Source: Candidatus Omnitrophota bacterium
GTDB lineage: Bacteria > Omnitrophota > Gorgyraeia > Pluralincolimonadales > Pluralincolimonadaceae
Reading direction: 5' to 3'
Length of the DNA: 64,000 bases
Assembly (NCBI GenBank): GCA_041651455.1
Contig: JBAZJG010000008.1
Coordinates: 283 to 64,282, forward strand
Numbering within the stretch: position 1 is the first letter of the stretch; each line of letters begins with the position of its first letter. Below, piece after piece: positions 1 through 64,000 of the stretch. Under the pieces are notes generated by a model. The model made no database searches and was not told the DNA's origin. It was given only the letters and a program-made list of their open reading frames with translations. The position numbers and the translations under genes were made by a program.

Positions 1-230
1 AGGTAATCGGCGAACTCGGGCGTCGTGACCATCTGGTAGCCGCCCGCGACCTCGTATACCTTGAAGCTCCTGCCGAGCGTCTCGTATTCCGTCTGCAGTT
101 CGGCAAGCGCGGCCTTGATATCCTTCGCCTCTACCTCTTCGAGGACCTCCTTCATCTGCTCTATGGTTATCGGTTTCTCCGACGTGAAGAGCAGCGCCTC
201 TATTATCCTTTTCGCTTCAGACAGTTCCAT
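1..230 (-). CDS. scpB: Segregation and condensation protein B, N-terminal part (gene continues past the window edge)
   Basis: Reverse-complement translation from the ATG at 230 gives MELSEAKRIIEALLFTSEKPITIEQMKEVLEEVEAKDIKAALAELQTEYETLGRSFKVYEVAGGYQMVTTPEFADY. This is the typical ScpB winged-helix N-terminus (IEALLF..S..P; GGYQ.VT.PEF). It sits immediately downstream of scpA and overlaps the scpA stop by about 14 nt. It is not in the supplied ORF track because it is truncated by the window edge. Confidence 0.55.
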   Translation of the reverse strand, partial: MELSEAKRIIEALLFTSEKPITIEQMKEVLEEVEAKDIKAALAELQTEYETLGRSFKVYEVAGGYQMVTTPEFADY

Positions 231-1011
231 CCGGTGTCCCCTCCGCCGGTTTTTCCGGCGCGCTTTCTACCGCGGCCTTGAGCTTCGGGCCGATATTGTT
301 CGGGTTGCGCACTACCTCGATCTCGCCGAAGATATTATGCTGCCTGACCATGACTTCCTTCAACCTTATCATCTCGAGAAGCGCGAGGAACGTCGCTATC
401 AGCTCCACCTTGCTCCTCGACTTCTTGAATATGTCCTTGAAATTTATTACCGGCTGTTCGACAAGCATATGGAACAGCTCGTGGACCTTCTCCTCGACGG
501 TGAACTCGTCCTTTACCACCTCGAGGAACGCCTCGCGCGACACGCTCTTGAGTATCGTCGAGAACGCGTTTATGAGGTCGAATATGGAAGCTTCGAAATA
601 CGGCCCCTCGGTCTGGTCGATGTACTGCGTCTCGTCGACCGAGCGCGGGAAGACCATCGACCGCCTGCGTTCGAGCTCGGAGAGTTCCCCGGCCGCTTCC
701 TTGAACTTCTTGTATTCGATGAGCCTGCGCACGAGCTCCGCGCGCGGGTCCTCTTCCTCTATCTCTTCCGGCGGCTGTTCGTCCGGCGGCAGCAGCATGC
801 GCGACTTTATATGCATCAGCGTCGCGGCCATCACGATGAACTCGCCGGCGATGTGCAGGTCGAGCAGTTCCATGTATTCGAGGTAATGCAGGTACTGCTC
901 CGTTATCTTCGCTATCGGGATATTGAAGATATCCGCTTCTTCCTTCTTGATAAGGTACAGAAGAAGGTCCAGCGGGCCTTCGAACACGTCAAGCTTTACC
1001 TTGTACGTCAT
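217..1011 (-). CDS. scpA: Segregation and condensation protein A (kleisin)
   Basis: The ORF 217..1050 carries the ScpA hallmark FEGPLDLLLYLIKKEE plus acidic, coiled regions. The likely real start is MTYKVKLDVFEGP at 1011, which makes an ATGA-type overlap with the trpS stop at 1008. Confidence 0.85.
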   Translation of the reverse strand: MTYKVKLDVFEGPLDLLLYLIKKEEADIFNIPIAKITEQYLHYLEYMELLDLHIAGEFIVMAATLMHIKSRMLLPPDEQPPEEIEEEDPRAELVRRLIEYKKFKEAAGELSELERRRSMVFPRSVDETQYIDQTEGPYFEASIFDLINAFSTILKSVSREAFLEVVKDEFTVEEKVHELFHMLVEQPVINFKDIFKKSRSKVELIATFLALLEMIRLKEVMVRQHNIFGEIEVVRNPNNIGPKLKAAVESAPEKPAEGTPDGTV

Positions 1012-1988
1012 ATACCGACTGCTTTCCTTGCCTCTCCCATCGTCTCGCATGCGACCGCGCGCGCCTTCTCGGCGCCCCTCTTCAGGACCGCTTCGAGGCC
1101 TGCCTTATCGCTTAATATCTTCTTCCTTCTCTCCTGTATCGGCCTCAGCAACTCGACTATGCAATCGGCCAGTTTCGCCTTGTCTTCGACGCAGCCTATC
1201 TTCGCCGACTTGCACTCCTCCGGGATATTTACGGCCAATTCAGGGAAGAAGAACCTGTAATACGAATATACGTTGCAGATGTCCGGATGCCCGGGATCGT
1301 CCTTCTTGATCCTCTGCGGGTCCGTTATCATCGCCTTTATCTTCTTCTTTACTTCCTCGGGAGAGTCCGAAAGGTTGACCGCGTTGCCGTAGCTCTTGGA
1401 CATCTTCCTGTTATCCACCCCGAGAAGCCGCGGGGTCTGCGTCAAAAGGCCCTCCGGCTCCGGGAATACCTGCTTCTTGTAAAAATGGAAGAACCTGCGG
1501 GCTATCTCGCGCGTAAGCTCGAGGTGCGGCAGCTGGTCTTCGCCGACCGGGACCGCGTTCGCCTTATATATCAGTATGTCCGCGGCCTGCAGGACCGGGT
1601 AACCGAGGAAACCGTATGTCGCGAGGTCCCTGCCCTCGACCTCCCTGAGCTGCTCCTTGTACGTCGGGCAGCGCTCGAGCCACGAGAGCGGCGTTATCGC
1701 AGAGAGTATCATGTTCAGTTCGAGGTGTTCCGGCACGTCGGACTGCACGAAGATGACCGACCTTTCGGGGTCGATGCCGCACGCGAGGAAATCCGCGGTG
1801 TTGTCGATGATGTTCTCTTTCATCGCCGACGGGTCCGCGTATTCGCTCATCAGCGCGTGGTAATCGGCGACCATGTAGAAGCAGTCGTACTTATCCTGCA
1901 TCTCCACCCAGTTCTTCAGCGCGCCGGCAAGATGGCCCAGGTGCAATCTGCCCGTGGGGCGCATCCCGCTTAATACCCTCTTCTTCAT
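1008..1988 (-). CDS. trpS: Tryptophan--tRNA ligase
   Basis: 326 aa. Class I aaRS motifs are present: the HIGH-like GHLAGAL within PTGRLHLGHL, and KMSKS. The sequence SGMRPTGRLHLGHL is typical of TrpRS. Confidence 0.9.
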   Translation of the reverse strand: MKKRVLSGMRPTGRLHLGHLAGALKNWVEMQDKYDCFYMVADYHALMSEYADPSAMKENIIDNTADFLACGIDPERSVIFVQSDVPEHLELNMILSAITPLSWLERCPTYKEQLREVEGRDLATYGFLGYPVLQAADILIYKANAVPVGEDQLPHLELTREIARRFFHFYKKQVFPEPEGLLTQTPRLLGVDNRKMSKSYGNAVNLSDSPEEVKKKIKAMITDPQRIKKDDPGHPDICNVYSYYRFFFPELAVNIPEECKSAKIGCVEDKAKLADCIVELLRPIQERRKKILSDKAGLEAVLKRGAEKARAVACETMGEARKAVGI

Positions 1989-1991
1989 ATT

Positions 1992-4157
1992 TTAGAGCTT
2001 CCTTGCGGTCTTCCTGAGTTCGAATACTTCTATAACGTCGCCGGGTTTCAGGTCGTCGAAATTGCTGAGCGCGATACCGCACTCGAAGCCCTCCGCGACC
2101 TCCTTGACGTCGTCCTTGAAACGCTTGACCGAGCCGATCTTGCCTTCATAAACCTTGTCCTTGTCCCTCCAGAGGCGGCAACCGGCGTTCCTGGTTATCT
2201 TGCCCTTGGCGACAAAGCATCCCGCGATAGTCCCCGCCTTCGTGACCTTGAAGACCTGCCTGACATCGGCGCGGCCCATGAAGACCTCGGTTATAGTCGG
2301 GTCGAGCATACCTTCCATGGCGTTCTTTACGTCGTTTATCGCCTCGTATATGATCCTGTAAAGCCTGACATCAACCTTCTCGAGCCTGGCCTTCTGCTCG
2401 CCCTCAGGCGTATAATCCACATGGAAACCGATGATGATCGCGTTCGAAGCGGCGGCAAGCATGACGTCCGATTCGTTTATGCTCCCGGCGCCCGAATGTA
2501 TAACATCGAGCTTCACGTCGCTCGTGCCGAGGCCTTTCAGCGACTGTTCGATCGCTTCGACCGAACCCTGCACGTCGGCCTTTACTATTACCCTCAGTTC
2601 CTTGGCCTTGCCTTCCTTGACCTGCTGTGAAAGCTCTTCGAGCGTTATCCTCTTGACCGGCTGCATCTGCGCCGCCTTGGCTTCCTGCTGGCGCTTCTCG
2701 ACGAGCTCCCTGGCCGTCTTCTCGTCCGGGACGGTGAAGAATATGTCTCCCGCCTCGGGCAGTCCCGCGAGGCCGAGTATCTCGACCGGCTTCGACGGGG
2801 GCGCCTCATTGAGCCTGTGGCCGAGGTCATTTATCATCGCCCTGACCTTGCCGTAATGCAGGCCCGCCACGACTATATCGCCGGGCCTCAGCGTGCCCTT
2901 CTGTACGAGGACGGTAGCTATCGGGCCGCCGCCTTTGGATATCTTGCCTTCTATCACGACGCCCTTCGAATGCCCGGTCGGGTCGGCCTTCAACTCGAGC
3001 ATCTCCGCCTCGAGCAACAGCATCTCGAGAAGTTCATCGATGCCCTTGCCCGTCTTCGCCGAGACGCCGATCATGACGGTCTTTCCGCCCCAGTCCTCGG
3101 ACATGAGCCCTACTTCGTTCAGCTGCTTCTTGACCCTGTCCGGGTTCGCTTCGGGCTTATCTATCTTGTTCATCGCGACGACTATCGGTACCCCTGCCGC
3201 GCGCGCGTGGTCGATCGCCTCTTTCGTCTGGGGCATTACGCCGTCATCTGCGGCGACTACGAGTATTACGATATCCGTCGCCTGCGCGCCGCGCGCCCTC
3301 ATGGCGGTAAACGCTTCGTGGCCGGGGGTATCGAGGAATGTCACGTTCCCCTTGCCTACTTTGACCACATACGCGCCGATATGCTGCGTGATGCCGCCGG
3401 ATTCCTTGTCGGTAAGGCTCGACTTCCTGATAGCGTCGAGCAGCGAGGTCTTGCCGTGGTCCACATGGCCCATCAACGTTACGACCGGGCCGCGCGCGAC
3501 GAGCTTCGTCTTGTCCTCGACCTCGAAGGCCTTCAATATCTCCTGTTCCTGCGTGAGCGGCTTCTCGAACTCAAAACCGAAATCCACGGCGATAAGGTTC
3601 GCGACGTCGATATCCACCGCCTGGTTTATCGTCGCCATGACCTTCTGCCTCATCAACCTTACGATCAGGTCGTTAGGCCTCGCGTTTATCTTCACGGCGA
3701 GGTCCTTCAATGTCATCGGGAATTTAGCTATGAGTTTTACGGGTTCTTTTTTGGCTGCCGGCGCCGGGGGCGCAACAGGCACGGTTGGCTCCGCCGCGGG
3801 CATGGCTGGCTTCGCCGGCTCAGGCTTTACCGCGGGTTTGGCTTCGACCTTCGGAGCCGCCACGACCGGTTTTTGCTCGACTTTAGGGACGACAGGTGCG
3901 GGCTTCGGAATGACCGGCGCCGGAACCGGTTTGGCTTCAACCTTCGGCTCTACCTTGATCTCAACCTTCGCCTTGATTTCTTTTTTCTTAGGCGCGGCCT
4001 TTACCTTGGCTTCGGCCTTTGGCTTGGCTATTTTCTTTTCCTTGACGGCTTTGACTACGGCTTTTACGGCCTTGACGACTTTCGCCGCGGCCTTAGGTTC
4101 GGCTTTCTTGGTCTTCTTCACTTCCGCTTTCTTCGTCTCGTCTTTGGTTTTTTTCAT
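1992..4157 (-). CDS. infB: Translation initiation factor IF-2
   Basis: 721 aa. It has a K/A/P/V-rich low-complexity N-terminus, a GTPase G-domain (GHVDHGKTSLLD, DTPGHEAF, NKIDK) and the C-terminal IF2 beta-barrels. It directly follows nusA. Confidence 0.95.
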   Translation of the reverse strand: MKKTKDETKKAEVKKTKKAEPKAAAKVVKAVKAVVKAVKEKKIAKPKAEAKVKAAPKKKEIKAKVEIKVEPKVEAKPVPAPVIPKPAPVVPKVEQKPVVAAPKVEAKPAVKPEPAKPAMPAAEPTVPVAPPAPAAKKEPVKLIAKFPMTLKDLAVKINARPNDLIVRLMRQKVMATINQAVDIDVANLIAVDFGFEFEKPLTQEQEILKAFEVEDKTKLVARGPVVTLMGHVDHGKTSLLDAIRKSSLTDKESGGITQHIGAYVVKVGKGNVTFLDTPGHEAFTAMRARGAQATDIVILVVAADDGVMPQTKEAIDHARAAGVPIVVAMNKIDKPEANPDRVKKQLNEVGLMSEDWGGKTVMIGVSAKTGKGIDELLEMLLLEAEMLELKADPTGHSKGVVIEGKISKGGGPIATVLVQKGTLRPGDIVVAGLHYGKVRAMINDLGHRLNEAPPSKPVEILGLAGLPEAGDIFFTVPDEKTARELVEKRQQEAKAAQMQPVKRITLEELSQQVKEGKAKELRVIVKADVQGSVEAIEQSLKGLGTSDVKLDVIHSGAGSINESDVMLAAASNAIIIGFHVDYTPEGEQKARLEKVDVRLYRIIYEAINDVKNAMEGMLDPTITEVFMGRADVRQVFKVTKAGTIAGCFVAKGKITRNAGCRLWRDKDKVYEGKIGSVKRFKDDVKEVAEGFECGIALSNFDDLKPGDVIEVFELRKTARKL

Positions 4158-5342
4158 TTATTTTTTTGCCAGCTCTTTCGCGCTCTTGAGTATCTTTTCC
4201 GCGGTCTTCTCGCCGATACCCTTTATTTTAGTGAGTTCCTCGACCGATGACTCCGCTATCTTCGCGATAGTGACCAACCCTGCGCCTTCAAGAAGCGCCT
4301 TCGTCTTCGCACCGACACCGTCGACCGATGATATATCACCGGCCTCTTCCTTCGCGGCCGGCTCCGGCATCACCGCTTCAGCCGCGGCCTTTGCCGCGCC
4401 TTCGACGGCCGGCGTCTTCGGCTTGATATCTATCTCCCATCCGGTAAGCTTCGACGCGAGCCGCACGTTCTGGCCTTTCTTGCCGATGGCCAGGCTCAGC
4501 TGGTCGTCGTCGACCGTGACCTGCGCGGTCTTCGACTCCTTATCGAGCTTTATCGTAGATATCTTCGCGGGATTGAGCGCCGCGAGGACATATTCCTTCG
4601 TGTCGTCGCTCCAGCGGACGATATCTATCTTCTCGCCCTGAAGCTCTTTCACGATATTCTTCACGCGGGAGCCCCTCATTCCCACACAGGCGCCCACGCA
4701 GTCGATCTTCTCGTCCTTGGAGAATACCGATATCTTCGTCCTGTCGCCGGCTTCCCTCGATATGGACTTTATCTCGACGATGCCCTCGTATATCTCGGGT
4801 ATCTCGAGCTCGAATAGCTTCTTGACGAGGCCCGGGTTCGCGCGCGACAGCACTATCTGCGGGCCCTTGCCGGTCTTCTTTACCTCGAGCACATACGCCT
4901 TTATGCGGTCGCCCTGCCTGAAATTCTCTTTCGGCGACTGCTCGCTCTTCGGTATAAAACCCTCGGTCTTGCCGAGGTCGACGATTATATTACCCTTCTC
5001 GAACCGGTAGACCGTGCCGTTGACTACGTTGCCTACGCGGCTGTTGTAGTCGGTGAATATGACGTCGCGCTCCGCTTCGCGGATCTTCTGGATTATGATC
5101 TGCTTGGCGGTCTGCGCGGCAATGCGGCCGAAATCCTCGGACTTTATCTCCTTCGCGCCAGAGAATACCTTGACCTCGCCGTTCTTCCTGTCTATCTTGA
5201 CCGTGACGTCGTCGGACAGCGTGCCGAGCGCCTTCTTCGCGGCGCTGACAAGCGCGCTCTCGACGGCCGTCATCAGGATCTCGCGGTCTATCCCCTTGTC
5301 TCTCTCGAGGTGATCCAGTACTGTTAACAGTTCTCCGTTCAT
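4158..5342 (-). CDS. nusA: Transcription termination/antitermination factor NusA
   Basis: 394 aa. It has the NusA N-terminal domain (LTVLDHLERDKGIDREIL), S1 and KH domains, and a C-terminal HhH-like tail. It lies in the conserved rimP-nusA-infB order. Confidence 0.95.
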   Translation of the reverse strand: MNGELLTVLDHLERDKGIDREILMTAVESALVSAAKKALGTLSDDVTVKIDRKNGEVKVFSGAKEIKSEDFGRIAAQTAKQIIIQKIREAERDVIFTDYNSRVGNVVNGTVYRFEKGNIIVDLGKTEGFIPKSEQSPKENFRQGDRIKAYVLEVKKTGKGPQIVLSRANPGLVKKLFELEIPEIYEGIVEIKSISREAGDRTKISVFSKDEKIDCVGACVGMRGSRVKNIVKELQGEKIDIVRWSDDTKEYVLAALNPAKISTIKLDKESKTAQVTVDDDQLSLAIGKKGQNVRLASKLTGWEIDIKPKTPAVEGAAKAAAEAVMPEPAAKEEAGDISSVDGVGAKTKALLEGAGLVTIAKIAESSVEELTKIKGIGEKTAEKILKSAKELAKK

Positions 5343-5354
5343 AGTTGTTCCCTT

Positions 5355-5819
5355 CTAAAATTCAAGATGCAGCTTCGCTTTCATGATCACTTCGCGCGGC
5401 ACGGACACTTCCCTGCCGTCGGGCAATTCCAGTTTTATGCTGTCTTCGCCGACCCATTTCAGCGCCGCCGAATACTCCCATTTCCCGTCCACGGGCGCGT
5501 TCAAAACCACGTCGAGCTCCTTGCCTATGACCCTCTCGAAATCGCTGGTCCTGGCAAGTTTCCTGTCGAGGCCCGGCGACTGCACCTCAAGCATGTAATG
5601 GCTCTCGATCACGTTCGCCTCTTCCAGCAGGCCTTCTATCCTGCGGCTCAGCGCGCCGCATTCGCCGATGCTTATCCCGCCCCTTTTATCGACGGTAAAG
5701 CGCATGACCATGCCGCCGCTCTCGTGCCTGTATGTCAGGTCGACAAGCTCGACGCCTGCCTCGGAAAGCGCCTGCGACGTAAGTTCCCTTACTTTTTCCA
5801 ATATAACGTTATCTTCCAT
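5355..5819 (-). CDS. rimP: Ribosome maturation factor RimP
   Basis: 154 aa with RimP/YhbC-family sequence (VELVDLTYRHESGGMVMRFTVDK...). It is the first gene of the rimP-nusA-infB operon. Confidence 0.9.
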   Translation of the reverse strand: MEDNVILEKVRELTSQALSEAGVELVDLTYRHESGGMVMRFTVDKRGGISIGECGALSRRIEGLLEEANVIESHYMLEVQSPGLDRKLARTSDFERVIGKELDVVLNAPVDGKWEYSAALKWVGEDSIKLELPDGREVSVPREVIMKAKLHLEF

Positions 5820-5856
5820 GCCTTTTTCGGGTTTTTCGGAAAAAAGACAACAAAAA

Positions 5857-5885
5857 AAGGAGGTAGAACTTACCCACTCCTCCTT
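5857..5885 (-). terminator. Intrinsic-terminator-like hairpin in the rimP operon leader, also just downstream of the stop of the upstream 675-aa gene. The stem is AAGGAGG/CCTCCTT, followed on the minus strand by a U-run (plus-strand A-run 5841-5858).
   Basis: The minus strand reads AAGGAGG-agtgggtaagttcta-CCTCCTT then TTTTTTGTTGTCTTTTTT: a 7-bp GC-rich stem, 15-nt loop and U-tract. It lies between the predicted promoter at 5913-5941 and the rimP ATG at 5819. Confidence 0.5.
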
Positions 5886-5912
5886 GTGTAGTGGACTTAA
5901 ATTGTACTTATA

Positions 5913-5941
5913 TTTATACTACGGACAGGCGCCGCTGTCAA
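5913..5941 (-). promoter_or_regulatory. Sigma70-like promoter for rimP-nusA-infB (-35 TTGACA 5941..5936, 17-nt spacer, -10 TATAAA 5918..5913)
   Basis: The minus strand reads aacccTTGACAgcggcgcctgtccgtagTATAAAtataag. Both hexamers are near-consensus with an optimal 17-bp spacer. It lies in the 127-bp gap upstream of rimP. Confidence 0.5.
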
Positions 5942-5946
5942 GGGTT

Positions 5947-7974
5947 TTATTCGACGATTTTTGAGTAAGATTCCGTCTCAATGGCCTTGTCCGTGAATAC
6001 GGTCCTGGAACCGGCGGCTTTCAGCGATTGCAGGCCGTCAATGACCGGATATACCGCCTTGTCAAGCCATAGCTGGACGAGCGCGGCGTCGAAATCCTTC
6101 TCCGGGCCGCCGCCCTGCCGGCCCCTCATCTGGAACTGGTCGAGCTGTTCCCTGTTCATCTCCAGCATCGACTCCTTCTCCTTGGCTTGCGCCACGAGCT
6201 CGGCCGCAGCTTCCGGCGTGTTGGCCGGGTCATTTATCTTCGCGTTAATGTCGGCCAGCTCTTTCTCGAGCGACTGTATCTCGGTATTCAGCTTATCCGT
6301 CTGCGCGGCCATCATCTCCTTGACCTTTTTCTGCTGTTCGGACATGAACGTGAGCCACCTTACGGCCCAATCGCAGATCCCCTTGCCCTTCTGCAGGATC
6401 GTGTCCACTTTAAGATAGACGACCTTGTTCGCCGGGTCCATAAGGCCGTTGTTGACCGACTTGAAATCCTCATTCTCAAAGAGCGATTTCGCGGCGCCGG
6501 AATACGAGTCCACCGAGCCCTTAATCGGCTCGCGCCCTAGCGAGAACAGGAAATAATCCCCGACGTAGCAGAACGCCGGCTGGAACGCCATGCCGAACGG
6601 CAGGTTCATGTATTTGATATCGACGCCCTTATAGGATTCGGACTGCATGCTCCCGCCCTGCGTGAACTGCGCGAGCATCTTGTCTATAGCTTCTTTCTTG
6701 TCGACCTTCAGGAAGACGACGAACTGCGGCATCGGTATCATCCCGTCAAGGTTTATGTCGGTCAGGCACATGCCCGTCTCGTCTCCGAGCGCCGGGATGA
6801 TGTCGTTCTCTATGCTTATGCCCATCTGTTTCTCGAATCCGGCTATCATGTCGTTGAAGGTCGGGCCCTGGTTCACCTTGGCCGCTTCATTGCCCATCTC
6901 TTCCTTTATGTATTTCCAGTACGCCTTCCATTCAAAGGTATCCCAGCTGTACCATATCGTATTTGCCGGGGCCAGTTTCATCGCCGTGTTCTTGCGCGGC
7001 TTGACCGAATAGAAATCCCTGAAGAACGGTATCAGCTTCGCCTTGTCGAGGGTTAACTGCATCCTCTCCTTGGTTATCTTGCCGGGATATTTCGCGTAGC
7101 TGAACGACTTGAACCCGCCGTAGACGCCGAGCGTCTTGTCGAGCTGGTCCCGGAAGATACGGCCCGGGTCCGGCTGGGCACCGCTTGCTTCCTTGGGCGC
7201 CGGTACGGCGTCCGCGATGTGCTTGATGCCTGCCATCATGAGCCCGATATCGCCGAAGGCGACCGTCTCCGCACCTTTAGGGAACTTCGCCATCGCGTCG
7301 GTATAGTCCTTGTCCTGCGCGAGCGAGAGGAACTTCTTGTCGGCCACGTCGCAGCAGGAGGTAGCCGCCTTCTTGCCCAGGCCTATGACGAGAATATCCT
7401 TTATCTGGACGTAGGCGATGCTGACCTTATCGTCGAGCTTGACGACGGTCAACTTCTTGCCCTTGTAATTCTCCTCCGCGACCTCGTATTTCCTGCCGGC
7501 CTTGTTGAATACCTTCGCGAGGAAATCTATGAATTTCGTCTCGGGCTTCACCCTCGTGGCCAGCGTGACATTCGAAGCCATTTCAATGACACCTGAGGGT
7601 GTCATCTCAACTTTGCCCGACGGGTAAACCGCTACCGCGATCTCCTTGCCGAAATATTTCTCGAGGACGAGCCCGCCTATGAAGCTTGAAAGCTCCGTCC
7701 GGGCGGCCCTGAAGTTCTCGACATCTTCCTTCTTCGCGCCGCTCTTCTCCATGAGCATCTCAATGTCTATCTTCTCGAGGTTCTTATAGAGACGCGAGGC
7801 CTTGAACTCCTTGACCTGCCTGTCCACCTCGGAGAACTTCATGAAAAAGACGGCATCCGCCGGAAGTACGGACTCGACGGGAGTCGGCTTGGACGCAAGC
7901 GTGAAAAGGACGGCCGCGGCAACCGCGACGGCCGCAACGGATATGGCTGTAATTATAATAGCGGATTTCTTCAT
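5947..7974 (-). CDS. Large N-terminally membrane-anchored extracytoplasmic protein with a C-terminal coiled coil (family not confidently recognised; native-GC copy of a paralog pair)
   Basis: 675 aa. It has an N-terminal TM segment (MKKSAIIITAISVAAVAVAAAVLF), a long globular region, and a C-terminal heptad-rich segment (LEKELADINAKIN...). About 58% GC. It is clearly paralogous to 10116..12125 (shared blocks SRLYKN, KEIAVAVYPSG, IPALGDE, LPFGMAFQPAFCYVGD, VRWLTF). Confidence 0.8.
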   Translation of the reverse strand: MKKSAIIITAISVAAVAVAAAVLFTLASKPTPVESVLPADAVFFMKFSEVDRQVKEFKASRLYKNLEKIDIEMLMEKSGAKKEDVENFRAARTELSSFIGGLVLEKYFGKEIAVAVYPSGKVEMTPSGVIEMASNVTLATRVKPETKFIDFLAKVFNKAGRKYEVAEENYKGKKLTVVKLDDKVSIAYVQIKDILVIGLGKKAATSCCDVADKKFLSLAQDKDYTDAMAKFPKGAETVAFGDIGLMMAGIKHIADAVPAPKEASGAQPDPGRIFRDQLDKTLGVYGGFKSFSYAKYPGKITKERMQLTLDKAKLIPFFRDFYSVKPRKNTAMKLAPANTIWYSWDTFEWKAYWKYIKEEMGNEAAKVNQGPTFNDMIAGFEKQMGISIENDIIPALGDETGMCLTDINLDGMIPMPQFVVFLKVDKKEAIDKMLAQFTQGGSMQSESYKGVDIKYMNLPFGMAFQPAFCYVGDYFLFSLGREPIKGSVDSYSGAAKSLFENEDFKSVNNGLMDPANKVVYLKVDTILQKGKGICDWAVRWLTFMSEQQKKVKEMMAAQTDKLNTEIQSLEKELADINAKINDPANTPEAAAELVAQAKEKESMLEMNREQLDQFQMRGRQGGGPEKDFDAALVQLWLDKAVYPVIDGLQSLKAAGSRTVFTDKAIETESYSKIVE

Positions 7975-8028
7975 GGGACTCTCCTTGGGTTAATTAAGAG
8001 GCATTATACCACAACTTTAGGGGAGTTT

Positions 8029-8292
8029 CTACGCCCATTCTGAGGCATATCTGTCAACAAGGTCTCTAATCATCCTCTGGTATTTCGTGTGATGCCTGTT
8101 TGCCTCACGCTTGAAAAATTCTATGCTAGATTTTTTCAGCGCGATTGTTATCTTCTGCGTCTCTTCCGACTTAGCAAGCTCAACCGGTGGCGGAAGAAGA
8201 TCCTTTATTCTCTTTAATCCGCCCACGGGCATGTCCGAAACATCAGTCCTCTTTTTCATAGTACGCTTTGCCCTTTCTCCAATAACCGGCAC
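8029..8292 (-). CDS. brnA: BrnA antitoxin (ribbon-helix-helix, type II toxin-antitoxin)
   Basis: 87-aa ORF. Its C-terminal half, QKITIALKKSSIEFFKREANRHHTKYQRMIRDLVDRYASEW, matches the BrnA pattern (ITIRLD..vl.wFK..A...G.gYQT.IN.iLR.y). It overlaps the upstream brnT 3' end by about 50 nt, so the true start may be the internal Met (MKKRTD or MPVGG). Confidence 0.75.
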   Translation of the reverse strand: MPVIGERAKRTMKKRTDVSDMPVGGLKRIKDLLPPPVELAKSEETQKITIALKKSSIEFFKREANRHHTKYQRMIRDLVDRYASEWA

Positions 8293-8527
8293 CGATTATC
8301 CTTATCATCCCCTGCCGGTATGTAAACCTTACTGTCATTACTTTATTCCCGGCCTTTCCGATACAGAAAAACCTTTCCTCATGCTCCGAATGGCCGGAAT
8401 CAACGTATATCTTTCTTTTTGTATCAAGGAAAGCTCGCGAGGCAATCTTAAAATCTACCCCGTGCTTCCTTATATTTTCCCTTTCTTTCGATTCGTCCCA
8501 GGTGAACATACCTGTGATTTTATCCAT
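8243..8527 (-). CDS. brnT: BrnT toxin (DUF497 ribonuclease, type II toxin-antitoxin)
   Basis: 94 aa: FTWDESKERENIRKHGVDFKIASRAFLD...DSGHSEHEERFFCIGKAGNKVMTVRFTYRQGMIRIIGAGYWRKGKAYYEK. This is the canonical BrnT/DUF497 signature (F.WD..K...N..KHGV.F.EA..vF.D......D..HS..EeR....G.......vvyt.R.....RIISAR.A...E...Y). The toxin-first gene order matches BrnTA. Confidence 0.8.
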   Translation of the reverse strand: MDKITGMFTWDESKERENIRKHGVDFKIASRAFLDTKRKIYVDSGHSEHEERFFCIGKAGNKVMTVRFTYRQGMIRIIGAGYWRKGKAYYEKED

Positions 8528-8531
8528 GTTT

Positions 8532-8560
8532 AGTATATCCTTTGGTCCTCATATTGTCAA
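8532..8560 (-). promoter_or_regulatory. Sigma70-like promoter directly upstream of brnT (-35 TTGACA 8560..8555, 17-nt spacer, -10 TATACT 8537..8532)
   Basis: The minus strand reads TTGACAatatgaggaccaaaggaTATACTaaacATG. The -10 ends 4 nt before the brnT ATG, which would give a leaderless or near-leaderless mRNA. The AAGGA inside the spacer could alternatively be the SD for a promoter lying further upstream in the AT-rich stretch 8560-8600. Confidence 0.4.
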
Positions 8561-8600
8561 TATTTATATACATACTATTATACATTATATTGGGCATAAT

Positions 8601-8642
8601 AAATCCCTCCTTTACCTATATAGACGGCATGAGGAGGGATTT
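8601..8642. repeat. Perfect 10-bp inverted repeat AAATCCCTCC (22-nt spacer) GGAGGGATTT between the stop of the 297-aa gene and the brnTA promoter
   Basis: Read directly: aaatccctcc tttacctatatagacggcatga ggagggattt, then tctttc. It could be a terminator hairpin for the upstream operon, or an operator for BrnA (RHH antitoxins bind palindromes). Confidence 0.6.
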
Positions 8643-8657
8643 TCTTTCAAATATTGC

Positions 8658-9533
8658 TTAAGGCGTATTATTAGTTTCGGTAATGCAAGTAAACTTGATT
8701 GGTAACGGGGCCGATTCAACTTCGAATCTTTTTCCTTTATATTTGCCTGATATTATGACAACTAAATCGTGCCTCTCTCCCGCTTTAACAAAATCGGAGA
8801 GTGGCTTGCATGGCCAGACGGAAGAATGCCTGTAATCCCAATCTAAGGAAAGGTCGTATGTGAATTCCTGCTCTTCGTTTGTCAGGGTAATACCTAATGG
8901 CACCGAGCGCCTGTGCGGACTGCTCCAAATCCTTTCCATATAAAAAAAGATGCTAACATCTTCTAATTCAACCGGTTCGCGGCTGCCCGTAGACAATAGC
9001 ACGCTGATCGGGATAGGGCCGAAAGGTGAGCATCTTTTGTTCTCTGTCTCAATACTCATGACGATGAAATCTTTTGGGACAATTGTCAAAAAAACCGTTT
9101 GCGACTTTATCCTGATCTTGTCATTGACCTCATATATTGCGGCAATGGAATAATCCCCCTTCCTGCTGAAATCATAGTAGCCCGATACTCTAATTGAAGT
9201 ATGAAATGTTCCTGATGGCGGGAAGCCTGGTTTTCTAATCAACTGTAATAAATCGCCATCGGGACCTTTAATTTTAAGATTCTCCACCAGTCCTTCTTTT
9301 TGGCAGGATATCTCGGATATTATATTTTTGTCCAATCCTTCAACCGGTTCAATATGAAATGCGAGTTCTATTGGTTCTCCTACATTGAATATCTCTTTCT
9401 GCAATTCAAGCCTGCAATGTAATCCGCCCGAAGAGATACCCCATTCTTCAGCAAAACATGTCATAAATATAAAATTGGCGGCGAATACCGATATTATCAA
9501 TAAATACTTCGTGTAATCCTTTTTAGGAGCCAT
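8658..9533 (-). CDS. Secreted hypothetical protein encoded directly after the PEP-CTERM protein gene
   Basis: The ORF is 8658..9551. The likely start is MAPKKDYTKYLLIISVFAANFIFMTCFA (signal peptide, possible lipobox) at 9533, 7 nt after the PEP-CTERM gene stop. About 40% GC. No recognisable domain. Confidence 0.55.
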   Translation of the reverse strand: MAPKKDYTKYLLIISVFAANFIFMTCFAEEWGISSGGLHCRLELQKEIFNVGEPIELAFHIEPVEGLDKNIISEISCQKEGLVENLKIKGPDGDLLQLIRKPGFPPSGTFHTSIRVSGYYDFSRKGDYSIAAIYEVNDKIRIKSQTVFLTIVPKDFIVMSIETENKRCSPFGPIPISVLLSTGSREPVELEDVSIFFYMERIWSSPHRRSVPLGITLTNEEQEFTYDLSLDWDYRHSSVWPCKPLSDFVKAGERHDLVVIISGKYKGKRFEVESAPLPIKFTCITETNNTP

Positions 9534-10116
9534 GGTTTTTCCTAAAACCAAGCAGCGGGAGGCCGGCGAGAATCAGTATAATGGTCGAGGGCTCGGGGAT
9601 AGGTGAAACCAGCAATTGGGCACTATGCCCCTCATTGTATTCCAGTGAGGAGAATATATCCGTTTTCGCATATTCGGAACGAATATTGAACCCGACAAAT
9701 GGGGTTGAAACTCCCTGCATAAAACTAGTAACTTCAAATAATGCGTCTTCGCCGTATCCAAGATCTTCCGGCAAAATAAGAACACCTAAATAATTCCCTG
9801 CATCATAATCAGATGATGTCAGCTGCCCGTCGCTGCTTCCATAGCCGTATATTTGAACGGTTTTACTCCAAAGAGGTAATCCGTATGGGTTGACAGACAA
9901 ATACGCTGTGCTTATTGGCCATAAAATCTGGCTGGTTGGGAATTCCACTACACCTCTTGTGGGTTCGCATGCCGTAAGATAGCAGTTGGTCAACACGCCC
10001 CCATCTAGGTACACTGAACCGTCATCGGAAGGATTGATGACTAACGCAGAAGCTGAAGCAACCTGAGTCATAGCCACGATAAATACGGCCATAATGCCGA
10101 ATTCGATCTTGTTCAT
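9523..10116 (-). CDS. PEP-CTERM sorting-domain protein (exosortase substrate)
   Basis: The C-terminus VSPIPEPSTIILILAGLPLLGFRKNHGS is a PEP motif, hydrophobic helix and basic cluster, which defines PEP-CTERM. The N-terminal signal peptide is MNKIEFGIMAVFIVAMTQVASASA. The ATG at 10116 overlaps the TAA stop of the upstream paralog by 1 nt (TAATG); the track start at 10140 is a TTG. Confidence 0.75.
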   Translation of the reverse strand: MNKIEFGIMAVFIVAMTQVASASALVINPSDDGSVYLDGGVLTNCYLTACEPTRGVVEFPTSQILWPISTAYLSVNPYGLPLWSKTVQIYGYGSSDGQLTSSDYDAGNYLGVLILPEDLGYGEDALFEVTSFMQGVSTPFVGFNIRSEYAKTDIFSSLEYNEGHSAQLLVSPIPEPSTIILILAGLPLLGFRKNHGS

Positions 10117-12125
10117 TATTTGAAAAAGGTCTCTGTACAAATCACGTTCTCCGTGAAGACTGTCTTTGAACTTGAGACATTATTCGAAGAAAGGCCTTCC
10201 ATGATAGGATAGGCCGCCTTTTCCACCCAAAGCCTTATCAAGGGCACATCCATATCCTGTCTCGTTACCGCGACACGATGTTTCTCCTGCTCTTCCAAGT
10301 GGGCCAACTGCTCTTTGTCGATCTTCAACATGGAATTCTTGTCCCATATCTTTAAATCGAGTTCAGATTTTACCTCTGCCAAAACAGCGGGGTCGGCACG
10401 CTGCGCTTTCATATCTGCCAGCTCCTTTTCCAGTTCCTTGATGCCTGCCCTTAACCTGTCCATCTGGAGCAATATCATCTCTTCGTATTTCTTCTGTTTT
10501 TCGTAGTACGCCTTGTTCTCTTCGGAAATATACGTAAGCCACCTCAGACCCCAATCGCAAAAATCCCTGGCTTCCCGCAACAAAGCATCGGTATCCACAA
10601 AACGAACCTGGTTTGCCGGCTTGTCGGGGTTGCTACTAACAAGCCTGAAATCCTCGCTGTCAAGAAGCGACTTCGCGGATCCGGAACAAGAATCTATGGA
10701 ATTCTTTAATGGCATGCGGCCCAAAGAGAGCAAAAGATTATCTCCAACGTAACAATATGCCGGTTGGAACGCGAGGCCGAATGGGAGGTCCAGGTATTTT
10801 ATCTCAACATTATTGTACGTCTCCGTTTTCACGGCCTCCTCCCCTTCGATGTCACTCCGGAAGAATTTGCCCAAAACCAGGTCTATCGCCTGTTTGTCGT
10901 TTACTTTGACTATATAGATGAACTGCGGTGATGGTATAAGGCCGTCGTAATTCACGTCTATCAGGCACAAGGCCCCTTCATCCCCGAGAGCGGGTATCAG
11001 GTCATTCTCTATGCTGAAGTCCACCCAACTCTCGAACTCGGCAACGATATCGTCAAATCCGTGGGACTCAACCCCTTCCGGCGTTCCTTTTATCATGGCT
11101 TCCTTCAGGTACTGCCAGTATGCCCTCCACGCGACCGTATCCCATCCGTACCATATCGCATTAGGCGGGATGAACTTAAGCGTATTGTTCCCGCGCGGGG
11201 CCACTGAATAGCTTTCCCGGAGGAACGGGATCATCTTGGATCTGTCGATTTTTACGGTCATAACGCTCTTTTTTATCTCCCCGGGATATCTGGCGTAGAA
11301 GAAGGTCCCGAAACCGCCGTATTCGCCCAGGCGCAGGCCCATATTTTCCTTGAACGCTTTTAATATATCCGCTGATATCCCTTTCCCGGCCGGTTCCGGG
11401 ATGGCGGTTACGGCATTTTTCAATCCTTCCGCTATTCTCCCGATATCACCGAAAGCGGCCATCTCGGCGCCTTTCTCAAGCCCTGACACCGCCCCAATGA
11501 AATCCTTGTCCTGCGCCAACGCGGGAATTTTCCTGCCGGCGGCATCATAGCAGGACATGACAACCATCTTATCCGTGCCCGCCACCATCACATCCTTGAT
11601 CCGGACCATAAACACGCTCGTCCTGTCCCCTATCTTCACGACGGATATCTTCCTGCCGCTGCAGTCCTCTTCTTTCTCCTCAAATATCTTTCCCGGTTTT
11701 TTGAACATAATGGCAAACAGGTCGGCTATTTTTGATTCCGGTTTCACCTTCGCGGCGAATAATACGCCCGAAGGATACACGGCAACGGCTATCTCCTTCC
11801 CGAAATACTTCTCAAAAGGAAGCCCGTCGATAAAACCCGATATGTCCGCTTTCCATACTCCTACAGCTTGCGCCTGTTCCTTCTTAGCTCCGCTCTTTTC
11901 AAGCAGCATTCCTATATCGATGGCTTCCACATTCTTATAGAGCCTCGATGACCTAAACTCCTCGAATTGCCTGTCGGCATCGAACAATTTCACGAAGAAG
12001 ACCGGGCCGGCAGGCAGCGCGGACTCGATCGCCTGCGGTTTTGCGATATAACCGACATAAATGCCGGCCGCCGTCGCCGCAATGGCAATAAAAATGACTG
12101 TGACTGCTATAAACGGTTTTTTCAT
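10116..12125 (-). CDS. Large membrane-anchored coiled-coil protein, lower-GC xenologous paralog of 5947..7974
   Basis: 669 aa with the same architecture (N-terminal TM, shared motif blocks, C-terminal coiled coil ELEKELADMKAQ...). About 48-50% GC versus about 58% for the other copy. Its start overlaps the TPR gene stop (ATGA at 12122-12125). Confidence 0.8.
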   Translation of the reverse strand: MKKPFIAVTVIFIAIAATAAGIYVGYIAKPQAIESALPAGPVFFVKLFDADRQFEEFRSSRLYKNVEAIDIGMLLEKSGAKKEQAQAVGVWKADISGFIDGLPFEKYFGKEIAVAVYPSGVLFAAKVKPESKIADLFAIMFKKPGKIFEEKEEDCSGRKISVVKIGDRTSVFMVRIKDVMVAGTDKMVVMSCYDAAGRKIPALAQDKDFIGAVSGLEKGAEMAAFGDIGRIAEGLKNAVTAIPEPAGKGISADILKAFKENMGLRLGEYGGFGTFFYARYPGEIKKSVMTVKIDRSKMIPFLRESYSVAPRGNNTLKFIPPNAIWYGWDTVAWRAYWQYLKEAMIKGTPEGVESHGFDDIVAEFESWVDFSIENDLIPALGDEGALCLIDVNYDGLIPSPQFIYIVKVNDKQAIDLVLGKFFRSDIEGEEAVKTETYNNVEIKYLDLPFGLAFQPAYCYVGDNLLLSLGRMPLKNSIDSCSGSAKSLLDSEDFRLVSSNPDKPANQVRFVDTDALLREARDFCDWGLRWLTYISEENKAYYEKQKKYEEMILLQMDRLRAGIKELEKELADMKAQRADPAVLAEVKSELDLKIWDKNSMLKIDKEQLAHLEEQEKHRVAVTRQDMDVPLIRLWVEKAAYPIMEGLSSNNVSSSKTVFTENVICTETFFK

Positions 12126-13165
12126 GGGGTTGGCCTTTTTTTAGGGATCTGCAGTACATTATCTTTGTTCTCTTCCGCCTTCCTGAAATACATATCCGCT
12201 TTCTCGCGGTCGCCTTTTTCCGCGTATATCTCCCCGAGATACTGGTAAACCTCATACGATATAGAATTAAGACCGACGGCCGTTTCCAGGTACTCCCTCG
12301 CGCTCTCCTTGTCTCCGAGCCTGTAAGCGGTAATGCCGAGATTGTCCCATGTGTCTACGCCATACGGGTTATATATAACTGACATCGTGAAATCGCTCAA
12401 TGCCTGCTTGTAATTGCCTTGGCAAAAATACGTGAACCCGCGGTTATTCATGCCTTTATAGCTGAATGGATCTATAACAAGCGCCCGGTTATAATCCCTG
12501 ACAGCCTTATCAAACTCGCCCATATCCAGATATACCCCGGCACGGGCATAATATCCGCTAAACTCTTTCGGTCTCAGTTTTATTAACTCGCTAAAATCCT
12601 TGACGGCTTTTTCATATTCGCCCGCTTCCGAATAAGATATCCCGCGATTCCATAGCGTATTCGCGCTTACCGGGTCAGCGCTCAATGCCTCATTATAGCT
12701 TTCTATTGCAGAATTATACTCGCCTACATCGGTCATGGCGTTGCCCAGGTTATTATACGGAAGTTTGAAATTCGGGTTCATTTCGACCGCTTTTTGGAAG
12801 TCCGCAATAGCTTTTTCATTCTCCCCTTTTTGCCTGTACGCGCAACCGCGGTTATAATAGAGGTTCGGATTCCTGGAATTTGCCTCAAGGCCTTTTGAGT
12901 ATTCGGCAATGGCCTTGTCGTAATCACCCATTTTTATATACGCGTTCCCTGCCATTTTATAGGCATCATAGAACATGGGGTTTACCTCTATGGCCTTATC
13001 GAACTCCTTGATAGCTTCTTCATACCGGTGTTTGTTGAGATGGACGACGCCGCGGTTGAAATACTGGTTTGCGGTAAGTTTTTCTTCCCTTACTTCTTCA
13101 GCAAGGCAGCTTGAGGAGAGAATACATGCTGTTACGTAGAAAAGTAAAACCTTTGAAAGTTTCAT
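12122..13165 (-). CDS. Secreted tetratricopeptide-repeat (TPR) protein
   Basis: 347 aa. Signal peptide MKLSKVLLFYVTACILSSSCLA, then about eight 34-aa TPR units (recurring AxxxYxxAIxxxP / NxG.AY patterns). Confidence 0.85.
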   Translation of the reverse strand: MKLSKVLLFYVTACILSSSCLAEEVREEKLTANQYFNRGVVHLNKHRYEEAIKEFDKAIEVNPMFYDAYKMAGNAYIKMGDYDKAIAEYSKGLEANSRNPNLYYNRGCAYRQKGENEKAIADFQKAVEMNPNFKLPYNNLGNAMTDVGEYNSAIESYNEALSADPVSANTLWNRGISYSEAGEYEKAVKDFSELIKLRPKEFSGYYARAGVYLDMGEFDKAVRDYNRALVIDPFSYKGMNNRGFTYFCQGNYKQALSDFTMSVIYNPYGVDTWDNLGITAYRLGDKESAREYLETAVGLNSISYEVYQYLGEIYAEKGDREKADMYFRKAEENKDNVLQIPKKRPTP

Positions 13166-13205
13166 TTCGCACCTCGAAACGTTTTTAATTCTTTTCTAAT
13201 TAATA

Positions 13206-13244
13206 GGGACGCATGACCTGGGACGCCCCGTTATGACCTGTCCC
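13206..13244. promoter_or_regulatory. Direct-repeat element in the TPR operon upstream region: GGGACGC-ATGACCTG ... GGACGCC-ccgtt-ATGACCTG-TCCC (ATGACCTG copies at 13213 and 13233, 20-bp spacing; GGGAC/GTCCC inverted ends)
   Basis: Read directly from the 146-bp gap between the hydrolase stop and the TPR gene start. The two-helical-turn spacing suggests a dimeric or tandem DNA-binding regulator site. A 12-bp perfect palindrome AACGGAACCGTT follows at 13273-13284. Confidence 0.35.
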
Positions 13245-13311
13245 TTTTATCGCATCCCATATTTCTTATAAAAACGGAACCGTTGGCACTATTAGCAGTT
13301 TCATTTTCGCA

Positions 13312-14238
13312 TCACAAAAGTTCCCTGGCCGCATTAAGGGTATCGTCGCCGTAAGCCATGTGGTAGAAATGCCCCTGCCCCTGTATGGGGGTGAGCTTCG
13401 CGTTCGGGACGGTCTTCGAAAGCCACTCGCTGAACATCAGGGGGACCCAGCGGTCCTCCGTGCCGTGGCGTATATCGACGCGCATCTTTATCTTGCTGAG
13501 GTCGAAGCCCCATTCAAGGTAGATAACCTGCGCGTCGTATGACGGCCCTTTGGCCCCATTCCTGAACAATTCCTGGAAATCCCTCATCAGGATATTGGCC
13601 ATTTCGGGCATTAGGAACAGGTCCATGTCGGGCTTGCACATGCTAGAGCCCATCATCTTTACGAACGCCTGGGGGTTCTTCATCGTCTTCATTTGTAATC
13701 CTATAAGGGAGAACGGTATCTGGAAGAGCCACAGCGGGAGTTTCGCGCCGATCTTCGCGTAGAAACGGTCCATCGTCCCGAGCTTCTTGAGCGCCTCGGG
13801 GTCCCTGTAGAGAGGCACCGCGCCCGCAAGGTCAACGGCGAACAAAAGCCGGTCCGGAATGGAGTATGCGCATGCCAATACCGTAGGGCCGCCGCCGGAT
13901 ATCCCCATGACGCCGAACTTGCCGATGCCTAGATGGTCCGCAAGCGCAGCGATGTCCGCGGCTCCGTCGAGTATCTTCCTGCCGGGCAGGAAATCCGACT
14001 GCCCCACTCCGGGACGGTCGGGCACTATAATGCGGAAATTCTTCCTCTTTGCCGCGTGATGAAGCAGCATTACGTGGATATGCGAGCCGGTCCCGTGGGC
14101 AAATATTATCGGCGTCCCGGACGGATCGCCGTATTCGTAATACGCCAGGCGGCGCCCGCCGTCAAACGCAAGGAATTTTACTTTCGCCTGAAGCTCCTCT
14201 ATCTCTTCCTGGCTGATCAAGTCGGGCTTGTCGGGCAT
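13312..14238 (-). CDS. Alpha/beta-fold hydrolase
   Basis: 308 aa. Nucleophile elbow GISGGG (G-x-S-x-G), HGTGS oxyanion region and a C-terminal His. A strong SD (GGAGG) lies upstream at about 14245-14249. Confidence 0.8.
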   Translation of the reverse strand: MPDKPDLISQEEIEELQAKVKFLAFDGGRRLAYYEYGDPSGTPIIFAHGTGSHIHVMLLHHAAKRKNFRIIVPDRPGVGQSDFLPGRKILDGAADIAALADHLGIGKFGVMGISGGGPTVLACAYSIPDRLLFAVDLAGAVPLYRDPEALKKLGTMDRFYAKIGAKLPLWLFQIPFSLIGLQMKTMKNPQAFVKMMGSSMCKPDMDLFLMPEMANILMRDFQELFRNGAKGPSYDAQVIYLEWGFDLSKIKMRVDIRHGTEDRWVPLMFSEWLSKTVPNAKLTPIQGQGHFYHMAYGDDTLNAARELL

Positions 14239-14250
14239 AATTCCTCCTGA

Positions 14251-14799
14251 TTAAAATACGCTCTCCAGACAAAAACACGTCAATTCCTCTTCTTTGCCCC
14301 ATTCCACACAGGTAGGTTTGTTCCTGCACTCGGGGCATAGCAGGGTAATGTCGTCCTTATTAATATCAAGTGTACCACGCGTCTGGTGAAGGTCAAATAG
14401 CAATTTCAGGTACTTGCCGGCCACGAGGCGATGCAGGCTGTCCTTCTTCTTGAGCCCTAACCATTGGAAGACGCCCCGGTCGTTGCGTGAAGTATTGCAG
14501 GTAGGACACGACAGAACCGAATTATCCGCCGAATCGGGGCCGCCTCGGCTTCGTGGGATGAGGTGATCGACTTGTAGGCCTTCGAGCGCGCCGCAAAAGA
14601 CGCACTCCTTATCCAACTCCTGCTCCCTCTGCCACTCCCTTATCGTGCCGGACATCGTAGCGCTGCCGTCGCGCAGGGCCTTGAACCGGTCCGTGACAAA
14701 TCCGTAGTTGATGTTGCCCTTGAACGCGCTACGGGATATAAGCTTGGCGTATTCGTAGAGGATTTCTTCTTTTATGGTTTTGACGTAGGGTGGGGGCAT
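14251..14799 (-). CDS. HNH endonuclease with extra Cys-rich zinc-ribbon segments
   Basis: 182 aa. HNH core: CVFCG...QVDHLIPRSRGGPDSADNSVLSCPTCNTSRNDRG. A second Cys cluster follows (CPECRNKPTC...CFC). The roughly 70-aa N-terminus is unassigned. It sits at the edge of the low-GC defence-like block. Confidence 0.7.
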   Translation of the reverse strand: MPPPYVKTIKEEILYEYAKLISRSAFKGNINYGFVTDRFKALRDGSATMSGTIREWQREQELDKECVFCGALEGLQVDHLIPRSRGGPDSADNSVLSCPTCNTSRNDRGVFQWLGLKKKDSLHRLVAGKYLKLLFDLHQTRGTLDINKDDITLLCPECRNKPTCVEWGKEEELTCFCLESVF

Positions 14800-14870
14800 A
14801 GTATTGAGTTAGTTAATAATTTAAATATGTTGTCGCTAAATTTATTTCGATCTGTTCTTCCTCATTTCTA

Positions 14871-16565
14871 TTAGATTTTATACTTTTCGCTACATTGCTT
14901 AACTAATTTGTTCGATTTCGATAATTCGTTATCACTTAAATCTAATTTAAGGGAATCTATTATTTTGATTATACTCACTATTGCTTTGTTGAATTTTTTA
15001 TTTGAATTGATTATTTTTAAGCAATTTTGACAATATTCTTCGGCTTTCTTGCTTTCAAACGGAGGACATTTTTCTTTCATAATTTCATAGCGCAGCATCA
15101 TTAGGATAAAATATCTCAGCTTCTTGAACTTCCTATCTAGCTGCCCACGTCTGAATAGTTTATCTATGTTATATAACGCATAGGCGGACGTGTAGTACGG
15201 TAACATATAGTGATTATCTTTAAAGAGGTCGGGACCGAATTCAGAAAATAAGGTTCCAAAATATCTTGTTGCCATATCTGGTTTGTCAAAATAAAAACTG
15301 GCCATAGTCTTTATTTGGGTTGTTTTATCAATTATTCGTTTCTTCTCTACTCCTTTACTATTATATTGTTTAGAACGCCTTTCATAATAAAGCCTTTGCT
15401 TTTCTGGAAAAGTAGTATAATAGTCTTCCAAGCTTTTTTGAAAGTCTGAAAATGCTATCAAATCTTGTTCTTTTATTTCAGTTTGTCTGTTTGTAGACCG
15501 AATTACTTTAGATGTTAAATCTTTATTGTTTGTGGATATTAATTTTAGGGGCAATTTTACTTTTGGTGACACTAATGATCTGTTTTCAAACAATACATGA
15601 GATGTTTGGCAACCATTAATTATTTGGTAGCTGCTTATGGTAAATCTATCTCTTGTGGTTAGCATTGATTCAGCAACTATCGTTATACCATTGTTCAAAA
15701 CAACAAAGGCTTCTTTATCTTTTGTTTTTAAAGTATTTTGAATTTCCAAATTGACCTTATTGTCTCCCTGAAAATCTCTTACATTATCATAAAATACATT
15801 GGGAATTAAATCGCCGTTATCATCTGTCATTAATTTAATTATTGTTTCGGCCTCGATAATTCCCAAATAAGATTCTGCCACTCCAGTTATTACCGGCAGT
15901 GTAACTCTATTCGGGAATTCGAAAGCTTTTGTAACCGCCTGACCTATTTTTTTGTAAATGCTCTGTATCTCCCTAGCGTCGACAAGGCTTATTATAGTAT
16001 TAGAAAACAAGTTCTCATTTTCGATATTACTTTTCATCTCTTCTGTCTTAGCTTCGATATTATCATCTTCTGTCTTCACACCAAGAGTCACATAATATAG
16101 ATGGCATATTGGTTTCTCCTTAAGCAAATTCGAATTATCTATCAATTTGTTAAATAGCCTGATCTTTGAACGGGCTATTTTAGGCCATTTTATTTTAGGA
16201 TTTTCACTAACAAAATCTGAAACGGCCCAACCAAAGTTTCCAATTTCTTTTGTTTCGAAGCTTTTAGAGGTCTTAGATTGAATAAAAACAACCTCTGCGT
16301 GAACATCTCTATGCGATTTCAAGAAGTCTTCCAGCATATCTTGAGTTTCAATAACTTGTCTATTCAATATCAAAGCAAAGCCATCTAAGCCCAGAGCATC
16401 GTCTTTTCCTATATTTAATTCCTCGATATCGAACCGTTCTTCAGTCTTATTTTCAAGTAATGCAAAATTTACAAAATGCTCAAATTGCGTAGACTCATTT
16501 TTTTCATTTTCCAGCCCATTCGATGATAAAAATTCATTAAGATAACTTCTGGTAATTCTATCCAT
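14871..16565 (-). CDS. AIPR-like abortive-infection (phage resistance) family protein (family assignment tentative)
   Basis: 564 aa with no Walker motifs. The central block VVLNNGITIVAE ... YQIINGCQT resembles the conserved NG.QT core of the AIPR family; this is my recollection and no search was run. It is very AT-rich (about 33% GC) and has a strong SD (GGAGGAAAAC) before the ATG. Confidence 0.5.
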   Translation of the reverse strand: MDRITRSYLNEFLSSNGLENEKNESTQFEHFVNFALLENKTEERFDIEELNIGKDDALGLDGFALILNRQVIETQDMLEDFLKSHRDVHAEVVFIQSKTSKSFETKEIGNFGWAVSDFVSENPKIKWPKIARSKIRLFNKLIDNSNLLKEKPICHLYYVTLGVKTEDDNIEAKTEEMKSNIENENLFSNTIISLVDAREIQSIYKKIGQAVTKAFEFPNRVTLPVITGVAESYLGIIEAETIIKLMTDDNGDLIPNVFYDNVRDFQGDNKVNLEIQNTLKTKDKEAFVVLNNGITIVAESMLTTRDRFTISSYQIINGCQTSHVLFENRSLVSPKVKLPLKLISTNNKDLTSKVIRSTNRQTEIKEQDLIAFSDFQKSLEDYYTTFPEKQRLYYERRSKQYNSKGVEKKRIIDKTTQIKTMASFYFDKPDMATRYFGTLFSEFGPDLFKDNHYMLPYYTSAYALYNIDKLFRRGQLDRKFKKLRYFILMMLRYEIMKEKCPPFESKKAEEYCQNCLKIINSNKKFNKAIVSIIKIIDSLKLDLSDNELSKSNKLVKQCSEKYKI

Positions 16566-16651
16566 GTTTTCCTCCAGTTATATTTTGCTTTTAGTGACTC
16601 ATGACTTTAGAACGCTTCACTATAGAACTTGCCTCTTTTGACACGTCTCGT

Positions 16652-16879
16652 TTATTCTTTCTTTTTTGACCTCACGATCCTTATATCCCCTTTTAAATCT
16701 TTAACTTCATAACTTTCCGAAAGCAATAATCTTAATTTATTGGAATTGTAGGTTTTACTCCAAAAGGGTCTATCAAAATGCACTTCACCTCGCGCTGAAC
16801 CGGCATGGTGAATATGGAGAATCCTTCCTTTTTCAGATAAAAGAGATAAATACCTTTTACAATATTTAATTTTTATCAT
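16652..16879 (-). CDS. Small hypothetical protein (75 aa) between the AIPR-like gene and the 2-TM protein gene
   Basis: The ORF MIKIKYCKRYLSLLSEKGRILHIHHAGSARGEVHFDRPFW... has His-rich and basic character and low GC. It could be a small nucleic-acid-binding partner or a gene remnant. No confident homology. Confidence 0.3.
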   Translation of the reverse strand: MIKIKYCKRYLSLLSEKGRILHIHHAGSARGEVHFDRPFWSKTYNSNKLRLLLSESYEVKDLKGDIRIVRSKKKE

Positions 16880-16954
16880 CGTTCTCGCCTAGCCCATTTT
16901 ACCGTTTGTTTAAGTGGCAGAATCCAAGTACAATTAATCCATTTATTAGAATAT

Positions 16955-17731
16955 TTAACTAATACCGAATTCCTTTTTAAGACCATTAAAATCGTATATC
17001 TGTATATTTACTATCATATCTTTTCCTAATAGAAATTGATCAATTCTATTTTTTAATATTTCCTTTTCTTCATCATTAATCGGCGTTACGATTATAAGAT
17101 AAAAGAATAAATCTCTCTCGCTTTTTTCTAGGTTTCTCCATATATCCTCAAAATACTTTAAAGTTTTTCCTAGCCCATTAAATGGCGTATTTAATCTTGG
17201 AAAGTACTTTACTTCAAATACTGAGAACTGCAAGCTTGAATTTATTATGCCATCAGCGTAATATTTATTGCCTTTAAGTTCAAAACTTCTTTGTTTAAGA
17301 AACATATCTCCATAATCGCTTTCTAACTTTTTAAGAGCTAACTCTTCAGCAAGAAAATATTCAACTTTCGGATTTAATATTATACTTGCAGTAGCACTAC
17401 TTGTTTTATCTTCGGTAATATCTGAAACATCTTTATCCTTTTTATCTATTACATCTTTTATAGTTAAAGGTTTAACATTTTTTATCAAACCAGAAAATGC
17501 TTCATCTGTCTTAAAATCTGAAGGTGCGTATAGCACATGGTGTTTAAGGATTAATACTGAAAAAAACAGCATAACAAGCAAAACAGGGAATATCATGACA
17601 AACCAAACAAACAAATTTTGTATATTATCCGGAAGAATAGGCAATACGGCGCTTCCGCAAATCTCTGATATGCCGGCAAAGATTGCGATAATTGTTAAAG
17701 GATTTTTTATAGTATTTTTGGGTAAGTACAT
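16955..17731 (-). CDS. Membrane protein with two N-terminal TM helices and a cytoplasmic domain of about 170 aa (unrecognised; effector-like)
   Basis: 258 aa. TM1 is LTIIAIFAGISEICGSAVLPIL and TM2 is FVWFVMIFPVLLVMLFFSVLIL, followed by a charged soluble domain. About 30% GC, an SD (GAGGTG) upstream, and a TTGACA hexamer about 45 nt upstream. Confidence 0.6.
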   Translation of the reverse strand: MYLPKNTIKNPLTIIAIFAGISEICGSAVLPILPDNIQNLFVWFVMIFPVLLVMLFFSVLILKHHVLYAPSDFKTDEAFSGLIKNVKPLTIKDVIDKKDKDVSDITEDKTSSATASIILNPKVEYFLAEELALKKLESDYGDMFLKQRSFELKGNKYYADGIINSSLQFSVFEVKYFPRLNTPFNGLGKTLKYFEDIWRNLEKSERDLFFYLIIVTPINDEEKEILKNRIDQFLLGKDMIVNIQIYDFNGLKKEFGIS

Positions 17732-17831
17732 AATCGCACCTCAATCATCTAAAGCTAATTTACATTGCACTTCTGTCAAACTGTTAATGTACGAGGGGCG
17801 CAGTCAATATTTTCTGCTTAAGATTATTTTG

Positions 17832-19556
17832 CTATGCTTGCGATGACAATAATTCCTCAACTTCTCCTATTGTTTCGTCTATCTTGATTACTTTAATTTC
17901 TTTCGTCTTGCGGTCCTTGATCTCCACCTCGCCGGTGGCGATGCGTTTTTCACCAATGATTATTTGTATCGGGAAGCCGATGAGGTCGGAATCTTTGAAC
18001 TTAACGCCGGCGCGTTCGGGGCGGTCATCGAGGATGCATTCTATACCGGCGGAAGTCAGCTCGTTGTAAATCTTTTCGGCCGCTTCCATAGATGCCTGGT
18101 GCGCAGTGTTGAGCGGGAGTATTGCGACTGTGTAAGGCGCTATGGTCTTGTTCCAGATAATGCCGTCCTTGTCGTGGCTCTGCTCGATGAGCGAGGCGAC
18201 GATACGGTTGACGCCTATGCCATAGCAACCCATGATGCACGGCTTTTCCTTGCCGTTCTCGTCGAGGAAATTACATTTTAGCTTGGTGGAATATTTGGTG
18301 CCGAGTTTGAAGACCTGCCCTACCTCGATGCCGTGCTTGAAGAGCAGTTTCTTGCCGCCGTGCGTGTCGCCTTCGACGGCGTTGCGGATGTCTGTCACTA
18401 TAATATTAGCGCCCGTGAGGGGGAAATCCCTTCCCGGCACGACGTTCTTCGTGTGGTAGTCGGTCTTGTTGGCACCGGTAACACCTATCGCCATCGCGGC
18501 TACGGCGTGGTCTATTATAATCTTCGAGGCCTTCCCGGCAAGCCCTACAGGCCCTGCAAAGCCGACCTTGGCGCCCGTGATTTTCTCGATCGCTTCCGGT
18601 GAGGCGAGCTCATTATGCGCGCCGCCGAGCGCCTGTGTCAGTTTCTCGGGGTTGAGGTCGTGGTCGCCGCGCACAAGCGCCACGACGATATCCTTTCCGA
18701 CCGAGAATATGAGCGTCTTTATCATCTCCTTCGGCTTCGACTTCAGGAACGAGCAGACCGCTTCGATAGAACCGACGTTCGGAGTATGCACATCCTCGGC
18801 CTTCGGGGCGTTGGCAACAGCCGGCTCTTTCGGCAGCGGGTCTACCGCGGCCTTTTCGAGGTTCGCGGCGTAGCTGTTATCTTCTGTGTAGACAATGATG
18901 TCCTCGCCGGAGTCGCAGGGAGCCGTGAACTGGTGCGAACCCGAGCCGCCCATCTCGCCCGACTCGGCCTCCACTATCACGAAATCGAGCCCGCAGCGCG
19001 TGAATATGCGCTTGTAGGTCTCGTACATGTTCCAGTATTCCTTGTCGAGGCACTCGGCCGTCGGGTGGAAACTGTAAGAATCCTTCATTATGAATTCGCG
19101 GCTGCGCAGGACACCGAAGCGCGGGCGGAACTCGTCGCGGAACTTGAAAGATATCTGGTAGAGGTTGACCGGGAGCTGCTTATACGACTTGATCTCGCCT
19201 GCGGCGACACTCGTTATTACCTCCTCTGCCGTCGGAGCGATGACGTTCGTATGCCCGTGGCGGTCCTTGAATTTTGCCATCGTCTCGCCGTAATCCCTAT
19301 CTCGGCCGGTCTGCTGCCAGAGCTCTATCGGCTGGACCGCAGGAAGCATGACCTCGAGTGCGCCCGCCTTGTCCATCTCCTCGCGGATGATCGCCTCGAC
19401 CTTATTTATGACGCGCATACCGAGAGGCAAATATGAATACGAGCCTGTCGCGAGCTTGCGTATGAGCCCCGCGCGGATCATTAGCTTGTGGCTTAGGATC
19501 TCGGCTTCCGCCGGGTCCTCTTTAAGCGTCGATATAAGCGTCTTTGTCCATCTCAT
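17832..19556 (-). CDS. proS: Proline--tRNA ligase (bacterial type with INS/editing domain)
   Basis: 574 aa. N-terminus TKTLISTLKEDPAEAEILSHKLMIRAGLIRKLATGSYSYLPLG, class II motifs and a C-terminal anticodon-binding domain. Confidence 0.95.
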   Translation of the reverse strand: MRWTKTLISTLKEDPAEAEILSHKLMIRAGLIRKLATGSYSYLPLGMRVINKVEAIIREEMDKAGALEVMLPAVQPIELWQQTGRDRDYGETMAKFKDRHGHTNVIAPTAEEVITSVAAGEIKSYKQLPVNLYQISFKFRDEFRPRFGVLRSREFIMKDSYSFHPTAECLDKEYWNMYETYKRIFTRCGLDFVIVEAESGEMGGSGSHQFTAPCDSGEDIIVYTEDNSYAANLEKAAVDPLPKEPAVANAPKAEDVHTPNVGSIEAVCSFLKSKPKEMIKTLIFSVGKDIVVALVRGDHDLNPEKLTQALGGAHNELASPEAIEKITGAKVGFAGPVGLAGKASKIIIDHAVAAMAIGVTGANKTDYHTKNVVPGRDFPLTGANIIVTDIRNAVEGDTHGGKKLLFKHGIEVGQVFKLGTKYSTKLKCNFLDENGKEKPCIMGCYGIGVNRIVASLIEQSHDKDGIIWNKTIAPYTVAILPLNTAHQASMEAAEKIYNELTSAGIECILDDRPERAGVKFKDSDLIGFPIQIIIGEKRIATGEVEIKDRKTKEIKVIKIDETIGEVEELLSSQA

Positions 19557-19560
19557 GTTG

Positions 19561-20643
19561 TCAGCCCTTTAATATTTTGTTTATTTCGGTTATGACGGCG
19601 CTAACAAATTCGCTCTCTTTTATTTTACGCGCGGGCTTGCCCTTTATAAAGAGGAATCCGCTGCCCTTGCCTGCCGCGATGCCGAGGTCCGCCTCTTTCG
19701 CTTCGCCGGGTCCGTTGACTACGCAGCCCATTACGGCGACGCGAAGGCCCGAGAGCTTGCCCTTCTCGTCTTTTATCTTGCCGAGCGCCTGCTCCACCTT
19801 ATTGGCGATGCCGATAATATCCACTTCCGTCCTGCCGCATGTCGGGCAGGAGAGCACTTCAGGGCCGAACTGCCTTAGGCCAAGCCCCTGTATGATGTTC
19901 TTCCCGACGATGACTTCCTGGACGGGGTCGCCCGTAAGCGAGACGCGTATCGTATCGCCTATGCCGTCCGCGAGCAATATGCCGATACCGAGCGAGGACT
20001 TTACCGTGCCCGAAAGCTCCGGGCCGGCTGCCGTGACGCCCAGATGGAACGGGTAATCGCACTTCTTAGCCATAAGCCGGTAGGCATCTATCGTCTGGCC
20101 GACGTCGGATACCTTCAATGAGACCATAAGGTCGCGGAAGCCGAGCGACTCGATTATCTTGATGTAATCGAGGGCTGCTTTGACCATCAGCGCCGGAAAA
20201 CGTTCTTTCGAAACACCGCCCTTAGGTATGCGCACCGAACCCGAGTTCACTCCGACGCGCACGGGAATACGGCGCTTCTTAGCGAGATTTATTACCGCGG
20301 CCACCTCATCCTTCTTATATACGTTGCCAGGGTTGAGCCGCACGCCGTCGACGCCCGCGTTTATAGCCGCAATGGCGAGACGGTAATCGAAATGGATATC
20401 GGCCTCGAGCGGGATATTTATCTTTTTCATTATTTTTCCGAGTGCTGTACAGCACGAGATGTCCTTTACCGCCGTCCTGACAATGTCGCAGCCGGCGAGC
20501 TCAAGCTGTTTTACCTGCGCGACGGTCGCGGCGACATCCAGGGTATCCGTCTTCGTCATCGACTGGATCGAGACCGGGCTCGTCCCGCCTATCTTTACCC
20601 CGCCTAAACTGATGGTCCTTGTCTTGCGTCTTGTTATCTTCAT
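19561..20643 (-). CDS. ispG: 4-hydroxy-3-methylbut-2-en-1-yl diphosphate synthase (GcpE)
   Basis: 360 aa. LGGVKIGGTSPVSIQSMTKTDT, plus the C-terminal Cys triad (CPTCGRTEVD...C) for the 4Fe-4S cluster. Confidence 0.95.
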   Translation of the reverse strand: MKITRRKTRTISLGGVKIGGTSPVSIQSMTKTDTLDVAATVAQVKQLELAGCDIVRTAVKDISCCTALGKIMKKINIPLEADIHFDYRLAIAAINAGVDGVRLNPGNVYKKDEVAAVINLAKKRRIPVRVGVNSGSVRIPKGGVSKERFPALMVKAALDYIKIIESLGFRDLMVSLKVSDVGQTIDAYRLMAKKCDYPFHLGVTAAGPELSGTVKSSLGIGILLADGIGDTIRVSLTGDPVQEVIVGKNIIQGLGLRQFGPEVLSCPTCGRTEVDIIGIANKVEQALGKIKDEKGKLSGLRVAVMGCVVNGPGEAKEADLGIAAGKGSGFLFIKGKPARKIKESEFVSAVITEINKILKG

Positions 20644-21698
20644 TTTCCGAGTTTCCCGAATATGTCGTTATACGTGGCGAAAAGCATCAACCCGATAAAA
20701 AACATCCAGCCCGCCTGCATCGCTATCTCCTGTGTCCTCTTGCTGACCGGCTTGCCCCTCAGCTTCTCGATGCCGAGGAATAGTATTAATCCCCCGTCGA
20801 GCGGAGGCACCGGAAGGATATTAAATACGCCGAGCAATGTGCTGATGAGCGCGGTCAGCAGGACGAGCGGGATTATTCCCACCTTCGCCGCCTGCGTCAT
20901 GAGGTTGAATATCCCGACGGGGCCCGATACGTTCTCCTTGAACGCGAGGCGCCCGGTTATTATGTTCCATAGGCCGCGGTATGTCATGACGACGAAATCC
21001 ACCTGCTTCTGCGCCCCTTTTACAAGCGCCTGCCCCGGCCCGAACTTGAGGTAGCTTCTTTCGTCGGAGTTCATTATCCCCACCTGCGCTATCTTTACAT
21101 CGTTGCCGAGAAGGTCTTTCGTCTCTTTTATTATCGGCTTTATCGTGAAATCCATGTTCTTTCCGCCGCGGTCGACGGTAACCTTCACGTCCCCGGATGT
21201 CTTCTTATGCATCATCGCTATAAGGGCTTCCCAGTCGCTGACGGGCCTGCCGTCGATCGAGAGCACCCTGTCGCCTTCCATTATGCCCGCCTTCTTCGCG
21301 GGGTAATCATCGACGAGCCCTCCGACCTTGGTCGTTATTATCGGATAGCCCGCCATGAAGACGACCCACATCAACGCGAGGCCGAGGATATAATTAAGCG
21401 TGACGCCCGCAATGAGCACCTTGAACCTGCTCCATATCGGCTGGGCGCCGAACTCGCCCTTCTCTCCGGTCACCGCCTCGGACGGGTCCTCTCCGAGCAT
21501 CTTCACATAGCCGCCGATAGGTATAAGCGACAACCGGTATTCGATGCCGTTTCTCGTGACAGAGAAGATCTTAGGCCCCATGCCGAGCGAAAATATCTGC
21601 ACCTTTATGCCGACGCGCAGGGCCATGACGAAATGGCCGAGCTCGTGTATGAATATCATAAGAGAAAAAGCCAGTATGACCAGCACTATTTCAAGCAT
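20640..21698 (-). CDS. rseP: RIP zinc metalloprotease RseP (site-2 protease)
   Basis: 352 aa. HELGHFVMA zinc motif in TM1, a PDZ domain, and a C-terminal LDGG motif. Confidence 0.9.
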   Translation of the reverse strand: MLEIVLVILAFSLMIFIHELGHFVMALRVGIKVQIFSLGMGPKIFSVTRNGIEYRLSLIPIGGYVKMLGEDPSEAVTGEKGEFGAQPIWSRFKVLIAGVTLNYILGLALMWVVFMAGYPIITTKVGGLVDDYPAKKAGIMEGDRVLSIDGRPVSDWEALIAMMHKKTSGDVKVTVDRGGKNMDFTIKPIIKETKDLLGNDVKIAQVGIMNSDERSYLKFGPGQALVKGAQKQVDFVVMTYRGLWNIITGRLAFKENVSGPVGIFNLMTQAAKVGIIPLVLLTALISTLLGVFNILPVPPLDGGLILFLGIEKLRGKPVSKRTQEIAMQAGWMFFIGLMLFATYNDIFGKLGK

Positions 21699-22843
21699 CA
21701 GATATGTCTCCCCGCCTGCTGCCTTGCCCAGGCGTCGATTTCAAGTATCTCGTTGAGCGAAGGTTCCCTGTTCGTCTTATGCGACGACAGCACCTTCTCT
21801 ATTATTGACGGTATCCTCGTGAACTTTATCTTCTTATCCAGGAAAGCCAGCACCGCCACCTCGTTCGCGGCGTTCAGCACGACGGGCGCCGAACCGCCTT
21901 TCTTCGCGGCGTCATATGCCATCTTCAGGCACGGGAACTTCCCGAAATCCGGCGGCGAGAATGTGAACTTACCGAGCTTCACGAAATCGAGCGCCGGCAG
22001 GACCGACTTTACGCGCCTCGGATACGAGAACGCGTACATTATCGGGAGCCGCATGTCCGTCTGCGACAATTGCGCCATTATCGACCCGTCGACAAACTCG
22101 ACCATCGAATGTATTATCGCCTCGGGGTGTATCAGCACGTCGATCTTGTCCACACCGACGCCGAAAAGCCAGCGCGCCTCGATCACCTCGAGCCCCTTGT
22201 TCATGAGCGTGGCAGAGTCGACCGATATCTTCTTGCCCATCTTCCAGCGCGGGTGGTTTACGACCCTTTCGGGCGAGAGCGCGTGGAATTTCTTCGCTTC
22301 CATGTCCTTGAGCGGGCCGCCCGAGCCCGTAAGGTATATCTTATTGATATCTTCCCTGTTGTGCCCGTTCAGGCACTGGAATATGGCGCTATGCTCCGAA
22401 TCCACCGGGAGTATCCGCACACCCCTCTGCCTCGCGGTAGACGTTATTATCTGTCCGGCCATCACGAGCGGTTCCTTGTTCGCGAGCGCCACCGTCTTGA
22501 CCGAGTGAATCGCGCGCAGCGTCGGTATGAGCCCCGCCGCGCCCACGATCGAGACGAGAGTAATATCCGCCTCATCGCATCCGGCGAGCTCGTTCACGCC
22601 CTCATACCCGCCGAGGACCTTGATGCCGGTTCCCGAGAGCGCCTTCCTTACGCCGTTCGCCTTCGACTCGTCGCATATCGCGACCGTCTTCGGGCGGAAT
22701 TTACGGGCTTGCTTTACGAGCAGCGCGGAGTTCGAATGCGCCGCGAGCCCCGTCACCGAGAATTCCTTCGGGTGCTTCGCTATCACATCGAGCGCGTTAG
22801 TGCCTATAGAGCCGGTAGAGCCGAGGATGTTTATCTTTTTCAT
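21698..22843 (-). CDS. dxr: 1-deoxy-D-xylulose 5-phosphate reductoisomerase
   Basis: 381 aa. [20 protein letters not shown]-binding N-terminus and DXR catalytic motifs. Confidence 0.95.
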
Positions 22844-23688
22844 AGGAATTTGAACACATAGAAGTATAACGTCGGCGCGGTGAACAATATGCTGTCAACG
22901 AGGTCGAGCACGCCTCCAAGCCCCGGTATATAGTCCGCGGAATCCTTGACCTGGCTGTCGCGTTTGATCAGGGATTCCGAAAGGTCGCCTACCTGCGCGA
23001 GGACGCCCAACAGGCATCCGAGTATCAGCAAATGATGGAGCGGTATCGACGGAAGGAAGCTCCTGCTCGCAAGCGCGGCGCCCACGCTGAACAGGAAACC
23101 GCCGAGCGCGCCCTCTACGGATTTCTTGGGGCTTATGCGCGGGATAAGGCTGTGTTTTCCGAAGTAAGTGCCCACAATGTAAGCGCCTATATCGCCCATC
23201 TTGGTCACGAGAAGCAGGAACGCCACGAGCAGGCTGCCATCGGGCAGGGCCGGGTTCTCCATCAGCTTCAGTTTCAGCATGAAGCTGAACGTCCAGCTGA
23301 TATAGAGTATCCCGAATATCGTAGTCGATACGCCGAATATCGCGTTGCTGTTCTCCCTGCGCGTGAACTGCAGGATGAATATCGTCAAAAGGACCGCGAT
23401 GATAAAGAGCAGCTCCCATCCCTTTGTCGGCTCGAACGTGAAGAATATCGAAAGCGGCACGAGGACACCTATCGAGATGCCGCTCGTCTTGAATATAGGT
23501 ATCCCCTTCTTCTCGACGAGGGAATAGAACTCGTAAAGCGCCATGCCTATCATGAGCGTCAGGACAGAGCAGAAGACCCAGTCCGGCCAGACCATAACGG
23601 TGAAATATACGAACGCGATTATCAGCGCAGAGCTGACAAATCGCGGGATGATATTGTTATGGTTATTGCCGTTGTCCTGTCCTGTCAT
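22840..23688 (-). CDS. cdsA: Phosphatidate cytidylyltransferase
   Basis: 282 aa polytopic membrane protein with the C-terminal CdsA signature (S..KR...VKDS...IPGHGG.LDR.DS). Confidence 0.85.
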
Positions 23689-24392
23689 GCGCCGAACCTT
23701 CTTTCGCGTTTCTGGAACTCGCGGACCGCCTCGACGAGGTCGTTCTTCCTGAAATCGGGCCAGAGCTTGGGCGTTATATATATCTCAGCATAGGATATCT
23801 GCCAGAGCAGGAAGTTCGAGAGGCGCATCTCGCCGGACGTGCGTATAAGCAGGTCCGGATCCGGCTGACCTGCCGTGTCGAGCAGGCCCTCGAACATCTT
23901 CTCGTCGAGGTCGTCGGCGCCGACCTTGCCCGACTTTACCAGCAAAGCGAACTTCTTCGCCGCGTCGATTATCTCCGTCCTGCCGCTGTAATTCAGCGCG
24001 ACGTTGAGCGTCAGTATCCTGCCGCTTTTTGTCGCCTCGACGGCCTTCTTGAGTTTGGGCTTCACGTTATCCGGGAGGCCGCCTATCCTGCCTATGAAAT
24101 TGAGCCGTATGCCGTTCTTTATGAACGACGGGACCTCTTTGTCGAGGTATTCGCCGAGGAAGCGCATCAGCGTATCCACCTCTTCCTTCGGCCGCTTCCA
24201 GTTCTCCGCGGAGAACGCGTATAGCGTAAGGTGCTTAATCCCGAGTTCGCGGCAGGTCTTGACTATCTCCCTGACCGACTTAAGGCCCTCGCGGTGGCCC
24301 ATCACGCGCGGAAGCCCGCGCTTCCTGGCCCACCTGCCGTTGCCGTCCATTATGACCGCTATATGTAAGGGGATCCTCTTCTTGTCGAGCAT
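23685..24392 (-). CDS. uppS: Undecaprenyl-diphosphate synthase (isoprenyl transferase)
   Basis: 235 aa. HIAVIMDGNGRWA and LTLYAFSAENWKRP motifs. Confidence 0.95.
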   Translation of the reverse strand: MLDKKRIPLHIAVIMDGNGRWARKRGLPRVMGHREGLKSVREIVKTCRELGIKHLTLYAFSAENWKRPKEEVDTLMRFLGEYLDKEVPSFIKNGIRLNFIGRIGGLPDNVKPKLKKAVEATKSGRILTLNVALNYSGRTEIIDAAKKFALLVKSGKVGADDLDEKMFEGLLDTAGQPDPDLLIRTSGEMRLSNFLLWQISYAEIYITPKLWPDFRKNDLVEAVREFQKRERRFGA

Positions 24393-24393
24393 A

Positions 24394-25974
24394 TCAGGTA
24401 TGGACTCTGTAATCTATCTCCGGGAAGATGTTATCCTTATGTTCGATGTCGGCAAGCCAGCCTTCGTCTATGCGCTGGGCTTTTATGTCGTTATAGAGCC
24501 GCGTGAACCTCAGGATATGGTCCTTCGTCCTCTTGACGGCATACTGCACCACGGTCCCGGTCTTCATGATGAACGCCCAGTCGCTTGACTGCGCGAGCAG
24601 CAGTTCGCGCAGCGCCTGGTTCAGCGCTCGGCGCGTTATCCCGGTGGCCCCGGGATAGCTGTTGGCGAGCTCGGTCATGCGGTCGGCGGCCTTGTGCAGG
24701 TGCTTGTATATCCAGTCGTTCGAGCCGTCGAGCCAGTGCTCGCAGTAACCCTTGTATCCCCAGCTCGACATCGTCGGCGTGGAGACCTGGTTGCGCGGGT
24801 TGCGCTCGAGGTATTCCGAAGGCGTTATCGGCTTGACCGTCTTCTGGTCGAAGTGGAGCTTCCTGAAGAGGAAGTCTAGGAACATCGGCCCCTCGTACCA
24901 CCAGTGGCCGTACAGCTCGGCGTCATAGGGCGCCACGATTATCGGGTTCTTCTTCATCACGTCGTGCAGGAACTCGACCTGCTTCTCCCTGTTGAACATG
25001 AAGTTCCCCGCGTGCGACGCCGCCCTCTCGCGCGCCCAATCGGGGTTATACGGTTCCTTGTGGTCTGTGCGGCCGGTTATCCTGTAATATTTGATGCCTG
25101 TATTTATCCTGATGCCTTCCTTGTGGATGTAAGGCCTTATGTAATCGAAATCGAGGTCGAAACCGATGTCGCGATAGAACTCGCGGTAGTTGTAATCTCC
25201 GGGGTATCCCTCTATCGCACTCCATACCTGCTTAGAGGACTCGAAGTCCCTGGCGAACGCAGCGACGCCCGACCTGCAGAATACCGGCGCGTATACGCCG
25301 TATTTCGGGCGCGGGCTCGCGTGGAGTATCCCGTGCGTGTCTGTGAAGAAATAGCGTATGCCCGCCTCTTTGAGGTATGCGTCGGCCCCGGGGAAATATC
25401 CGCACTCCGCCAGCCACGTGCCGCGCGGCCTCCTGCCGAAGAACCTCTCGTAATTGTTCGCGCCGACCTGTACCTGCGCGCGGACCGATTGCGGGTTGAC
25501 CTCCATGAGCGGGAAGAACCCGTGCGTCGCGTTGCAGGTTATTATCTCGAGTTTGCCCATGTCCTGGAATTCCTTGAACGCGGACAGGATGTTCTTATGG
25601 TAGCGGTCGACGAACGTGCGGCGGGTCTCGATGAACTGCGACTGGTACATCAGCGCGAGCCGGTTGAACGCAGGCTCCCATCTCGTGCGCTCGACTTCCT
25701 TATTCGAAAGCTCGATTAGCGTGTCGAGGTGCTTGACATACCTGTCCTGCAATAACGGGTCGGCGAGCATCGAGCACAGCGAAGGCGTTATCGACATCGT
25801 TATGCGGAAATTGACGCCGTCGCGGATGAGCCCGTTGTAAACGTTTATCAGCGGGATGTACGTCTCGGTGATCGCCTCGTAAAGCCAATCCTCCTCAAGG
25901 AAATCCTCGTATTCCGGATGCCGGACATACGGAAGGTGGCTATGCAGGACTATGCAAAGGTAGCCTTTTTCCAT
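24394..25974 (-). CDS. Glycoside hydrolase family 57 (alpha-glucan branching-enzyme-like)
   Basis: 526 aa. N-terminal LHSHLPYV GH57 signature, and the typical length and helical C-terminal region. Confidence 0.85.
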   Translation of the reverse strand: MEKGYLCIVLHSHLPYVRHPEYEDFLEEDWLYEAITETYIPLINVYNGLIRDGVNFRITMSITPSLCSMLADPLLQDRYVKHLDTLIELSNKEVERTRWEPAFNRLALMYQSQFIETRRTFVDRYHKNILSAFKEFQDMGKLEIITCNATHGFFPLMEVNPQSVRAQVQVGANNYERFFGRRPRGTWLAECGYFPGADAYLKEAGIRYFFTDTHGILHASPRPKYGVYAPVFCRSGVAAFARDFESSKQVWSAIEGYPGDYNYREFYRDIGFDLDFDYIRPYIHKEGIRINTGIKYYRITGRTDHKEPYNPDWARERAASHAGNFMFNREKQVEFLHDVMKKNPIIVAPYDAELYGHWWYEGPMFLDFLFRKLHFDQKTVKPITPSEYLERNPRNQVSTPTMSSWGYKGYCEHWLDGSNDWIYKHLHKAADRMTELANSYPGATGITRRALNQALRELLLAQSSDWAFIMKTGTVVQYAVKRTKDHILRFTRLYNDIKAQRIDEGWLADIEHKDNIFPEIDYRVHT

Positions 25975-27014
25975 TATTTTGTGAATTTCTTGACTATAGG
26001 CGTTATCGTGCGCTCTTCTTCCTTGTCGGCCGAGATGCCCTTGACGGAGATCACCTGCTCGCCGTCCGGCAGCGCGAACCGCAGGCTGAACGTGCCGTCG
26101 CGGTTAAGCTTTATCGGCCTGTCCTGGACTGTTACCGTAGCGTCGGGCTCGGTAGCGCCGTAGACGACCAACTCGGTATTGACCACCATCCAGAAACCGC
26201 GGCCCTTGTAGTTAGGCGGGCGCACGAAAGAGCTGAGCCCTCCCGATGAGAGCTCCTGCTGCAGGCGTTCCTTCATTATTTTCTTGATCTTCGCCTTGCC
26301 CGGCGAAGTTCCCCCGAAACCTCCCCATAGGCCGTAAAGCTTCAGGAACTCCTCTTCTATCGACATCCATTCCTCGTCGATGACATCGGAGGCGCCGTCG
26401 CGCGGGGTGACGACGATATTCGAGCGCGCGATGACTATGAACTTTCCGCTAGGGGTAATCACGCCGAAATCGACGCACCATGACCTGTCCGCCGCGCCTA
26501 CGTTGATGTACCAGCTCGTAGAGCCCGGGTGCAGGTCTATATCGAAATACCTGTTGGCATTGAATCCGTTGAAATCCTTGCCTGTCACGTCATAGACGCG
26601 CAGCACCTTGCGCATCTCATTCCATGACGCGCCGGCTTCGCGCTCAACCTGCATGCGCCTTTCGTCCGTGACTTCCCAGTAAGCGAATATCCAGTAGGGG
26701 TCCCGCGCCATGATGACGATACGCGTATCGCCGTAACGCTCCGGCAATTCTTCGTGTTCCCACTGCCTCGGAGGAAGATAAGGGGTCGGACGGGGATAAT
26801 ATTTCGTCTCCTCGGTCTTGTTGCGCGGGGATTCTATCGCCTGCGCCGCCTTCTGCGGGACGGCTTTCTTTACCCTGCCGGCGGCCTTTCTCAGGGCCTT
26901 CATCAGGGCCTTTTTCTGGTCCGCGGGCTTCTTTACGGGCTTCTTAGCCGGCTTCGCTTTCCTGGCAGCAGGAAGTTTCCCCGCTTTTTTTACGGCCTTA
27001 CTGCTCTTCTTCAT
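25974..27014 (-). CDS. DUF4912-family protein with a histone-H1-like Lys/Ala/Pro-rich N-terminal tail
   Basis: 346 aa. Residues 1-60 are K/A/P-rich (MKKSSKAVKKAGKLPAARKAKPAKKPVKKP...). The core PPRQWEHEELPERYGDTRIVIMARDPYWIFAYWEV matches the DUF4912 domain often found beside GH57 genes (from memory). ATGA overlap with the GH57 gene. The SD is AAGGAGG. Confidence 0.7.
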   Translation of the reverse strand: MKKSSKAVKKAGKLPAARKAKPAKKPVKKPADQKKALMKALRKAAGRVKKAVPQKAAQAIESPRNKTEETKYYPRPTPYLPPRQWEHEELPERYGDTRIVIMARDPYWIFAYWEVTDERRMQVEREAGASWNEMRKVLRVYDVTGKDFNGFNANRYFDIDLHPGSTSWYINVGAADRSWCVDFGVITPSGKFIVIARSNIVVTPRDGASDVIDEEWMSIEEEFLKLYGLWGGFGGTSPGKAKIKKIMKERLQQELSSGGLSSFVRPPNYKGRGFWMVVNTELVVYGATEPDATVTVQDRPIKLNRDGTFSLRFALPDGEQVISVKGISADKEEERTITPIVKKFTK

Positions 27015-27035
27015 CTCTTCCTCCTTAAAAGAAGC

Positions 27036-27067
27036 AAACGCCGTCCGCCGGAAGGCGGACGACGTTT
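27036..27067 (-). terminator. Intrinsic terminator downstream of the OmpA-like gene (13/14-bp stem AAACGCCGTCCGCC-GGAA-GGCGGACGACGTTT, then a U-rich tract on the minus strand)
   Basis: Read directly. A near-perfect GC-rich inverted repeat with a 4-nt loop. The minus strand continues TTTGCTTCTTTT before the DUF4912 SD. Confidence 0.55.
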
Positions 27068-27093
27068 CTCATGCTATACCTGAAAAGAACGGA

Positions 27094-27768
27094 TTATTTG
27101 ATATATTCCGAATCCTTTTCGTGCTCTTTAAGAAATTCCGTCTCCGCCTTCGACATCTTAGGAAGTATTATTATCTCGACTCTTCTGTTCTTCTGCCTGC
27201 CTTCCTTCGTGTCGTTCGAAGCTACCGGACGGTATTCGCCGTAACCTGTCGCCTGCAGCCTGTTAGGCGTGGTGCCCTTCTCTTCCAGGTAATGCAGGAC
27301 CGACGTCGCCCTTGCAGTCGAGAGTTCCCAGTTCGACTTCCAGCCCGATTTCTTTATCGGCTCGTTGTCGGTGTGGCCCTCGATGGCTATGTTCCTGTCG
27401 GCTACCTGGCTGTTTATCACGTTCGCGACCTTATCGAGCACGCCGTCCGCAGACGAGCGTATCTTCGCGAGGCCCGAATCGAAGAGCACTTCGGCAACGA
27501 ACGTGACCACGAGGCCGCGCTCGTCCATGCCTACCGATACGCCCTTCTCGCCTTTCAATCTCTTCTCGAGTTCCGCCTTGGCCGCCTGGAGTTCGCTGTT
27601 CTCCTGCTCCCTGAGCAGCTGCAGGCGCTCTATCTCAGCCTTAAGGTCCTCTATCTTCTTTATATCGTTAGGGCTCCTCTTGTAGAAGCCGACTGCGCAT
27701 CCCGATAATACGAAAGCTGTCATCACGATCAATGCCGTTAAACCTGATCTGGATATCCTGAACATCAA
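27094..27768 (-). CDS. OmpA-family peptidoglycan-associated lipoprotein
   Basis: 224 aa. Lipobox LSGC, a coiled linker, and a C-terminal OmpA_C domain (NWELSTARATSV...GYGEYRP...NRRVEI). Confidence 0.8.
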   Translation of the reverse strand: MMFRISRSGLTALIVMTAFVLSGCAVGFYKRSPNDIKKIEDLKAEIERLQLLREQENSELQAAKAELEKRLKGEKGVSVGMDERGLVVTFVAEVLFDSGLAKIRSSADGVLDKVANVINSQVADRNIAIEGHTDNEPIKKSGWKSNWELSTARATSVLHYLEEKGTTPNRLQATGYGEYRPVASNDTKEGRQKNRRVEIIILPKMSKAETEFLKEHEKDSEYIK

Positions 27769-28223
27769 TTGCCTCCTTTCTCGGTAGTGTTAAGCGAAAG
27801 GTATGTGCTGAGTTTCGACCACGTCTTCGGCCCGACCTTGCCGTCGGCCTTCAGCCCGTTCGCAGTCTGGAAATCCTTTATTGCCTTCTTGGACTTCTGC
27901 CCGAGTTTCCCGTCTATTGTCCCCGGGTCGTAACCGGCGTTCTTGAGCGCGGTCTGTATCTGCCTGTTCTTTGTCCCTTCGTCCGGCGCGAGCTGTACCG
28001 CTATCTCCTGGGGCTTCTTCTCCTTCATCTCTTCCGTAATAGGCGGGTTCGGCTCAAGCTGCTCGGGCTTGATCAGCTCGACTTCCGGCTGTGTGGTCCC
28101 GAGGGAAGCGGGCTGCGTTTCGGATGCGGGCTTGGCCACCTTCCTGCCCATGGCCATTACTACGCTGGACAATAAAAATATCGTTATTAACGCAACAATT
28201 ATCACTACCGACCTTCTCGACAT
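27765..28223 (-). CDS. Membrane-anchored peptidoglycan-binding (PG_binding_1) domain protein
   Basis: 152 aa. N-terminal TM segment, and a C-terminal IQTALKNAGYDPGTIDGKLGQKSKKAIKDFQTANGLKADGKVGPKTW putative PG-binding repeat. ATGA overlap with the OmpA-like gene. Confidence 0.7.
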   Translation of the reverse strand: MSRRSVVIIVALITIFLLSSVVMAMGRKVAKPASETQPASLGTTQPEVELIKPEQLEPNPPITEEMKEKKPQEIAVQLAPDEGTKNRQIQTALKNAGYDPGTIDGKLGQKSKKAIKDFQTANGLKADGKVGPKTWSKLSTYLSLNTTEKGGN

Positions 28224-28235
28224 CTCCGCTCTCCT

Positions 28236-28907
28236 TTATTTTTTAGACGGGACGAACTGTAAAAGGTCCCAGTTCACTTTCCCGCCGTAGGCTACGAACG
28301 ATATCCCTGTTATCCTGGCGCCGCTTAATCCGAGGTCGTCGGGGTCTATGTCCCACTTCGACCATTTGCCCTGCTCGGGAAGCGTGCCGTCATATATGAC
28401 GGCTTCGTCATCATTGAAGACGAATACCTCTTCTTCCCCTTCCCTGTAAACGCCTATATCGCCTTCCCTGCCTTCCGACTCGAAACTTATCTTTAACTGT
28501 ATCCCCTCCGGAGGTTCCGCCGTATCGGGATACACGTATAACTCTATATTGTGGTTCTCCGGCACGTCTACGGGAGCCATCCTGAATGAATGTTCCGCCA
28601 TGCCTTCAGCCGCGGGTTCCGTATGCGATTTTGACCCGCTGTATTTCAGAGAATCATCCCAGTCCCATTTCCCCTGCGTGATCGCATTCTCCGGAAGCGC
28701 ATCGTCAAGCAGCACTATCGCGCTCGGCCCGGCGGGCTCGGCTGTCTCGACGGGTTCAACGGGCTCGACGGCAACAGTCGTTTCTTCGGGATTTGCCGTG
28801 TGCGAGATCGAAACCAGAATGAGGGCTAATACCGCGAAAAAGAAAGGCCGCCTCAATGGCGCAACTCCTTTGGTTTTTATCTTATCAAATAAGCCCGTAT
28901 ATGTCAA
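28236..28907 (-). CDS. Secreted acidic hypothetical protein
   Basis: 223 aa. Hydrophobic N-terminal region (FFFAVLALILVSISHTA), then a PE-rich linker and a D/E-rich beta-rich domain. No recognised family. Confidence 0.5.
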   Translation of the reverse strand: MTYTGLFDKIKTKGVAPLRRPFFFAVLALILVSISHTANPEETTVAVEPVEPVETAEPAGPSAIVLLDDALPENAITQGKWDWDDSLKYSGSKSHTEPAAEGMAEHSFRMAPVDVPENHNIELYVYPDTAEPPEGIQLKISFESEGREGDIGVYREGEEEVFVFNDDEAVIYDGTLPEQGKWSKWDIDPDDLGLSGARITGISFVAYGGKVNWDLLQFVPSKK

Positions 28908-29528
28908 TCAAGAGTATTTTAACGCAATACCCTCTATAGTGACCGCGATATCTTCGCATTTATCGGTGGCTGTCTCGAGGTAATCATAGATGTCCCTCCA
29001 CTTGATGACTTCCAGGGGGTCCGTCTTCCTGTCAAAAAGGCCCGCGACCGCCTCCCTGAGTATCCTGTCGCCCTCGTTCTCGAGGCGGTTGATCTCTATG
29101 CAGTGGCCGATAATCTGTGCGTGCTTTATCTCCTTTATCTTCGGCATTACATAATTGATCTCTTCGGCCTGTTTCAATATGACCTCGGCTATCTCCTTCA
29201 TCTCCGGAGTGGGCTTGGTCACTTTATACAGGACCATGCGCTCCGTGGCGGCCTCGATGAAGTCCATGACGTCATCGAGGGCCGCTGTAAGCTCATGTAT
29301 GTCTTCCCTGTCCAAAGGCGTCACGAACGTCTTGTTCAACTTCTCCATGATATCATGCGTGATCTGGTCGCTGTCATGCTCAAGCCTCTCGAGCTTGGCC
29401 GCGTTCTCCGCGAGCGTATCGAAGTTGTTCGCTATCTCTACCAGCACCTTCGCGCCCCTGAGGAGGTTCTCCGCGCTCTTGACGAACATCTCGAAGAACT
29501 TCACCTCTTGGGGGATCAGTTTGAACAT
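28908..29528 (-). CDS. DUF47-family (PhoU-like / TIGR00153) protein
   Basis: 206-aa helical protein. The conserved DUF47 N-terminus (FFEMF...A..L......L....E.E.D.I.H.I...L...F.TP.DREDI..L...LDD) usually accompanies Pit phosphate transporters. Here it sits next to the H+-PPase gene. Confidence 0.75.
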   Translation of the reverse strand: MFKLIPQEVKFFEMFVKSAENLLRGAKVLVEIANNFDTLAENAAKLERLEHDSDQITHDIMEKLNKTFVTPLDREDIHELTAALDDVMDFIEAATERMVLYKVTKPTPEMKEIAEVILKQAEEINYVMPKIKEIKHAQIIGHCIEINRLENEGDRILREAVAGLFDRKTDPLEVIKWRDIYDYLETATDKCEDIAVTIEGIALKYS

Positions 29529-29544
29529 TAGTTCCTCCGCTGTT

Positions 29545-31902
29545 CTATTTGACTGCCTCGTCGCCGAGCATCATCTCTTTCGTCTCGCGGCGGGACCTGA
29601 ACACTACCCAAAGTATTACCGCCATTCCGGCTATGCCAACGAATATCACGCCGGGATTCATCGTCTCGTTCTTTATCATTATGCCGACTATAAGGAGCGC
29701 GACCATGTTCATGACCTTGATCAGCGGGTTAAGCGCCGGGCCAGCGGTATCCTTAAGCGGATCGCCGACGGTGTCTCCGGTGACCGAGGCCTTGTGGGCT
29801 TCGGAACCCTTCCCGCCGTAAAGCCCGTCCTCTATCGTCTTCTTCGCGTTATCCCACGCGCCGCCCGCGTTCGACATGAACACGGCGAGCAGCTGTCCGG
29901 ACAGGATCATGCCGGCCAGGAAGCCGCCGAGCGCTTCCTTATGGAGCAGGAGCCCGACGAGGATAGGCGTCAATATCGCGAGAAGGCCCGGGCCGACGAG
30001 CTCGCTCTGGGCAGCCGCGGTGCAGATGCTTACGACGCGCCCGTAATCCGGCGTCTTTTTGCCTTCCCATATCTCCTTATCCTTGAACTGGTTCCTTACC
30101 TCCCTGACGATCAGGAACGCGGCGCGGCCGACGGCCCTTATCGTCATCGAGCTGAAGAGGAACGGTATCGCGCCGCCTATCAGCAGGCCGATGAACACGT
30201 TCGGTTCCGATATCGAGAGCGAGGCCGCTATCTGCTCGTATGTCTTTCCCGTGGCCTTCGCGATATCGGTGATGTATGCGTTGAACAGCGATACGGCGGC
30301 GACAACGGCCGAACCGATCGCGATACCCTTCGTGATCGCCTTCGTCGTGTTACCGACGGCGTCGAGGTCGGCCAGCGTCTGGCGCGCGCCCTTGTCGAGG
30401 TGCGCCATTTCGCCTATGCCGTTCGCGTTATCCGCGACGGGGCCGAAGACATCCATCGATATGTTGTTTCCCGTCAGCGTGAGCATGCCGATGCCGCACA
30501 TGGCCACACCGTAGGCGATGAAAGTCGGGTTCGTGCCCGCGTAGATCATTACCGAGGCGCCTATAGCCGCCGCGATTATGAGGATAGCCCATACGGTCGA
30601 CTCGTATCCGACCGCGAGGCCCGTGATTATCGTCGTCGCGTGGCCGGTCTGAGTGGCCCTCGCTATCGACTTTACCGGCGCCGCTTCGGGCTTCGTGAAG
30701 TATTCCGTGACACGGTTGATCGTTATCGCGAGTACGATGCCGACCATCGTCGTCCATACCGGCCTCATATCGAGGCCCGCAACTCCGAAGCTTATCCAGT
30801 TCGGGAGCTGCTCCGAGCCGGGGAACCTCAGGTAATAAAACCCTATTACGCAAAAACCGATTATCGATACCGCGGCCGAAGACCAGAAACCGACGTTGAT
30901 CGCGTGCATCGCGTTGCGCACCTTGTCGCTCGTGCGGACGAGGTACGTGCCGAATATCGAGCTCAATACGCCTATTGCGCGCACGAGCAGGGGAAATATG
31001 ACGCCCTTGTGCCCGAACGACGCCCATCCGAGAATCATCGCCGAGACGATAGTGACCTCGTACGATTCGAAGATATCCGCGGCCATACCGGCGCAGTCGC
31101 CTACATTATCGCCGACGTTGTCGGCTATCGTGGCGGCGTTCCTGGGATCGTCCTCGGGTATGTTCTTCTCTATCTTGCCTACGAGGTCCGCGCCTACGTC
31201 AGCGGCCTTCGTGTAGATGCCGCCGCCGACCCTCATGAAGAGCGCGAGCAGCGTGCCGCCGAAACCGAAACCCAGCAGGACTTCATATGCCTGCTCGCCG
31301 TATATCATGAATATGACCGTGCCGCCGAGCAATCCCAGGCCGTCCGTAAGCATGCCCGTGATCGTGCCGGTGCGGTAAGCTATCTTCAATGCCTGGCCGA
31401 AGCTCGTCCTCGATGCCGCGGCTACGCGCACGTTGCCTTGCACGGCCAGGTTCATCCCGACGAAACCTACCATCGCCGAGAAGAACGCGCCCATGAGGAA
31501 CGCGCATGCCCTTCCTACCTGTATATGGGCGGTTCCCGCGGTGAAATAGAGGCCCGCGGTCAGCACGAACATAAGCAGTACGATCGCCTTGAACTGGCGG
31601 TTCAGGTACGCGTTGGAGCCGAGGCGGATGGCCTTCGATATCTCCTGCATCTTCGGCGTGCCTTTGTCATAGCTCAATACCTGCGCCATAAGGAATCCGG
31701 CGTATAAGAGGCCGAGTATAGCCACCCCTAAAACCGACCAGAGCGCCACTTTTTCCATCATAGTGAATACCGGGTCGTTCATGAAAGCGAACGGCTTGAA
31801 ACCTTCATGGACAGCGACAGCTGCGTCCTGCTGGGCCGCCGCAAGCCCGGAGAACATCGAGAACACGACAACAAAGAAGAGGACCTTGGAAAAACTTTTC
31901 AT
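29545..31902 (-). CDS. hppA: Membrane-bound proton/sodium-translocating pyrophosphatase
   Basis: 785 aa. GDNVGDCAGMAADIFESY and DNAKKTIEDG...GDTVGDPLKDTAGPALNPLIKVMN signatures. There is a roughly 40-aa N-terminal extension resembling a signal peptide (MKSFSKVLFFVVVFSMFSGLAAAQQ). The ATG at 31902 is supported by the SD GGAGGT. Confidence 0.95.
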   Translation of the reverse strand: MKSFSKVLFFVVVFSMFSGLAAAQQDAAVAVHEGFKPFAFMNDPVFTMMEKVALWSVLGVAILGLLYAGFLMAQVLSYDKGTPKMQEISKAIRLGSNAYLNRQFKAIVLLMFVLTAGLYFTAGTAHIQVGRACAFLMGAFFSAMVGFVGMNLAVQGNVRVAAASRTSFGQALKIAYRTGTITGMLTDGLGLLGGTVIFMIYGEQAYEVLLGFGFGGTLLALFMRVGGGIYTKAADVGADLVGKIEKNIPEDDPRNAATIADNVGDNVGDCAGMAADIFESYEVTIVSAMILGWASFGHKGVIFPLLVRAIGVLSSIFGTYLVRTSDKVRNAMHAINVGFWSSAAVSIIGFCVIGFYYLRFPGSEQLPNWISFGVAGLDMRPVWTTMVGIVLAITINRVTEYFTKPEAAPVKSIARATQTGHATTIITGLAVGYESTVWAILIIAAAIGASVMIYAGTNPTFIAYGVAMCGIGMLTLTGNNISMDVFGPVADNANGIGEMAHLDKGARQTLADLDAVGNTTKAITKGIAIGSAVVAAVSLFNAYITDIAKATGKTYEQIAASLSISEPNVFIGLLIGGAIPFLFSSMTIRAVGRAAFLIVREVRNQFKDKEIWEGKKTPDYGRVVSICTAAAQSELVGPGLLAILTPILVGLLLHKEALGGFLAGMILSGQLLAVFMSNAGGAWDNAKKTIEDGLYGGKGSEAHKASVTGDTVGDPLKDTAGPALNPLIKVMNMVALLIVGIMIKNETMNPGVIFVGIAGMAVILWVVFRSRRETKEMMLGDEAVK

Positions 31903-31904
31903 CT

Positions 31905-33179
31905 CTACTTCTTACCTCCCATCTTGAACACCTGTTCACGCCTGCTACCAACCGAAACCAGCTCTATCTTTACGCCGATAAGTCTCTCGAGTTCCCTGAG
32001 GTACTTCTTGGCGTTAGTTGGTAATTTCGAGAAGCTTGCCACGTGCGAGGTATCCTCTCCCCACCCGGGAAGCTCTTCATAGACCGGCTCGACATCCCAC
32101 AATATCTCGATGTTGGCCGGAAAATCCTTGTATGTCTTGCCTTTATGCTTATACGCGACCGCTATCTTGATCGTCTCGAGCTCGTCAAGCACGTCAAGCT
32201 TTGTCACCACTATAGCGTCGAGGCTGTTGACGAGCGCCGAGTGCCTGACTATGAGGCTGTCGAACCATCCGCAGCGCCGCGGGCGCCCCGTAGTCGCGCC
32301 GAACTCCTTGCCCTTCTGCCTGATTATCTCCATGAGGTCCGGCCCGAATTCGGTCGGGAACGGCCCTTCGCCCACGCGCGTCGTATACGCCTTCACGACG
32401 CCCGTGACCTTGTCTATCTTCGACGGCCCGAGGCCCGTGCCGGTGCACGCGCCGCCTGCGGTAGCATTCGAGCTCGTGACATACGGGTATGTGCCGTGGT
32501 CCACGTCGAGCAGGGTCCCCTGCGCGCCTTCGAGCAGGAGCCTCTTCTTCTTCCTGACAGCTTCGTTCAGGATTATCGTCGTGTTGCACGCGTACTGCGC
32601 TATCTTTTTCCTGTATTCCGCGAACTGCGCGTATATGTCGTCGAACGAGAAACCCTCGTGGTTGTACAATTTCCTCAGCGTCTCGTTCTTCGCCGTGATG
32701 TTCTCCTTCAGCTTCTTCCTGAAGACCTCGTCATCGAGCAGGTCCGCTAGCCTTATGCCGGCCCTTCCGACCTTGTCTACGTAGCAAGGCCCGATGCCGC
32801 GGCCGGTCGTGCCGATCTTCTTGCGGCGCTCGCTGAGGCGGTCGATCTCCTTATGGTACGGGAATATCAGGTGGACCTGGTCGCTGACCTTCAGGTTATC
32901 GCCGACCTGTATGCCTTTCGAGCGCAAGCTGTCTATCTCGCTTATGAGGGCCTCGGGGTCCACGACCACGCCGTTGCCTATCACGCATATCTTTCCCTTG
33001 TGCAGGATGCCCGAAGGTATGAGGTGCAGGATGAACTCGCCCTCGCCGATCACGACCGTGTGCCCGGCGTTGTTGCCGCCCTGGTAGCGCACGATGTAAT
33101 CCGCGTCGCGCGAGAATATGTCTATTATCTTGCCCTTGCCCTCGTCACCCCACTGGGCTCCAACTACGACTGTATTCAT
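31905..33179 (-). CDS. purA: Adenylosuccinate synthetase
   Basis: 424 aa. QWGDEGKGKIID P-loop, GGNNAGHTV and GTTGRGIGP motifs. Confidence 0.95.
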   Translation of the reverse strand: MNTVVVGAQWGDEGKGKIIDIFSRDADYIVRYQGGNNAGHTVVIGEGEFILHLIPSGILHKGKICVIGNGVVVDPEALISEIDSLRSKGIQVGDNLKVSDQVHLIFPYHKEIDRLSERRKKIGTTGRGIGPCYVDKVGRAGIRLADLLDDEVFRKKLKENITAKNETLRKLYNHEGFSFDDIYAQFAEYRKKIAQYACNTTIILNEAVRKKKRLLLEGAQGTLLDVDHGTYPYVTSSNATAGGACTGTGLGPSKIDKVTGVVKAYTTRVGEGPFPTEFGPDLMEIIRQKGKEFGATTGRPRRCGWFDSLIVRHSALVNSLDAIVVTKLDVLDELETIKIAVAYKHKGKTYKDFPANIEILWDVEPVYEELPGWGEDTSHVASFSKLPTNAKKYLRELERLIGVKIELVSVGSRREQVFKMGGKK

Positions 33180-33180
33180 A

Positions 33181-34764
33181 TTATAGCCTGATGAGTTTAG
33201 CTTCGATTACGTGTTCGGCTGAGCGGATCTCCTTCATGACGGCGTCCGGCACCTCTTCGTCGAGGTTCAGCACCGTCATCGCGTGGCCGCCCGCCTTCTT
33301 CCTTCCCAATGTCATGCCGGCAATGTTTATCTTATGCTTGCCGAGTATCGTGCCGATGTGGCCGATTATGCCCGGCTTGTCCTCGTTGATAAGGACTAGC
33401 AGGTAACCGACCGTCGACGCCTCGACGTAGAAATCGTTTATCTTGACGATGCGCGGGTTCTTGCGCGGCGATAGCGTCCCTGCCACGACGACCTTCGCCT
33501 TGTCGGTGTTCGCCTCTATCGTAATGAGGTTCGCGAACTCCTCTATCTGCGACGTCTTCGTCTCGACTATCTTTATGCCGCGCTCTTTCGCTATGAACGA
33601 CGCGTTCACGTAATTTACCGTCTCCTGCAGGATAGGCGTGAGCACTCCCTTCAGGAACGCTATGGTCACCGACGCCATGTCATGCTGGACGATATCGCCG
33701 GAATATTCTATCTTTACCTCCTGCATCCTGCCTTCCGAAAGCTGGCCGATCACGAGGCCCATCTTCTCGGCGAGCGTCACGTAAGGGCGTATCGCCTTGT
33801 AGACCTCCGGGTCCACGCACGGGACGTTGACGGCGTTGCGGCAACCGCGCCCGAGGAGCGCGTCCGCAACCTGCTTAGCTACCTCTATCGCGACGTTGAC
33901 CTGCGCCTCTTCGGTCGAGGCGCCGAGGTGCGGCGTGGCTATGAGTTTTTCGTTCTTGAACATCGAGAAATCCTTCGGCGGCTCATCTTCATAGACGTCC
34001 AACGCTGCGGCAGCGACCTTGCCCGACTCGAGCGCCTTGATGAGCGCCTTCTCGTCTATTATGCCGCCGCGCGCGCAGTTGATCAGGCGCACGCCTTTCT
34101 TCATCTGCCCGAATTCCGCCTCGCCGATAAGATGCTTCGTCTCGTTCGTGATCGGTGTATGGACGGTTATGTAATCGGATTCCCTTATTATATCCTTCAC
34201 TTCCACGAGCTCGACCCCGAGGTCGTTCGCCCTCTCGACGGTAAGGTACGGGTCGTACGCGATGACCCTCATGCCGAACGCCATGCCGCGTTTAGCGACT
34301 TCGGTGCCGATGCGGCCGAGGCCGATGATGCCGAGCGTCTTGCCGTAGAGCTCTACGCCCATATATTTGTTCCTGTCCCATTTGCCTTCCCTCAGCGACG
34401 CGTTCGCGTTCGGGACGTTGCGGGACATCGAGAGCATCAGCGACCATGTGTGCTCGCAGGTCGAGATCGTGTTTCCGGCGGGGGTGTTCATGACTATGAT
34501 GCCGCGTTTCGAGGCGGCTTCGGCGTCGACGTTATCGAGGCCCACGCCCGCGCGGCCGATCACCTTCAGTTTCGTCGCGGCTTCTATTATATCCTTATTG
34601 ACCTTCGTGCTGCTGCGGACCACGAGCGCGTCGTAATCCTTGATTATAGCTTTCAGTTCCTCGGGAGGCAGCTTAAGCTTGACGTCCACCTGCAGTTCCT
34701 TCTCGTCTTTTAATACCTTAAGCCCTTCTTCAGACAGCGAATCGCTGACGAGCACCTTGTACAT
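33181..34764 (-). CDS. serA: D-3-phosphoglycerate dehydrogenase (long form with ASB/ACT domains)
   Basis: 527 aa. GRAGVGLDNVD, the GxGxxG NAD motif (GIIGLGRIGTEVA), a catalytic His, and a C-terminal ACT domain. Confidence 0.95.
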   Translation of the reverse strand: MYKVLVSDSLSEEGLKVLKDEKELQVDVKLKLPPEELKAIIKDYDALVVRSSTKVNKDIIEAATKLKVIGRAGVGLDNVDAEAASKRGIIVMNTPAGNTISTCEHTWSLMLSMSRNVPNANASLREGKWDRNKYMGVELYGKTLGIIGLGRIGTEVAKRGMAFGMRVIAYDPYLTVERANDLGVELVEVKDIIRESDYITVHTPITNETKHLIGEAEFGQMKKGVRLINCARGGIIDEKALIKALESGKVAAAALDVYEDEPPKDFSMFKNEKLIATPHLGASTEEAQVNVAIEVAKQVADALLGRGCRNAVNVPCVDPEVYKAIRPYVTLAEKMGLVIGQLSEGRMQEVKIEYSGDIVQHDMASVTIAFLKGVLTPILQETVNYVNASFIAKERGIKIVETKTSQIEEFANLITIEANTDKAKVVVAGTLSPRKNPRIVKINDFYVEASTVGYLLVLINEDKPGIIGHIGTILGKHKINIAGMTLGRKKAGGHAMTVLNLDEEVPDAVMKEIRSAEHVIEAKLIRL

Positions 34765-34777
34765 TTCGTCTCTCCTG

Positions 34778-35413
34778 TTAGATGATTATAAGAACGCCGC
34801 AGACAACTATCGCAAGCCCGGCGAGGGCATGCGTATAACGCTCAAGCTTCCCCAGCGGAAGCAGGTTGAACCCAAACATCGATACCATCACGATCCCGAG
34901 CATCGTCGCTATCGTCACCGCGCCGAATATCATCGTGACATAAGCCGCGTCCATTAAACTGTTCCTCGCGGCCGGATACATCAAAAGCGGTATCAGCACC
35001 TCGCACGGGCCGAATACGAATATCGTGAAAAGCACCCACGGCGTTATATTGGCGCTGCCCTCATGCCCGTGGCTATGGCCGTGACGGTCCCTGAATGCTT
35101 TCCTGACGCCCCAGACGAAATATACGAGCCCGAAAGCTATGAACAGCCAGGCGGCGATATTGTCGCGTATCGAATCGAACGCCTCTATCCTGCTTAGCGC
35201 GAACCCGAAACCTAGGCCTATTATCCCCAACAGCACGGCGCTGAGGATATGGCCGACGCCGCATAAAAATGTCACGAACGCCGTTTTAGCCAAAGACCAG
35301 TTGCGCGCTTTCGCTATCATTATGAACGGCACATAATGGTCCGGCCCCGCAAGCGTATGGATGAAACCTAACGATGCCGCCGTGGCGGCTAATGCCAGTG
35401 TTTCGTTCGACAT
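34778..35413 (-). CDS. RcnA/NicO-like nickel/cobalt efflux membrane protein (short form)
   Basis: 211 aa with six predicted TM helices. HTLAGPDH motif (compare RcnA HGLEPGHSK), a His-rich cytoplasmic loop (RDRHGHSHGHEG), and FVFGPCEVLIPLL (compare RcnA GGLIPCPAAITVLL). Confidence 0.55.
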   Translation of the reverse strand: MSNETLALAATAASLGFIHTLAGPDHYVPFIMIAKARNWSLAKTAFVTFLCGVGHILSAVLLGIIGLGFGFALSRIEAFDSIRDNIAAWLFIAFGLVYFVWGVRKAFRDRHGHSHGHEGSANITPWVLFTIFVFGPCEVLIPLLMYPAARNSLMDAAYVTMIFGAVTIATMLGIVMVSMFGFNLLPLGKLERYTHALAGLAIVVCGVLIII

Positions 35414-35443
35414 ACGGGTGTGTCCCCTGAGTGTATGGCCCCT

Positions 35444-36610
35444 TTACGCGGACTCTACGGGATTCCTGTCGCGGCCTTCGAGCAGGACTTCCTCGGCGGC
35501 TTCTACGCCAACTCCAGGTTCGCCCCTGAATCCCATCTCGGCGAGCGCCATGCCGAGCACGGCGATCGTCATCAGTATATCCGTATCGTTGATATATCCC
35601 ATATGAGCGATGCGGATGACCTTGCCCTTGAGTTCGGCCTGGCCGCCGGCGATCCCGACGCCGTATTTATCCCTCATATGCTTCACGAGCTTCTCTCCGT
35701 CGATGCCTTCGGGGACGCAGACGGCCGTGACGCCGTTCGACGGCGCGGTCGGCGCGAATAACTTCAGTCCCATCGCCTCCATCGCTTCTCGGGTGGCGAG
35801 CGCGAGTATCCTGTGGCGGTTGAATATGACGTCGAGGCCTTCCTTCTTCATCATGCGCAGCGTCTCGCGCAGCGCGATGACCAGCGATATCGCCGGGGTA
35901 AAAGGCGTATCGGTCGCGTCTATCGCCTTCTTCGCCTTCTTGAGGCTGAAATAATATCTTGAGTTCTTCGACTTCTCGACCTTCTCCCATGCCTTATTGC
36001 TCAGGGATATGAAAGCAAGCCCGGGAGGTATCATGAGCCCCTTCTGTGAGCCCGATACGACGACGTCAATTCCCCACTCGTCGGTCTTTATCTCTTCGGC
36101 GCCGAGGCCTGATATCGCGTCGACGGCCAGCACCGCGCCGTAGTTCTTCGTGACCTGCGCTATAGATTTGATGTCGGTGAGGACTCCGGTAGAGGTCTCG
36201 CAAAGGGTCGTGAACACGGCCTGTATCGAAGAGTCCTTCTTCAGCTCGGCCTCGATGACCTTGGGATCGACCGCCTTGCCCCATTCGACGTTTATGACTA
36301 TCGCGTTTACGCCGTAGGCCTTGCATAACTCGGTCCATCTCTCGCCGAACTTTCCGCCCTGCACGCATATCGCCTTATCGCCCGCCGACAGCAGGTTGCA
36401 GACGGCCGCTTCCATGGCGCCCGTCCCGGACGACGTGAGCGTTATGACGCTGTTCTGGGTCTGGAATACGAATTTTAAGAGTTCGCATACTTCCTTGAAT
36501 ATCTCCATGAACTCCGGTGTCCTGTGGTGGATTATCGGCTCCGCCATCGCAAGCAATGCCTGCGGCGGCACGGGTGTGGGCCCCGGCGTCATAAGGTAAT
36601 TCTTTTTCAT
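35444..36610 (-). CDS. Class V pyridoxal-phosphate aminotransferase (serine-glyoxylate / phosphoserine aminotransferase-like; probable serC-equivalent given the serA neighbour)
   Basis: 388 aa. The N-terminus LMTPGPTPVP and the PLP-lysine motif SGSQKGL match class V aminotransferases (AGXT family). Confidence 0.8.
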   Translation of the reverse strand: MKKNYLMTPGPTPVPPQALLAMAEPIIHHRTPEFMEIFKEVCELLKFVFQTQNSVITLTSSGTGAMEAAVCNLLSAGDKAICVQGGKFGERWTELCKAYGVNAIVINVEWGKAVDPKVIEAELKKDSSIQAVFTTLCETSTGVLTDIKSIAQVTKNYGAVLAVDAISGLGAEEIKTDEWGIDVVVSGSQKGLMIPPGLAFISLSNKAWEKVEKSKNSRYYFSLKKAKKAIDATDTPFTPAISLVIALRETLRMMKKEGLDVIFNRHRILALATREAMEAMGLKLFAPTAPSNGVTAVCVPEGIDGEKLVKHMRDKYGVGIAGGQAELKGKVIRIAHMGYINDTDILMTIAVLGMALAEMGFRGEPGVGVEAAEEVLLEGRDRNPVESA

Positions 36611-36625
36611 GCTGGCTTCCTCCTG

Positions 36626-39028
<2,403 letters not shown>

Positions 39029-39039
39029 GTATCCTTCGG

Positions 39040-39648
39040 TTACTTCTTCTTACCTTTTATGACCTCATCCACAATGCCGTAGGCCTTCGCCTCTTCGGCG
39101 CTGAGGAAATAATCCCTGTCTGTGTCCTTCTTTATCTTCTCGAGCGGCTGGCCTGTATGTTTCGCGAGCAGCTCTTCTATCCTGTCGCGCATCCTCAATA
39201 TCTCTTTCGCCTGGATGCTGATATCTGCGGCAGCGCCCTGCGTGCCGCCCCACGGTTGGTGCATCATTATGCGAGCGTTCGGCAGCGCCAATCTCTTGCC
39301 CTTCGTGCCGGCGGCCAGCAGTATAGCGCCCATCGACGTCGCCTGGCCGATGCAATAGGTGCAGACGTCGGGCTTGACGAACTGCATCGTATCGTAGATC
39401 GCTAGGCCGGCCGTGACCACGCCGCCCGGCGTGTTGATATACATATTTATGTCCTTATCGGGGTCTTCCATCTGCAGGAAGAGCATCTGCGCGATTATGA
39501 GGTTCGCGACGTAATCGTCTATCGGCGTTCCGATGAAGATTATCCTGTCCTTAAGGAGCCTTGAATAGATGTCGTAAGCGCGCTCGCCGCGTCCTGACTG
39601 CTCTACCACCATCGGGACGAGCATCTGCGACCGTTCCCTGTCTGCCAT
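39040..39648 (-). CDS. clpP: ATP-dependent Clp protease proteolytic subunit
   Basis: 202 aa. [19 protein letters not shown], and catalytic Ser/His regions ([17 protein letters not shown]). Confidence 0.95.
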
Positions 39649-39651
39649 CTT

Positions 39652-40926
39652 TTAGACCTCCTCTATTTTAGCGTTCGCGACCACGAATTCCATCGCCTTG
39701 TCCTGCGCTATCTCCGCCTTGATGTCTTCCATGAGGTCGTTCTCTTCGAGGTACTTCTTCGCCTCCTCGAAGGTCTTCTTCGCGCGGGTAGCCATCAGGT
39801 CTATGCGCTTGTTGATCTCTTCCTGGCTCGCGGAAAGGTTCTCGGCCTGCGCGATCTTATCGAGGATAAAATACGCCTTTACCCTCTTCGTCGCCTCGTC
39901 GCGGAACTTGTCCTTCATCGCGGCCTCTTCCTTCTGGATATCGTCGACCTTATAGCCCATGTACTGCAGCCTCTGCTGCGCGTCCCTGAGCATATGCGCC
40001 GCTTCGGCGTCCACCATCGAGGACGGAGCCTCAAAGCTCACCGACTTGATCAGCTGGCTCATGAGGTCCTCTTCCGTCTTGAACCTGACCTCCTGTTCCT
40101 TCGCCTTCGTGAGCTCCTCGCGGATGTTGCCGCGCAGCTCGAGCAGCGACTTGAAACCGCCTATATCCTTGGCGAACTCGTCGTCTATCGCAGGGGCGAT
40201 CTTCTCCTTGACCTGGTTTACGGTCACGATAAAGACCGCGGGTTTGCCGGCCTGGTCCTTTTTCGGGTAATTGGCGGGAAGCGTCGTGTTGACCGTCCTC
40301 GTGTCGCCCGGGACCGCGCCGATAAGCTGGCTCATGAACTCGGGCTTTGTAGATTTCGGCGTGAGCGGGAACCAGACGTTCTCGTTCTTCTCGCCCGGTT
40401 TGCCTTCAACGGATATCTCTACATCGCATAAGCACCAGTCGTTCTCTTTCGCCGGGCGCCCCGAGACGTCCTTAAGCTGAGAGTGCCTCTCCTGGAGCTC
40501 CTCTATGACCTTGTCGACGTCCTCGGTCGAGATCTGGGCCTTCTGTTTCGACGACTTGAGCCCTTTGTAATTCTTCAGTTTTATCTCCGGGCGCACGTGC
40601 ACCTCGGCCTTGAACGAGAGCGGCTTGCCCGCCTCGAATATTATATCCGTGACGGAAGGCATGCCTATCGTCTCAATGCCGGCATCCTTGACCGCCTTGA
40701 CGATCGAGTCGCCTATAAGGCGTTTCTTGACCTCGTCGCCGGCCTTCTCCTTGTAATGCGATTCCACGAGGTAGCGCGGCGCCTTGCCGGTCCTGTATCC
40801 CGGGACCTCTGCGTACTTCTCTATCTCGTTATATATTTCGTCGAATTTTTCCTTTATCGTCTCCGCGGGGACCTCTATCTCGAAACCCCTGCGGGAACCA
40901 GCCAATTCCTTGCTTTTTACTTTCAT
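39652..40926 (-). CDS. tig: Trigger factor
   Basis: 424 aa. The N-terminal ribosome-binding domain, a PPIase-like middle and a C-terminal arm; it lies immediately upstream of clpP as in most bacteria. Confidence 0.95.
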   Translation of the reverse strand: MKVKSKELAGSRRGFEIEVPAETIKEKFDEIYNEIEKYAEVPGYRTGKAPRYLVESHYKEKAGDEVKKRLIGDSIVKAVKDAGIETIGMPSVTDIIFEAGKPLSFKAEVHVRPEIKLKNYKGLKSSKQKAQISTEDVDKVIEELQERHSQLKDVSGRPAKENDWCLCDVEISVEGKPGEKNENVWFPLTPKSTKPEFMSQLIGAVPGDTRTVNTTLPANYPKKDQAGKPAVFIVTVNQVKEKIAPAIDDEFAKDIGGFKSLLELRGNIREELTKAKEQEVRFKTEEDLMSQLIKSVSFEAPSSMVDAEAAHMLRDAQQRLQYMGYKVDDIQKEEAAMKDKFRDEATKRVKAYFILDKIAQAENLSASQEEINKRIDLMATRAKKTFEEAKKYLEENDLMEDIKAEIAQDKAMEFVVANAKIEEV

Positions 40927-40937
40927 AGTGATAAGCT

Positions 40938-41489
40938 TCAGGCCTTTATGAGCCCGAAGTCCCCGTCCTTTCTCTTATAGACCACTTCTACTTTGTTGTC
41001 ATCGGCGTTCCTGAACACGATGAACTCGCCGTTAGATATTTTGAGCTCCTCTACCGCTTCCTCGACCGACATCGGCTTTTCGGCGACGCGTTTCGTCTCA
41101 ACTATCCTGGGCCCGGCGGCGGGCTTCTCGCCCTTCCAGTAATCCTTGATGCCCCAGATCCTCGTCGCGATCTCCTTTATCCTGCCGGATGAATTCCTGA
41201 CCCTGTGCTCCTTTACCTTGTCGTGCAGCTTATGCAGCTGGTTGTCGAGGGAATCTATCGCCTTGTCTATAGACGCGTACATGTCGGTGGTCGTCTCGGT
41301 CGCGGTGAACTTCATGTGCTTTCCGATGACGGTCATTTCCGCGATGTGGCGGAACTTCGATACCTCAAGAATGACATGCGCCTCGAGGATGTTCTGGTGG
41401 AACTGGTTCAGCTTCGCTATCTTGTCGTTGATATGCGACTTCATGCCTTCCGTTACGTCGAAATGCCTTCCTGTAATTACAACTTGCAT
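40938..41489 (-). CDS. hpf: Ribosome hibernation promoting factor (long form)
   Basis: 183 aa. MQVVITGRHFDVTEGMKSHINDKIAKL (sigma54-modulation / RaiA fold) plus a C-terminal dimerisation extension. Confidence 0.9.
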   Translation of the reverse strand: MQVVITGRHFDVTEGMKSHINDKIAKLNQFHQNILEAHVILEVSKFRHIAEMTVIGKHMKFTATETTTDMYASIDKAIDSLDNQLHKLHDKVKEHRVRNSSGRIKEIATRIWGIKDYWKGEKPAAGPRIVETKRVAEKPMSVEEAVEELKISNGEFIVFRNADDNKVEVVYKRKDGDFGLIKA

Positions 41490-41501
41490 TGCGAACCTCC
41501 T

Positions 41502-42224
41502 TTACATGCGAAACTTCTCTCCCAAATATATCTGCCTCGACTTCGGGTCGGAGATAAGCTCTTCGGCCGTGCCCGATATCAGCACTTTCCCGTCGGCCAT
41601 GATATAAGACCTGTCGGTTATCGAAAGTGTCTCCCTGACGTTATGGTCTGTCAAAAGTATTCCGAGCCCCTTGTCCTTCAGGGAGCATATTATCTCCTGG
41701 CATTCCGCGACCGCTATAGGGTCGATGCCCGAGAAGGGCTCGTCGAACAATACGAACAGCGGCTCCGTCACGAGCGCGCGTGTAATCTCGAGGCGCCTGC
41801 GTTCGCCGCCTGAGAGGGTATAAGCGTAATTCTTCGCGAGATGCGATATCCTGAGTTCCCCGAGAAGCATCTCGAGCCTCTTCCTGCGCTCCTTCTTCGA
41901 GATCTTCAGCGTCTCGAGTATCGCCATGATATTCTCTTCGACGGTCAGCTTCCTGAATATAGACGGCTCCTGCGCAAGGTATCCGATGCCGCAACGGGCC
42001 CTCCTATGCATCGGGAGGTTCGTGATATCCTGGTTATCGAAGATGACCTCGCCCTTGTCCGGCTCGATCAGGCCGGTTATCATGTAGAACGTCGTCGTCT
42101 TCCCTGCGCCGTTCGGGCCCAAAAGCCCGACGATCTCGCCGCGCTTGACGGATATGTCCACCCCGTCCACAACGCGACGGCGGTTATACGTCTTCTGCAG
42201 GCCCTTCGTCTCGAGCAGGTGCAT
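41502..42224 (-). CDS. lptB: LPS export ABC transporter ATP-binding protein
   Basis: 240 aa. Walker [20 protein letters not shown] signature, and the neighbouring OstA-like gene. Confidence 0.9.
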
Positions 42225-43019
42225 CTAGAATACCTCTTTTGAAGCTGCCTTCGATTCTTCCGGATAGATGGTGACCTTCGGCGAGCCGCTCAATATTACC
42301 TTCTGCTCCGCCGCGAGGTATACGGCCTCGTCGCTGAATGTCCAGCTTCCGCCGCGGACTATCTTCACGTTGCCCTTCGCGACTATCCTCGAGACCTTCT
42401 TCGTACCCGAATCGTAATATGCCGTGGCGGTATCGCAGAATATCTGGCCGCGCTCGTCGTCGACCCTGACATTCGTATTGAAGACCGCGTAGTTCTTGCC
42501 GTAATCTATCTCCATCGGGCCGTCGCAGACGATCGTCGTCGGGACCTTCTGCTCCGTGCCGTCCTCTTTCTTCTCGACGTTCTCGGCGAAAAGCTTTACC
42601 GGCTTGTCAGTGACTATCTTCTGGTCCGCGTTCTTCCAGTCGACTTCGTCGGTCATCATCTTCGTGCCGTCGGTGCCGGAGACCACGACGTTCGACTCGA
42701 AATGCGCGTCGCTCGTGTTCCTGTTAAACACTCCCTTATCCGCGGTCAGCGTCATGTCTACTTCTTCGCCGTATGCCTTGGCGACGACATCCGTCAGGTT
42801 CACGACTTCCGTCATGATGTCCGCGGACTTGCCCTGGACTTCCCACTTCTTCCTGCCGCTCTTCTCGTACCCGGCGAGGGAGAAAGCCATGACCTGCTGG
42901 TCGGTCGACAGCGACATCGGTTCTTCCGCCGGCGGATTTGCGGGCTTGTCGCTGCGCACCGCGCAGCCGTTGAACGACAGCGCTATAAGCAGCGCGGCTA
43001 TAAACTTATTCAATCTCAT
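42225..43019 (-). CDS. OstA-like periplasmic LPS-transport protein (LptA/LptC family, lipoprotein variant)
   Basis: 264 aa. Signal plus lipobox (SFNGCA), and a beta-jellyroll-like repeating pattern. Directly upstream of lptB, with adjacent stop and start codons. Confidence 0.5.
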   Translation of the reverse strand: MRLNKFIAALLIALSFNGCAVRSDKPANPPAEEPMSLSTDQQVMAFSLAGYEKSGRKKWEVQGKSADIMTEVVNLTDVVAKAYGEEVDMTLTADKGVFNRNTSDAHFESNVVVSGTDGTKMMTDEVDWKNADQKIVTDKPVKLFAENVEKKEDGTEQKVPTTIVCDGPMEIDYGKNYAVFNTNVRVDDERGQIFCDTATAYYDSGTKKVSRIVAKGNVKIVRGGSWTFSDEAVYLAAEQKVILSGSPKVTIYPEESKAASKEVF

Positions 43020-43902
43020 CTTGAGTTTTCCACCTTTCGTGGAACCAGACCCACTGTGACGGGTATTTCCTGATATACGATTCTATGACCTTCGACCATT
43101 TCTGCGTGTTGGCCATTATATCAGCGTCCTTGTTACCTGTTATTTCGAGCTCAAGCGGTTCCTCCACGTGGATAGTATGCACGCCTTTCTCGCGGACGAT
43201 GAACATGGGTATTATCGGCACCGCGGTCGCGAGTGCCAGTATCACCGGCGCCGTAGGCGTGAACGCCTTGCGCCCGAAGAAATCCACGAAGACGCCGTCG
43301 AGCGACGATATATCCTGGTCCGCGAGTATCGCTATCGACTGGCCTTCCTTTAGCAGCCTCAATATCGCCTTTGCCGACTCGTCCCGCATTATGACGTTCA
43401 CGCCGAGCCCCCTGCGCAGGCCGTTGACCCACGCATCATACTTCTCGTAACGGAGCTTGCGCGCGAGGACGTTTACCGGGTATCTCTTCAGGCCGAAATA
43501 GCCCGCGAGGAGCTCCCAGTTGCCGAAATGCGCCGACAGGACGATGAATCCCCTTTTTTGAGAAAGAGCCTTATCGACTATGTCGAGGCCTTTTATCTTT
43601 ACGTATCTGTCTATGTTCTTTGGGGTGAACTTTGAGGAATTCAGCATCTCGAAAAGGTTCTCGCCGAGATTCCTGAATACCCCCCTTGCTATAACCCGTA
43701 TTTCAGCGCCGGACTTCTCTTTCCCGAAGGCAAACTTCAGGTTCTCTATGGCCTTTTTCCTGGGGGCGGCGGCCAAAAAAAAGGCGCATTCCCCCATCCG
43801 TCTGCCTATAAACCTGTTAATTTTAATCGGAAAGAGAAGCGAGATAAAACTGGCTGTCTTTAGAAGGTAATAAAGATACCTTCTCCTGATCCTATGCTTC
43901 AC
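43006..43902 (-). CDS. Lipid A biosynthesis lauroyl/myristoyl acyltransferase (LpxL/LpxM family)
   Basis: 298 aa. N-terminal TM segment, HFGNWELL (HX4D-like acyltransferase motif), and LPLAT fold features. Confidence 0.8.
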   Translation of the reverse strand: MKHRIRRRYLYYLLKTASFISLLFPIKINRFIGRRMGECAFFLAAAPRKKAIENLKFAFGKEKSGAEIRVIARGVFRNLGENLFEMLNSSKFTPKNIDRYVKIKGLDIVDKALSQKRGFIVLSAHFGNWELLAGYFGLKRYPVNVLARKLRYEKYDAWVNGLRRGLGVNVIMRDESAKAILRLLKEGQSIAILADQDISSLDGVFVDFFGRKAFTPTAPVILALATAVPIIPMFIVREKGVHTIHVEEPLELEITGNKDADIMANTQKWSKVIESYIRKYPSQWVWFHERWKTQDEIE

Positions 43903-43942
43903 AACGCGTTATGATAGCAGAAGATACCCGCCAAGTCAAGCG

Positions 43943-44362
43943 TTAACGCCCGACCCTGAGGGTCCTGAGCTCGTCGCCGACCTTAAGCAGGACCGTATCC
44001 TTGTTTATCTCCAGGACCTTCGCACCGGATATCTCGTCGCCGACCTTTAGCATCTTTCCGTCAATGAGGCATACGGGCTTCTTCGCGTCCCAGAAGATCC
44101 CGGACAGGGAAAGGTCCCCGGTCGCCTGTACCGGCACGCTGCCTACAGCGAACGGGTCCCTGCCCCACGACGGGAAGGAGCTTTTGCCGGGTTCGGTAAC
44201 AGCCGCAGGCCTGTTTGCGGGTGCGGCAACGGCGGCGCCTGCCCCCTTGCTTTGAGCCGCTTTCCTGGACGACCTCGATTTCATGACCGCGGCGAAAAAG
44301 AACACGACGAAGGCAATTATGACCGCCGCAAGTATCATGAGTTGCCGTTTATTTTTGTCCAC
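43943..44362 (-). CDS. PilP-like / GspC-like small pilus-assembly protein
   Basis: 139 aa. N-terminal TM segment, an Ala/Pro-rich linker, and a C-terminal beta-domain (LSGIFWDAKKPVCLIDGKMLKVGDEISGAKVLEINKDTVLL). It is the last gene of the pilM-N-O cluster. Confidence 0.4.
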   Translation of the reverse strand: MDKNKRQLMILAAVIIAFVVFFFAAVMKSRSSRKAAQSKGAGAAVAAPANRPAAVTEPGKSSFPSWGRDPFAVGSVPVQATGDLSLSGIFWDAKKPVCLIDGKMLKVGDEISGAKVLEINKDTVLLKVGDELRTLRVGR

Positions 44363-44957
44363 TGTCTTCCTCTATGGAATATACGGAGACCGTCATACGG
44401 ACCTTCAGCTTGGGGAAGATCCTTTCGTCCTTCGATATCTGAACGTTGTCGACGGTCGCGAACCCGCTCTCAAGGTTGTCCACGGCATGCAGGTACTCGC
44501 CGATGCTCTTGAACGAGGCGCGCATGTCTATGCCTATCGGGAGCACCGAATACCGGAACCCGTCCGCCGACTGGCGCGAACCCGGCGTGGCACTCCTCTC
44601 TTCCTGCGGGTCTATCGTTATGAATTCGATATTCAGCGCCTTGCCCTTCCTCGTCAATTCGTCTATTACCGCCGACGTGTTGCTCCTGGACGGCAATTTC
44701 CTCTTCAGGACGGCGGATTCCGCTTCTATGCCCGTTTTGTCTATCTTATATGCGGCGCTCTGCTTTATCCTGCTTTCCGCGAGCGTCGCCTCCATCTGCT
44801 TCCATTCCTTCTTCTTGGAAATTATCTTCTTTTGCGTCGGGGAGATGACCAGCGCAAAGACCGCGGCAAAAACCATGATGCCGGCCGCAGACATCGCGAT
44901 GGCCTTCTTCCGTGCCAGTAATCCGGAAGGCAGTGTTATCCTGTTTAAAATTCGCAT
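44349..44957 (-). CDS. Type IV pilus assembly protein PilO-like
   Basis: 202 aa. N-terminal TM segment, a coiled coil, then a ferredoxin-like periplasmic domain. Its position after the PilM-N gene supports the call. Confidence 0.6.
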   Translation of the reverse strand: MRILNRITLPSGLLARKKAIAMSAAGIMVFAAVFALVISPTQKKIISKKKEWKQMEATLAESRIKQSAAYKIDKTGIEAESAVLKRKLPSRSNTSAVIDELTRKGKALNIEFITIDPQEERSATPGSRQSADGFRYSVLPIGIDMRASFKSIGEYLHAVDNLESGFATVDNVQISKDERIFPKLKVRMTVSVYSIEEDSGQK

Positions 44958-46528
44958 TTTATCTCGAACTCCGCCTTGGTCTTCGAATCTTCGCTCATCC
45001 TCGCGTTTATAAGCGTCGTCTCGCTGAACAACCCGCCTTCCAGCGCCGTAATGATGGCGGAAAGGGCCTCCTCGCGGTTGGTCGCTTCCCCGCGTATCTC
45101 GCCCTTTATGATGAGGTCCTTATCGTCTATCCTTATGCCCGTAAGCACCGCTTCGCCCGGTATCTTGTTGCTGAGCTCTTTGAGCACTTCCTTCAGCGGC
45201 GGCTCCTCTGACAGCATCTTTGCCATGAAATCCTTCTTCCTGTCGTTATCCTGCCTGATGCGCTCGTAGTTGAGCGCTATCTGTATCTGCGGCCTCATCG
45301 CATCGAGCTCCTTCTCGCCGTATTTGATCTTCTTTTCGTAGCTCGACAGGCGCATCTGCTGGCCTACAAAACCGAGGACGAGCAGGACCACCGCCGCGAC
45401 CACGGCCGATTCGACCGCCGCTTTCCCGAAGGTCCGCGCGGTCTTATGCCGGATCTCTGAAGGCAGCAGGTTTATGCCTTTCCCTTCGCTTAATGCCGCG
45501 CCGACCGCGTCGGCAAACACCTGCGGCTCCGCGCCGGGCACGGCCGCATCATTCGCCAGCTTCATCCCCTTGAACGGGTCGCCGACAGATACGGGCATAT
45601 CCAGCGTATCCTGCAGGAAATGAGCGAGCCCCTTCAGCGAAGCTCCCCCGCCTACGAGCACTACGGATTTTACCTTGTCGCCGAGCGAACCGTCGCTGTA
45701 ATATTCGAAAGAGCGTTCTATCTCCTGGACAAGCCGCTCGGTGGCCGGCCTTATGAGCGACAGCAGCTGCTGGCTGTTTATCTTCCCGTCCAGCAGGTCG
45801 GTGCCCGGCATCGGCGGTATCCCGTGCTTTATCTTGAGCTTCTCCGCCTCTTCGTAACCGAGTTCCACGCGGCCCTGTTCCGTTACCAGCACGGAAGTGA
45901 TCGCCTTCGTTATCGCGATGCCTCCGGACCCTATCTTCCTGTGGAATTTCAGCGAACCGTCCCTGAAGATGCTTATTCCCGTCGATTCCGCTCCGATATC
46001 TATGACAGCCGCCGCTGACGCGCCTGTTATGCCGAGGCGTTGCGCGACATTCTCTATCGCGAGCGGAGGTTCTGTTATCGCGACCGGCTCTACGCCCGCT
46101 TCCGCCATAAGCGCGGTCATCTCGTCTACGAACTTCTTCGGGGACGCGACGAACTTCACGCGCAATTTTTTCAGGCCGTCCCCGCCCGACTCTTCCTGCG
46201 TCTCGTAGCCGATGACCGCCTCTTCGAGCGGGTATGATACCTTATCCTTAGCTTCCCACTTTATCGCTTCCCCGAGTTCCTTATCCGGCATGACGGGGAT
46301 AGTGAAGTAACGAAGGCAGGATGTCGGACAGTCCACGATGCCTATTGCCTTAGCGCCTTTGACCTGCATGCCCGCAAGCGCCTTACCAAGGCCCGCGGAC
46401 CTCGGTACTACATTCGCTTTCCTTACGACCGGCCCCCCGGAGGCGTCGAGATCGATCTCGACGGCCTTTATGAAGGAACTGCCGATATCTATTCCGAGGA
46501 ATACGCTCTTTTGCCCCATATTCATCAC
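44945..46528 (-). CDS. PilM-PilN fusion protein (actin-like pilus assembly ATPase fused to a PilN membrane domain)
   Basis: 527 aa. Residues 1-350 have the PilM/FtsA-like fold (FLGIDIGSSFIKAVE; VIDIGAESTGISIF). Then comes a TM segment (AVVAAVVLLVLGFVG) and a PilN-like periplasmic domain. Confidence 0.8.
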   Translation of the reverse strand: MMNMGQKSVFLGIDIGSSFIKAVEIDLDASGGPVVRKANVVPRSAGLGKALAGMQVKGAKAIGIVDCPTSCLRYFTIPVMPDKELGEAIKWEAKDKVSYPLEEAVIGYETQEESGGDGLKKLRVKFVASPKKFVDEMTALMAEAGVEPVAITEPPLAIENVAQRLGITGASAAAVIDIGAESTGISIFRDGSLKFHRKIGSGGIAITKAITSVLVTEQGRVELGYEEAEKLKIKHGIPPMPGTDLLDGKINSQQLLSLIRPATERLVQEIERSFEYYSDGSLGDKVKSVVLVGGGASLKGLAHFLQDTLDMPVSVGDPFKGMKLANDAAVPGAEPQVFADAVGAALSEGKGINLLPSEIRHKTARTFGKAAVESAVVAAVVLLVLGFVGQQMRLSSYEKKIKYGEKELDAMRPQIQIALNYERIRQDNDRKKDFMAKMLSEEPPLKEVLKELSNKIPGEAVLTGIRIDDKDLIIKGEIRGEATNREEALSAIITALEGGLFSETTLINARMSEDSKTKAEFEIKCEF

Positions 46529-48036
46529 TCGTAATTTTCCCTGCGATGGCCTATCGCCGTCGTGTCGCCAGTATAATTATAGAATGTCCTTATGTTTCCC
46601 GTGTCGCGCGGGTCGTCTTTTACCTTCACCGTAACCCTGAAATCGGTCCCGAGCGACCTACCTACAGATTGTACCTCAAAAGCCTGTGTCGCGTAACAAA
46701 ATTCTGCGGCCGGGTTCGTATATGAGGCCGATCCGCTGACGGGTATAAGAGACGACGCGTCGGCGGTATCAAGGACCCTGTCGCGCTCGTCCGGATTGCC
46801 GGATGTGCTCAGGTAGGCGCGCGTAGTAATGAGACCGTAGAGGTCGGTCGTCACGGAGGTATCCCAATGGTAGAAACACGTGAACGGCGAGACGGCCCTG
46901 GCGTTTATTATATCGGTAGCCAGGCTCGCGGCGTCGGTCCCTCCGAGAGACAGGTTGTCGAAAACGGCTTCAAGCACCTCGCGCGGTGCGGTATTTATGT
47001 TTATCGGCGCGCGCGAGGCCGTGCCGGCCGTCGGAGGCCTGTATGAATACGGATTTATATAGGAATACACCGTTATATAATCCCTTATCGCGTCATATAT
47101 CGCCTGCGTCATGCCGGTTACCCGCTGGACTTCCTCTATTGAATCGAACGGGTTCGTCAGCGCCGCGCCGCGGTAATTTACTATATTGGTCGCCACAGTA
47201 TTCGCTGTGCCGCTCGCGACACCCCGTTCTTCCATCAGGTATCTCAGCAATCCCTGCGTAGCGTAATTTAAGTGGACCTTGCCCGATTCATCGGCGATAG
47301 ACACGGACTGGATGTCCCCGTTGCCCAGGGTAACGGGAAAACTCGCGTAGGAGCCGTTAAACCACGTCTCTGTGTTGGTGTCTATCTCGTACTCGACCCT
47401 TATCCAGAGCGCGTCAAGGTTCATGTTCCTGTTCCCGGAGGTCCTTACGGCGCGAAGCCTGAAGTTCGGGCTCATGATCTGCTGCCATGTGAGGCTTCCC
47501 GTTATATCCGCGGAATAATTCACGAGCGTAGTGCTGTTCGGCAGGGCCTGCGTCATGACCGTCGTATATACCGAGCCGTCGGTGGTATATGAGACCTGCA
47601 TAGTGGCGCCGGTGCCCCCGGTAGCCCTGCTGGCCCTCGCGAACAGCGCCACCGAAACGATGCGCGCCTGTGTATAGTTCGAATCGAAGGTCCTGATTAT
47701 CGCCTGGTCATTGTTATTATTCAAAGTGGAGTTGCTATTGTCTATATACGACAACCGCGACGCGCTCCCTACGCTGACGCACAACGAAGTGTCCGCGCCG
47801 CGGAGGTCCGCCTCACCCGTCTGTGTAGAGGTAAGGTAGTCCGCGCGCAACTGCCTGATAGCCCTGTCTACGCCGGCGTCCGCCAGGTGCAATAACCTGT
47901 AATCATTCGCGCCGAATACGGTATCGCGTATCTCATGCGACGCGATGAACATGAGCCCCGCGACAAAGAGGCTCATGGATACCATCAGCAGGAATACGAG
48001 TATCAGCAGCGATCCTGCGCCGCGTGTATTTCGCAT
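46525..48036 (-). CDS. GspK-like minor pseudopilin (long variant)
   Basis: 503 aa. N-terminal hydrophobic segment, and the GspK hallmark ININTAPREVLEAVF (HhH-like). A central Asn/Thr-rich insertion makes it much longer than typical GspK. Confidence 0.65.
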   Translation of the reverse strand: MRNTRGAGSLLILVFLLMVSMSLFVAGLMFIASHEIRDTVFGANDYRLLHLADAGVDRAIRQLRADYLTSTQTGEADLRGADTSLCVSVGSASRLSYIDNSNSTLNNNNDQAIIRTFDSNYTQARIVSVALFARASRATGGTGATMQVSYTTDGSVYTTVMTQALPNSTTLVNYSADITGSLTWQQIMSPNFRLRAVRTSGNRNMNLDALWIRVEYEIDTNTETWFNGSYASFPVTLGNGDIQSVSIADESGKVHLNYATQGLLRYLMEERGVASGTANTVATNIVNYRGAALTNPFDSIEEVQRVTGMTQAIYDAIRDYITVYSYINPYSYRPPTAGTASRAPININTAPREVLEAVFDNLSLGGTDAASLATDIINARAVSPFTCFYHWDTSVTTDLYGLITTRAYLSTSGNPDERDRVLDTADASSLIPVSGSASYTNPAAEFCYATQAFEVQSVGRSLGTDFRVTVKVKDDPRDTGNIRTFYNYTGDTTAIGHRRENYE

Positions 48037-48039
48037 CTG

Positions 48040-48579
48040 TCAGAGATTCCTTAATTTTACCTTCGAGCGCAGTGTAAAAGTCTCGTCGCCGTCGCTGACC
48101 GTTATCGTGACCGCGACCGCCCTGACCTGGGATGCCGTGACCGGGAATGCAAGCAGGTTATCGTTAGTATCGTAATACGAGAACGCTATCGAATCGACGG
48201 AATTCACGACGGCGTCCGTGGAATTCACGGCCGGGACCGTGGATGTGAAGGTCCTGTTCAGCGGATCCCCGGCCGTATTGTCCCACGCGTATTGTATCGT
48301 CTCTTCCGCGCCGTTGCCGTCATAGTCCGCCGTAAACCTGATGCTGCGCTCGAGCGCCTGTCCCGATACTACGGAGGTCGCGCGACGGAGTTCCGCGGAG
48401 AGCGAGGCCAGAGTCCTTGAGGCCTCCCCCTTTATCCCCGTGCGTTTCCATTGCGAATACGAGACGTCGAAACCGAAATTATAGACCATCACGACCGCGC
48501 CGAGCAGCGCAGCCACAAGGAACGCCGATATTACGAGCTCAATTACAGTGAACCCGCGCCTTTTATATGTCCGAAACAT
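48040..48579 (-). CDS. Pseudopilin (GspJ-like) with a class III prepilin signal
   Basis: 179 aa. KRRGFTVIELVISAFLVAALLG prepilin leader with a G/F cleavage site and Glu+5. Confidence 0.65.
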   Translation of the reverse strand: MFRTYKRRGFTVIELVISAFLVAALLGAVVMVYNFGFDVSYSQWKRTGIKGEASRTLASLSAELRRATSVVSGQALERSIRFTADYDGNGAEETIQYAWDNTAGDPLNRTFTSTVPAVNSTDAVVNSVDSIAFSYYDTNDNLLAFPVTASQVRAVAVTITVSDGDETFTLRSKVKLRNL

Positions 48580-48940
48580 ATGTCACCAGGCTGAAACTCA
48601 ATTCATCCGATTTCGACTGCCAATAGACGGTAACGTTGACCTGCTTCAAGCTTGCCATCGGGGTCGTAACTACTACTTCCCTCTCGAATGACGTGAAACC
48701 GTCGACCGGAGCGCGGGCCTCGCCCGTAACGGATGCGTATGCCGTGTTCCTTATGTCCTCCATACGCTCCTGCGCAAGGTTCGCGGCCACGAGCTCCTGT
48801 TCGCTGCCGCCGGTGACAAAAAGCCCCGTCACGACCGCCTGTGACAGGGCTATGAAACCGCCGACCATAAGGACAACGGCCAGCAGGACTTCAAGAAGCG
48901 TGAAGCCTTTTCTGTTGCGCACGTTAGGGCTGGGTATCAC
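48563..48940 (-). CDS. Pseudopilin (GspI-like) with a class III prepilin signal
   Basis: 125 aa. NRKGFTLLEVLLAVVLMV prepilin N-terminus. Confidence 0.65.
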   Translation of the reverse strand: MIPSPNVRNRKGFTLLEVLLAVVLMVGGFIALSQAVVTGLFVTGGSEQELVAANLAQERMEDIRNTAYASVTGEARAPVDGFTSFEREVVVTTPMASLKQVNVTVYWQSKSDELSFSLVTYVSDI

Positions 48941-49358
48941 GCCCCGCGTTCGATACGTATATGCAGCTCGTCCCGTTCGTCTCCGTTATGACGCCGGTAT
49001 TAGCCACCGAAGCGCTTCCGTTCCCGCCGGTTCCGACGGAATAGAGGACATAATACCTGCCATCCGGGGACTGCGCGTAACCGTAATCGTTTCCGACGTT
49101 GAACGGGTCTTCGGGAAGCGTCGCATCGACGATCTGCGGGGTCGCGGTCGTAAGGTTCGAAAGCGCGGCAGGATAAGTGTTGTTGTTATGCATGTAATAG
49201 CTCTCTACGGCCGCCTGCAGCGTGACGAGTTCGCCCTTTGCCTTCGCAACATTGCCTTCCTCCTGCATGCCGCGGAACCTCGGCAAGGCTATCCCGATAA
49301 GTATCGCGATAACCATGATGACTATCAACAACTCAATAAGCGTGAAACCTTTCCTCAT
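48924..49358 (-). CDS. Major pseudopilin / type IV pilin (GspG/PilA-like)
   Basis: 144 aa. MRKGFTLIELLIVIMVIAILIGIALP is the canonical N-methylation motif. Confidence 0.75.
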   Translation of the reverse strand: MRKGFTLIELLIVIMVIAILIGIALPRFRGMQEEGNVAKAKGELVTLQAAVESYYMHNNNTYPAALSNLTTATPQIVDATLPEDPFNVGNDYGYAQSPDGRYYVLYSVGTGGNGSASVANTGVITETNGTSCIYVSNAGRDTQP

Positions 49359-49375
49359 CTTACTCCTCCTTTTTG

Positions 49376-50590
49376 TTATCGCCTGAGTATCTTTATCAGG
49401 TCGAACATCGGTATTAGAGTCGAGGCCATAATGACTGCCACGACGGAACCCATTATCAACAAGAACGCAGGTTCAAGGAATGCCGTAAGTTTTTTTATAC
49501 TGTAAGCGACAGCCGAATCGTAAAGGTCGGCGACCTTGTTAAGCATAACGTCAAGGTTGCCGGTCTCTTCGCCTGCCGCGATCATCTGTATGGTGTCGGG
49601 CGGGAACTCCCCGCTTACCTTAAGCGGTTCCGAGATCTTGCTGCCCCCGCGCACCGCCTCGCGGACGGTCGCCATTACGCGGGCAAGCACCTCGTTGCCG
49701 ATAGTGCCTTCGAGTATCTCGAGCGATTCGAGGATCGGCACACCGCTCGAGAAGAGCGTGGCCAGCGTACGCCCCGCGCGCGATATGGCGGCCTTCCTCA
49801 TGAGCGGGCCTATTACCGGAAGCGAGAGCTTCAGCTGGTCGAACTGCAGCCTGCCGATACCCGTATTCACATAGATCCGCGCGGCAATGGCAACGGCCAG
49901 CGCCGCAAGCACGTAGAGATGCCAGTAATCCCTTAAAGCGATCCCTGCCGAGTTGAGTATCCGCGTTATCAGCGGCAGCTGGACATGGAACTTGTCGAAT
50001 ATCTCGGCGAATTTCGGGATAACGGATGTGACTATGAATATCACGGCGGCGGAAGCGGCAAGCGTAAGTATGGCCGGGTATACGAGCGCCGAGCTGACCT
50101 TCTGCCTCAAGTCAAGTTCGCTCTCACCAAAATCCGCAAGCCTCTTCAGCACGAGAGGAAGGTTGCCGCTCGCTTCCCCTGCTTTAACCATGCTTATAGT
50201 AAGGCGTGCAAACACGCCCGGGTGGCTTGCCATCGCCTCGGAAAGGGAAAGGCCCGTCTCCACCTTGAGCCTGACGTCGGATATAACCTTCTTTATCTGC
50301 CTGTTCTCCGCCTGTAACGATATCGAATTGAGGCATGTGAGCAACGGGAGCCCGGCATCAAGCATGTTTGAAAGCTGTATATTAAAAAAGATCGTGTCTT
50401 CGACGCTTATCCTGTTGAAACCTCCGAGTATCTCTTCCAGGGAGACATTGCCCGCCGCCGGCCAGACACCCGTAACGACGTATCCCATCCTCCGTAGCTT
50501 GTCGGCCAGTTCGTGCTCGGTGGAGGACTCCATAGCGCCTTCCACGAGCTTGCCCGCCTGGTCCCTTGCCTTATAACGGAAATTCGGCAT
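49376..50590 (-). CDS. Type II secretion / type IV pilus platform protein (GspF/PilC family)
   Basis: 404 aa. Two T2SSF repeats and three TM segments. N-terminus FRYKARDQAGKLVEG. Confidence 0.9.
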   Translation of the reverse strand: MPNFRYKARDQAGKLVEGAMESSTEHELADKLRRMGYVVTGVWPAAGNVSLEEILGGFNRISVEDTIFFNIQLSNMLDAGLPLLTCLNSISLQAENRQIKKVISDVRLKVETGLSLSEAMASHPGVFARLTISMVKAGEASGNLPLVLKRLADFGESELDLRQKVSSALVYPAILTLAASAAVIFIVTSVIPKFAEIFDKFHVQLPLITRILNSAGIALRDYWHLYVLAALAVAIAARIYVNTGIGRLQFDQLKLSLPVIGPLMRKAAISRAGRTLATLFSSGVPILESLEILEGTIGNEVLARVMATVREAVRGGSKISEPLKVSGEFPPDTIQMIAAGEETGNLDVMLNKVADLYDSAVAYSIKKLTAFLEPAFLLIMGSVVAVIMASTLIPMFDLIKILRR

Positions 50591-50593
50591 CGT

Positions 50594-52294
50594 TTACTCT
50601 TCCTGCTGGGTGACTCGCATGACCTCTTCGAGCGTCGTCTTGCCTGCCTTGACTTTTTCAAGGCCGTCCTGCTGCATCGTCTTCATGCCCGCCTTAAGCG
50701 CGGCCTTCCTTATCTCCGACGTGGAGGCCTTAGCCACGGTCAATCCTCGTATATCGTCGCTGGGCACCATAAGTTCGAATATTCCTATCCTGCCCCTGTA
50801 GCCGGTCTGCATGCATTTATCGCAGCCCTTGCCGTGGTAAAATTTAACGCTGTCCCTATACGAGATCATTCCGACGTCCTCGAGGACATTGTCCGAGGGC
50901 TTATATTCCTTCTTGCAATCGGGGCAAATGAGCCGCACGAGCCGCTGCGCAATGACACCGGTTATCGACGATGACACGAGGAACGGTTCGAGCCCCATGT
51001 CGATCAGGCGGGTTATCGCGCCGGGCGCGTCGTTCGTGTGCAGCGTGCTCAGGACGAGATGGCCCGTAAGGGCGGCTTGTATGGCGACTTCCGCGGTATC
51101 GAGGTCGCGGATCTCGCCCACCATCACGATGTCGGGGTCCTGGCGCAGTATCGAGCGCAGGCCGCTCGCGAACGTCAGCCCTGCCTTCGGGTTGATCTGC
51201 ATCTGCCGGACCATATGGAGGCGGTATTCGATAGGGTCTTCTATAGTGACGATATTCTTTTCGGGGGAGTTTATAGTGCTCAGCGACGAATAGAGCGTGG
51301 TCGTCTTTCCCGAGCCGGTCGGCCCGGTCACCAATATGATGCCGTACGGCTTGCGTATGAGCTTTTCGTATACCGTTAGGTCGTCCTTCGAAAAACCCAG
51401 GTCGCTCAGCCCCAGCAGGACGCTGTTAAGGTCAAGCAGCCTTATCACCACGTTCTCGCCGTATACGGTCGGTATCGTGGAAACCCTGCAATCTATCTGG
51501 CGGTTCTCTATCTTAAGCTGGAACCTGCCGTCCTGGGGTATCCTGCGCTCCGCGATGTTCATTCCGGAGAGTATCTTTATTCGCGATATGACCGCCGCCT
51601 GCAGGTTCTTCGGGGGAGAGACGACCTCGTGCAGGACGCCGTCTATCCTGTATCTTGTCAGCAGGCTATCCTCTTCCGGCTCGATATGTATGTCCGACGC
51701 CCCGGCCTTGAGGGCTTCCATGACGACGAGGTTCACGAGCCGGACTACCGGCGCTTCCTCGACGAGCCCTTCGAGCGCCTTCAGTTCAGATTCCGCCCCG
51801 TCCTTCGCGGTCAGCTTATCCTTATCGATGGATTTGACGATATCGTCCATCGTGCCTTTCGCGCCGTAATACTGGTCGAAGACGCGCTGGAGGTCCTTGT
51901 CCGAGACGACTACCGGCTCAACCTCGCACCTTGTCCTCGCGCGGACCTCGTCTATCGCGAATACGTCCATAGGGTCCGTCATAGCGATGGTCAGTGTATC
52001 GGCGATCTTGAACAGCGGGAGAACGGAATTCTTCCTGCAGAATGTTTCCGGGAGGAGCTCGACGACCTTCGGGTCGAGGATATAATTGGAGAAATCTATG
52101 CGCGGGATGCCCATCTGACCTTCAAAAAAGGTCAGGATAGCATCCTCGTCCACCATGCCGAGTTTCACGAGCACGCGCCGCAGCGGCTCCTTGGTCTTCT
52201 CGACCTCGGCCTTCGCCTTTTTGAGCTTCCCGGCATCGATGAGGCCGAGTTCGACGAGCGCTTCTCCGAGAGATTTTTTCTCTCTTTTCGGCAT
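50594..52294 (-). CDS. Type II secretion / type IV pilus assembly ATPase (GspE/PilB family)
   Basis: 566 aa. N-terminal T2SSE_N domain, Walker A VTGPTGSGKTTTLYS, Asp/His boxes, and a tetracysteine motif (CPDC...C..C). Confidence 0.9.
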   Translation of the reverse strand: MPKREKKSLGEALVELGLIDAGKLKKAKAEVEKTKEPLRRVLVKLGMVDEDAILTFFEGQMGIPRIDFSNYILDPKVVELLPETFCRKNSVLPLFKIADTLTIAMTDPMDVFAIDEVRARTRCEVEPVVVSDKDLQRVFDQYYGAKGTMDDIVKSIDKDKLTAKDGAESELKALEGLVEEAPVVRLVNLVVMEALKAGASDIHIEPEEDSLLTRYRIDGVLHEVVSPPKNLQAAVISRIKILSGMNIAERRIPQDGRFQLKIENRQIDCRVSTIPTVYGENVVIRLLDLNSVLLGLSDLGFSKDDLTVYEKLIRKPYGIILVTGPTGSGKTTTLYSSLSTINSPEKNIVTIEDPIEYRLHMVRQMQINPKAGLTFASGLRSILRQDPDIVMVGEIRDLDTAEVAIQAALTGHLVLSTLHTNDAPGAITRLIDMGLEPFLVSSSITGVIAQRLVRLICPDCKKEYKPSDNVLEDVGMISYRDSVKFYHGKGCDKCMQTGYRGRIGIFELMVPSDDIRGLTVAKASTSEIRKAALKAGMKTMQQDGLEKVKAGKTTLEEVMRVTQQEE

Positions 52295-52317
52295 CTCTTC
52301 TCCTTTTATTGAATCAT

Positions 52318-52346
52318 AGTATACGTTAGGAGATTTTCTTTGTCAA
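52318..52346 (-). promoter_or_regulatory. Consensus-like sigma70 promoter for the pilus/T2SS cluster (-35 TTGACA 52346..52341, 17-nt spacer, -10 TATACT 52323..52318), then the SD GGAG at 52303..52300 and the ATG at 52294
   Basis: The minus strand reads TTGACAaagaaaatctcctaacgTATACTatgattcaataaaaGGAGaagagATG. The -35 overlaps the kdsC stop codon. Confidence 0.55.
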
Positions 52347-52843
52347 CACTGCCATTTGGACTGGGTTTTGAGGATGATCTCGATGAGTTCCCTTATCGCT
52401 CCGCGGCCGCCTTCAGCAAGGGTGGTGTAGTGGGATATGGCTTTCAGTTCCGGACGGCTGTAAGGGACTGCGACAGCCAGTCCCGCCCGCCTCATGACGG
52501 GCAGGTCTATGAGGTCGTCACCGATGAAACAGACCTCCTCGTCGGTGACCTTGAAAATCTTCAATAATTTCTCGTACTCGGCGCCCTTGTCGCGCGCGCC
52601 CATGAAGACCTTATCGATATGGCAGGCCTTCGCGCGGCGGGATACCACGCGGGATTTCTTCGCTGTAATGATAGCGGACTTGAGCCCCGCCTTCCACCAG
52701 AGCGTCAGCCCGTAGCCGTCCTGTATGTCGAACGCCTTAAGCTGGTCGCCGAAATCGTCGTAATATACCCTGCCGTCGGTCATAACACCGTCTACGTCAA
52801 GGACCAGAAGCTTTATCTTTTTCGCCTTGTCGGAGATATCCAT
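52343..52843 (-). CDS. kdsC: 3-deoxy-D-manno-octulosonate 8-phosphate phosphatase (HAD family)
   Basis: 166 aa. LLVLDVDGVMTDG HAD motif I, and a KdsC-length protein sitting after kdsD. Confidence 0.85.
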   Translation of the reverse strand: MDISDKAKKIKLLVLDVDGVMTDGRVYYDDFGDQLKAFDIQDGYGLTLWWKAGLKSAIITAKKSRVVSRRAKACHIDKVFMGARDKGAEYEKLLKIFKVTDEEVCFIGDDLIDLPVMRRAGLAVAVPYSRPELKAISHYTTLAEGGRGAIRELIEIILKTQSKWQC

Positions 52844-52846
52844 GGG

Positions 52847-53803
52847 TTATACGAGCCCCGCCTTCAGCAGGTCCTGGACGTCCACGAGGCCTATGGGCCT
52901 CTTCGACTTGTCGACGACCGGTATCTCGTCTATCCTCTTCTCCTTCAGGATGCGGAACGCTTCAGCGGCAAGCATATCCTTGGAGATCGTGACCGGGTTC
53001 TTCGTCATTACCTGCTTCACAGGTTTCAACGAAAGCAGGGGGTCCGTGCCGAGATGCCTGCGCAGGTCGCCGTCTGTGAATATCCCGGCCAATACGCCTT
53101 TCTTGTCCACGACGCTCGCCGAACCCGCGCGCGCGCCCGTGATCCTCAGCAGCACGTCTTTTATCTTCATCTCCTCGCCGACGACCGGGTTCTCTTTTCC
53201 CTTCCTCATTATGTCCTCGACCTTGAGTATAAGCCTCTTGCCGAGCGAGCCGCCCGGATGGTATAAAGCGAAATCTTCGCGCCTGAATCCCCTGCGGTCA
53301 AGCAGCGCGACGGCCAACGCATCGCCCATTGCGAGCATCGCCGTCGTCGAGGCGGTCGGCGCGAGGTTGAGCGGGCACGCCTCTTTCTTCACGGCGACAT
53401 CCAGCACGACATCGCTGTGCTTCGCGAGGGTTGAATCCCCGTTGCCGGTCATGGCTATTATCCTTGCTCCGATCTTCTTCAGTGTCGGCAGGAGCCTGAT
53501 TATCTCTTCCGTCTCGCCGGAGTTGGAGATCGCGAGCACGACGTCGTCCTTCGTGACCCTTCCGAGGTCCCCGTGTATGGCGTCGGCCGGGTGCAGGTAA
53601 AGACTCGGCGTCCCGGTAGACGAGAGCGTGGCCGATATCTTGGCGCCGATGAACCCGGGCTTGCCCATGCCGGTCACGACGAGCTTGCCCTTGCAAGCGA
53701 GGACCGCCCTGACCGCTTTCTCGAAATTTTTGTCTATCCTGCGGATGAGCGATGATATCGCGGCCGCTTCTATCCTGAGGACTTCCTTTGCGCGTTTTAT
53801 CAT
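52847..53803 (-). CDS. kdsD: Arabinose-5-phosphate isomerase (SIS + tandem CBS, KpsF/GutQ family)
   Basis: 318 aa. SIS domain ([26 protein letters not shown]) and two C-terminal CBS domains. Confidence 0.9.
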
Positions 53804-54645
53804 CTGCGCCTCCCCTTGCCCGTATTGTCTTTTACTATCTCGTGTATCTCCTTTACCGTCACGAGAAGCTCCTCAAGGTCCTTCAGCGCGACCGAGTTCG
53901 GGCCGTCGCAGAGCGCGCACCTCGGGTCTTCGTGGACCTCGAGGAAGAGCCCGTCGCATCCTGCGGCTACGGCCGCGCGCGCGAGAACCGGAATGAACCT
54001 GCTTTCGCCGCCCGACGACTCTCCCTGGCCTCCCGGCAACTGCACGGAATGCGTCGCGTCGAACACGACCGGGTACCCGAGTTCGCCGAGTATCGCGAGT
54101 GACCTCATGTCGCTTACAAGGTTGTTATACCCGAAGCTGGCGCCGCGTTCGGTTATTATGATCGACTTGTTCCCTGCCGCCGCCGCTTTCTCGACCGAGA
54201 ATTTCACGTCCCATGGGGCCATGAACTGCCCCTTCTTTATGTTCACTACCTTCCCGGTCTTTGCCGCGGCTATTATGAAATCCGTCTGCCTCGAGAGAAA
54301 TGCCGGCACCTGTATCACATCGAGGACCTTGGCGGCCGCATCGAGCTCCTCCTTGCAGTGCACGTCGCTCAATACCGGGACGCCCGCGGCGGCCTTGACC
54401 GCCTTCAGTATCTTCAGCCCCTTCTCGAGACCCGGGCCGCGGAAAGATTTGACCGACGTCCTGTTTGCCTTGTCGTAGCTGGACTTATAGACATACGGGA
54501 TATCGAGCCTGTCCGCGATGTTCTTTATCGCGCGCGCATGCCGGACGGCCGATGTTTCGCTCTCAATTACGCACGGCCCGGCTATCAGGACAAGCGGGTT
54601 GTCCCCGCCTATCTTTATCTTTCCGATCGATACGGTCTTTGCCAC
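53800..54645 (-). CDS. kdsA: 2-dehydro-3-deoxyphosphooctonate aldolase (KDO8P synthase)
   Basis: 281 aa of the DAHP-synthase I / KdsA family ([25 protein letters not shown]). Confidence 0.95.
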
Positions 54646-54647
54646 GT

Positions 54648-57007
<2,360 letters not shown>

Positions 57008-57024
57008 TCAGATGCCTCCTCGGA

Positions 57025-58029
57025 TCAGGGCTGCCAATGGTGGTCCCTTATGCGGGCTTTCAGCTCGGCCTGGGATGTCGACGCGACGCCGACCTTCCCG
57101 ACCACTATGCCGCCCGCGAAATTGGAAATATGCGCGGCTTCTATCATCTTCGCGCCGGCGCATAATGCCGCCGTAAAAGTGGCGATGACCGTGTCGCCTG
57201 CGCCCGAGACGTCAAAGACCTCCTGCGCGACCGTCGGTATCTGTGTTATCTTACCGCCGCGCTCAAAAACCCTCATGCCGTTCTCGCCTAAAGTGATAAG
57301 CGCCGCCTGCAACTTCAGCCTTTCCAGTAACGACTTACCGAGCTTATCCAGCGATGGATCGTCCTTCGCCTTTATGCCGCCCATGGCTTCCGCTTCTTTG
57401 CGGTTCGGGGTGATGGCCGTCACTCCCTTGTAATACGAAATATGCTCTTCCTTCGGGTCTACGGTTATTATCTTCTTATGCTTTCTCGCGAGGGGGACGA
57501 TCTCCTTCAGAAGCCCGGGCGTCACGACGCCCTTGCCGTAGTCCTCTATGATGACACCGTCAACCTCTTTTATCTTTGACTTTATGAATGCTATAAGTTC
57601 CCTGTTAAGCGATTCCGCCAGCGGTTTCGCGCTCTCGCGGTCTATCCTGACCACCTGCTGGTGGCGCGCCACGACCCTTGTCTTGAGCGTCGTGGGCCTC
57701 TCGGGATCCGATATGACGCCTTCGAGGTCTACGCCCTTTTGCTTTAATATCGTCTCGAGCTGGCGCCCGTGCGCGTCACGCCCAATCACGCCGGCAAGGT
57801 AGGCCTTCGCCCCTATCGCGCTTATATTACTCGCGACATTGGCCGCGCCGCCGGGCATCATCGATTCCCTGCCCACAAGCACGACCGGGACCGGCGCCTC
57901 CGGAGAGATCCTCGAGGAATCGCCCCAGATGAATTCGTCGAGTATCAGGTCCCCTACGACGAGAACCTTCGCGCCGCTGAACCTCGAAATAGTGTTATTG
58001 AACTTTTCCAGATCGGTCTTTTTCAGCAT
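57025..58029 (-). CDS. D-glycero-beta-D-manno-heptose-7-phosphate kinase (HldE/RfaE domain I only, PfkB-family sugar kinase)
   Basis: 334 aa. PfkB ribokinase-like fold (VLVVGDLILDEF...; C-terminal GAGDT). There is no adenylyltransferase domain, so this is the kinase-only form. Confidence 0.8.
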   Translation of the reverse strand: MLKKTDLEKFNNTISRFSGAKVLVVGDLILDEFIWGDSSRISPEAPVPVVLVGRESMMPGGAANVASNISAIGAKAYLAGVIGRDAHGRQLETILKQKGVDLEGVISDPERPTTLKTRVVARHQQVVRIDRESAKPLAESLNRELIAFIKSKIKEVDGVIIEDYGKGVVTPGLLKEIVPLARKHKKIITVDPKEEHISYYKGVTAITPNRKEAEAMGGIKAKDDPSLDKLGKSLLERLKLQAALITLGENGMRVFERGGKITQIPTVAQEVFDVSGAGDTVIATFTAALCAGAKMIEAAHISNFAGGIVVGKVGVASTSQAELKARIRDHHWQP

Positions 58030-58030
58030 C

Positions 58031-58948
58031 TCAGCGCCTTTTCTGTTTTTTCAGGATCGATACGTAATCTTTTATCCCCGCCTCCACACCGTATTTAGCG
58101 GAGAATTTGAGCGCTGCCTTCGACAGCGCCATATCGGCATGCGTCCTGTCCTGGTAGAAACCGTAAGGATTATCGAAATACTCGGGCGTCAGGTCTTTCT
58201 TCAGCGCCTTGTTCAGGGCCTCTATGACCTCGTTGAATGTCGCGGGCGCTCCGGTGCCTACGTTGAAGGCTCCGCTGCCATTATACGCCATCGCCTTCAT
58301 GTTGGCGGCGACGACATCCTTGACGTATATGAAATCGCGGTACTGTTCGCCCCATTTGAAGACCCTCGGGCGCTTGCCCGAGGCCATCTGCAGGTAAAGC
58401 TGGTATATCATGCTTGCGGCCTTCTTCTTATGCGTCTCTCCGGGGCCGTAGACGTTGAAATAACGCAGCCCCACGACGGAGAAGTCCGGGTTCTCCTTCA
58501 CGAACGCCTTAGCTACCTGTTCCATGCGGACCTTGCTCTCGCCGTAGATGTTGGCGGGCGCGGGCCTGTCGGTCTCTTTCATCGGGACCTTGCCCTTGCC
58601 GTATGTCGCGGCGCTCGACGCGTACACTATCTTTTTGCATCCGATCGATTTTGCGTAAATAAGGAGCCTCTTGAAGGCGTCGACGTTGACCGACAGCATC
58701 AGGTTCCTGTCCATGACGGTAGTATCTGTGATGGCGGCCTGGTGGAATACCGCGTCGCACCTGTCGAGGAACTTCGAGTAATCCACCTTGCGTATGTCCG
58801 CTATGACCATCGCCCCCTTAAAGCGCGCGAGGTTCTCTTTCCTGCCGGCTGAAAGGTCGTCTAAAGCGATGGTCTTGCCGTGTTTCTGGAGTTCTAATGC
58901 GAGGTTGGAGCCGATAAGGCCTGCCGCTCCGGTGACTAAGAATTTCAT
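58031..58948 (-). CDS. NAD-dependent sugar-nucleotide epimerase, probably ADP-L-glycero-D-manno-heptose 6-epimerase
   Basis: 305 aa. TGAAGLIGSN Rossmann motif and an SDR catalytic YxxxK. The HldD call rests on the heptose gene context. Confidence 0.6.
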   Translation of the reverse strand: MKFLVTGAAGLIGSNLALELQKHGKTIALDDLSAGRKENLARFKGAMVIADIRKVDYSKFLDRCDAVFHQAAITDTTVMDRNLMLSVNVDAFKRLLIYAKSIGCKKIVYASSAATYGKGKVPMKETDRPAPANIYGESKVRMEQVAKAFVKENPDFSVVGLRYFNVYGPGETHKKKAASMIYQLYLQMASGKRPRVFKWGEQYRDFIYVKDVVAANMKAMAYNGSGAFNVGTGAPATFNEVIEALNKALKKDLTPEYFDNPYGFYQDRTHADMALSKAALKFSAKYGVEAGIKDYVSILKKQKRR

Positions 58949-59000
58949 GGTTTACCTTGCTTTCTGTTGTCGAAAAGTTTACCACTATTAACGCTTTATG

Positions 59001-60047
59001 TCAATTGCCGCCTAGGAGCCCTTCCGCCGCCGAAAGGACATCTTCGACAGCAACGGCATCGAGGCATTTGAAACCGAGTTTGCAGTTGTGCGCAAGGCAC
59101 TCCTTGCATCCGGCATCCTTATGTATGACGATGTCGCGCGGCCCGACCGGCCCCCACCTCTGGGGAGAAAGCCCCGGGTCCAACCTGCCGAATATCGAGA
59201 TTACCGGGGTCCCGACCGCTACCGCGATATGGACCGGGCCGGAATCGTTGGAGATCAGCAGTTTGCACCTCTTAAGCAGTGCCGCCACTTCCCCGAGCGA
59301 ATGCTCTTCTGAAAGGACTATCGGGCTGTGCAGCATGCCCGTCTTCACCTCATCCACCGTCTTCTTGTCGGACGGCCCGCCTATGATCACGACCTTCACG
59401 CCGCGCCTTCCTATAAGCTCATCCGCCACTCGGCCGAACCTGTAAGCGGGCCAGCGCTTCGACGGGCAGCTCGCGCCCGGGCTTATCGCGACGATAATAT
59501 CCCTGCTCCCGAGGTCGGCGAGGTCCATGAAACGTTCTATGACCCTCTCGTATTCCGGTTTTACGGGCATGTAAAGCGCCCTGCCGTTAGATGTTATCCC
59601 GACCGGGCGCAGGACGTCGAGGCTGTAATCTATCTCGTGCTTCTCACCGTAGTGTTTCGTGTCCTTCAGCCGTTTCGTCAGCAGAAAACCCCACTTCCTG
59701 TCGTAACCGACCCTCTCGGGTATGCCGGCAAGGAAAGGTATAACGTTGGACCTGACCGTCGGATGCAGGACTATCGCGAGGTCGAACTTCTTGCGCCTTA
59801 GCCCGGCTACGAAAGCCAGGGTCGCGAAGATCCCTTTCTGCTCGTTATCCTTGTCATACAGGATCACCTCGTCGAGGTAAGGGTTGCCGTCGACGATGTC
59901 CTCGACATACGGCCTGACCATCATCGCGATATGCGCGTTCGGGTACGCGTCCCTTACGGCCTTTATCGCGGGCGTAGAGAGCAGCACGTCGCCTATCCTG
60001 TCGGTCCTTATTATCAGAATCCTGTATCTTCTTTTATTTTCCGGCAT
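59001..60047 (-). CDS. LPS heptosyltransferase (glycosyltransferase family 9)
   Basis: 348 aa. RILIIRTDRIGDVLLSTPAIKAVRDAYP and the C-terminal GT9 motif (NDSGPVHIA). Confidence 0.8.
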   Translation of the reverse strand: MPENKRRYRILIIRTDRIGDVLLSTPAIKAVRDAYPNAHIAMMVRPYVEDIVDGNPYLDEVILYDKDNEQKGIFATLAFVAGLRRKKFDLAIVLHPTVRSNVIPFLAGIPERVGYDRKWGFLLTKRLKDTKHYGEKHEIDYSLDVLRPVGITSNGRALYMPVKPEYERVIERFMDLADLGSRDIIVAISPGASCPSKRWPAYRFGRVADELIGRRGVKVVIIGGPSDKKTVDEVKTGMLHSPIVLSEEHSLGEVAALLKRCKLLISNDSGPVHIAVAVGTPVISIFGRLDPGLSPQRWGPVGPRDIVIHKDAGCKECLAHNCKLGFKCLDAVAVEDVLSAAEGLLGGN

Positions 60048-61011
60048 CCATCACCTTTTTAGCGGTATCGAATACCTCTTCGACGGTCACGGACTTCATG
60101 CATTCCAGGTTGTACCTGCACTGCGCGGCCTCGCACGGCGAGCAATGGAGCTTCCTGCTGACCGCGATTCCCGCGCCATCCGGCCTCGGGCCGTATCTCC
60201 TCGGGTCGGTCGGCCCGAATATCGCCACAACCGGCGTCTCGAGGGAACCCGCTATGTGCAGCGGCGCGCTGTCATTGGTCATCAGCAGCGACGAGCGCTT
60301 GATTATCCACGCGAGTTCGCGCAGGTTGGTGGAACCCGCGGTCGAGACGGCGTAACTGCGCATCATATTTATTATCCTCTGGCATGTCTCCTTTTCGGAG
60401 GCGTCGCCGACGAATACGACCTTCATCTTGTATTGAGCGGCAAGCATATCGCAGGCCTTGGCGAACCCGCCTTCGCTCCACTTCTTTATATGGCTCTTCG
60501 CGCCCGGGCTTACGCATATCAACCTATCGGCGTCCGATATGCCCTTGTCCCTCAGCAGGATCCTGGCCTTCTCCTCGTCGGACTTGCTTATCCAGACCGG
60601 GGACGGCGCGTATTTTGCGTCTATGCCGAGCTGCCTTATCCTGTCGAGATGCTCCTCTGTCTTGTGCTTGACCTCTCCCGCGGCCGCCTTTGCAGGGCCG
60701 TTGGAGACCTTGGCGCCAACGAAGAACCCGAACATGCTGTTGCGCAGGTCCGCGAGGAGGTCATAGCGGTTCTTCCTGAGCTCCAGCATTAGGCCGGCCT
60801 TACGCATCAGCGGGGCCGACTTGTCATATACGTATACTCTGTTTATCCTCGGGTCCGATACGAAGACCTCCGAAGAACGCGGGCCCGCGACCACGTCTAT
60901 CTCCGCTTCGCCTCCGTATTGCGCGCGCAGCGCGCTTAGGACCGGCAGCGTCAGGACGGCGTCGCCTATATTGCTCAAAGTAACGACGAGTATCTTCTTT
61001 GCGGTTTTCAT
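60034..61011 (-). CDS. LPS heptosyltransferase (GT9), second copy
   Basis: 325 aa. ILVVTLSNIGDAVLTLPVLSAL ... NDSAPLHIA. Confidence 0.8.
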   Translation of the reverse strand: MKTAKKILVVTLSNIGDAVLTLPVLSALRAQYGGEAEIDVVAGPRSSEVFVSDPRINRVYVYDKSAPLMRKAGLMLELRKNRYDLLADLRNSMFGFFVGAKVSNGPAKAAAGEVKHKTEEHLDRIRQLGIDAKYAPSPVWISKSDEEKARILLRDKGISDADRLICVSPGAKSHIKKWSEGGFAKACDMLAAQYKMKVVFVGDASEKETCQRIINMMRSYAVSTAGSTNLRELAWIIKRSSLLMTNDSAPLHIAGSLETPVVAIFGPTDPRRYGPRPDGAGIAVSRKLHCSPCEAAQCRYNLECMKSVTVEEVFDTAKKVMDAGK

Positions 61012-62027
61012 TTGAGGAGCCTTTCCGCTTCGCGCATGACGTCATCGACCGATACCGCTTTCATGCACAAGGCGTCCTCGCAGCGCAGGTTGTAGCACGG
61101 TATCTTGCAATCCGGTTTTCCGGAACTCTTCTGCAGCACCTTATACGTCCCGCTGCCGTACGGCCCCGTAAGTTTGGGATCGGTCGGCCCGAATATCGCT
61201 ATAGTCTTCGCGCCCTGGCTGACCGCAATATGCATCGGCCCCGAATCGTTCGAGACGACGAGTGCGGCGCGTTTCATTATCGAAGCGAGCTGCCTCAGCG
61301 AGGTCGTGCCAGCGGCGATGACCGGCCTCTTCTTCATCATGCCGGCGATCTTTTCGGCGAGGCCGACGTCCTTCCCGGCGCCGGTCAATACCACCGGCAT
61401 GCCGTATTCCTTGCCGAGCCTGTTGCCGAGTTCGGCGAAATTTTCGGCGGGCCAGCGCTTCATGTCCCAGTTGCCGCCGGCGTTCAGGATGACAAACGGT
61501 TCTCCCTTCTTTATGCCCTGGGATCTCAGGAAAGATTCCGCGAATGCCTCGTCGCTATTGCTGACGTGCACTTCCATATCCTTGCCGGCGTCTTTCACGC
61601 CGGTCACTTTTACGATGTTAAGGAACTGTTCGACCTTATGGATGTCGGGCGGCGGCGGCGCGACCTTCCTCGAAAGCAGGAAACCCCTCTTAGGGTTATC
61701 AATGCCGACCCTTTCCCTTATCCCGGAGAGGGCGACCATAAGCGTGCGGGTCAGGGACCTGTGGAACAGGAATACCATGTCGAACGAGCGCGCCTTCAGC
61801 TCGGATATCAGCCTCATCTTTCCCGTCAGGCCCTTGTATTCGCCTTTTTCGTCATAGATAATCAGCTCGTTTATGTTAGGGTTCAACTCGAGCACCTCCC
61901 TGCAGCGCGGGACAACCATGCAGGCGATATGCGCGTCGGGATAATGTTTGCGCAGCGCACGTATAGCCGGGGTCGAAAAGAGCACATCCCCTATCCAGTT
62001 TACGTTGACTATCAGTATCTTTTTCAC
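61008..62027 (-). CDS. LPS heptosyltransferase (GT9), third copy
   Basis: The track ORF 61008..62441 has an Arg-rich, non-coding-looking first 127 aa. The GT9 homology starts at ILIVNVNWIGDVLFSTPAIRAL. The likely start is a GTG at 62027 (SD AAGGA 7 nt upstream; GTGA overlap with the deacetylase stop), or alternatively the ATG at 62060. Confidence 0.75.
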   Translation of the reverse strand: MKKILIVNVNWIGDVLFSTPAIRALRKHYPDAHIACMVVPRCREVLELNPNINELIIYDEKGEYKGLTGKMRLISELKARSFDMVFLFHRSLTRTLMVALSGIRERVGIDNPKRGFLLSRKVAPPPPDIHKVEQFLNIVKVTGVKDAGKDMEVHVSNSDEAFAESFLRSQGIKKGEPFVILNAGGNWDMKRWPAENFAELGNRLGKEYGMPVVLTGAGKDVGLAEKIAGMMKKRPVIAAGTTSLRQLASIMKRAALVVSNDSGPMHIAVSQGAKTIAIFGPTDPKLTGPYGSGTYKVLQKSSGKPDCKIPCYNLRCEDALCMKAVSVDDVMREAERLLK

Positions 62028-62827
62028 TTTTTCCTTTTCCGTCCGGCCGATTTCAGCCATGTATAATAGCCCGACACCTTGAGCCTGAACTCGAGCATGT
62101 TGGCCCTGCTTGTCTCTATCTTTATGCGTTTCAGCGCGAACCTGTCCAATCTCACCGAGCCGTCGCGCAGCGTCGTCATGAAAGCGGTCCTGTATCCGGC
62201 GCGTTTCAGCATATCGTCGCGGCAGGCGCCGCGCTCGCCGAACGGGTAGCAGAACGCCGTCACTTTCCTGCCGGTCACTTCCTCTATTATCTTTTTTGAA
62301 TGCAGCAGCTCGTTCTCGATCGCCCGTTCCGGGGCATCCTTGAAATTTAGGTGCGACCTCGTATGGCTGCCGAAATCTATCCCCGCCGAAGACATCTTCC
62401 TTATCTGCGTTACGGTCAGGTACCCGCCCCTGCCTATACAATCCGATATCATGAAGACCGTAGCCGGTATACCGTATTCCTTCAGTATCGGGAAAGCATT
62501 CAGGTAATTGTTAGCGTTGCCGTCGTCGAATGTGACCGCGACGGTATTCCTCGGCACTTTTCCCCCGCTTTCCAGGATATCCGCGAGCGCGTCCAGTGAT
62601 ACGATATTGTACTTATGTTCCCTGAGGAACCTCATCTGTTCCCTGAACTGCGCGCCGGTGACATACATGGCGTTGCCCGCGGGAAGGTCCTCTACGTTAT
62701 GGTACATAAGTATCGGCGGATAAAATTTCGTCTCGAGAAAGAGCATTGCCCCGGTTGCCGCGAGGGCCAATACTGATACGGCTATAAGCAAGCGAAAGCG
62801 CGGCCGGTTATTTTTTGCCGGTCTCAT
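62024..62827 (-). CDS. Polysaccharide deacetylase (NodB-homology, CE4) with an N-terminal membrane anchor
   Basis: Likely start MRPAKNNRPRFRLLIAVSVLALAATGAMLF. TFDDG motif, and conserved His and Asp residues of the CE4 family. Confidence 0.75.
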   Translation of the reverse strand: MRPAKNNRPRFRLLIAVSVLALAATGAMLFLETKFYPPILMYHNVEDLPAGNAMYVTGAQFREQMRFLREHKYNIVSLDALADILESGGKVPRNTVAVTFDDGNANNYLNAFPILKEYGIPATVFMISDCIGRGGYLTVTQIRKMSSAGIDFGSHTRSHLNFKDAPERAIENELLHSKKIIEEVTGRKVTAFCYPFGERGACRDDMLKRAGYRTAFMTTLRDGSVRLDRFALKRIKIETSRANMLEFRLKVSGYYTWLKSAGRKRKK

Positions 62828-63917
62828 CCAGCGCCTCTTTATATACTTCAAGCGTTTGCCTTGCCATGCGTTCCGCGGAAAATTTTTCCGCAGCATACTT
62901 TCTCGCGGCAGCCGCTATGCGCCCCGCCAGCGCCTTGTCGCCGAGCAGGCGGCATATCGCTTCGGCAAGCGAGGCGGCGTCGCACGGCTCGACGAGCACG
63001 CCCAATTCCCCGTCATCCAGCATCTCCTTGAAACCGCCGACTCCCGTGGATACGACCGGGACTCCCATCAGCATCGCTTCCGCGATCGCAAGCCCGAACC
63101 CTTCCTGCAGCCCGGGCCTAGCGAATACATCCATTATAGCAAGAAATTCGCGCGCGTTTAAGGTGTTTCCGAAGAAGCGGACCGAGTCCCCGAGGCCCAG
63201 GACTTCGGCCTTCTTCCTGAGGTCCTTCTCAAGGCGGCCCTCTCCGATTATAAGCAGCTGCGCTCCGGGGAACCTTGCCGATATTTCCCCGAAAGCATCT
63301 ATCAGCACCGCGTGCCCCTTCTCCCCGGAAAGCCTTGATATGATGCCCACTACCGGGCCGCCGCCCAATCCGTATTTCTCCCTTATGCCCTTCTTCTCTC
63401 CGGGGGTATACTCCACGCTGAACTTGTCCGTCTCGACGCCGTTGGGCACGAGCCGCAGGCCTTTCTCTTTCCTGCCGAACGCATCCTTCAGGTTCTCGTA
63501 TACCGGCTTGCTTATCGCTATCGTCTTTACTCCCCAGAACGGGAACGCCTTGCGCAGGAGATGCGGCCTGAAGAACCCGTGCCAGGTCGCCACATACGGT
63601 ACGCCCGTCAACGCGGACAACAGGTGCGCCGCCGCCTGCGATACCCTCGTCTGGGCATGTACTATATCTATTTTCTCTTTCTTTACAGTCGCGCGCAATT
63701 TAAAAGCGGACGCTAGGACCTTGGGGCTTAATACCGATTTCGTGTTGAGGGGCGCGTCCAGTTTTACGATACCCGGCGCGAGCTCTCCCGCGAGGCCTCC
63801 ACCAGAGGACGCGACGAATACGCGGTTGCCCGCGGCCTGAAGGCGGTTCGCGAGCGTCACCGTATATACGCCGACGCCTCCCATCCTCATATGCGTGGTA
63901 ACCAGGAGTATGTTCAT
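62808..63917 (-). CDS. Glycosyltransferase family 4 (GT-B, GT1 superfamily)
   Basis: Real start MNILLVTTH at 63917, with an ATGA overlap onto the upstream gene stop. C-terminal EGFGLAIAEAMLMGVPVV (EX7E motif). Confidence 0.8.
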   Translation of the reverse strand: MNILLVTTHMRMGGVGVYTVTLANRLQAAGNRVFVASSGGGLAGELAPGIVKLDAPLNTKSVLSPKVLASAFKLRATVKKEKIDIVHAQTRVSQAAAHLLSALTGVPYVATWHGFFRPHLLRKAFPFWGVKTIAISKPVYENLKDAFGRKEKGLRLVPNGVETDKFSVEYTPGEKKGIREKYGLGGGPVVGIISRLSGEKGHAVLIDAFGEISARFPGAQLLIIGEGRLEKDLRKKAEVLGLGDSVRFFGNTLNAREFLAIMDVFARPGLQEGFGLAIAEAMLMGVPVVSTGVGGFKEMLDDGELGVLVEPCDAASLAEAICRLLGDKALAGRIAAAARKYAAEKFSAERMARQTLEVYKEALDETGKK

Positions 63918-64000
63918 CGGGCCGCCAAAAGTTTTTCTATCGCCTTCATGACGTCTTCCACCTCTATCTCCCGCATGCACCTTATATCCGAACATACCGG
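63914..64000 (-). CDS. C-terminal fragment of an upstream gene (unknown), truncated by the window edge
   Basis: The frame ending ...REIEVEDVMKAIEKLLAAR* has its TGA overlapping the GT4 ATG. It is too short to assign. Confidence 0.3.
   Translation of the reverse strand, partial: PVCSDIRCMREIEVEDVMKAIEKLLAAR

Follow-up and report, generated by a model that had tools for sequence, protein, structure and literature searches.

Two DUF3352 paralogs, one a core gene and one carried in a cassette shared among relatives, at a Candidatus Omnitrophota locus

The 64-kb stretch of DNA analysed here (the window) belongs to a MAG of Candidatus Omnitrophota and carries two genes for related large proteins on its minus strand, as it does the other genes given below with coordinates. 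Copy 1 (5947..7974; DUFn) encodes the core DUF3352 protein of 675 aa, and immediately downstream of it, as throughout the clade, lies rimP (5355..5819), with which the rimP-nusA-infB block begins. Copy 2 (10116..12125; DUFf) encodes a divergent DUF3352 paralog of 669 aa and is a member of the F cassette, which consists of a gene for an exported 347-aa TPR protein with eight TPR repeats (TPRf; 12122..13165), copy 2 itself and, in the window, a gene for a PEP-CTERM protein of 197 aa (PEP205; 9523..10116) and a gene for a secreted, signal-peptide-bearing protein of about 291 aa that is the last of the coupled run (8658..9533). A BrnT/BrnA pair (8029..8527) is located between the cassette and copy 1, and an alpha/beta hydrolase gene (13312..14238), present in the same position in relatives, bounds the cassette slot towards proS.

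The cassette genes overlap one another. The stop codon of TPRf and the start codon of copy 2 share the sequence ATGA, the stop of copy 2 and the start of the PEP-CTERM gene share TAATG, which places the true start of the latter at the ATG at 10116, and the PEP-CTERM and 291-aa genes overlap by 11 nt; the translational coupling of copy 2 to a TPR gene upstream and a PEP-CTERM gene downstream, described in the initial annotation, is thus borne out. N-terminal signal or anchor sequences are present in all four cassette proteins, including a signal sequence read from the TPRf sequence. The PEP-CTERM protein ends in IPEPSTIILILAGLPLLGFRKNHGS, a tail in which a PEP motif is combined with a hydrophobic helix and an RK cluster; it scores 20.8 bits against TIGR02595 (cut-off 16) and 19.1 bits against Pfam PF07589, just under the cut-off of 20.7, and no other PEP-CTERM-like ORF was found in the window. 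The 291-aa protein has no match in Pfam, NCBIfam or PADLOC. The arrangement recalls PEP-CTERM/exosortase sorting (XrtA/EpsH with PrsT) in that PEP-CTERM and TPR proteins are encoded by one tightly coupled gene run. It differs from such systems in that Pfam scans of the main ORFs retrieved no exosortase (EpsH/Xrt) in the window and in that TPRf, at 347 aa, reaches 125 bits against the PrsT-type TPR lipoprotein model TIGR02917 (cut-off 312), a generic TPR similarity; moreover, descriptions of PEP-CTERM/exosortase systems do not include DUF3352 among their components.

The BrnT toxin gene (8243-8527) was recognized by PF04365 (76 bits) and is overlapped at its downstream end by a gene for a BrnA-like antitoxin of 87 aa (8029-8292) that has no significant family match of its own; a BrnT domain with an adjoining small antitoxin gene identifies the pair as a type II toxin-antitoxin system. 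The antitoxin ORF is conserved in two related loci, L007 (88% identity) and L030. In L030 the pair occupies the same place upstream of DUFn with 81% nucleotide identity, and the DUFn genes of the window and L030 are likewise 81% identical. An AbiU/HNH islet is found alongside the locus.

Copy 1 and copy 2 align over their full length with 46% identity and 65% positives (BLASTP, E=0), which upholds the paralog pair first proposed at a somewhat lower identity (roughly 40%). Identity peaks at 48 and 51% in the two globular modules, against 42% in the coiled coil, so the similarity is not that of low-complexity coiled coil and a reading of the pair in such terms fails. The difference in composition noted earlier was also confirmed by measurement, copy 1 having a GC content of 55.8% and copy 2 one of 49.9%. 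Codon usage clearly distinguishes the copies, since GC3 is 0.79 in copy 1 and 0.62 in copy 2 (host housekeeping genes, 0.70-0.81) and a CAI-like index with housekeeping genes as the reference gives 0.68 and 0.48, copy 1 being host-like by both measures. The cassette partners of copy 2 are lower still in GC3 (TPRf 0.53, PEP205 0.46, 291-aa protein 0.43). With a dN/dS of 0.165, against 0.12-0.18 for copy 1, copy 2 is under purifying selection.

The initial annotation could not name the family; a profile search identified it as Pfam DUF3352 (PF11832), which copy 1 matches with 65.2 bits (E=6e-18, gathering threshold 26.8) over part of the protein (residues 358-583), and the NCBI label of copy 1 already reads 'DUF3352 domain-containing protein'. 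Copy 2 alone gives no PF11832 match even at E<=10 and misses the Pfam threshold, which is passed by its nearest relatives P0016 (36.1 bits) and P0017 (29.6 bits) and likewise by P0008 and P0018. Judged from these relatives and from the alignment with copy 1, the homology of copy 2 to DUF3352 is certain, and the two genes are old paralogs within an uncharacterised family that counts 2314 representative clusters (50% identity) at E<=1e-3. A literature search retrieved no paper, experiment or published function for DUF3352.

Each copy possesses a single N-terminal hydrophobic helix of about 22 residues. In copy 1 the anchor (residues 3-27; 7894..7968) is the sole strongly hydrophobic 19-residue window (Kyte-Doolittle mean 2.76) and is modelled as a helix, with low pLDDT, by AlphaFold2 (pLDDT 81.8 for the copy 1 model and 81.2 for the second). 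The N-terminal 30 residues of either copy contain no Cys, hence no lipobox or lipoprotein signal. The anchor is followed by two alpha/beta modules delimited by AlphaFold2 and HHalign (residues ~31-312, 7039..7884; residues ~335-522, 6409..6972), which represent an internal duplication (HHalign probability 98.4%, E=6e-15) and the second of which contains most of the invariant residues of the family. A coiled-coil hairpin predicted by AlphaFold2 (residues 523-620, 6115..6408; helices 523-580 and 587-620) retrieves generic coiled-coil matches only in PDB and Pfam; compared with Pfam DUF3352, it is an insertion of about 100 residues in Omnitrophota members that is missing in members of 580 aa such as P0018. 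The initial description of large membrane-anchored coiled-coil proteins therefore holds for the N-terminal anchor and overstates the coiled coil, which accounts for some 100 of 675 residues. No conserved catalytic-type residues are evident in the DUF3352 proteins.

When the body model was compared with PDB by Foldseek, the top four matches were all to TP0453 of Treponema pallidum (E=5.8e-4 to 3.6e-3, probability up to 1.00, with a borderline TM-score of 0.49), the only globular fold retrieved; the predicted modules may thus bear a weak resemblance to this fold. TP0453 (PDB 3k8g, 3k8h, 3k8j) is, according to its description, a lipoprotein of alpha/beta/alpha architecture that contains amphipathic helices and has been proposed to carry lipids or glycolipids (PMC5421087). 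Both proteins would be periplasmic, helix-rich and of alpha/beta/alpha type, TP0453 being outer-membrane-associated. They differ in that sequence identity is 7-9%, in that DUF3352 has two such modules plus the hairpin, and in that a transmembrane anchor replaces the lipobox. Two TP0453-like modules are offered here as a first fold assignment for DUF3352.

Comparison with related genomes separates the histories of the two copies. Copy 1 is 90-92% identical to its orthologs in the same position in L001 and L012, and the order DUF3352-rimP-nusA-infB is kept in each of the nine distinct loci of the close clade whose downstream flank is retained (L001, L004, L008, L009, L011, L012, L013, L030 and the window); it is the core ortholog, fixed directly upstream of rimP-nusA-infB across a family-level clade. 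Copy 2 is missing in L001, L012 and L018, the genomes most closely related by core genes, and has counterparts in L015 (72.8% identity in a codon-aware global alignment), in L007 (69% by BLASTP to the truncated copy, P0016) and in L026 (54%). In a neighbor-joining tree copy 2, the L015 DUFf and P0017 group with 100% bootstrap, nested within the rimP-linked clade (also 100%); two comparisons put the dN of DUFf at about 1.25 times that of DUFn, and the DUFf and DUFn topologies agree in a single three-taxon comparison. The DUFf lineage appears to have arisen by duplication inside the clade and to evolve about 25% faster than DUFn. The arrangement TPRf-DUFf-...-DUFn is shared by three subclades of hosts, represented by the window, by L015/L007 and by L026, DUFf being accompanied in every case seen by its own TPRf.

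Other members of the clade carry an N cassette, composed of a TPR gene (TPRn) and a gene for a different PEP-CTERM protein, in the slot that the F cassette occupies between proS/abhydrolase and DUFn. TPRf proteins are 65-79% identical to one another (that of the window 79% to L007_341 and 65% to the L026 TPR) and TPRn proteins 71-89%, whereas TPRf and TPRn share 37-43%. Some genomes show translational coupling of the N cassette to DUFn, with 4-nt overlaps joining the TPRn-PEP206-DUFn genes in L013 and L014. L030 and L015 have DUFn genes with 97.7% nucleotide identity but contain TPRn and TPRf-DUFf, respectively, and their identity across the junction decays from 97.7% to 95%, to 78% and to none; the '245' gene that comes before TPRn in L001 is also the one after which TPRf lies in L007. 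These patterns point to F and N cassettes being traded by homologous recombination among related Omnitrophota.

O-antigen and capsule loci are variable surface-structure loci in which alternative cassettes lie between conserved flanks. The locus is similar in that mutually exclusive N and F cassettes, lower in GC than the core and each spanning several host subclades, sit between conserved flanking genes and differ between near-identical genomes. It is unlike these loci in that, in place of sugar-biosynthesis genes, the cassettes here contain those for a DUF3352 paralog, its TPR companion and a small sorted protein.

With respect to function, DUF3352 genes in the close clade recurrently adjoin TPR and PEP-CTERM genes in both paralogous versions of the cassette, overlaps of 4 nt being frequent, and five of the six PEP-CTERM-like tails among 257 surveyed ORFs are encoded beside TPR and DUF3352 genes. 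At the locus itself L009, L012 and L026 have no PEP-CTERM gene, and DUF3352 relatives at <=43% identity have no adjacent or coupled TPR/PEP-CTERM genes; their immediate neighbors are an SBF symporter, TatD/Dtd/RecO and thioredoxin, and TPR or PEP-CTERM genes occur a few kb away in two of these loci only (L019 and L021). The gene neighborhood behind the earlier suggestion that the family works with secreted or exosortase-sorted partners recurs within the close clade and not among distant relatives, and the Pfam scans retrieved no exosortase in the window. The functional link is drawn from gene order in one clade, and since its loci have a common ancestry these observations are not independent.

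The explanation that best accounts for the whole, and that is considered probable, combines a within-clade duplicate, swappable F and N cassettes and a carrier or scaffold role for PEP-CTERM proteins, the last of these being an inference. The DUF3352 protein would be held in the inner membrane by its N-terminal helix and would expose the two homologous modules and the hairpin to the periplasm as a binding, carrier or scaffold protein without enzymatic activity; in concert with the TPR partner, it might handle small PEP-CTERM proteins, or their hydrophobic anchor or lipid, en route to the surface, and the swapping of cassettes might vary the surface protein displayed. Since Omnitrophota are uncultured, gene context is almost the sole handle on their cell-surface biology, and the locus supplies a testable hypothesis, that DUF3352, TPR and PEP-CTERM proteins form one module. 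It provides a useful entry point to an unstudied family rather than a new kind of system, and it does not overturn current understanding.

A somewhat unlikely alternative is that DUF3352 is a general envelope-biogenesis factor, for instance a lipid or lipoprotein carrier or a tether between inner and outer membranes, whose substrate is not PEP-CTERM, and that the TPR/PEP-CTERM neighborhood is clade-specific synteny at a recombination hot spot. The size of the family, the occurrence of distant members among housekeeping genes, the fixation of the core copy by rimP-nusA-infB whichever cassette is present, the TP0453-like fold and the diderm nature of the organism, which has Lpt and LPS genes, agree with this view; the coupling of both paralog lineages to TPR and PEP-CTERM genes, which are rare (PEP-CTERM) elsewhere in the sampled DNA, argues against it.

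An unlikely origin for copy 2 and its neighbors is a recent island from a more distant donor of lower GC, the paralogy being coincidental xenology. The low GC3 values of the cassette, the absence of copy 2 from the closest relatives, the toxin-antitoxin pair and AbiU/HNH islet nearby and the lateral exchange implied by cassettes that differ between near-identical genomes would fit such a donor. Against it stand the fully supported nesting of DUFf in the DUF3352 tree of the clade, the scaling of DUFf with DUFn distances and the composition of the three genomes, each of which has a lower GC in its F cassette than in DUFn, with cassette GC shifting along with that of the host and DUFf lying 5-8 points below the core copy in the two other genomes with TPRf. 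The low-GC BrnTA, shared at its site with L030 at the identity of DUFn, indicates that low GC has long persisted at the locus. The hydrolase beside TPRf (GC3 0.757), which is 90, 81 and 73% identical to its counterparts in L004, L009 and L011, is native, so that the 'island' in which the right copy had been placed is a mosaic: its cassette genes are indeed low in GC and the reading of a whole island does not stand. Copy 2 as a foreign import was rejected, its lineage being nested in the DUF3352 radiation of the clade, recurring with TPRf in two other genomes and tracking the core copy in tree and distances. The favored reading thus takes copy 1 as a core gene and copy 2 as flexible-genome material traded among relatives; its lower GC seems to be a standing property of the cassette and not a sign of distant origin, and the locus exemplifies a lower-GC 'island' that is an old recombining cassette of within-clade origin.

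A stronger version of the carrier role, in which anchored proteins of two TP0453-like modules would form with their cognate TPR proteins an undescribed PEP-CTERM delivery or anchoring pathway and the N and F cassettes would be long-lived alleles under diversifying selection that change the displayed surface protein, is rather doubtful. Quite improbable, too, is that copy 2 is a redundant tandem duplicate drifting to loss beside TPR and PEP-CTERM genes unlinked in function to either copy: an in-frame TAA in the L026 DUFf and a frameshift that splits that of L007 suggest that DUFf may be dispensable, deletion has removed the PEP-CTERM, 291-aa and BrnT genes from L007, copy 2 evolves faster with weaker codon adaptation and a sub-threshold Pfam score, and distant members have unrelated neighbors, but the window ORF is intact with the dN/dS of the core copy, DUFf is also intact in L015 (99.9% identical to L007, so that a misassembly may account for the split in L007), the ATGA and TAATG coupling is kept, the TPRf-DUFf pairing is retained in three subclades at 54-73% identity and the parallel N cassette is coupled to DUFn as well. 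A promoter-like site is present at 8560-8532, by the BrnTA genes.

The genes of this region are all encoded on the minus strand and include two large related ORFs, copy 1 (5947-7974, 675 aa) and copy 2 (10116-12125, 669 aa), whose products align end to end with 46% identity and 65% similarity (E=0). The pair recognized in the initial annotation is thus real and paralogous. A likeness restricted to low-complexity coiled coil is ruled out, since the globular parts (48% and 51% identity) are more alike than the coiled coil (42%). The two genes are also clearly distinguishable by codon usage, with GC3 values of 0.79 for copy 1 and 0.62 for copy 2 (housekeeping genes, 0.70-0.81), CAI-like indices of 0.68 and 0.48 (0.61-0.74) and GC contents of 55.8% and 49.9% (about 54-59%).

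The family, previously considered one that could not be named, is Pfam DUF3352 (PF11832), which copy 1 matches with 65 bits (cut-off 26.8); copy 2 by itself misses this model and its nearest relatives reach it. In public annotation of this Candidatus Omnitrophota MAG, where an 84-kb contig carries both, copy 1 is a "DUF3352 domain-containing protein" and copy 2 a "hypothetical protein". The pair represents new members of a known, uncharacterised family, and its novelty is limited. A search with a 14-member profile retrieved 2,314 representative clusters at E<=1e-3 (388 at E<=1e-30), the matched clusters grouping by length at about 580, 680, and 770 aa. A later homolog search with a 48-sequence alignment recovered the same 15 proteins as before, and a scan of genome contigs covered only 14 loci, in every case from Omnitrophota.

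In its AlphaFold2 model (pLDDT 81.8, pTM 0.74), copy 1 has an N-terminal hydrophobic helix, which is the only hydrophobic segment of the protein and lacks a lipobox, together with an alpha/beta body, an antiparallel coiled-coil hairpin (residues 523-620) and, at the C-terminus, a helix and a beta-hairpin. As the 580-aa members of the family lack the hairpin, it is an insertion. Within the body an alpha/beta module is duplicated (residues about 133-242 and 415-522 of copy 1; half against half, HHalign probability 98.4%, E=6e-15), and this internal duplication appears not to have been described yet because no paper on DUF3352/PF11832 was found in the literature; nothing relevant was retrieved on Omnitrophota and PEP-CTERM either. 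A sequence profile search of the PDB gave only coiled-coil matches and no solved structure related by sequence, and strong matches were also absent when the models were compared with the PDB by Foldseek. The sole globular relative in the latter was the Treponema pallidum lipoprotein TP0453, placed second after a coiled-coil protein with the full-length model and occupying the top four positions with the body-only model (pLDDT 81.2; E=5.8e-4 to 3.6e-3, probability up to 1.00, best TM-score 0.49). Among the residues invariant across the family, Pro, Gly, Tyr, Trp, Asp, and Glu predominate and no catalytic set can be recognised, which suggests a binding or scaffold role.

Along the direction of transcription the gene order is dxr, rseP, ispG, and proS; a defence islet of 30-33% GC (a 258-aa ORF, a 75-aa ORF and AbiU); an HNH endonuclease (53% GC); an abhydrolase; TPR, copy 2, PEP-CTERM protein and a 291-aa secreted protein; BrnT and BrnA; copy 1; and rimP, nusA, and infB. 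The coupling of copy 2 to an upstream TPR gene and a downstream PEP-CTERM gene was borne out, as the junctions are ATGA and TAATG overlaps, respectively, and the ORF that follows the PEP-CTERM gene overlaps it by 11 nt, which extends the coupled run to four genes. The protein closing this run (8658-9533, 291 aa) has a signal peptide and the lowest GC3 of the cassette (0.43), did not match Pfam, NCBIfam or PADLOC, and its gene is missing from L007, the locus of a relative. Promoter-like and terminator-like sites were not more numerous than in shuffled controls, and such sites are suggestive by position alone; a strong sigma-70-like site (TTGACA-17-TATACT, 8560-8532) lies just upstream of brnT.

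A DUF3352 ortholog occurs directly upstream of rimP-nusA-infB in all nine distinct close loci, the window included, that keep the downstream flank, and copy 1 is this rimP-linked ortholog (DUFn), 90-92% identical to those of the related loci L001 and L012. The genes preceding it differ among relatives. The window TPR protein is 79% and 65% identical to those of L007 and L026 (TPRf), and its identity is only 37-43% with the TPRn proteins found in L001, L004, L009, L012, and L014, which share 71-89% identity with one another; it is of a type other than the resident one. Its assignment as PrsT was rejected. Copy 2 is 72.8% identical to the TPRf-adjacent DUF3352 protein (DUFf) of L015/L007 and 54% to that of L026. 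As L015, a scaffold from another Omnitrophota MAG, and L026 also carry TPRf-DUFf followed by a core-type DUFn, the tandem pair recurs in three host subclades. Genomes free of DUFf have TPRn, usually followed by a PEP-CTERM protein of 201-206 aa (that of L004 scores above the TIGR02595 cut-off), and 4-nt overlaps connect TPRn, PEP206 and DUFn, in this order, in L013 and L014. The PEP-CTERM protein of the window has only the sorting tail in common with this N-type family. PEP-CTERM-like tails are otherwise rare, being detected in 6 of 257 sampled ORFs, five of them within TPR/PEP-CTERM/DUF3352 modules. There are thus two paralogous versions of the module, each with a TPR, a PEP-CTERM and a DUF3352 protein.

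In some N-cassette genomes an inserted gene for an extra protein of 512-521 aa, weakly similar to glycoside hydrolase family 2, separates the TPR/PEP-CTERM genes from the core DUF3352 gene (L001 8448-9986; L012 6421-7986). The public labels of the L012, L022, and L007 (protein P0016) contigs, "uncultured Planctomycetia" or "Dehalococcoidales", probably reflect mis-binning or misclassification, as these contigs are clearly members of the Omnitrophota clade (core genes 90-98% identical).

In a neighbor-joining tree copy 2, the L015 DUFf and the related protein P0017 form a long-branched clade (100% bootstrap) that lies within the rimP-linked clade, after the P0010, P0011/12, and P0014 lineages have split off (100% support), and copy 2 therefore derives from an in-group duplication rather than from a distant donor. 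Distances among f copies are about 1.25x the matching n-copy distances (two comparisons), and the three-taxon topologies of both copies agree. Cassette GC is 5-8 points below that of DUFn in the window, L015, and L026 and moves with host GC. The BrnT-BrnA genes are also of low GC and occupy the same site in L030 with 81% nucleotide identity, equal to that of DUFn, so that low GC is long-standing at the locus; a GC offset here is demonstrated not to mean foreign origin. The BrnT/BrnA pair, at 8029-8527 in the window and at 815-1313 in L030, lies directly upstream of the core DUF3352 gene in both; L007 (3640-3960) has kept BrnA and lost BrnT.

Copy 2 is under purifying selection (dN/dS 0.165 against L015; 0.12-0.18 for copy 1), and its being a pseudogene in the window was rejected, as the ORF is intact. 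Elsewhere, the DUFf of L026 is interrupted at codon 155 by an in-frame TAA (about 1118-1120), and that of L007 (about 2825-2890) is split into 526 and 121 aa by a 1-nt indel when compared with L015, to which it is 99.9% identical; these interruptions could mean that the paralog is decaying or that the assemblies contain errors.

The DUFn genes of L030 and L015 are 97.7% identical in nucleotide sequence, whereas upstream L030 has TPRn-BrnT-BrnA and L015/L007 have TPRf-DUFf-(remnants)-BrnA, and identity across the L030/L015 junction falls from 97.7% to 95%, 78% and none. The "245" gene precedes TPRf in L007 and TPRn in L001, and both TPR types together were seen in none of the genomes examined. 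N and F are most simply read as alternative cassettes that occupy a single slot and are swapped between related Omnitrophota through homologous recombination. The proposal of an island hence holds as to flexible genome content, with cassettes differing between near-identical genomes, but not as to foreign origin, given the nesting of DUFf. A single island spanning 8-18 kb was rejected, as this interval is a mosaic of a native abhydrolase (90% identical to the L004 copy, GC3 0.76), the F cassette, BrnTA and a separate AbiU/HNH islet (about 30-33% GC). No tRNA was detected in the window and no att-like flanking repeats in 7900-18000, so that no integrase-type boundary can be drawn.

In the very low-GC (30-33%) islet adjoining proS (14871-17731), AbiU is an AbiU/AIPR abortive-infection protein (PADLOC E=3.6e-125), accompanied by the 75-aa ORF and by the 258-aa product, a membrane protein without a family match; the islet shows neither flanking repeats nor a tRNA. 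The flanking HNH endonuclease gene (14251-14799) is 92% identical to a gene of L029 (58-606), the host of which has a DUF3352 protein only 52% identical to copy 1, and it therefore looks mobile. In L001 a 53-aa HNH remnant (5002-5163, 70% identity) directly follows proS, a spot that seems to be a repeated insertion target.

With regard to function, DUF3352 may be a non-enzymatic periplasmic carrier or scaffold that would act, together with its TPR partner, on PEP-CTERM-sorted proteins. This role is favoured because each of the four cassette products is exported, translational coupling to TPR and PEP-CTERM genes occurs in both DUF3352 lineages, the fold has a weak resemblance to that of a membrane-active lipid-carrier lipoprotein and a conserved catalytic motif is absent. 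Against it, relatives at <=43% identity have unrelated immediate neighbours, a PEP-CTERM gene is missing from several close loci, the window yielded no exosortase, and DUFf is interrupted in L026 and L007. A serious rival is that DUF3352 serves general envelope biogenesis with no tie to PEP-CTERM proteins. The suggestion that the family works with sorted envelope partners is accordingly supported in part, by the recurrent coupling, and weakened by the distant neighbourhoods and the window without exosortase. The gains are a family name, a fold hypothesis and a TPR/PEP-CTERM/DUF3352 module that recurs as two versions of the cassette.

The remainder of the window holds housekeeping genes. LptC/A- and LptB-like genes occur at 41502-43019, and a lipid A acyltransferase, KdsA-D-like Kdo synthesis genes and three GT9 heptosyltransferases at 43006-62441; the Lpt, Kdo, and heptosyltransferase genes show that the organism is a diderm with LPS. 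The latter interval also contains a PilM/PilO/T2SS-K/F/E secretion- or pilus-like (T2SS/T4P-like) cluster.

Follow-up and report, generated by a model that had tools for sequence, protein, structure and literature searches.

Between proS (17832–19556) and the DUF3352_A/rimP genes of the window, the 64-kb stretch of Omnitrophota DNA that we analysed, lies an interval of low GC content (7975–17831) with core genes on either side; all genes and junctions described here from DUF3352_A to proS are on the minus strand. The interval is 93% coding, its largest gap being 146 nt, and has 43.1% GC, with a core value outside it of 56.6 ± 1.2% (0.566 ± 0.012 in 2-kb windows). The drop that a first-pass annotation of the window had reported persists on formal calculation, as z-scores inside the interval run from −5 to −20 for GC (2-kb windows) and from +4 to +24 for tetranucleotide distance. 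That annotation had also divided the interval into two GC zones, of which the low one stands (14871–17731, 31.7% GC) while the other, 8029–14800 (48.2% GC), proved not to be uniform: 8029–10140 has 42.5% GC and 10116–13165 has 48.5%, and 13312–14799, holding an alpha/beta hydrolase and an HNH gene, has 55.8% (GC3 0.76 and 0.67) and is host-like, so that there are at least three composition zones, one of them not anomalous. Searches upheld the annotation's report that mobility genes and a tRNA anchor are lacking, with no integrase or transposase match on either strand and no tRNA or Rfam family anywhere in the 64 kb; the search of the flanks for direct repeats gave none that is convincing.

Adjoining proS is a block of about 3 kb (14800–17831) with 31.7% GC and GC3 of 0.24–0.30, as against 0.70–0.80 in core genes. 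It encodes an AbiU/AIPR protein (14871–16565) that matches the PADLOC AbiU model (E 3.6e-125) over its full length and Pfam AIPR (E 1e-41), a 75-aa ORF, p75 (16652–16879), and p258 (16955–17731), a predicted membrane-anchored protein of PD-(D/E)xK fold. The closest AbiU homologue is 75% identical in amino acids, and the family is spread across many phyla and 62 plasmids. In p258 residues E129, D160 and E173-x-K175 are conserved, the AF2 model (pLDDT 81) matches Can2/Card1 nuclease domains (Foldseek, E 4e-5), and homologues are located in defence islands, unlinked to AIPR. The block is absent from the related genomes L001, L003, L007, L008 and L019, and appears clearly to be a recent foreign addition. 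Where it meets proS, the last ~10 codons of that gene (17832–17860) have been rewritten by insertion; the C-terminal tail differs in each variant of the locus, and the ancestral tail, ‘...GDVS*’, is common to L001, L007 and L019.

Downstream in the direction of transcription follow the HNH gene (14251–14799; Pfam HNH, E 5e-13), a free-standing endonuclease with a C-terminal zinc ribbon that serves as landmark of the variable block, and the alpha/beta hydrolase (13312–14238; Pfam Abhydrolase_1, E 3e-13). The HNH gene is clearly an addition. Its L008 counterpart matches at 92% (aa) and 90% (nt), as against only 77–83% for the core genes of that genome, and L003 and L006 have a truncated HNH copy joined to the tail of proS; its likeness to phage HNH genes is at domain level only. 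In L008 the space between proS and HNH holds a different defence candidate, PDC-M34A/B (E 3e-74 and 1e-69), a recognisable defence system being present there in only 2 of 6 variants. The hydrolase (57.5% GC, GC3 0.757) shares 90% aa and 86% nt identity with a gene between proS and TPR in L019–L022 and 73% aa identity with one in L002, and we read it as an old resident of the locus that was lost in the nearest relatives. Beyond it, the intergenic junction 13166–13311 contains the conserved RBS and leader of the TPR gene, a ‘GACAGGTC...CGTCCC’ element and, at about 13245–13267, what may be a degenerate remnant of the ancestral proS tail. Positions 13151–13267 match the junction between proS and TPR in L001 and L007 with 77–80% nt identity. 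The remnant is weak on its own in the window, its score being reached by 61 of 2000 shuffles, and clear at the equivalent place in L008 (2 of 2000). Relative to the ‘GACAGGTC’ element, the hydrolase is placed differently in the window and in L019.

The middle of the interval is a run of predicted envelope genes. The TPR gene (12122–13165; Pfam TPR, E 9e-64) overlaps by 4 nt with DUF3352_B (10116–12125), after which comes a PEP-CTERM gene (9523–10140; TIGR02595 20.8 bits, cut-off 16; Pfam PEP-CTERM 19.1 bits, under the cut-off of 20.7). TPR genes at this locus fall into two types, 67–97% identical within a type and 36–43% between types. The window TPR protein shares 79% aa identity with that of L011 and 67% with that of L013, and only 41–43% with the type-1 genes of L001, L003, L007, L008 and L019, which are 77–97% alike among themselves; it is thus a type-2 allele of a locus-resident gene. 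The PEP-CTERM gene is likewise a divergent allele of a resident, with positional counterparts in L003, L007, L008 and L019 and only its C-terminal anchor matching relatives (9545–9603, 88% nt to L007). DUF3352_B is, as the first-pass annotation had proposed, a paralog of DUF3352_A; the two are 46% identical (aa) over their full length. Its AF2 model (pLDDT 78.5) has a TM anchor, alpha/beta domains and a long coiled coil, and gave no significant fold match in the PDB. In a neighbour-joining tree it belongs to a deep, separate clade with the copies of L011 (69–84% aa) and L013 (54% aa). The type-2 cassette, in which a B-clade DUF3352 gene adjoins a type-2 TPR gene, was found in three lineages, the window, L011 and L013, the last two on short contigs of 3.9 kb and 3.3 kb. 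In L013, DUF3352 B and A stand directly in tandem, and DUF3352_B is best read as an old tandem partner of the native DUF3352_A, not as a gene brought in beside its paralog as had been supposed.

Towards rimP the interval carries two smaller insertions. p297 (8658–9551), a 297-aa protein with a signal-peptide-like N-terminus and probably exported, gave no match in family and domain searches and has only 19 homologue clusters among 1.84e9 representatives. The junctions that bracket it (9545–9603 and 8587–8655) stand 20 nt apart in L007, and it is absent from L011; it seems a clear addition, inserted separately after the PEP-CTERM gene. Segment 8587–8655 corresponds to the intergenic sequence found in relatives after the PEP-CTERM gene, with 87–92% nt identity to L003 (8279–8347) and L007 (5085–5155). 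Next to it are a BrnT toxin gene (8243–8527; Pfam E 2.5e-21, above cut-off) and a putative BrnA antitoxin gene (8029–8259, ORF open to 8292; BrnA_antitoxin/CopG_antitoxin sub-threshold, E 0.03), which overlap by 17 nt with the toxin first; the best promoter-like site lies upstream of the pair (8560→8532). L011 carries a decayed pair (BrnA 87% aa), and L001, L003 and L007 have the glycosidase-like gene p512/p521 in the same position. The left junction, 7975–8017, is a remnant of the last codons of that gene; in the alignment, the p512 3′ end, ‘...GTGTGATATAAT...TTAATTAA’, is retained after the BrnA stop in both the window and L011. BrnT/BrnA looks like a clear addition that replaced p512. The junction also contains the DUF3352_A RBS and a promoter-like extended −10 site (8031→8003, with TG ahead of the −10). 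With BrnT, a PEP-CTERM anchor and AbiU/AIPR all present, the accessory and defence cargo described in the first-pass annotation was confirmed.

Comparison with relatives establishes that the stretch between proS and rimP is truly strain-variable. L001, L003 and L007 align to the window at about 90% (nt) over 1–8017, where the homology block stops, and again from 17860/17892 onwards, with no co-linear match in between. Five related genomes match the window up to 8017 and from 17860, the content between differing in each, and these breakpoints coincide almost exactly with the edges defined by GC. Six versions of the interval with the same flanks were recovered (window, L001, L003/L006, L007, L008 and L019). 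The comparison genomes are all metagenome-assembled genomes or metagenome contigs, several of them short, so that some variants could be population composites. Comparison with related genomes had been put forward as a check on a single composite acquired island, a claim that does not hold: in the P0011 species (L019–L022) the order is proS, alpha/beta hydrolase, TPR, PEP-CTERM, DUF3352, rimP, and all three gene types, hydrolase, TPR and PEP-CTERM, are therefore old residents. They likely form an ancestral backbone, to judge from their presence at the same locus in a species with about 20% nt core divergence. In all genomes examined, GC3 is low in both the TPR and the PEP-CTERM gene.

The flanking genes themselves bear on how the variants spread. 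DUF3352_A (5947–7974; Pfam DUF3352, E 6e-18) is a native gene that always adjoins rimP and is 89–93% identical (nt/aa) in L001, L003 and L007, its identity to relatives falling from 94–97% near rimP to 86–89% in the 5′ part. On the other side, identity to L001 and L003 is 80–87% across proS and ispG and 92–96% beyond 20600, and the proS phylogeny is incongruent (window–L019 86% and L003–L019 90%, versus window–L001 84%). The breakpoint between L013 and L019 falls about 90 nt inside DUF3352_A, and the DUF3352_A part of L013 is 99% identical (nt) to that of L019, a type-1 carrier. Given the raised divergence and scrambled phylogeny in proS/ispG, and the lack of integrase, tRNA and repeats, the pattern is best explained by exchange through homologous recombination in the flanks, which fits better than site-specific integration, as the first-pass annotation had held. 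DUF3352_A appears to serve as a homology arm by pairing with its own orthologues, as do proS and ispG on the other side.

We therefore consider it probable that the region from proS to DUF3352_A/rimP is a layered chromosomal hotspot bounded by core genes, not one island. Such a hotspot is a patchwork of old envelope genes and recently added anti-phage genes, an ordinary kind of bacterial feature. Its first layer would be the old backbone of hydrolase, signal-peptide TPR and PEP-CTERM genes, with the glycosidase-like gene in some genomes, and would act like a ‘replacement’ flexible island whose envelope cassettes come in two deeply diverged types, TPR–PEP-CTERM (type 1) and TPR–DUF3352_B–PEP-CTERM (type 2, as in the window), both probably segregating in at least two species. 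A second layer would be an ‘additive’ slot directly at the proS 3′ end, occupied by the HNH-containing block; between proS and HNH, defence genes vary from genome to genome, with AbiU and the membrane PD-(D/E)xK protein in the window and PDC-M34 in L008. Small independent events, BrnT/BrnA in place of the glycosidase-like gene and p297 after the PEP-CTERM gene, would make up the third. The divergence patterns of a few sequences lead us to infer that variants are swapped between strains, and even species, by RecA-type homologous recombination. The homology would be provided by the flanking core genes, proS/ispG and DUF3352_A, and by short conserved promoter/RBS junctions within the region (13151–13267, 9545–9603, 8587–8655 and 7975–8017); the 32% GC genes would originally have reached the clade from outside by another route. 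Their families predict that the defence genes abort phage infection or limit it, and that the envelope cassettes vary the proteins exposed at the surface.

An alternative for the proS side, which we regard as unlikely, is that 13268–17860, comprising the AbiU module, HNH and hydrolase, is a former site-specific element at the proS 3′ end whose integrase has since been lost. Insertion into the last ~10 proS codons with a new C-terminal tail supplied would fit this, as would the proS-tail remnant at the far end of the L008 block and possibly in the window, which resembles an attL/attR duplication, and homologues of p258 and AIPR elsewhere adjoin integrases or IS21. Yet no integrase or fragment of one was found in any of the six variants, the repeat search detected no repeat, the window remnant alone is not significant, and the segment includes the host-like hydrolase, native to the locus in another species.

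It is quite improbable that HNH is a homing-type endonuclease that cuts naive proS-tail alleles, with gene conversion copying it and its cargo. In favour of this, no part of the block is better conserved than HNH, the block always abuts the same proS site, the proS/ispG flanks show conversion-like mixing, and no integrase is present. Against it, the gene occurs in only three genomes, L003 keeps only a dead fragment, and HNH domains are also frequent in defence systems, PADLOC giving weak domain-level matches to PtuB, Cas9 and type IV restriction enzymes.

We give very little credence to the original proposal of a composite island of about 9.9 kb acquired whole and inserted by recombination between DUF3352_B and the resident DUF3352_A. 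The paralogs are real and close together, with a 152-nt stretch of 71% identity, and neither integrase nor tRNA is present; however, their overall nt identity is 60% and their longest exact match 14 nt, which is below the requirement of RecA-type recombination, and homology to close relatives breaks off 43 nt upstream of the DUF3352_A start codon, outside the A/B similarity. DUF3352_B, moreover, already stands beside DUF3352_A in L013 and beside type-2 TPR in L011 and L013, three genes are long resident, and the parts have three compositions and differing distributions among relatives. Mis-assembly or a binning chimera, suggested for the low-GC block by the metagenome-assembled source and the very sharp GC jumps at 14800 and 17831, is scarcely credible, as the proS–p258–p75–AbiU–HNH junctions, including both junctions of the block, are 100% identical in ENA assembly L009 (18.2 kb) and the independent Logan assembly L010 (run SRR8542065), and lie exactly at gene boundaries with the proS frame intact.

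The layered hotspot has parallels in described systems. Integrase-independent hotspots between core genes, with GC below that of the chromosome, are known in Pseudomonas aeruginosa, where the core defence hotspots cDHS1 and cDHS2, like the present locus, have conserved core genes on either side of a variable region, house defence systems that change from genome to genome at one position, and are not defined by any single mobilising element or integrase (Johnson et al. 2023, PMC10250203). The slot here is far smaller (3 kb against a cDHS median of 6–26 kb), has only two occupied variants, is joined to an envelope-gene replacement cassette and belongs to an uncultured Omnitrophota lineage; cDHS2 adjoins ssrA (PMC10250203), whereas the proS–rimP region is without a flanking non-coding RNA gene. 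Replacement flexible genomic islands likewise occupy the same locus in all strains, with highly diverged genes of similar kind, predicted exported or surface products, and raised substitutions in bordering core genes, a signature of recombinational exchange (López-Pérez, Martin-Cuadrado & Rodriguez-Valera 2014, PMC4033161). Such islands are classically typified by large glycosylation clusters (O-antigen, capsule, flagellin glycosylation; PMC4033161), whereas the cassette here is 2–5 kb of TPR, DUF3352 and PEP-CTERM genes with putative surface exposure. With tRNA-linked islands and integrative elements the interval shares atypical composition, a cargo of accessory genes, patchy occurrence among relatives and insertion at a conserved gene 3′ end, but it has no tRNA, integrase or clean direct repeats and is of several independent origins, in part ancestral. 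The toxin-antitoxin pair resembles BrnT/BrnA type II systems in its toxin-first order, overlapping genes and small RHH-like second protein, although the antitoxin is sub-threshold. The AIPR protein (PF10592), predicted to act against phage, corresponds to the AbiU of Lactococcus abortive infection but is accompanied by p75 and p258, which no described AbiU system includes and which elsewhere occur without a link to AIPR. Its homologues have restriction-modification and toxin-antitoxin genes as neighbours or lie on plasmids, in line with the description of the AbiU1/AIPR family by Makarova et al. (2013, PMC3632139).

The low-GC interval between proS and the DUF3352 gene beside rimP (7975–17831; 43.1% GC overall) is a layered hotspot, made up of an old dimorphic envelope cassette, a defence slot marked by an HNH endonuclease gene at the 3′ end of proS, and a few small replacements. 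The first-pass annotation had read it as one composite acquired island, a view that is unsupported; the region consists of layers of old resident genes and of separate additions and replacements. Every gene of the first 24 kb of the window lies on the minus strand. In order of transcription, dxr, rseP and ispG are followed by proS (17832–19556) and then by the genes for p258 (16955–17731), a 75-aa ORF (p75; 16652–16879), an AIPR/AbiU protein (14871–16565), the HNH endonuclease (14251–14799), an alpha/beta hydrolase (13312–14238), a TPR protein (12122–13165), a 669-aa DUF3352-like protein (B; 10116–12125), a PEP-CTERM protein (9523–10140), p297 (8658–9551), BrnT (8243–8527) and a BrnA-like ORF (8029–8259), after which come the native DUF3352 gene (A; 5947–7974), rimP, nusA, infB and trpS. 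Coding sequence makes up 93% of the interval, and its largest gap is 146 nt.

The compositional anomaly reported at first reading survives formal calculation of both GC and tetranucleotide content: 2-kb windows outside the interval have 56.6 ± 1.2% GC and those inside 31.6–51% (z −5 to −20), with tetranucleotide distance rising in step with the fall in GC (z +4 to +24). The exception is 13312–14799, which is host-like (GC3 of 0.76 and 0.67, the one inside and the other close to the 0.70–0.80 of core genes). What had been described as the first of two GC zones is heterogeneous, with 42.5% GC at 8029–10140, 48.5% at 10116–13165 and 55.8% at 13312–14799; 14871–17731 has 31.7%. The sole other 2-kb window with a tetranucleotide z above 3 lies at 46501–48500 (z = 3.5), where GC is normal (56.2%).

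Scanning a single genome for each species yielded two close relatives, L001 and L003, and a metagenome scan with the DUF3352 profile (at least three loci) yielded L006, L007 and L008. Relatives align to the window at 79–92% nucleotide identity as far as 8017 (7985 in L008) and resume at 17860, 17874 or 17892, the sequence between these breakpoints showing no co-linearity; the breakpoints confirm that the boundaries originally drawn were accurate and mark a genuinely variable locus. When we asked whether the rimP–proS interval is empty elsewhere, it was never found empty among relatives; its content differs from one to the next, and several gene types recur. Reading from proS to A, L001 carries TPR and p521 (a GH2/GH5-like TIM barrel with an Ig-like domain); L007 carries TPR, PEP-CTERM, an ORF6N gene and p512; L003 and L006, identical in arrangement, carry a truncated HNH gene, p223, p268, TPR, PEP-CTERM and p512; and L008 carries PDC-M34 genes, HNH, a membrane protein, TPR and PEP-CTERM. 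The AbiU block, DUF3352_B, p297 and BrnTA are missing from L001, L003, L007 and L008; the hydrolase, TPR and PEP-CTERM gene types, in contrast, are shared with relatives. The hotspot has taken up a further small insertion independently in L007, an ORF6N-domain gene between the PEP-CTERM gene and p512 (L007:5145–5651; PADLOC candidate PDC-S05, E 6e-61). Two further assemblies, one from ENA (L009) and an independent one of SRR8542065 from Logan (L010), reproduce the junctions of the low-GC block at 100% identity.

The more distant P0011 lineage (L019–L022), whose core genes are 70–83% identical to the window at the nucleotide level, has the order proS, alpha/beta hydrolase, TPR, PEP-CTERM, DUF3352, rimP. 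Its hydrolase matches that of the window at 90% amino acid and 86% nucleotide identity, the level of proS, and given this counterpart and the host-like GC and GC3 of the gene, we regard the hydrolase as an old resident lost by the nearest relatives and not as island cargo. We sought a single order of events that would explain its position in both the window and L019, and derived none.

The envelope genes are likewise shared, in two forms: a type-1 cassette (TPR, PEP-CTERM) and the type-2 cassette carried by the window (TPR, DUF3352_B, PEP-CTERM). The window TPR protein is 41–43% identical to those of L001, L003, L007, L008 and L019, which are 77–97% identical to one another, and 79% and 67% identical to those on the short metagenome contigs L011 and L013; type-1 and type-2 TPR proteins share 36–43% of residues, with flanks at about 90%. 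PEP-CTERM proteins of different genomes can be aligned in the anchor only. The window protein, a putative exosortase substrate, has a C-terminal PEP-CTERM sorting domain (TIGR02595, 20.8 bits against a cut-off of 16; Pfam just below threshold, 19.1 against 20.7) with a visible motif, ‘PIPEPSTIILILAGLPLLGFRK’, and the envelope-cassette sequences combine N-termini of signal-peptide or transmembrane character with the PEP-CTERM anchor. GC3 is 0.60–0.65 for TPR and 0.44–0.57 for PEP-CTERM genes in type-1 loci, and as these values lie below those of core genes in all genomes examined, low GC3 is a lasting property of the genes rather than a sign of recent import here. Composition alone over-calls the “island”: between one third and one half of the low-GC interval, roughly, is DNA long resident at the locus and with a composition of its own.

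The same antiquity extends to DUF3352_B. A B-type gene lies directly downstream of TPR in both L011 and L013; in L011 it is followed by a truncated PEP-CTERM gene, a BrnT remnant and BrnA (87% amino acid identity), and the p512 3′ remnant is joined on just as in the window, whereas in L013 the very next gene is of A type and, from about nt 90 on, shares 99% nucleotide identity with L019. B sequences also form a separate deep clade in a neighbour-joining tree, and this together with the L011 and L013 arrangements argues that the TPR–B cassette is old at this very locus. Type 1 and type 2 co-exist in at least two species, and, as a long shot, selection of neither form over the other may have kept the two (one having DUF3352_B, one lacking it) as a cross-species polymorphism of these ultra-small bacteria; we flag this dimorphic TPR/DUF3352/PEP-CTERM envelope cassette as a feature of interest. 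The DUF3352 protein encoded on L011 (P0002) is attributed by NCBI to a Dehalococcoidales MAG, a case similar to the label of the L001 contig described below.

A and B are a real paralog pair, as first proposed (46% amino acid identity over full length), and it had been suggested that the island entered by recombination through them; this is unsupported, since at 60% nucleotide identity and with no identical run longer than 14 bases the two could not be recombination partners, and B is old at the locus. In the DUF3352 model (pLDDT 78.5), a transmembrane anchor and alpha/beta domains are combined with a hairpin of coiled coil some 100 residues long. The DUF3352_B fold had no significant match in the PDB, and weak Wzc-like structural matches (TM ~0.13) were not taken as evidence. 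A DUF3352 copy adjoins rimP in every Omnitrophota locus examined with rimP in range.

Set into this resident framework are several additions, of which 14800–17831 (31.7% GC, GC3 0.24–0.30, missing from all relatives) is a recent foreign block. In line with the defence-like module noticed at first reading, it contains a full-length AbiU/AIPR family member, a candidate defence gene on the strength of its sequence matches (PADLOC 417 bits, E 3.6e-125, residues 2–562; Pfam AIPR 143.8 bits against a cut-off of 25; PHROG 1841, E 1e-77). Its nearest homologue is 75% identical, and the family is scattered across many phyla and 62 plasmids, with restriction-modification, HEPN/nucleotidyltransferase and IS21 genes as neighbours, a distribution and setting that agree with what Makarova et al. 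(PMC3632139) describe for AbiU1/AIPR proteins. The block has no DNA similarity to known phages. A functional link between AbiU and p258/p75 was rejected, as five AIPR loci elsewhere are without them and AIPR in turn is missing where p258 homologues are found.

p258 is predicted to be anchored in the membrane by two N-terminal helices and to adopt a PD-(D/E)xK fold in its C-terminal part, whose residues E129, D160 and E173-x-K175 are kept by 35 homologues. With these catalytic residues and the superfamily's fold in its AF2 model (pLDDT 81; Foldseek matches to Can2/Card1 nuclease domains, E 4e-5, and AF1548, E 2e-3), it is a predicted nuclease. Its 650 homologues, for which there is no Pfam family or model, occur in defence islands of many phyla, unlinked to AIPR, and p258 is a candidate stand-alone defence gene; we flag it as an uncharacterised, widespread candidate defence protein that joins a two-TM anchor to a PD-(D/E)xK domain.

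The HNH gene is full-length in L008 (92% amino acid identity to that of the window) and truncated in L003; no relatives were found in viral contigs, and comparison with phage genomes gave domain-level matches only. At the other end of the interval, p297, whose family comprises only 19 clusters, is wedged between two junction sequences that lie 20 nt apart in L007. BrnT and BrnA sit where relatives have p512, of which the last ~30 nt are kept, a remnant that carries an extended −10 (TGATATAAT) and the ribosome-binding site of A. For the toxin–antitoxin pair proposed at these genes, the BrnT domain is secure (PF04365, 76.2 bits against a cut-off of 34.5), and the antitoxin is putative, its 76-aa ORF overlapping brnT by 17 nt and scoring below threshold for BrnA_antitoxin (15.1 bits against 26.1).

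The first-pass annotation had seen no integrase, transposase or tRNA, and domain, ARAGORN and Rfam searches confirm this: Pfam, NCBIfam and PHROG searches of either strand found no integrase, transposase or other mobility gene; small ORFs and the opposite strand of the interval held no integrase remnants; ARAGORN found no tRNA or tmRNA in the 64 kb; and an Rfam scan had no matches. A check of the flanks for direct and inverted repeats gave nothing meaningful, only chance-level short matches and the A/B paralog similarity. The region shares atypical composition (outside 13312–14799) and sporadic presence among close relatives with classical genomic islands, but differs from them in having no mobility gene, tRNA/tmRNA anchor or flanking direct repeats.

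It resembles core defence hotspots in being bounded by conserved core genes, proS at one edge and DUF3352_A–rimP–nusA–infB at the other, in the window, L001, L003, L007, L008 and L019, and in carrying different systems between proS and HNH, namely AbiU in the window and PDC-M34A/B in L008; with two occupied examples only, support on the latter point is thin. The PDC-M34 region of L008 comprises a small HNH-like ORF, DUF5343 and a Swt1-type HEPN protein (PADLOC candidate PDC-M34A/B, E 3e-74 and 1e-69); the two-gene system (L008:1783–2980) occupies the proS/HNH slot filled by AbiU and p258 in the window, and the HNH-like ORF (103 aa) lies just upstream of it. To our knowledge, Omnitrophota have no cultured members and their phage biology is little known; proS … DUF3352–rimP offers a core-gene-bounded landmark for finding accessory and defence genes in their MAGs. 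Taken as a whole, the region looks like the hotspots described as lying between core genes and as independent of an integrase (PMC10250203). With replacement flexible genomic islands it shares a single locus holding highly diverged gene sets of similar function (type 1 and type 2) and raised substitution density in bordering proS/ispG and the 5′ part of A, elevated boundary divergence being a described signature of such islands (PMC4033161); the products of the cassettes may be exposed at the cell surface. The feature is of a kind already known, and it leaves the understanding of how such regions arise unchanged.

Right-hand breakpoints all fall in the last ~10 codons of proS. L001, L007 and L019 have a common tail, ‘...GDVS*’ (the L001-type 3′ end reads ‘...GCAATAGGGGACGTGTCATAAGGGGACAGGTCG...’), and the window, L003 and L008 each have their own. 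A vestige of the ancestral tail survives in L008, at the far end of the insert (2 of 2000 shuffles); the equivalent in the window, at ~13245–13267, is weak (61 of 2000 shuffles), not significant alone, and is kept as a lead only in view of the clear remnant in L008. Such remnants hint that DNA was long ago inserted into the tail of proS. Identity to L001/L003 is 80–87% across proS and ispG and 92–96% beyond 20600, and drops from 94–97% to 86–89% toward the 5′ end of A. Judged by sequence identity, proS phylogeny is scrambled (window–L019 86%, L003–L019 90%, window–L001 84%); dxr, rseP, nusA, rimP and infB are 90–95% identical within the clade and 75–83% to L019. We infer that turnover since then has probably been by recombination.

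One long-shot reading is that the HNH protein is a homing-type endonuclease that cuts naive proS 3′ ends, with which the two cassette types, as a cross-species polymorphism, would be compatible. Repair of the cut proS allele would then copy HNH together with adjacent defence cargo, which would explain why proS tails are rewritten, why the proS phylogeny is scrambled and why HNH is better conserved than surrounding core genes; if true, HNH homing would be an integrase-free means of spreading defence cassettes. What novelty the region offers lies in this possible driver, the cross-species cassette dimorphism and the membrane PD-(D/E)xK family.

Some minor observations concern the flanks. The infB N-terminal region (window 3600–4200) is 71–80% identical at the nucleotide level to L001/L003, with neighbouring sequence at 91–95%, a dip that probably reflects how variable the N-terminal domain of IF2 usually is. 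The L001 contig (CAZYUB010000016.1) is labelled ‘uncultured Planctomycetia bacterium’, probably a taxonomic mis-assignment, since across 15 kb of core genes it matches the window at ~92% nucleotide identity, and the proteins of the window bear Omnitrophota names. Finally, a P0011 genome carries a 109-aa ORF of 35% GC between ispG and proS (L019:5009–5338), genes that in the window are spaced merely 4 nt apart.

Follow-up and report, generated by a model that had tools for sequence, protein, structure and literature searches.

Omnitrophota are ultra-small, probably host-dependent bacteria. The locus analysed here, from the MAG of an uncultured diderm member of Candidatus Omnitrophota, raises the question of whether four tightly packed genes for exported proteins, one of them ending in a PEP-CTERM sorting tail, form a dedicated sorting or display module, as an earlier note on this DNA had hinted, or an envelope operon of a more ordinary kind. 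Below, the window is the whole 64-kb stretch of DNA that was analysed, and L numbers designate the loci compared with it. The features of the operon, in the direction of transcription, are these:

13166..13311, minus strand: upstream spacer of 146 nt, with the Shine-Dalgarno sequence of gene 1 (GAGGTG) and repeats
12122..13165, minus strand: gene 1, periplasmic TPR protein of 347 aa, from TPR profile matches
10116..12125, minus strand: gene 2, 669-aa paralogue of the DUF3352 family, from homology to a 675-aa neighbour
9523..10116, minus strand: gene 3, 197-aa PEP-CTERM protein, from TIGR02595 and the NCBI name
9526..9603, minus strand: PEP-CTERM sorting tail of gene 3, residues P172-S197 (PIPEPSTIILILAGLPLLGFRKNHGS), from TIGR02595
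8658..9533, minus strand: gene 4, secreted product of 291 aa, belonging to a rare unnamed family, starting at ATG 9533
8601..8642, minus strand: hairpin after the last gene (fold -21.3 kcal/mol, z = -3.74)

The four-gene unit is a real operon for exported envelope proteins of known families. This reading, already that of the earlier note, is borne out by the presence of a signal peptide or signal anchor at the N-terminus of all four products, by the tight packing, common minus-strand orientation and overlaps of the genes, and by purifying selection on the TPR gene (dN/dS 0.10; 79% protein identity with the TPR proteins of L003 and L015) and on the DUF3352 paralogue (dN/dS 0.16). Two of the junctions are as first described: the TGA stop of the TPR ORF (13165..12122) overlaps the ATG of the 669-aa ORF (12125..10116) in an ATGA, and the TAA of the latter (10118..10116) shares its final A with the ATG of the PEP-CTERM gene (10116..10114), giving TAATG. 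The third had to be revised. Gene 4 had been placed 7 nt past the PEP-CTERM stop; its best start is instead the ATG at 9533, inside the PEP-CTERM gene and preceded by AGGA 9-12 nt upstream, which creates an 11-nt overlap with that gene (stop 9525..9523). The lengths of 205 and 297 aa initially given for the products of genes 3 and 4 were taken from the longest TTG-started ORFs and should likewise be corrected to 197 and 291 aa, the likely products; public gene calls give 197 aa for gene 3 and 291 or 268 aa for gene 4. Start/stop overlaps of this kind are nothing unusual for the genome: of 54 adjacent gene pairs in the window, 19 overlap and 38 are spaced by 15 nt or less.

The limits of the operon are marked by the 146-nt spacer upstream and by a conserved hairpin downstream. 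The spacer has short direct repeats (two copies of ATGACCTG) as well as inverted ones, and its last 30 nt ahead of the gene 1 ATG are common to L003 and L015. A search of its minus strand for a sigma-70-like promoter found none, the match counts being those of shuffled sequence. None of 200 shuffles folds as well as the hairpin (8642..8601), which also occurs 3' of the PEP-CTERM gene in L005 and L003 and, with a U-A pair replaced by C-G, 3' of gene 4 in L014. The hairpin is probably the transcription terminator of the operon.

The sorting tail of gene 3 is the most readily classified element of the locus. The protein starts with a Sec signal peptide read from the sequence (residues 1-24; MNKIEFGIMAVFIVAMTQVASASA, that is …ASASA before LV, with an AF2 helix at 3-17), continues with a beta-sandwich domain (25-171) and carries at its extreme C-terminus the tripartite tail, composed of the PEP motif, a hydrophobic helix (AF2 helix 178-194) and a basic cluster. 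The tail noted earlier, ending in SPIPEPSTIILILAGLPLLGFRKNHGS, was confirmed by TIGR02595 (20.9 bits, cut-off 16); with PF07589 it scores 19.2 bits, just below the cut-off of 20.7, and two of the homologues, P0025 and P0039, reach 30 and 29 bits with this model. Homologues of gene 3 number 55 (identity 36-76%). Loss of the motif from homologues had been named as one observation that would speak against the proposal; the tail is in fact retained in about 45 of the 51 homologues compared (strict pattern in 41, some five variants, five without tail). This conservation across the family shows that the sorting tail is genuine.

Upstream of the tail no Pfam or NCBIfam domain was detected in gene 3, and the family profile finds nothing among PDB sequences. 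The AF2 model (pLDDT 89), however, can be compared by fold. Its best-fitting counterparts in Foldseek are a chondroitin-sulfate-binding CBM (8wab; E = 2.4e-6, TM 0.54/0.59) and an alginate-binding CBM (7vbo; E = 1.9e-5, TM 0.51/0.55), so that the mature domain models as a CBM96/CBM100-like glycan-binding beta-sandwich. The likeness is one of fold only: the sandwich superposes on CBM96 and chondroitin-sulfate-binding modules with TM 0.51-0.59, at 10-15% identity and without a sequence-profile match. The sandwich of gene 3 belongs to a free-standing, tail-anchored protein and is not part of a polysaccharide lyase.

From knowledge of the family, a PEP-CTERM tail would imply an exosortase gene in another part of the genome. 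Markers of the system are TIGR02595 and PF07589 for the cargo and PF09721 and TIGR02602 for the exosortase (EpsH/Xrt), and exosortase genomes usually carry many PEP-CTERM genes. This protein-sorting system was reportedly described by Haft et al. in 2006. Pfam and NCBIfam searches of nearly all minus-strand ORFs of at least 180 aa in the window, plus 8.5 kb beyond its high end, revealed no exosortase in these approximately 72 kb of genome; a pattern scan detected a single PEP-CTERM tail in the window, and likewise one in each related locus. The locus nevertheless shares with the known system the signal peptide and the succession of PEP motif, helix and basic cluster in gene 3, as well as a diderm host with LPS genes: the contig codes for KDO-pathway-type proteins (DAHP_synth_1, SIS, CTP_transf_3), LptC, LpxK, a lipid A acyltransferase, a heptosyltransferase and an OmpA-family protein, and the window for a T2SS/T4P-like apparatus. 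It departs from that system by the absence nearby of exosortase, EpsI, PrsK/PrsR and EPS-synthesis genes and by its single PEP-CTERM gene in 64 kb.

A small secreted PEP-CTERM protein beside a TPR gene, with a mature part plausibly binding matrix or glycan, also recalls the PepA-type protein of Zoogloea and PrsT. Gene 3 scores, however, only 19 bits against PepA of floc-forming Zoogloea (NF033554, cut-off 80), and gene 1, at 347 aa, is far from the about 900 aa of PrsT, the TPR lipoprotein of the XrtA system. An XrtA-type EPS locus contains exosortase and EPS genes, whereas the neighbours here are a hydrolase, HNH, AbiU, BrnT/BrnA and DUF3352. No resemblance to PepA/PrsT is supported other than that of the tail and the generic TPR repeats.

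Omnitrophota outside this locus can be consulted through published data. The source data of Seymour et al. (2023), in the part available, list both PF07589 and PF09721 in Omnitrophota genome 58, which belongs to a different order, and list them there without PF11832, the DUF3352 family. This joint listing is the only positive sign of an exosortase, and an indirect one. The main text of the same paper makes no mention of the PEP-CTERM/exosortase system, and full-text literature searches (PMC open-access and bioRxiv) returned no description of it in Omnitrophota.

Gene 1 has a signal peptide (MKLSKVLLFYVTACILSSSCLA, followed by EE) and about eight TPR repeats, matched by TPR_1, TPR_2 and TPR_8 with E-values of 1e-51 to 1e-64. 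Identification as PrsT, PilW, Tgl or MamA was considered and rejected, the scores lying far under the cut-offs (125 bits for PrsT, TIGR02917, with a cut-off of 312) and the repeats being generic.

The paralogy of gene 2 with the neighbouring 675-aa protein (7974..5947), part of the original description, was upheld by a full-length alignment with 46% identity and E = 0. Gene 2 itself matches neither PF11832, even at E up to 10, nor any other Pfam family. Its orthologue in L015 (73%) does match PF11832, with 35 bits against a cut-off of 26.8, as do most other database homologues. Judged by sequence comparison, gene 2 is a full-length homologue of bona fide DUF3352 proteins, though under the Pfam gathering score. 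The AF2 model (pLDDT 77) displays an N-terminal membrane anchor (TM helix 4-27), a periplasmic alpha/beta body and a long coiled-coil hairpin (helices 512-576 and 583-615). Its best PDB match in Foldseek is TP0453 (3k8h, E = 4e-5), an outer-membrane-associated lipoprotein of Treponema pallidum that resembles part of the alpha/beta body, with a TM of only 0.46 over 252 residues; TP0453 is too short, at 252 residues, to contain the long coiled coil that gene 2 has in addition to its anchor. A Wzc/PCP-like reading of the coiled coil was abandoned, as it rested on low-probability Foldseek matches (prob 0.02-0.06). We know of no function for DUF3352, and the family is not mentioned in the full-text literature searched (PMC open-access and bioRxiv).

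The surroundings of the operon bear on its origin. The additional features are these:

5947..7974, minus strand: native DUF3352 gene, 675 aa (PF11832, 65 bits)
8018..13296, no strand: divergent 5.3-kb block containing genes 1-4 and BrnT/BrnA, from composition and flank comparison
8527..8243, minus strand: BrnT toxin (PF04365, 76 bits)
8259..8029, minus strand: BrnA-like antitoxin (PF14384, 15 bits, below the cut-off of 26.1)

The native DUF3352 gene lies directly upstream of rimP-nusA-infB, is core-gene-like in composition (GC 0.558, GC3 0.79) and is the conserved anchor of the locus: the DUF3352-rimP-nusA synteny is found in all 11 related loci. The block sits between this gene and a conserved alpha/beta-hydrolase gene. 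Its genes have a GC of 0.41-0.50 (0.456 for gene 1, against 0.56 in core genes, and 0.412 for gene 4) and a GC3 of 0.44-0.62, against 0.56-0.58 and 0.73-0.79 in the flanks. The DNA on either side is 80-88% identical to that of L019, L022 and L005; inside the block the matches with these loci are limited to the TPR and DUF3352 genes (about 64-68%) and to two short stretches common with L005, 38 nt in the TPR gene and a 67-nt hairpin region. Relatives carry at this site only TPR-(PEP-CTERM)-DUF3352, upstream of rimP-nusA-infB; the full order TPR-PEP-CTERM-DUF3352 occurs in L017, L018, L019 and L005/L021. The block replaces the TPR-PEP-CTERM pair that relatives carry upstream of the conserved DUF3352-rimP-nusA cluster.

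The tail-coding DNA is prominent in this exchange. In L014 an unrelated cargo domain is joined to the same tail, and the breakpoint is the first tail codon, P172: homology with the L014 DNA (89.8%) begins at 9603, and the mature domains upstream of it are unrelated. Homology between the two cargo families was examined with hhalign and dismissed, the alignment covering just the C-terminal 36 or so columns, that is, the tail and a few preceding residues. The same tail DNA holds the Shine-Dalgarno sequence and ATG of gene 4. From these alignments the tail-coding DNA appears to be a recombination joint at whose boundary the mature domains of the cargo are exchanged, beside a conserved TPR-DUF3352-rimP-nusA backbone.

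BrnT and an overlapping small antitoxin gene, immediately downstream of the operon, resemble a BrnT/BrnA type II toxin-antitoxin system, from which the pair differs by an antitoxin under the Pfam cut-off; it has its own promoter-like site (TTGACA-17-TATACT at 8560..8532) and constitutes a separate transcription unit within the same low-GC block. Speculatively, the block could be a small integrative element of 5.3 kb that BrnT/BrnA stabilises and on which the envelope genes travel as passengers. The low GC and the sharp boundaries would fit, as would the linkage of the pair to gene 4 in L014 and to a cargo remnant in L003. However, no integrase, transposase, tRNA gene or flanking repeats were found, and the TPR and DUF3352 genes of the block are homologous to resident genes at the same site, which fits homologous replacement from a related lineage and not site-specific integration. 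We consider such an element very improbable.

Gene 4 has a signal peptide (…FMTCFA before EE) and probably folds into two beta-sandwich lobes. It has no Pfam match; its family profile weakly matches an arrestin C-domain (E = 3e-4). Only one close homologue was found (85% identity); among 1.8 billion representatives searched exhaustively, 19 matched at E < 1e-3, and a metagenome scan with a narrow gene 4 alignment returned a single locus. As to the co-occurrence of genes 3 and 4 elsewhere, which the earlier note had put forward as a check, gene 4 is accompanied by a different cargo in L014 and by none in L024. A conserved four-gene module was rejected, since both the cargo homologues and the gene 4 homologue of L024 have unrelated neighbours. 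Gene 4 is a rare accessory, and its dN/dS of 0.45 indicates relaxed constraint.

Could the genes then be merely juxtaposed, without a shared function? The interval between the hydrolase and DUF3352 genes, which also contains AbiU, HNH and BrnT/BrnA genes and differs in content in every relative, would on this reading be a recombination hotspot for unrelated accessory genes of defence, toxin-antitoxin and surface-protein kinds, and the tail may be an unused relic if the small genome lacks an exosortase. The foreign composition of the block, the relaxed constraint on gene 4 and the failure to find an exosortase in the window and the adjacent 8.5 kb are in line with it, and so is L003, where the PEP-CTERM gene is internally deleted and the DUF3352 paralogue frameshifted. 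The L003 defects may, however, be assembly errors, because L015, from the same organism, has an intact copy. (An apparent tandem DUF3352 duplication in L015 with nothing between the copies was discounted, as the scaffold has a run of N there.) Purifying selection on the TPR gene and the DUF3352 paralogue also speaks against mere juxtaposition, and the strong conservation of the tail within the clade, across two cargo families, is not expected of an unused relic. We regard this reading as distinctly unlikely.

The opposite reading is the dedicated display module, in which the TPR and DUF3352 proteins would be a periplasmic escort or docking pair for the adjacent PEP-CTERM cargo, acting together with or downstream of an exosortase, with cassettes exchangeable at the tail. 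The proposal stood in one part: the order TPR-PEP-CTERM-DUF3352 is recurrent and involves two unrelated cargos. In the window and in L003, L017, L018, L019 and L005/L006/L007/L021, a PEP-CTERM gene is flanked by, or adjoins, TPR and DUF3352 genes, and the stops and starts of these genes often overlap. The only PEP-CTERM tails found in all the Omnitrophota DNA examined adjoin TPR/DUF3352, the two cargo families have only the tail in common with the swap breakpoint exactly there, and the DUF3352 model resembles TP0453, a membrane- and lipid-interacting lipoprotein. The notion of a dedicated module did not stand equally well. Cargo homologues in other lineages, among them a MAG named Sedimentisphaerales, are solitary genes with no TPR/DUF3352 neighbour; L016 and L022 have TPR-DUF3352 without any PEP-CTERM gene; L004 and L020 have DUF3352-rimP without TPR; and genome 58, in the available part of its source data, has exosortase and PEP-CTERM without PF11832. 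Gene 4 is not a constant partner, and in so compact a genome adjacency says little. Support for a dedicated TPR/DUF3352 sorting module is weak, and we consider the escort and docking version of it rather unlikely. We infer a periplasmic role of their own for the conserved neighbours TPR and DUF3352, whose part in sorting is not proven.

The explanation that we hold to be reasonably probable is that of an ordinary accessory operon for envelope proteins in a diderm Candidatus Omnitrophota bacterium, built by recombination in a variable chromosomal slot. Its four genes encode Sec-exported products: a periplasmic TPR scaffold, an inner-membrane-anchored DUF3352 paralogue, the PEP-CTERM protein and a beta-rich secreted protein. 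Sec would export the PEP-CTERM protein, whose C-terminal helix would keep it in the inner membrane; an exosortase with its gene elsewhere in the genome would then cut it at the PEP motif, and the cleaved protein would be delivered to the cell surface or the exopolysaccharide layer. There its lectin-like domain may bind a glycan, possibly an acidic one, of the cell's own matrix or of a host-cell surface, the latter being considered because a host-dependent lifestyle has been proposed for the phylum. That PEP-CTERM genes are found time and again between TPR and DUF3352 could reflect a closer functional tie than the accessory-operon explanation allows. Taken further, the TPR and DUF3352 proteins might act as a conserved pair in the periplasm at which exchangeable PEP-CTERM surface proteins dock, with the tail DNA as the recombination joint for swapping the displayed domain, a cassette-type surface variation in host-dependent nanobacteria that would also place DUF3352 in a functional context for the first time; this is a speculation that we judge unlikely.

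The tail was already recognised by automatic annotation (the NCBI name of the gene 3 product is ‘PEP-CTERM sorting domain-containing protein’), and the locus therefore adds little to the knowledge of PEP-CTERM sorting as such; the rest of the operon encodes a generic TPR protein, a DUF protein and a rare hypothetical one. PEP-CTERM cargo is now documented in Omnitrophota, and through its modelled lectin-like fold it could serve to attach to a host surface or a glycan matrix. Should the neighbourhood reflect function, a first handle on the uncharacterised DUF3352 family would be gained as well.

The four genes form a co-oriented, overlapping and terminator-bounded unit encoding exported proteins, which agrees with the envelope operon proposed in the earlier note. 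Their ORFs, read from the reverse complement of the window, and the features that follow them are as listed.

Features of the operon and of the next unit
13165..12122, minus strand, gene 1: TPR protein, 347 aa, with a 146-nt spacer upstream
12125..10116, minus strand, gene 2: 669-aa protein, 4-nt overlap with gene 1 (ATGA)
10116..9523, minus strand, gene 3: 197-aa PEP-CTERM protein, 1-nt overlap with gene 2 (TAATG)
9533..8658, minus strand, gene 4: 291-aa protein, 11-nt overlap with gene 3
8642..8601, minus strand, hairpin 3' of gene 4: -21.3 kcal/mol, z = -3.7, 11-bp stem
8029-8527, minus strand, BrnT toxin and overlapping BrnA-like antitoxin: BrnT PF04365 76 bits, BrnA sub-threshold

All four products have a hydrophobic export signal at the N-terminus, with cleavable-looking signal peptides in genes 1, 3 and 4 and an uncleaved-looking anchor in gene 2 (helix 4-27 in the AF2 model). 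The overlaps described between the TPR stop and the paralogue start (ATGA) and between the following TAA and ATG (TAATG) are both present on the minus strand. The start of gene 4, previously placed 7 nt after the gene 3 stop, is instead the ATG at 9533, within gene 3 and with AGGA 9-12 nt upstream. The proposed lengths of 205 and 297 aa result from starting at TTG codons further upstream; in public gene calls for identical contigs, the products are 197 aa and either 291 or 268 aa long. Start/stop overlaps are nothing unusual in this genome, which is extremely compact: of 54 adjacent gene pairs in the window, 19 overlap and 38 (70%) are at most 15 nt apart. Across the window (1-64000), all credible genes lie on the minus strand and the GC skew stays negative.

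In relatives, the hairpin is again found at the end of the equivalent operon, behind whichever gene is last (locus L005, 8279-8347; L003, 3516-3616; L014, ~1590-1640). One U-A pair is replaced by C-G in L014, a compensatory change. The hairpin is likely a terminator marking the ancestral operon end. BrnT/BrnA make up the next unit, with their own near-consensus sigma-70-like TTGACA-17-TATACT site at 8560..8532. This pair accompanies gene 4 in L014 and a cargo remnant in L003.

The gene 3 product, hereafter the cargo, is already named 'PEP-CTERM sorting domain-containing protein' in an NCBI Candidatus Omnitrophota MAG, where an 84-kb contig carries the records of both this protein and the 669-aa one. 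Its family of ~200-aa proteins gave 55 matches, with identities of 36-76%; one comes from a MAG labelled Sedimentisphaerales. On TIGR02595 the tail, PIPEPSTIILILAGLPLLGFRKNHGS, scores 20.9, above the cut-off of 16. Conservation of the PEP tail in homologues, on which the earlier interpretation had been staked, was confirmed, as 41 of 51 relatives retain it by a strict pattern and about five more carry variants. The cargo belongs to the PEP-CTERM class, since the signal features tested are all present. Its mature domain yielded a confident AF2 model (pLDDT 89), whose best structural matches are 8wab (E = 2e-6), a chondroitin-sulfate-binding CBM, and 7vbo (E = 2e-5), an alginate-binding CBM, the likeness being at fold level only. 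As modelled, the conserved tail sits on a lectin-like beta-sandwich, and the predicted relation to CBMs is structural only. In L011, from a non-Omnitrophota genome, a cargo homologue immediately follows a further PEP-CTERM protein (3412-4350, 4368-4958), which carries an FGE-sulfatase domain; PEP-CTERM genes cluster in that organism.

PEP-CTERM proteins are reported to be found in genomes that also encode an exosortase (Haft et al. 2006). No exosortase gene lies in the 64-kb window or in the 8.5 kb past its high end, and a full-text literature search found no publication linking Omnitrophota with PEP-CTERM or exosortase. In the part of the Seymour et al. 2023 source data that was covered, PF07589 and PF09721 are both listed for genome 58 (order B26-G9); as far as this part goes, the system therefore exists in Omnitrophota. 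The same part has no PF11832 entry for genome 58, so that DUF3352, there at least, would not be needed. The reading that the genes are merely juxtaposed and the tail possibly unused is favoured by the lack of an exosortase in this stretch and disfavoured by the retention of the tail among relatives; we consider it improbable.

Gene 1 encodes about eight TPR repeats. Equivalog scores for PrsT, PilW, Tgl and MamA all fall far under their cut-offs, and the TPR protein is not PrsT. Gene 2 has no Pfam match of its own; it aligns from end to end with the adjoining 675-aa protein (46% identity), which matches DUF3352 at 65 bits, and its 73% orthologue in L015 passes PF11832. Judged by these alignments, the 669-aa protein is a DUF3352 homologue under the Pfam model's threshold. 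Its AF2 model (pLDDT 77) comprises an N-terminal helix, an alpha/beta body, two helices (512-576 and 583-615) that pair into a long hairpin, and a beta-hairpin at the C-terminus. The only significant PDB match, TP0453 (E = 4e-5, TM 0.46 on the target), is a membrane-interacting treponemal lipoprotein of partial structural likeness. No publication on DUF3352 was found in the full-text search. Gene 4 is nearly an orphan, with a single 85% homologue in a word-indexed search, 19 matches at E < 1e-3 by HMMER against 1.8 billion representatives, and no Pfam family; its family profile weakly matches the first strands of an arrestin C-domain (E = 3e-4), which may hint at beta-sandwich lobes. The dN/dS values (TPR 0.10, DUF3352 paralogue 0.16, gene 4 0.45) show purifying selection on the first two and lower constraint on gene 4.

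The gene order on the minus strand is proS, AbiU block, HNH, alpha/beta hydrolase, genes 1-4, BrnT/BrnA, 675-aa (native) DUF3352, rimP, nusA and infB. Composition and flank identity delimit a divergent block of about 8018..13296 within it. Genes 1-4 and BrnT/BrnA have GC of 0.41-0.50 and GC3 of 0.44-0.62, and the hydrolase, native DUF3352 and rimP have GC of 0.56-0.58 and GC3 of 0.73-0.79. The flanks are 80-88% identical to relatives; inside the block the similarity is confined to the TPR and DUF3352 genes (~64-68%), except for two short segments in common with L005. The block was acquired by recombination at a variable site; that it is itself a mobile element, a reading for which the foreign composition and the BrnT/BrnA pair speak, we regard as very improbable. 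The 9-nt 'ATGAAACTG' immediately after the hydrolase stop is identical to the start of the L022 TPR gene. The motif TGCGAAA(A)TGAAACT has two copies, one following that stop (13297-13310), which also matches the L022 start, and one at the real TPR start (13158-13171). The sequence behind the hydrolase stop may, weakly, represent a relic of the replaced native TPR gene.

Features between the hydrolase and proS
14251-14799, minus strand, HNH endonuclease, 182 aa, core-like GC
14871-17731, minus strand, block with an AbiU/AIPR abortive-infection gene (PADLOC E = 4e-125), GC 0.30-0.32 vs 0.56

Of the HNH protein, L005 (4993-5163) and L021 retain just a C-terminal piece of 53-56 aa at the corresponding position; the interval after proS therefore gains and loses genes repeatedly. 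The 14871-17731 block looks like a separate foreign defence insertion adjoining proS. It also has a 75-aa ORF and a 258-aa membrane protein without homologues in the libraries searched.

Eleven related Omnitrophota loci were compared, and DUF3352-rimP-nusA is found in every one long enough to show these genes.

Gene order upstream of rimP
L017, L018, L019: TPR, PEP-CTERM (about 203-206 aa), DUF3352; stops and starts mostly overlap
L005, L006, L007, L021: TPR, PEP-CTERM, GH-like 512-aa protein, DUF3352
L016: TPR, GH-like protein, DUF3352
L022: TPR, DUF3352
L004, L020: unrelated genes, DUF3352
Window, L003/L015: TPR, second DUF3352, PEP-CTERM, further genes, native DUF3352

An envelope gene, DUF3352 (window 5947-7974), is paired with a core transcription/translation operon, lying directly upstream of rimP-nusA-infB in all related loci examined. 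The PEP-CTERM proteins of L017/L018/L019 and L005/L006/L007/L021 belong to another family than gene 3, and profile-profile alignment of the two cargo families is limited to the C-terminal ~36 columns, that is, the tail and a few preceding residues. The most informative locus is L014, which has the other cargo family, yet, beginning with the first codon of the tail, matches the window at 89.8% DNA identity through the tail, gene 4, BrnT and BrnA (window 9603..8030). Consequently, the mature domains have been swapped, and the breakpoint lies precisely at the tail. In L003 (1245-3509) the DUF3352 paralogue is frameshifted and the PEP-CTERM gene carries an internal deletion; L015 (1065-3071), apparently from the same organism, disagrees, with an undamaged paralogue and a scaffold gap after it, reflecting either population-level gene decay or assembly error.

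Co-occurrence of genes 3 and 4 elsewhere, proposed earlier as a check, was not borne out: the four-gene set does not recur. Cargo homologues on long contigs of other lineages (one MAG named Sedimentisphaerales) have unrelated neighbours, as does a 44% gene 4 homologue on a GC-rich metagenome contig on which no PEP-CTERM tail was found. From their translations, we take the latter neighbours to be LemA-, HtpX- and glycoside-hydrolase-like. Only TPR and DUF3352, often with a PEP-CTERM gene, are conserved, and only within this clade. The recurrence of this trio speaks for, and the loci with TPR and DUF3352 but no cargo speak against, the two being dedicated partners of the cargo, a reading we think doubtful.

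We favour, as a reasonably probable account, an accessory envelope unit assembled by recombination. The cargo would be exported by Sec, held in the inner membrane by its tail helix, cleaved at PEP by an exosortase encoded elsewhere and delivered to the surface or exopolysaccharide, where its domain would bind glycan; TPR and DUF3352 would have a role in the periplasm. The window also carries KDO-pathway-type genes, LptC with an ABC ATPase, a lipid A acyltransferase, heptosyltransferases and an OmpA-family protein, with LpxK just past its high end. Next to the LPS genes lies a T2SS/T4P-like cluster (44349-52294, minus strand: MshEN-T2SSE ATPase, T2SSF, pseudopilins, PilM, PilO). The host is therefore a diderm, and this cluster may have a bearing on surface display or attachment in the lineage. 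The cargo and its operon are already largely captured by automatic annotation; of modest additional interest are the tail-anchored cassette exchange and the recurrent TPR-cargo-DUF3352 arrangement beside rimP-nusA in an understudied phylum.

Follow-up and report, generated by a model that had tools for sequence, protein, structure and literature searches.

The AT-rich locus described here, located in a 64,000-nucleotide stretch of DNA (the window) from an uncultivated Omnitrophota bacterium, is most probably a mosaic. A foreign segment of about 3 kb fills a swap-prone slot and its cargo consists of three independently spreading genes, including the abortive-infection gene AbiU and the gene of a membrane nuclease-like protein. 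The original prediction had suggested that four co-directional genes at this site could be one unnamed defence-related system. The link to defence holds. On the other hand, the idea of one unnamed system is contradicted by the full-length match of this protein to a named stand-alone family. Every activity assigned below to the encoded proteins, as well as any defence phenotype of the locus, is a prediction.

Composition and borders of the proS-HNH slot

The four open reading frames are all present on the minus strand, exactly where the original prediction had placed them (Table 1), and their setting between housekeeping loci is likewise as described, with proS, ispG and rseP on one side and an alpha/beta hydrolase gene on the other. 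The low GC content attributed to all four genes is found in three of them. The cargo segment has a GC content of 31.7%, whereas the window outside it has 55.6%; measured against other 3-kb windows, this anomaly (z = -8.2) is far beyond chance. The GC3 of the island genes is 0.24-0.30, compared with 0.67-0.79 in the flanking genes (0.73 in proS, 0.76 in the hydrolase gene and 0.67 in the HNH gene). The HNH gene, with 53.4% GC, is host-like, and proS measures 55.8% GC instead of the approximately 58% given earlier.

The low-GC tract already begins within proS, about 45 nt from its 3' end, where GC falls to 0.34 across 17830-17909, and ends in the 71-nt spacer that precedes the HNH start codon. 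The nucleotide alignment to a sister Omnitrophota genome (L099) breaks about 45 nt ahead of the proS stop codon, and the homology breakpoints are sharp. The last ~13 codons of proS, low in GC and without homology to L099, mark the variable segment's upstream junction. Judged from its sequence, the segment is foreign DNA acquired horizontally. As stated in the original prediction, there is no integrase: the adjacent ORFs scanned contain no integrase, recombinase, phage or conjugation genes, and the island lies inside neither a prophage nor an ICE. No tRNA and no direct or inverted repeats were found at its borders, no att-like or attC-like repeats or phage structural genes at the island, and searches for Rfam RNA families (e.g., a ToxI-like antitoxin RNA), terminators and tandem repeats gave nothing meaningful at the locus.

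Table 1. Features of the locus, with positions in the window
Feature	Positions	Strand	Basis
Alpha/beta hydrolase, flanking gene	13312-14238		
HNH gene, 182-aa zinc-finger HNH endonuclease	14251-14799	-	Pfam HNH motif, E = 5e-13
Low-GC cargo segment, variable slot between proS and the HNH gene	14800-17831	.	GC, comparison with L099
AbiU (AbiU1/AIPR family), 564 aa, intact	14871-16565	-	PADLOC, Pfam and phrog matches
AbiU residues 258-534, AIPR (ParB/DUF262-like) domain	14964-15794	-	NNG and NGCQT blocks
AbiU residues about 1-250, predicted FokI/MspJI-like PD-(D/E)xK nuclease domain	15816-16565	-	D61, Q96-x-K98
orf75, 75-aa ORF	16652-16879	-	Four database matches
258-aa 2-TM protein, membrane-tethered, PD-(D/E)xK nuclease-like	16955-17731	-	
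258-aa protein residues 121-258, predicted cytoplasmic PD-(D/E)xK nuclease domain	16958-17371	-	E129, D160, E173-x-K175
258-aa protein residues 8-72, 2-TM hairpin with VLYAPSD motif	17516-17710	-	Conservation
proS 3' end, last ~13 codons, low GC, no homology to sister genome	17832-17875	-	
proS, flanking gene	17832-19556		

The HNH motif of the 182-residue protein is real, as its Pfam match indicates, and the gene is shared with L099 at 92% amino acid and 90% nucleotide identity (87% amino acid identity for proS), in a genome without AbiU. In other phyla its GC content follows that of the host, with synonymous sites saturated between phyla. On viral contigs, phages and plasmids it is absent apart from distant HNH-core matches. 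A role as mobile cargo was rejected on these grounds. The HNH gene is a resident gene of host composition at the edge of the slot, outside the AT-rich cargo, and this does not support its proposed part as a partner in the module.

Between proS and the HNH gene, L099 carries a candidate defence pair, PDC-M34A (E = 2.4e-70) and PDC-M34B (E = 5.6e-63), and this alternative cargo is likewise devoid of mobility genes. Because the same slot holds different cargo in L099, it behaves, in a sequence comparison with one sister lineage (L098 and L099), as a defence hotspot with exchanged cargo. The arrangement resembles the defence hotspots and islands flanked by core genes in its conserved boundary genes (proS and HNH), its differing defence cargo and its lack of a dedicated integrase. 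It differs from them in that one boundary gene is an unusually conserved HNH endonuclease, two lineages being compared here. The hyper-conserved 182-residue HNH protein could possibly mark or maintain such hotspots.

AbiU and the 75-residue protein

The 564-residue protein matches the PADLOC profile of AbiU, PDLC02357, over its whole length (E = 3.6e-125), residues 2-562 aligning with positions 3-534 of the 537 in the profile. Its AIPR domain matches Pfam PF10592 (E = 1.2e-41; 143.8 bits, cut-off 25), and phrog_1841, "Abi alpha-like", matches with E = 1.3e-77. The earlier identification of an AIPR abortive-infection protein is confirmed by these matches; the NG.QT block from which it was made corresponds to the NNG and NGCQT blocks within the AIPR domain, and the NCBI name of the protein is already "AIPR family protein". 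By profile similarity the protein is AbiU, an already named single-gene abortive-infection system.

The likeness to AbiU1 from Lactococcus lactis (PF10592/COG1479, "AbiU" in PADLOC and DefenseFinder) comprises the end-to-end HMM match, the AIPR domain, the NNG and NGxQT blocks, the occurrence as a stand-alone gene among other defence genes and a predicted N-terminal PD-(D/E)xK nuclease, which fits the placement of AbiU-1 in the PD-(D/E)xK superfamily (PMC13099982). On the other hand, the 564-residue protein belongs to an Omnitrophota bacterium that has not been cultivated, and the AbiU copies of lactococcal plasmids are only about 26% identical to it. Only for the lactococcal AbiU1 is resistance to phages through abortive infection known (PMC13099982). 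No HEPN family match, which would point to an AbiU2 partner of HEPN type, was obtained for the adjacent ORFs, and a PDB sequence search returned no solved AIPR structure. The AIPR domain would sense or bind infection-associated nucleic acid and license the N-terminal nuclease. The licensed nuclease would then block the expression of phage genes while sacrificing the infected cell.

The closest AbiU homologues that lie on longer contigs, with 59-75% identity, come from five loci. Their common part is the AbiU gene alone, with similarity confined to the gene in 5/5 loci, as befits a stand-alone system, and with neighbours that differ from locus to locus (RM, HEPN or FokI-like genes). The 75%-identical homologue in L093 has other neighbours, and a nearest relative at 75% identity lies on a 1.8-kb contig.

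The 75-residue ORF, orf75, has no family match in Pfam, PADLOC or phrog and four matches among 1.84 billion representatives. Three of these are small proteins with 58-72% identity, the nearest at 72%, and the blocks RYLSL, RILHIHH, GSAxGExHxD and DIRI are invariant across the homologues. orf75 is thus probably a rare, real small-protein gene. The two homologue loci recovered contain neither AbiU nor the 2-TM gene. In position orf75 matches the genes of ~150-175 aa found downstream of other 2-TM members. Its derivation from them as a remnant was rejected, because no relationship links these genes with one another, with orf75 or with the DNA of the island. One contig with an orf75 homologue (L153; 1,597 bp) has the same size as the contig of the closest 2-TM homologue, which is 87% identical; L153 has no 2-TM gene, so the equal size is a coincidence.

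The membrane-tethered nuclease-like protein

The 258-residue protein has two hydrophobic N-terminal helices (11-32 and 35-62), which agree with the two TM helices predicted earlier, and its K/R distribution predicts an N-in, C-in topology. The 2-TM module matches phrog_26238 (E = 1.7e-27). Mean pairwise identity is 65% in this module versus 23% in the C-terminal domain, and N10, E23, Q38, L67, Y68, P70 and D72 are invariant in 94/94 members; an invariant glutamate lies inside TM1, and the VLYAPSD motif is invariant.

The C-terminal domain has the alpha-beta-beta-beta-alpha-beta core of restriction endonucleases that characterizes the PD-(D/E)xK fold. The predicted catalytic residues are E129 in helix alpha1 (H121-143), D160 in strand beta2 (E155-164), and E173 and K175 in strand beta3 (E169-176), conserved in 88%, 98%, 95% and 76% of the 94 members, respectively. 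With this assignment of fold and residues, the "2-TM effector of unknown family" becomes a membrane-tethered PD-(D/E)xK nuclease-fold protein, a predicted nuclease from an uncharacterised family without a conserved partner gene. PD-(D/E)xK folds can also act as non-catalytic DNA binders. PADLOC models gave no match to the protein at E <= 0.1. Even at E <= 1, Pfam detected no RmuC domain in it or in 36 members of the family. Neither DUF4041 nor GIY-YIG was detected by Pfam in the protein or family members. A viral Foldseek search returned weak generic endonuclease matches only.

The family is met in varied surroundings. Single homologues sit between BrxC and PglX of a BREX system, or adjoin a type I R subunit and a TIR protein. 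Others are found within Mrr, PIN, HEPN and PemK cassettes and next to AbiEi and Gabija-like genes. A further 47 viral or prophage contigs carry the family, with prophage copies near terminase, tail and ParB genes. A Pfam and PADLOC scan of 144 immediate neighbour proteins gave 117 Pfam families, a qualitative picture in which defence contexts are a minority and many neighbours are housekeeping. In 32 of the 92 genomic and metagenomic loci, the TM module carries a fusion to other domains that are not nucleases, such as wHTH-like or TPR.

The 2-TM hairpin would hold a catalytically intact PD-(D/E)xK domain at the cytoplasmic face of the membrane. The protein would thus act as a stand-alone, membrane-confined nuclease, kept off the chromosome by its anchor and cutting phage or plasmid DNA where it enters the cell. 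The same logic has been demonstrated experimentally for Shield ShdA, a membrane-bound RmuC-domain nuclease (PMC10270631), and for SNIPE, which joins a TM segment to DUF4041 and a GIY-YIG nuclease and cleaves phage DNA during injection (PMC13190303). The 258-residue protein shares with ShdA an N-terminal membrane anchor, a predicted cytoplasmic domain of restriction-endonuclease fold, the single-gene format without need of a conserved partner and the occurrence among defence genes. It differs in being much smaller, in lacking any RmuC or PADLOC match, in having a 2-TM hairpin where ShdA has a single N-terminal TM helix, and in that the TM module, not the nuclease, is conserved and defines the family. 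With SNIPE it shares the concept of an inner-membrane nuclease with a cytoplasmic catalytic domain, for which the distinction of self from non-self would depend on location. DUF4041 and GIY-YIG are replaced by a predicted PD-(D/E)xK nuclease, and the N-terminal region, the least conserved in SNIPE, is here the most conserved. The nuclease domains of Can2/Card1, Cap4, HamA, Shedu SduA and XisH-like proteins have 7-16% sequence identity to the 258-residue protein's domain, which is unlike them in lacking a CARF/SAVED sensor, a helicase partner and a DUF4263 region. The unusually conserved TM module probably docks onto a conserved structure of the membrane or assembles into one. More tentatively, and with doubt prevailing, the protein may belong to an unnamed but widespread family whose members are single-gene immune proteins, defined by the 2-TM module with its 65% identity across phyla and equipped with interchangeable cytoplasmic DNA-targeting heads (PD-(D/E)xK, wHTH-like and others).

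Alternative readings and significance

An integrated defence system of four genes, in which AbiU is the sensor and the nuclease and the membrane protein are the effectors, would suit four co-directional, closely spaced genes with no predicted terminator between them, and a link between AIPR genes and restriction nucleases has been reported (PMC3632139, PMC3506569). However, the HNH gene is host-like and persists in L099 without AbiU, and AbiU is recognised, on its own, as a complete system. Co-occurrence, the test by which the original prediction proposed to be refuted, gave the other components in 0/92 2-TM loci (within 10 kb), 0/5 AbiU loci and 0/2 orf75 loci; for orf75 the test covered the 92 genomic and metagenomic 2-TM loci. 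The integrated system is largely refuted by these tests and is the least credible of the readings. The three island genes might be co-transcribed and might have arrived together, since they are co-directional, 71-100 nt apart, equal in GC and separated by no predicted terminator. The 2-TM gene, orf75 and AbiU may even descend from a recent shared three-gene ancestor, given that their closest relatives (87%, 72% and 75% identical, respectively) lie on short contigs or lack a readable context. The same features, the matching GC3 and the place of orf75 where other 2-TM members have a downstream gene would fit a lineage-restricted trio assembled recently, or a toxin-antitoxin-like pair of the 2-TM gene and orf75. 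Such a trio or pair is unlikely, as the downstream genes of the other members share no ancestry with each other or with orf75, orf75 homologues occur without the 2-TM gene, the 2-TM gene occurs without orf75 in 92 loci, and the L093 AbiU has other neighbours.

The foreign composition could also come from a decayed prophage, ICE or integron cassette remnant with ordinary cargo, particularly as a 48%-identical 2-TM homologue (L001) lies in a cassette-like array adjoining a tyrosine recombinase and others adjoin IS21 or resolvase/NikA genes. The lack of integrase, tRNA, att- or attC-like repeats and phage structural genes at the island, its housekeeping flanks and the L099 cargo free of mobility genes make this origin very improbable. 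A more serious competitor, although still the weaker side, concerns the 258-residue protein, which may be non-immune: a selfish or addictive element, a prophage accessory that serves the phage's own handling of DNA, or a DNA-binding regulator anchored in the membrane, placed beside AbiU by hitch-hiking in a recombination hotspot. The mostly non-defence immediate neighbours, the non-nuclease fusions and the prophage copies near terminase, tail and ParB genes point in this direction. Opposed to it are the conserved predicted catalytic residues, the family's presence within BREX and near RM, TIR, Abi and TA genes, the defence cargo of the slot in both genomes and the precedent of membrane-bound defence nucleases (PMC10270631, PMC13190303).

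With the mosaic as the preferred reading, the four-gene finding as first proposed matters little, since AbiU is already recognised by the standard defence finders and by NCBI. The proS-HNH slot offers a clean case in which an uncultivated phylum exchanges defence cargo without an integrase. The 258-residue gene gives entry to a large unannotated family that spans phyla and occurs in prophages, in defence islands and in one BREX locus. If the family is immune in the manner proposed, the TM module, and not the nuclease, would be its functional core, for example as a sensor of phage-genome entry or as a conditional pore, the reverse of the arrangement in SNIPE and Shield, both of which have a variable anchor. 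Both of these membrane-confined systems were recently shown to tell self from non-self by location (PMC13190303, PMC10270631). A third, structurally unrelated family of membrane nucleases would test the generality of this principle, and could show what the membrane part of such nucleases recognises.

The AT-rich island and the proS-to-HNH slot

The four predicted ORFs are all present at the expected positions on the minus strand, between proS and an alpha/beta hydrolase gene. The base composition anomaly ascribed to this block is real and extreme: 14800-17831 has a GC content of 31.7%, compared with 55.6% elsewhere in the window, a deviation of -8.2 standard deviations relative to the other 3-kb windows. 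The block comprises three genes only (GC3 of 0.24, 0.28 and 0.30), since the HNH gene is host-like, with 53% GC and a GC3 of 0.67, near proS (GC3 0.73) and the hydrolase (GC3 0.76). Searches of the window found no tRNA, no Rfam RNA and no meaningful tandem repeat, and no flanking repeats were found at the island.

Features of the locus and of the neighbouring milder low-GC stretch (window coordinates)
Feature	Coordinates	Strand	Remark
TPR protein	12122-13165		milder low-GC stretch
669-aa protein	10116-12125		milder low-GC stretch
ORF without family match	8658-9551		milder low-GC stretch
ORF without family match	9523-10140		milder low-GC stretch
True orthologue of the DUF3352 protein	5947-7974
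alpha/beta hydrolase	13312-14238		flank of the four ORFs
HNH, 182 aa	14251-14799	-	ORF call
AbiU, 564 aa	14871-16565	-	ORF call
orf75, 75 aa	16652-16879	-	ORF call
2-TM protein, 258 aa	16955-17731	-	ORF call
proS	17832-19556		other flank of the four ORFs

A related Omnitrophota genome (the sister genome, contigs L098 and L099) carries the same proS (87% protein and 81% nucleotide identity) and the same HNH (92% and 90%). Homology with the window is lost some 45 nt short of the proS stop codon, is regained 6 nt ahead of the HNH start codon and extends no further than the HNH stop codon. Between the breakpoints the sister genome contains DUF5343 and HEPN_Swt1 genes, which match the PADLOC candidate defence system PDC-M34A/B (E = 2.4e-70 and 5.6e-63). 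Therefore, the same slot holds different defence cargo in the two lineages, and on comparison of these two lineages it is a hotspot. The sister cargo is placed at L099 1822-2980 (also L098 902-2099), along with two short ORFs encoding 63 and 76 aa.

In the window, the terminal ~13 codons of proS (17832-17875) are GC-poor and show no homology to the proS tail of the sister genome. The proS 3' end seems to arrive with each cargo, which places the recombination junction inside proS. Downstream of the hydrolase, 8000-13200 is also GC-poor, though to a lesser degree (41-50% GC). The 669-aa protein encoded there is a paralogue (46% identical) of a DUF3352 protein; the true orthologue of the DUF3352 protein, with 73% identity, lies at 5947-7974; the region downstream of HNH is therefore also unlike the sister genome.

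Inclusion of HNH in the AT-rich cargo was rejected, given its host-like composition and its retention in the sister genome with other cargo. HNH is a resident gene, and no functional tie to AbiU was found. Its family has about 650 members, nearly all of exactly 182 aa and 68-92% identical across many phyla. Their GC content follows each host, comparisons between phyla show saturated third codon positions, and the family is absent from the phage, plasmid and viral collections searched. The gene lies beside Shedu, a methyltransferase and SIR2 at one locus (L104), and beside the trp operon and UDG at another (L100), at 6001-6549 in both. Between the window and the sister genome (L099 3027-3575) the HNH ORF alone is conserved (90% nucleotide identity vs 81% for proS), with variable DNA on both sides.

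Gene neighbourhoods and the AbiU protein

The original prediction was that the four genes could form one defence system, a proposal that the neighbourhoods of their homologues largely refute. The 2-TM homologue loci amounted to 92 (80 reference genomes, one per species, and 12 contigs, with up to 10 kb on each side), and tblastn found AbiU, orf75 or HNH homologues in none of them. The genes directly downstream of the 2-TM homologues are related neither to one another nor to orf75, and the 144 immediate neighbours belong to 117 different Pfam families, with no dominant one. AbiU homologues with 59-75% identity share DNA-level similarity in the AbiU gene alone, and are surrounded by HEPN/NTase, YhcG, R-M and FokI-like genes. 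orf75 has four matches in 1.84 billion representatives, three of which, all small proteins, convincingly share a conserved core; neither AbiU nor the 2-TM gene was found at the two homologue loci recovered (L153 917-1165 and L154 7977-8228).

The orf75 family comprises very rare small proteins, with genomic contexts unrelated to each other. Its invariant blocks (RYLSL, RILHIHH, GSAxGExHxD, FW and DIRI) could form a metal-binding site.

The 564-aa protein had been proposed as an AIPR abortive-infection protein, and this holds: it contains a Pfam AIPR domain (E = 1.2e-41), matches the PADLOC AbiU model along its full length (E = 3.6e-125) as well as phrog_1841, and is already named "AIPR family protein" at NCBI. 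By these profile matches it is AbiU. The AbiU1/AIPR/COG1479 family is well established in abortive infection; its proteins have a ParB-like domain and are frequently encoded near R-M systems (PMC3632139, PMC3506569). About 4% of RefSeq bacterial genomes are reported to carry it, with a mechanism described as unsettled (bioRxiv 10.64898/2026.09.15.751803). AbiU-1 is assigned to the PD-(D/E)xK superfamily (PMC13099982). AbiU would act as a stand-alone abortive-infection nuclease, whose AIPR (ParB/DUF262-like) domain may sense or bind infection-associated nucleic acid and then license a FokI-like nuclease. Such a mechanism would be consistent with the block of phage transcription reported for lactococcal AbiU-1 (as cited in PMC13099982).

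The 2-TM family

The 258-aa protein has no match in Pfam, NCBIfam or PADLOC, and its homologues, at least 650, are all labelled hypothetical. Its description as a 2-TM protein of unknown family stands as regards two predicted hydrophobic helices in the N-terminal region and the lack of annotation, and is amended by the recognition of a C-terminal nuclease-fold domain. The charge distribution implies a putative N-in, C-in topology. A variable linker precedes the domain with E129, D160 and E173-x-K175, catalytic positions retained in 76-98% of the members. The protein is a predicted membrane-tethered nuclease-fold protein of an unannotated family.

The mean pairwise identity is 65% in the N-terminal 65 residues vs 23% in the C-terminal domain, and N10, E23, Q38, L67, Y68, P70 and D72 show no substitution in 94 members. 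At 32 of the 92 loci this TM module is followed by a C-terminal domain other than the nuclease, including wHTH-like (Paenibacillus, Cohnella) and TPR domains; thus, the TM module is the constant core of the family. A further recurrent C-terminal domain, the third fused to the 2-TM module, has the motif ...AIW(I/L)G.N......YP.L.YI.(I/L)S......I(F/Y)IGG(A/S)T and is found in Bacteroidota and Patescibacteria as well as on several viral contigs (loci L070, L074, L131 and L139-L144).

Defence genes surround several members. At one locus (L001), the homologue lies among Mrr, NucS, PIN/MazE, HEPN and PemK genes, with an adjoining tyrosine recombinase. In Kangiella the 2-TM gene is at an island edge with AbiEi, in one case alongside Gabija-like genes. 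Another locus (L012) contains TIR, M78/DUF4411 and a type I R subunit, followed by the homologue, and in a BREX locus (L061) a member is placed directly between BrxC and PglX. Some homologues adjoin IS21 or resolvase/NikA genes, and the family is found on 47 viral or prophage contigs, near terminase, tail, methyltransferase, ParB and repressor genes. Many neighbours elsewhere are ordinary metabolic genes, and the defence association, drawn from uncorrected neighbour counts, is suggestive.

In L001 (ERZ21873832 ctg9775c, a 16.8-kb locus) the homologue is 48% identical and belongs to a series of single genes, widely spaced and all in one orientation (NucS_C, Mrr_cat, DUF2971, MazE/PIN, SLFN_AlbA_2, HEPN, DUF7000, MazE/PemK and an acetyltransferase), next to which the recombinase has the opposite orientation. 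From its gene layout, the locus resembles an integron-type array whose cassettes are defence and toxin-antitoxin genes. The three Kangiella loci (L002, L003 and L004) share one identical block at 8001-16500, with the 2-TM gene, a 174-aa gene, AbiEi_3, cREC_REC and four minus-strand genes including an AAA_22 ATPase. Their left flanks are all different (one is a Gabija-like OLD-TOPRIM and UvrD pair), which identifies the block as a mobile island bordered by the 2-TM gene. The BREX member, from Marasmitruncus massiliensis, has 194 aa and a wHTH-like C-terminus (about 9992-10576, between neighbours at 6377-9952 and 10548-14204).

Known counterparts and significance

The 258-aa protein may be a membrane-confined nuclease that cuts foreign DNA on entry, with an anchor that would keep the nuclease away from the chromosome. 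This logic has its precedent in two membrane-bound defence nucleases. ShdA of Shield, with TM and RmuC regions, is sufficient alone and toxic without its anchor (PMC10270631), and SNIPE, with TM, DUF4041 and GIY-YIG regions, cleaves lambda DNA during injection (PMC13190303). Toxicity together with cleavage of the chromosome is seen for ShdA and SNIPE on removal of the membrane part. However, the 258-aa protein belongs to neither, as it lacks RmuC as well as both DUF4041 and GIY-YIG. Its family also shows a conservation pattern inverse to that of SNIPE, which argues for a specific role of the TM hairpin and points to a putative docking onto a conserved membrane machine, or to oligomerization.

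The original prediction is therefore upheld in part, in observation and in interpretation: the locus does consist of defence DNA, but as a mosaic within a hotspot rather than an integrated four-gene system, and its main gene is AbiU, which already has a name. Of its elements, only the 2-TM nuclease family, so far uncharacterised, and the extremely conserved HNH are of wider interest.
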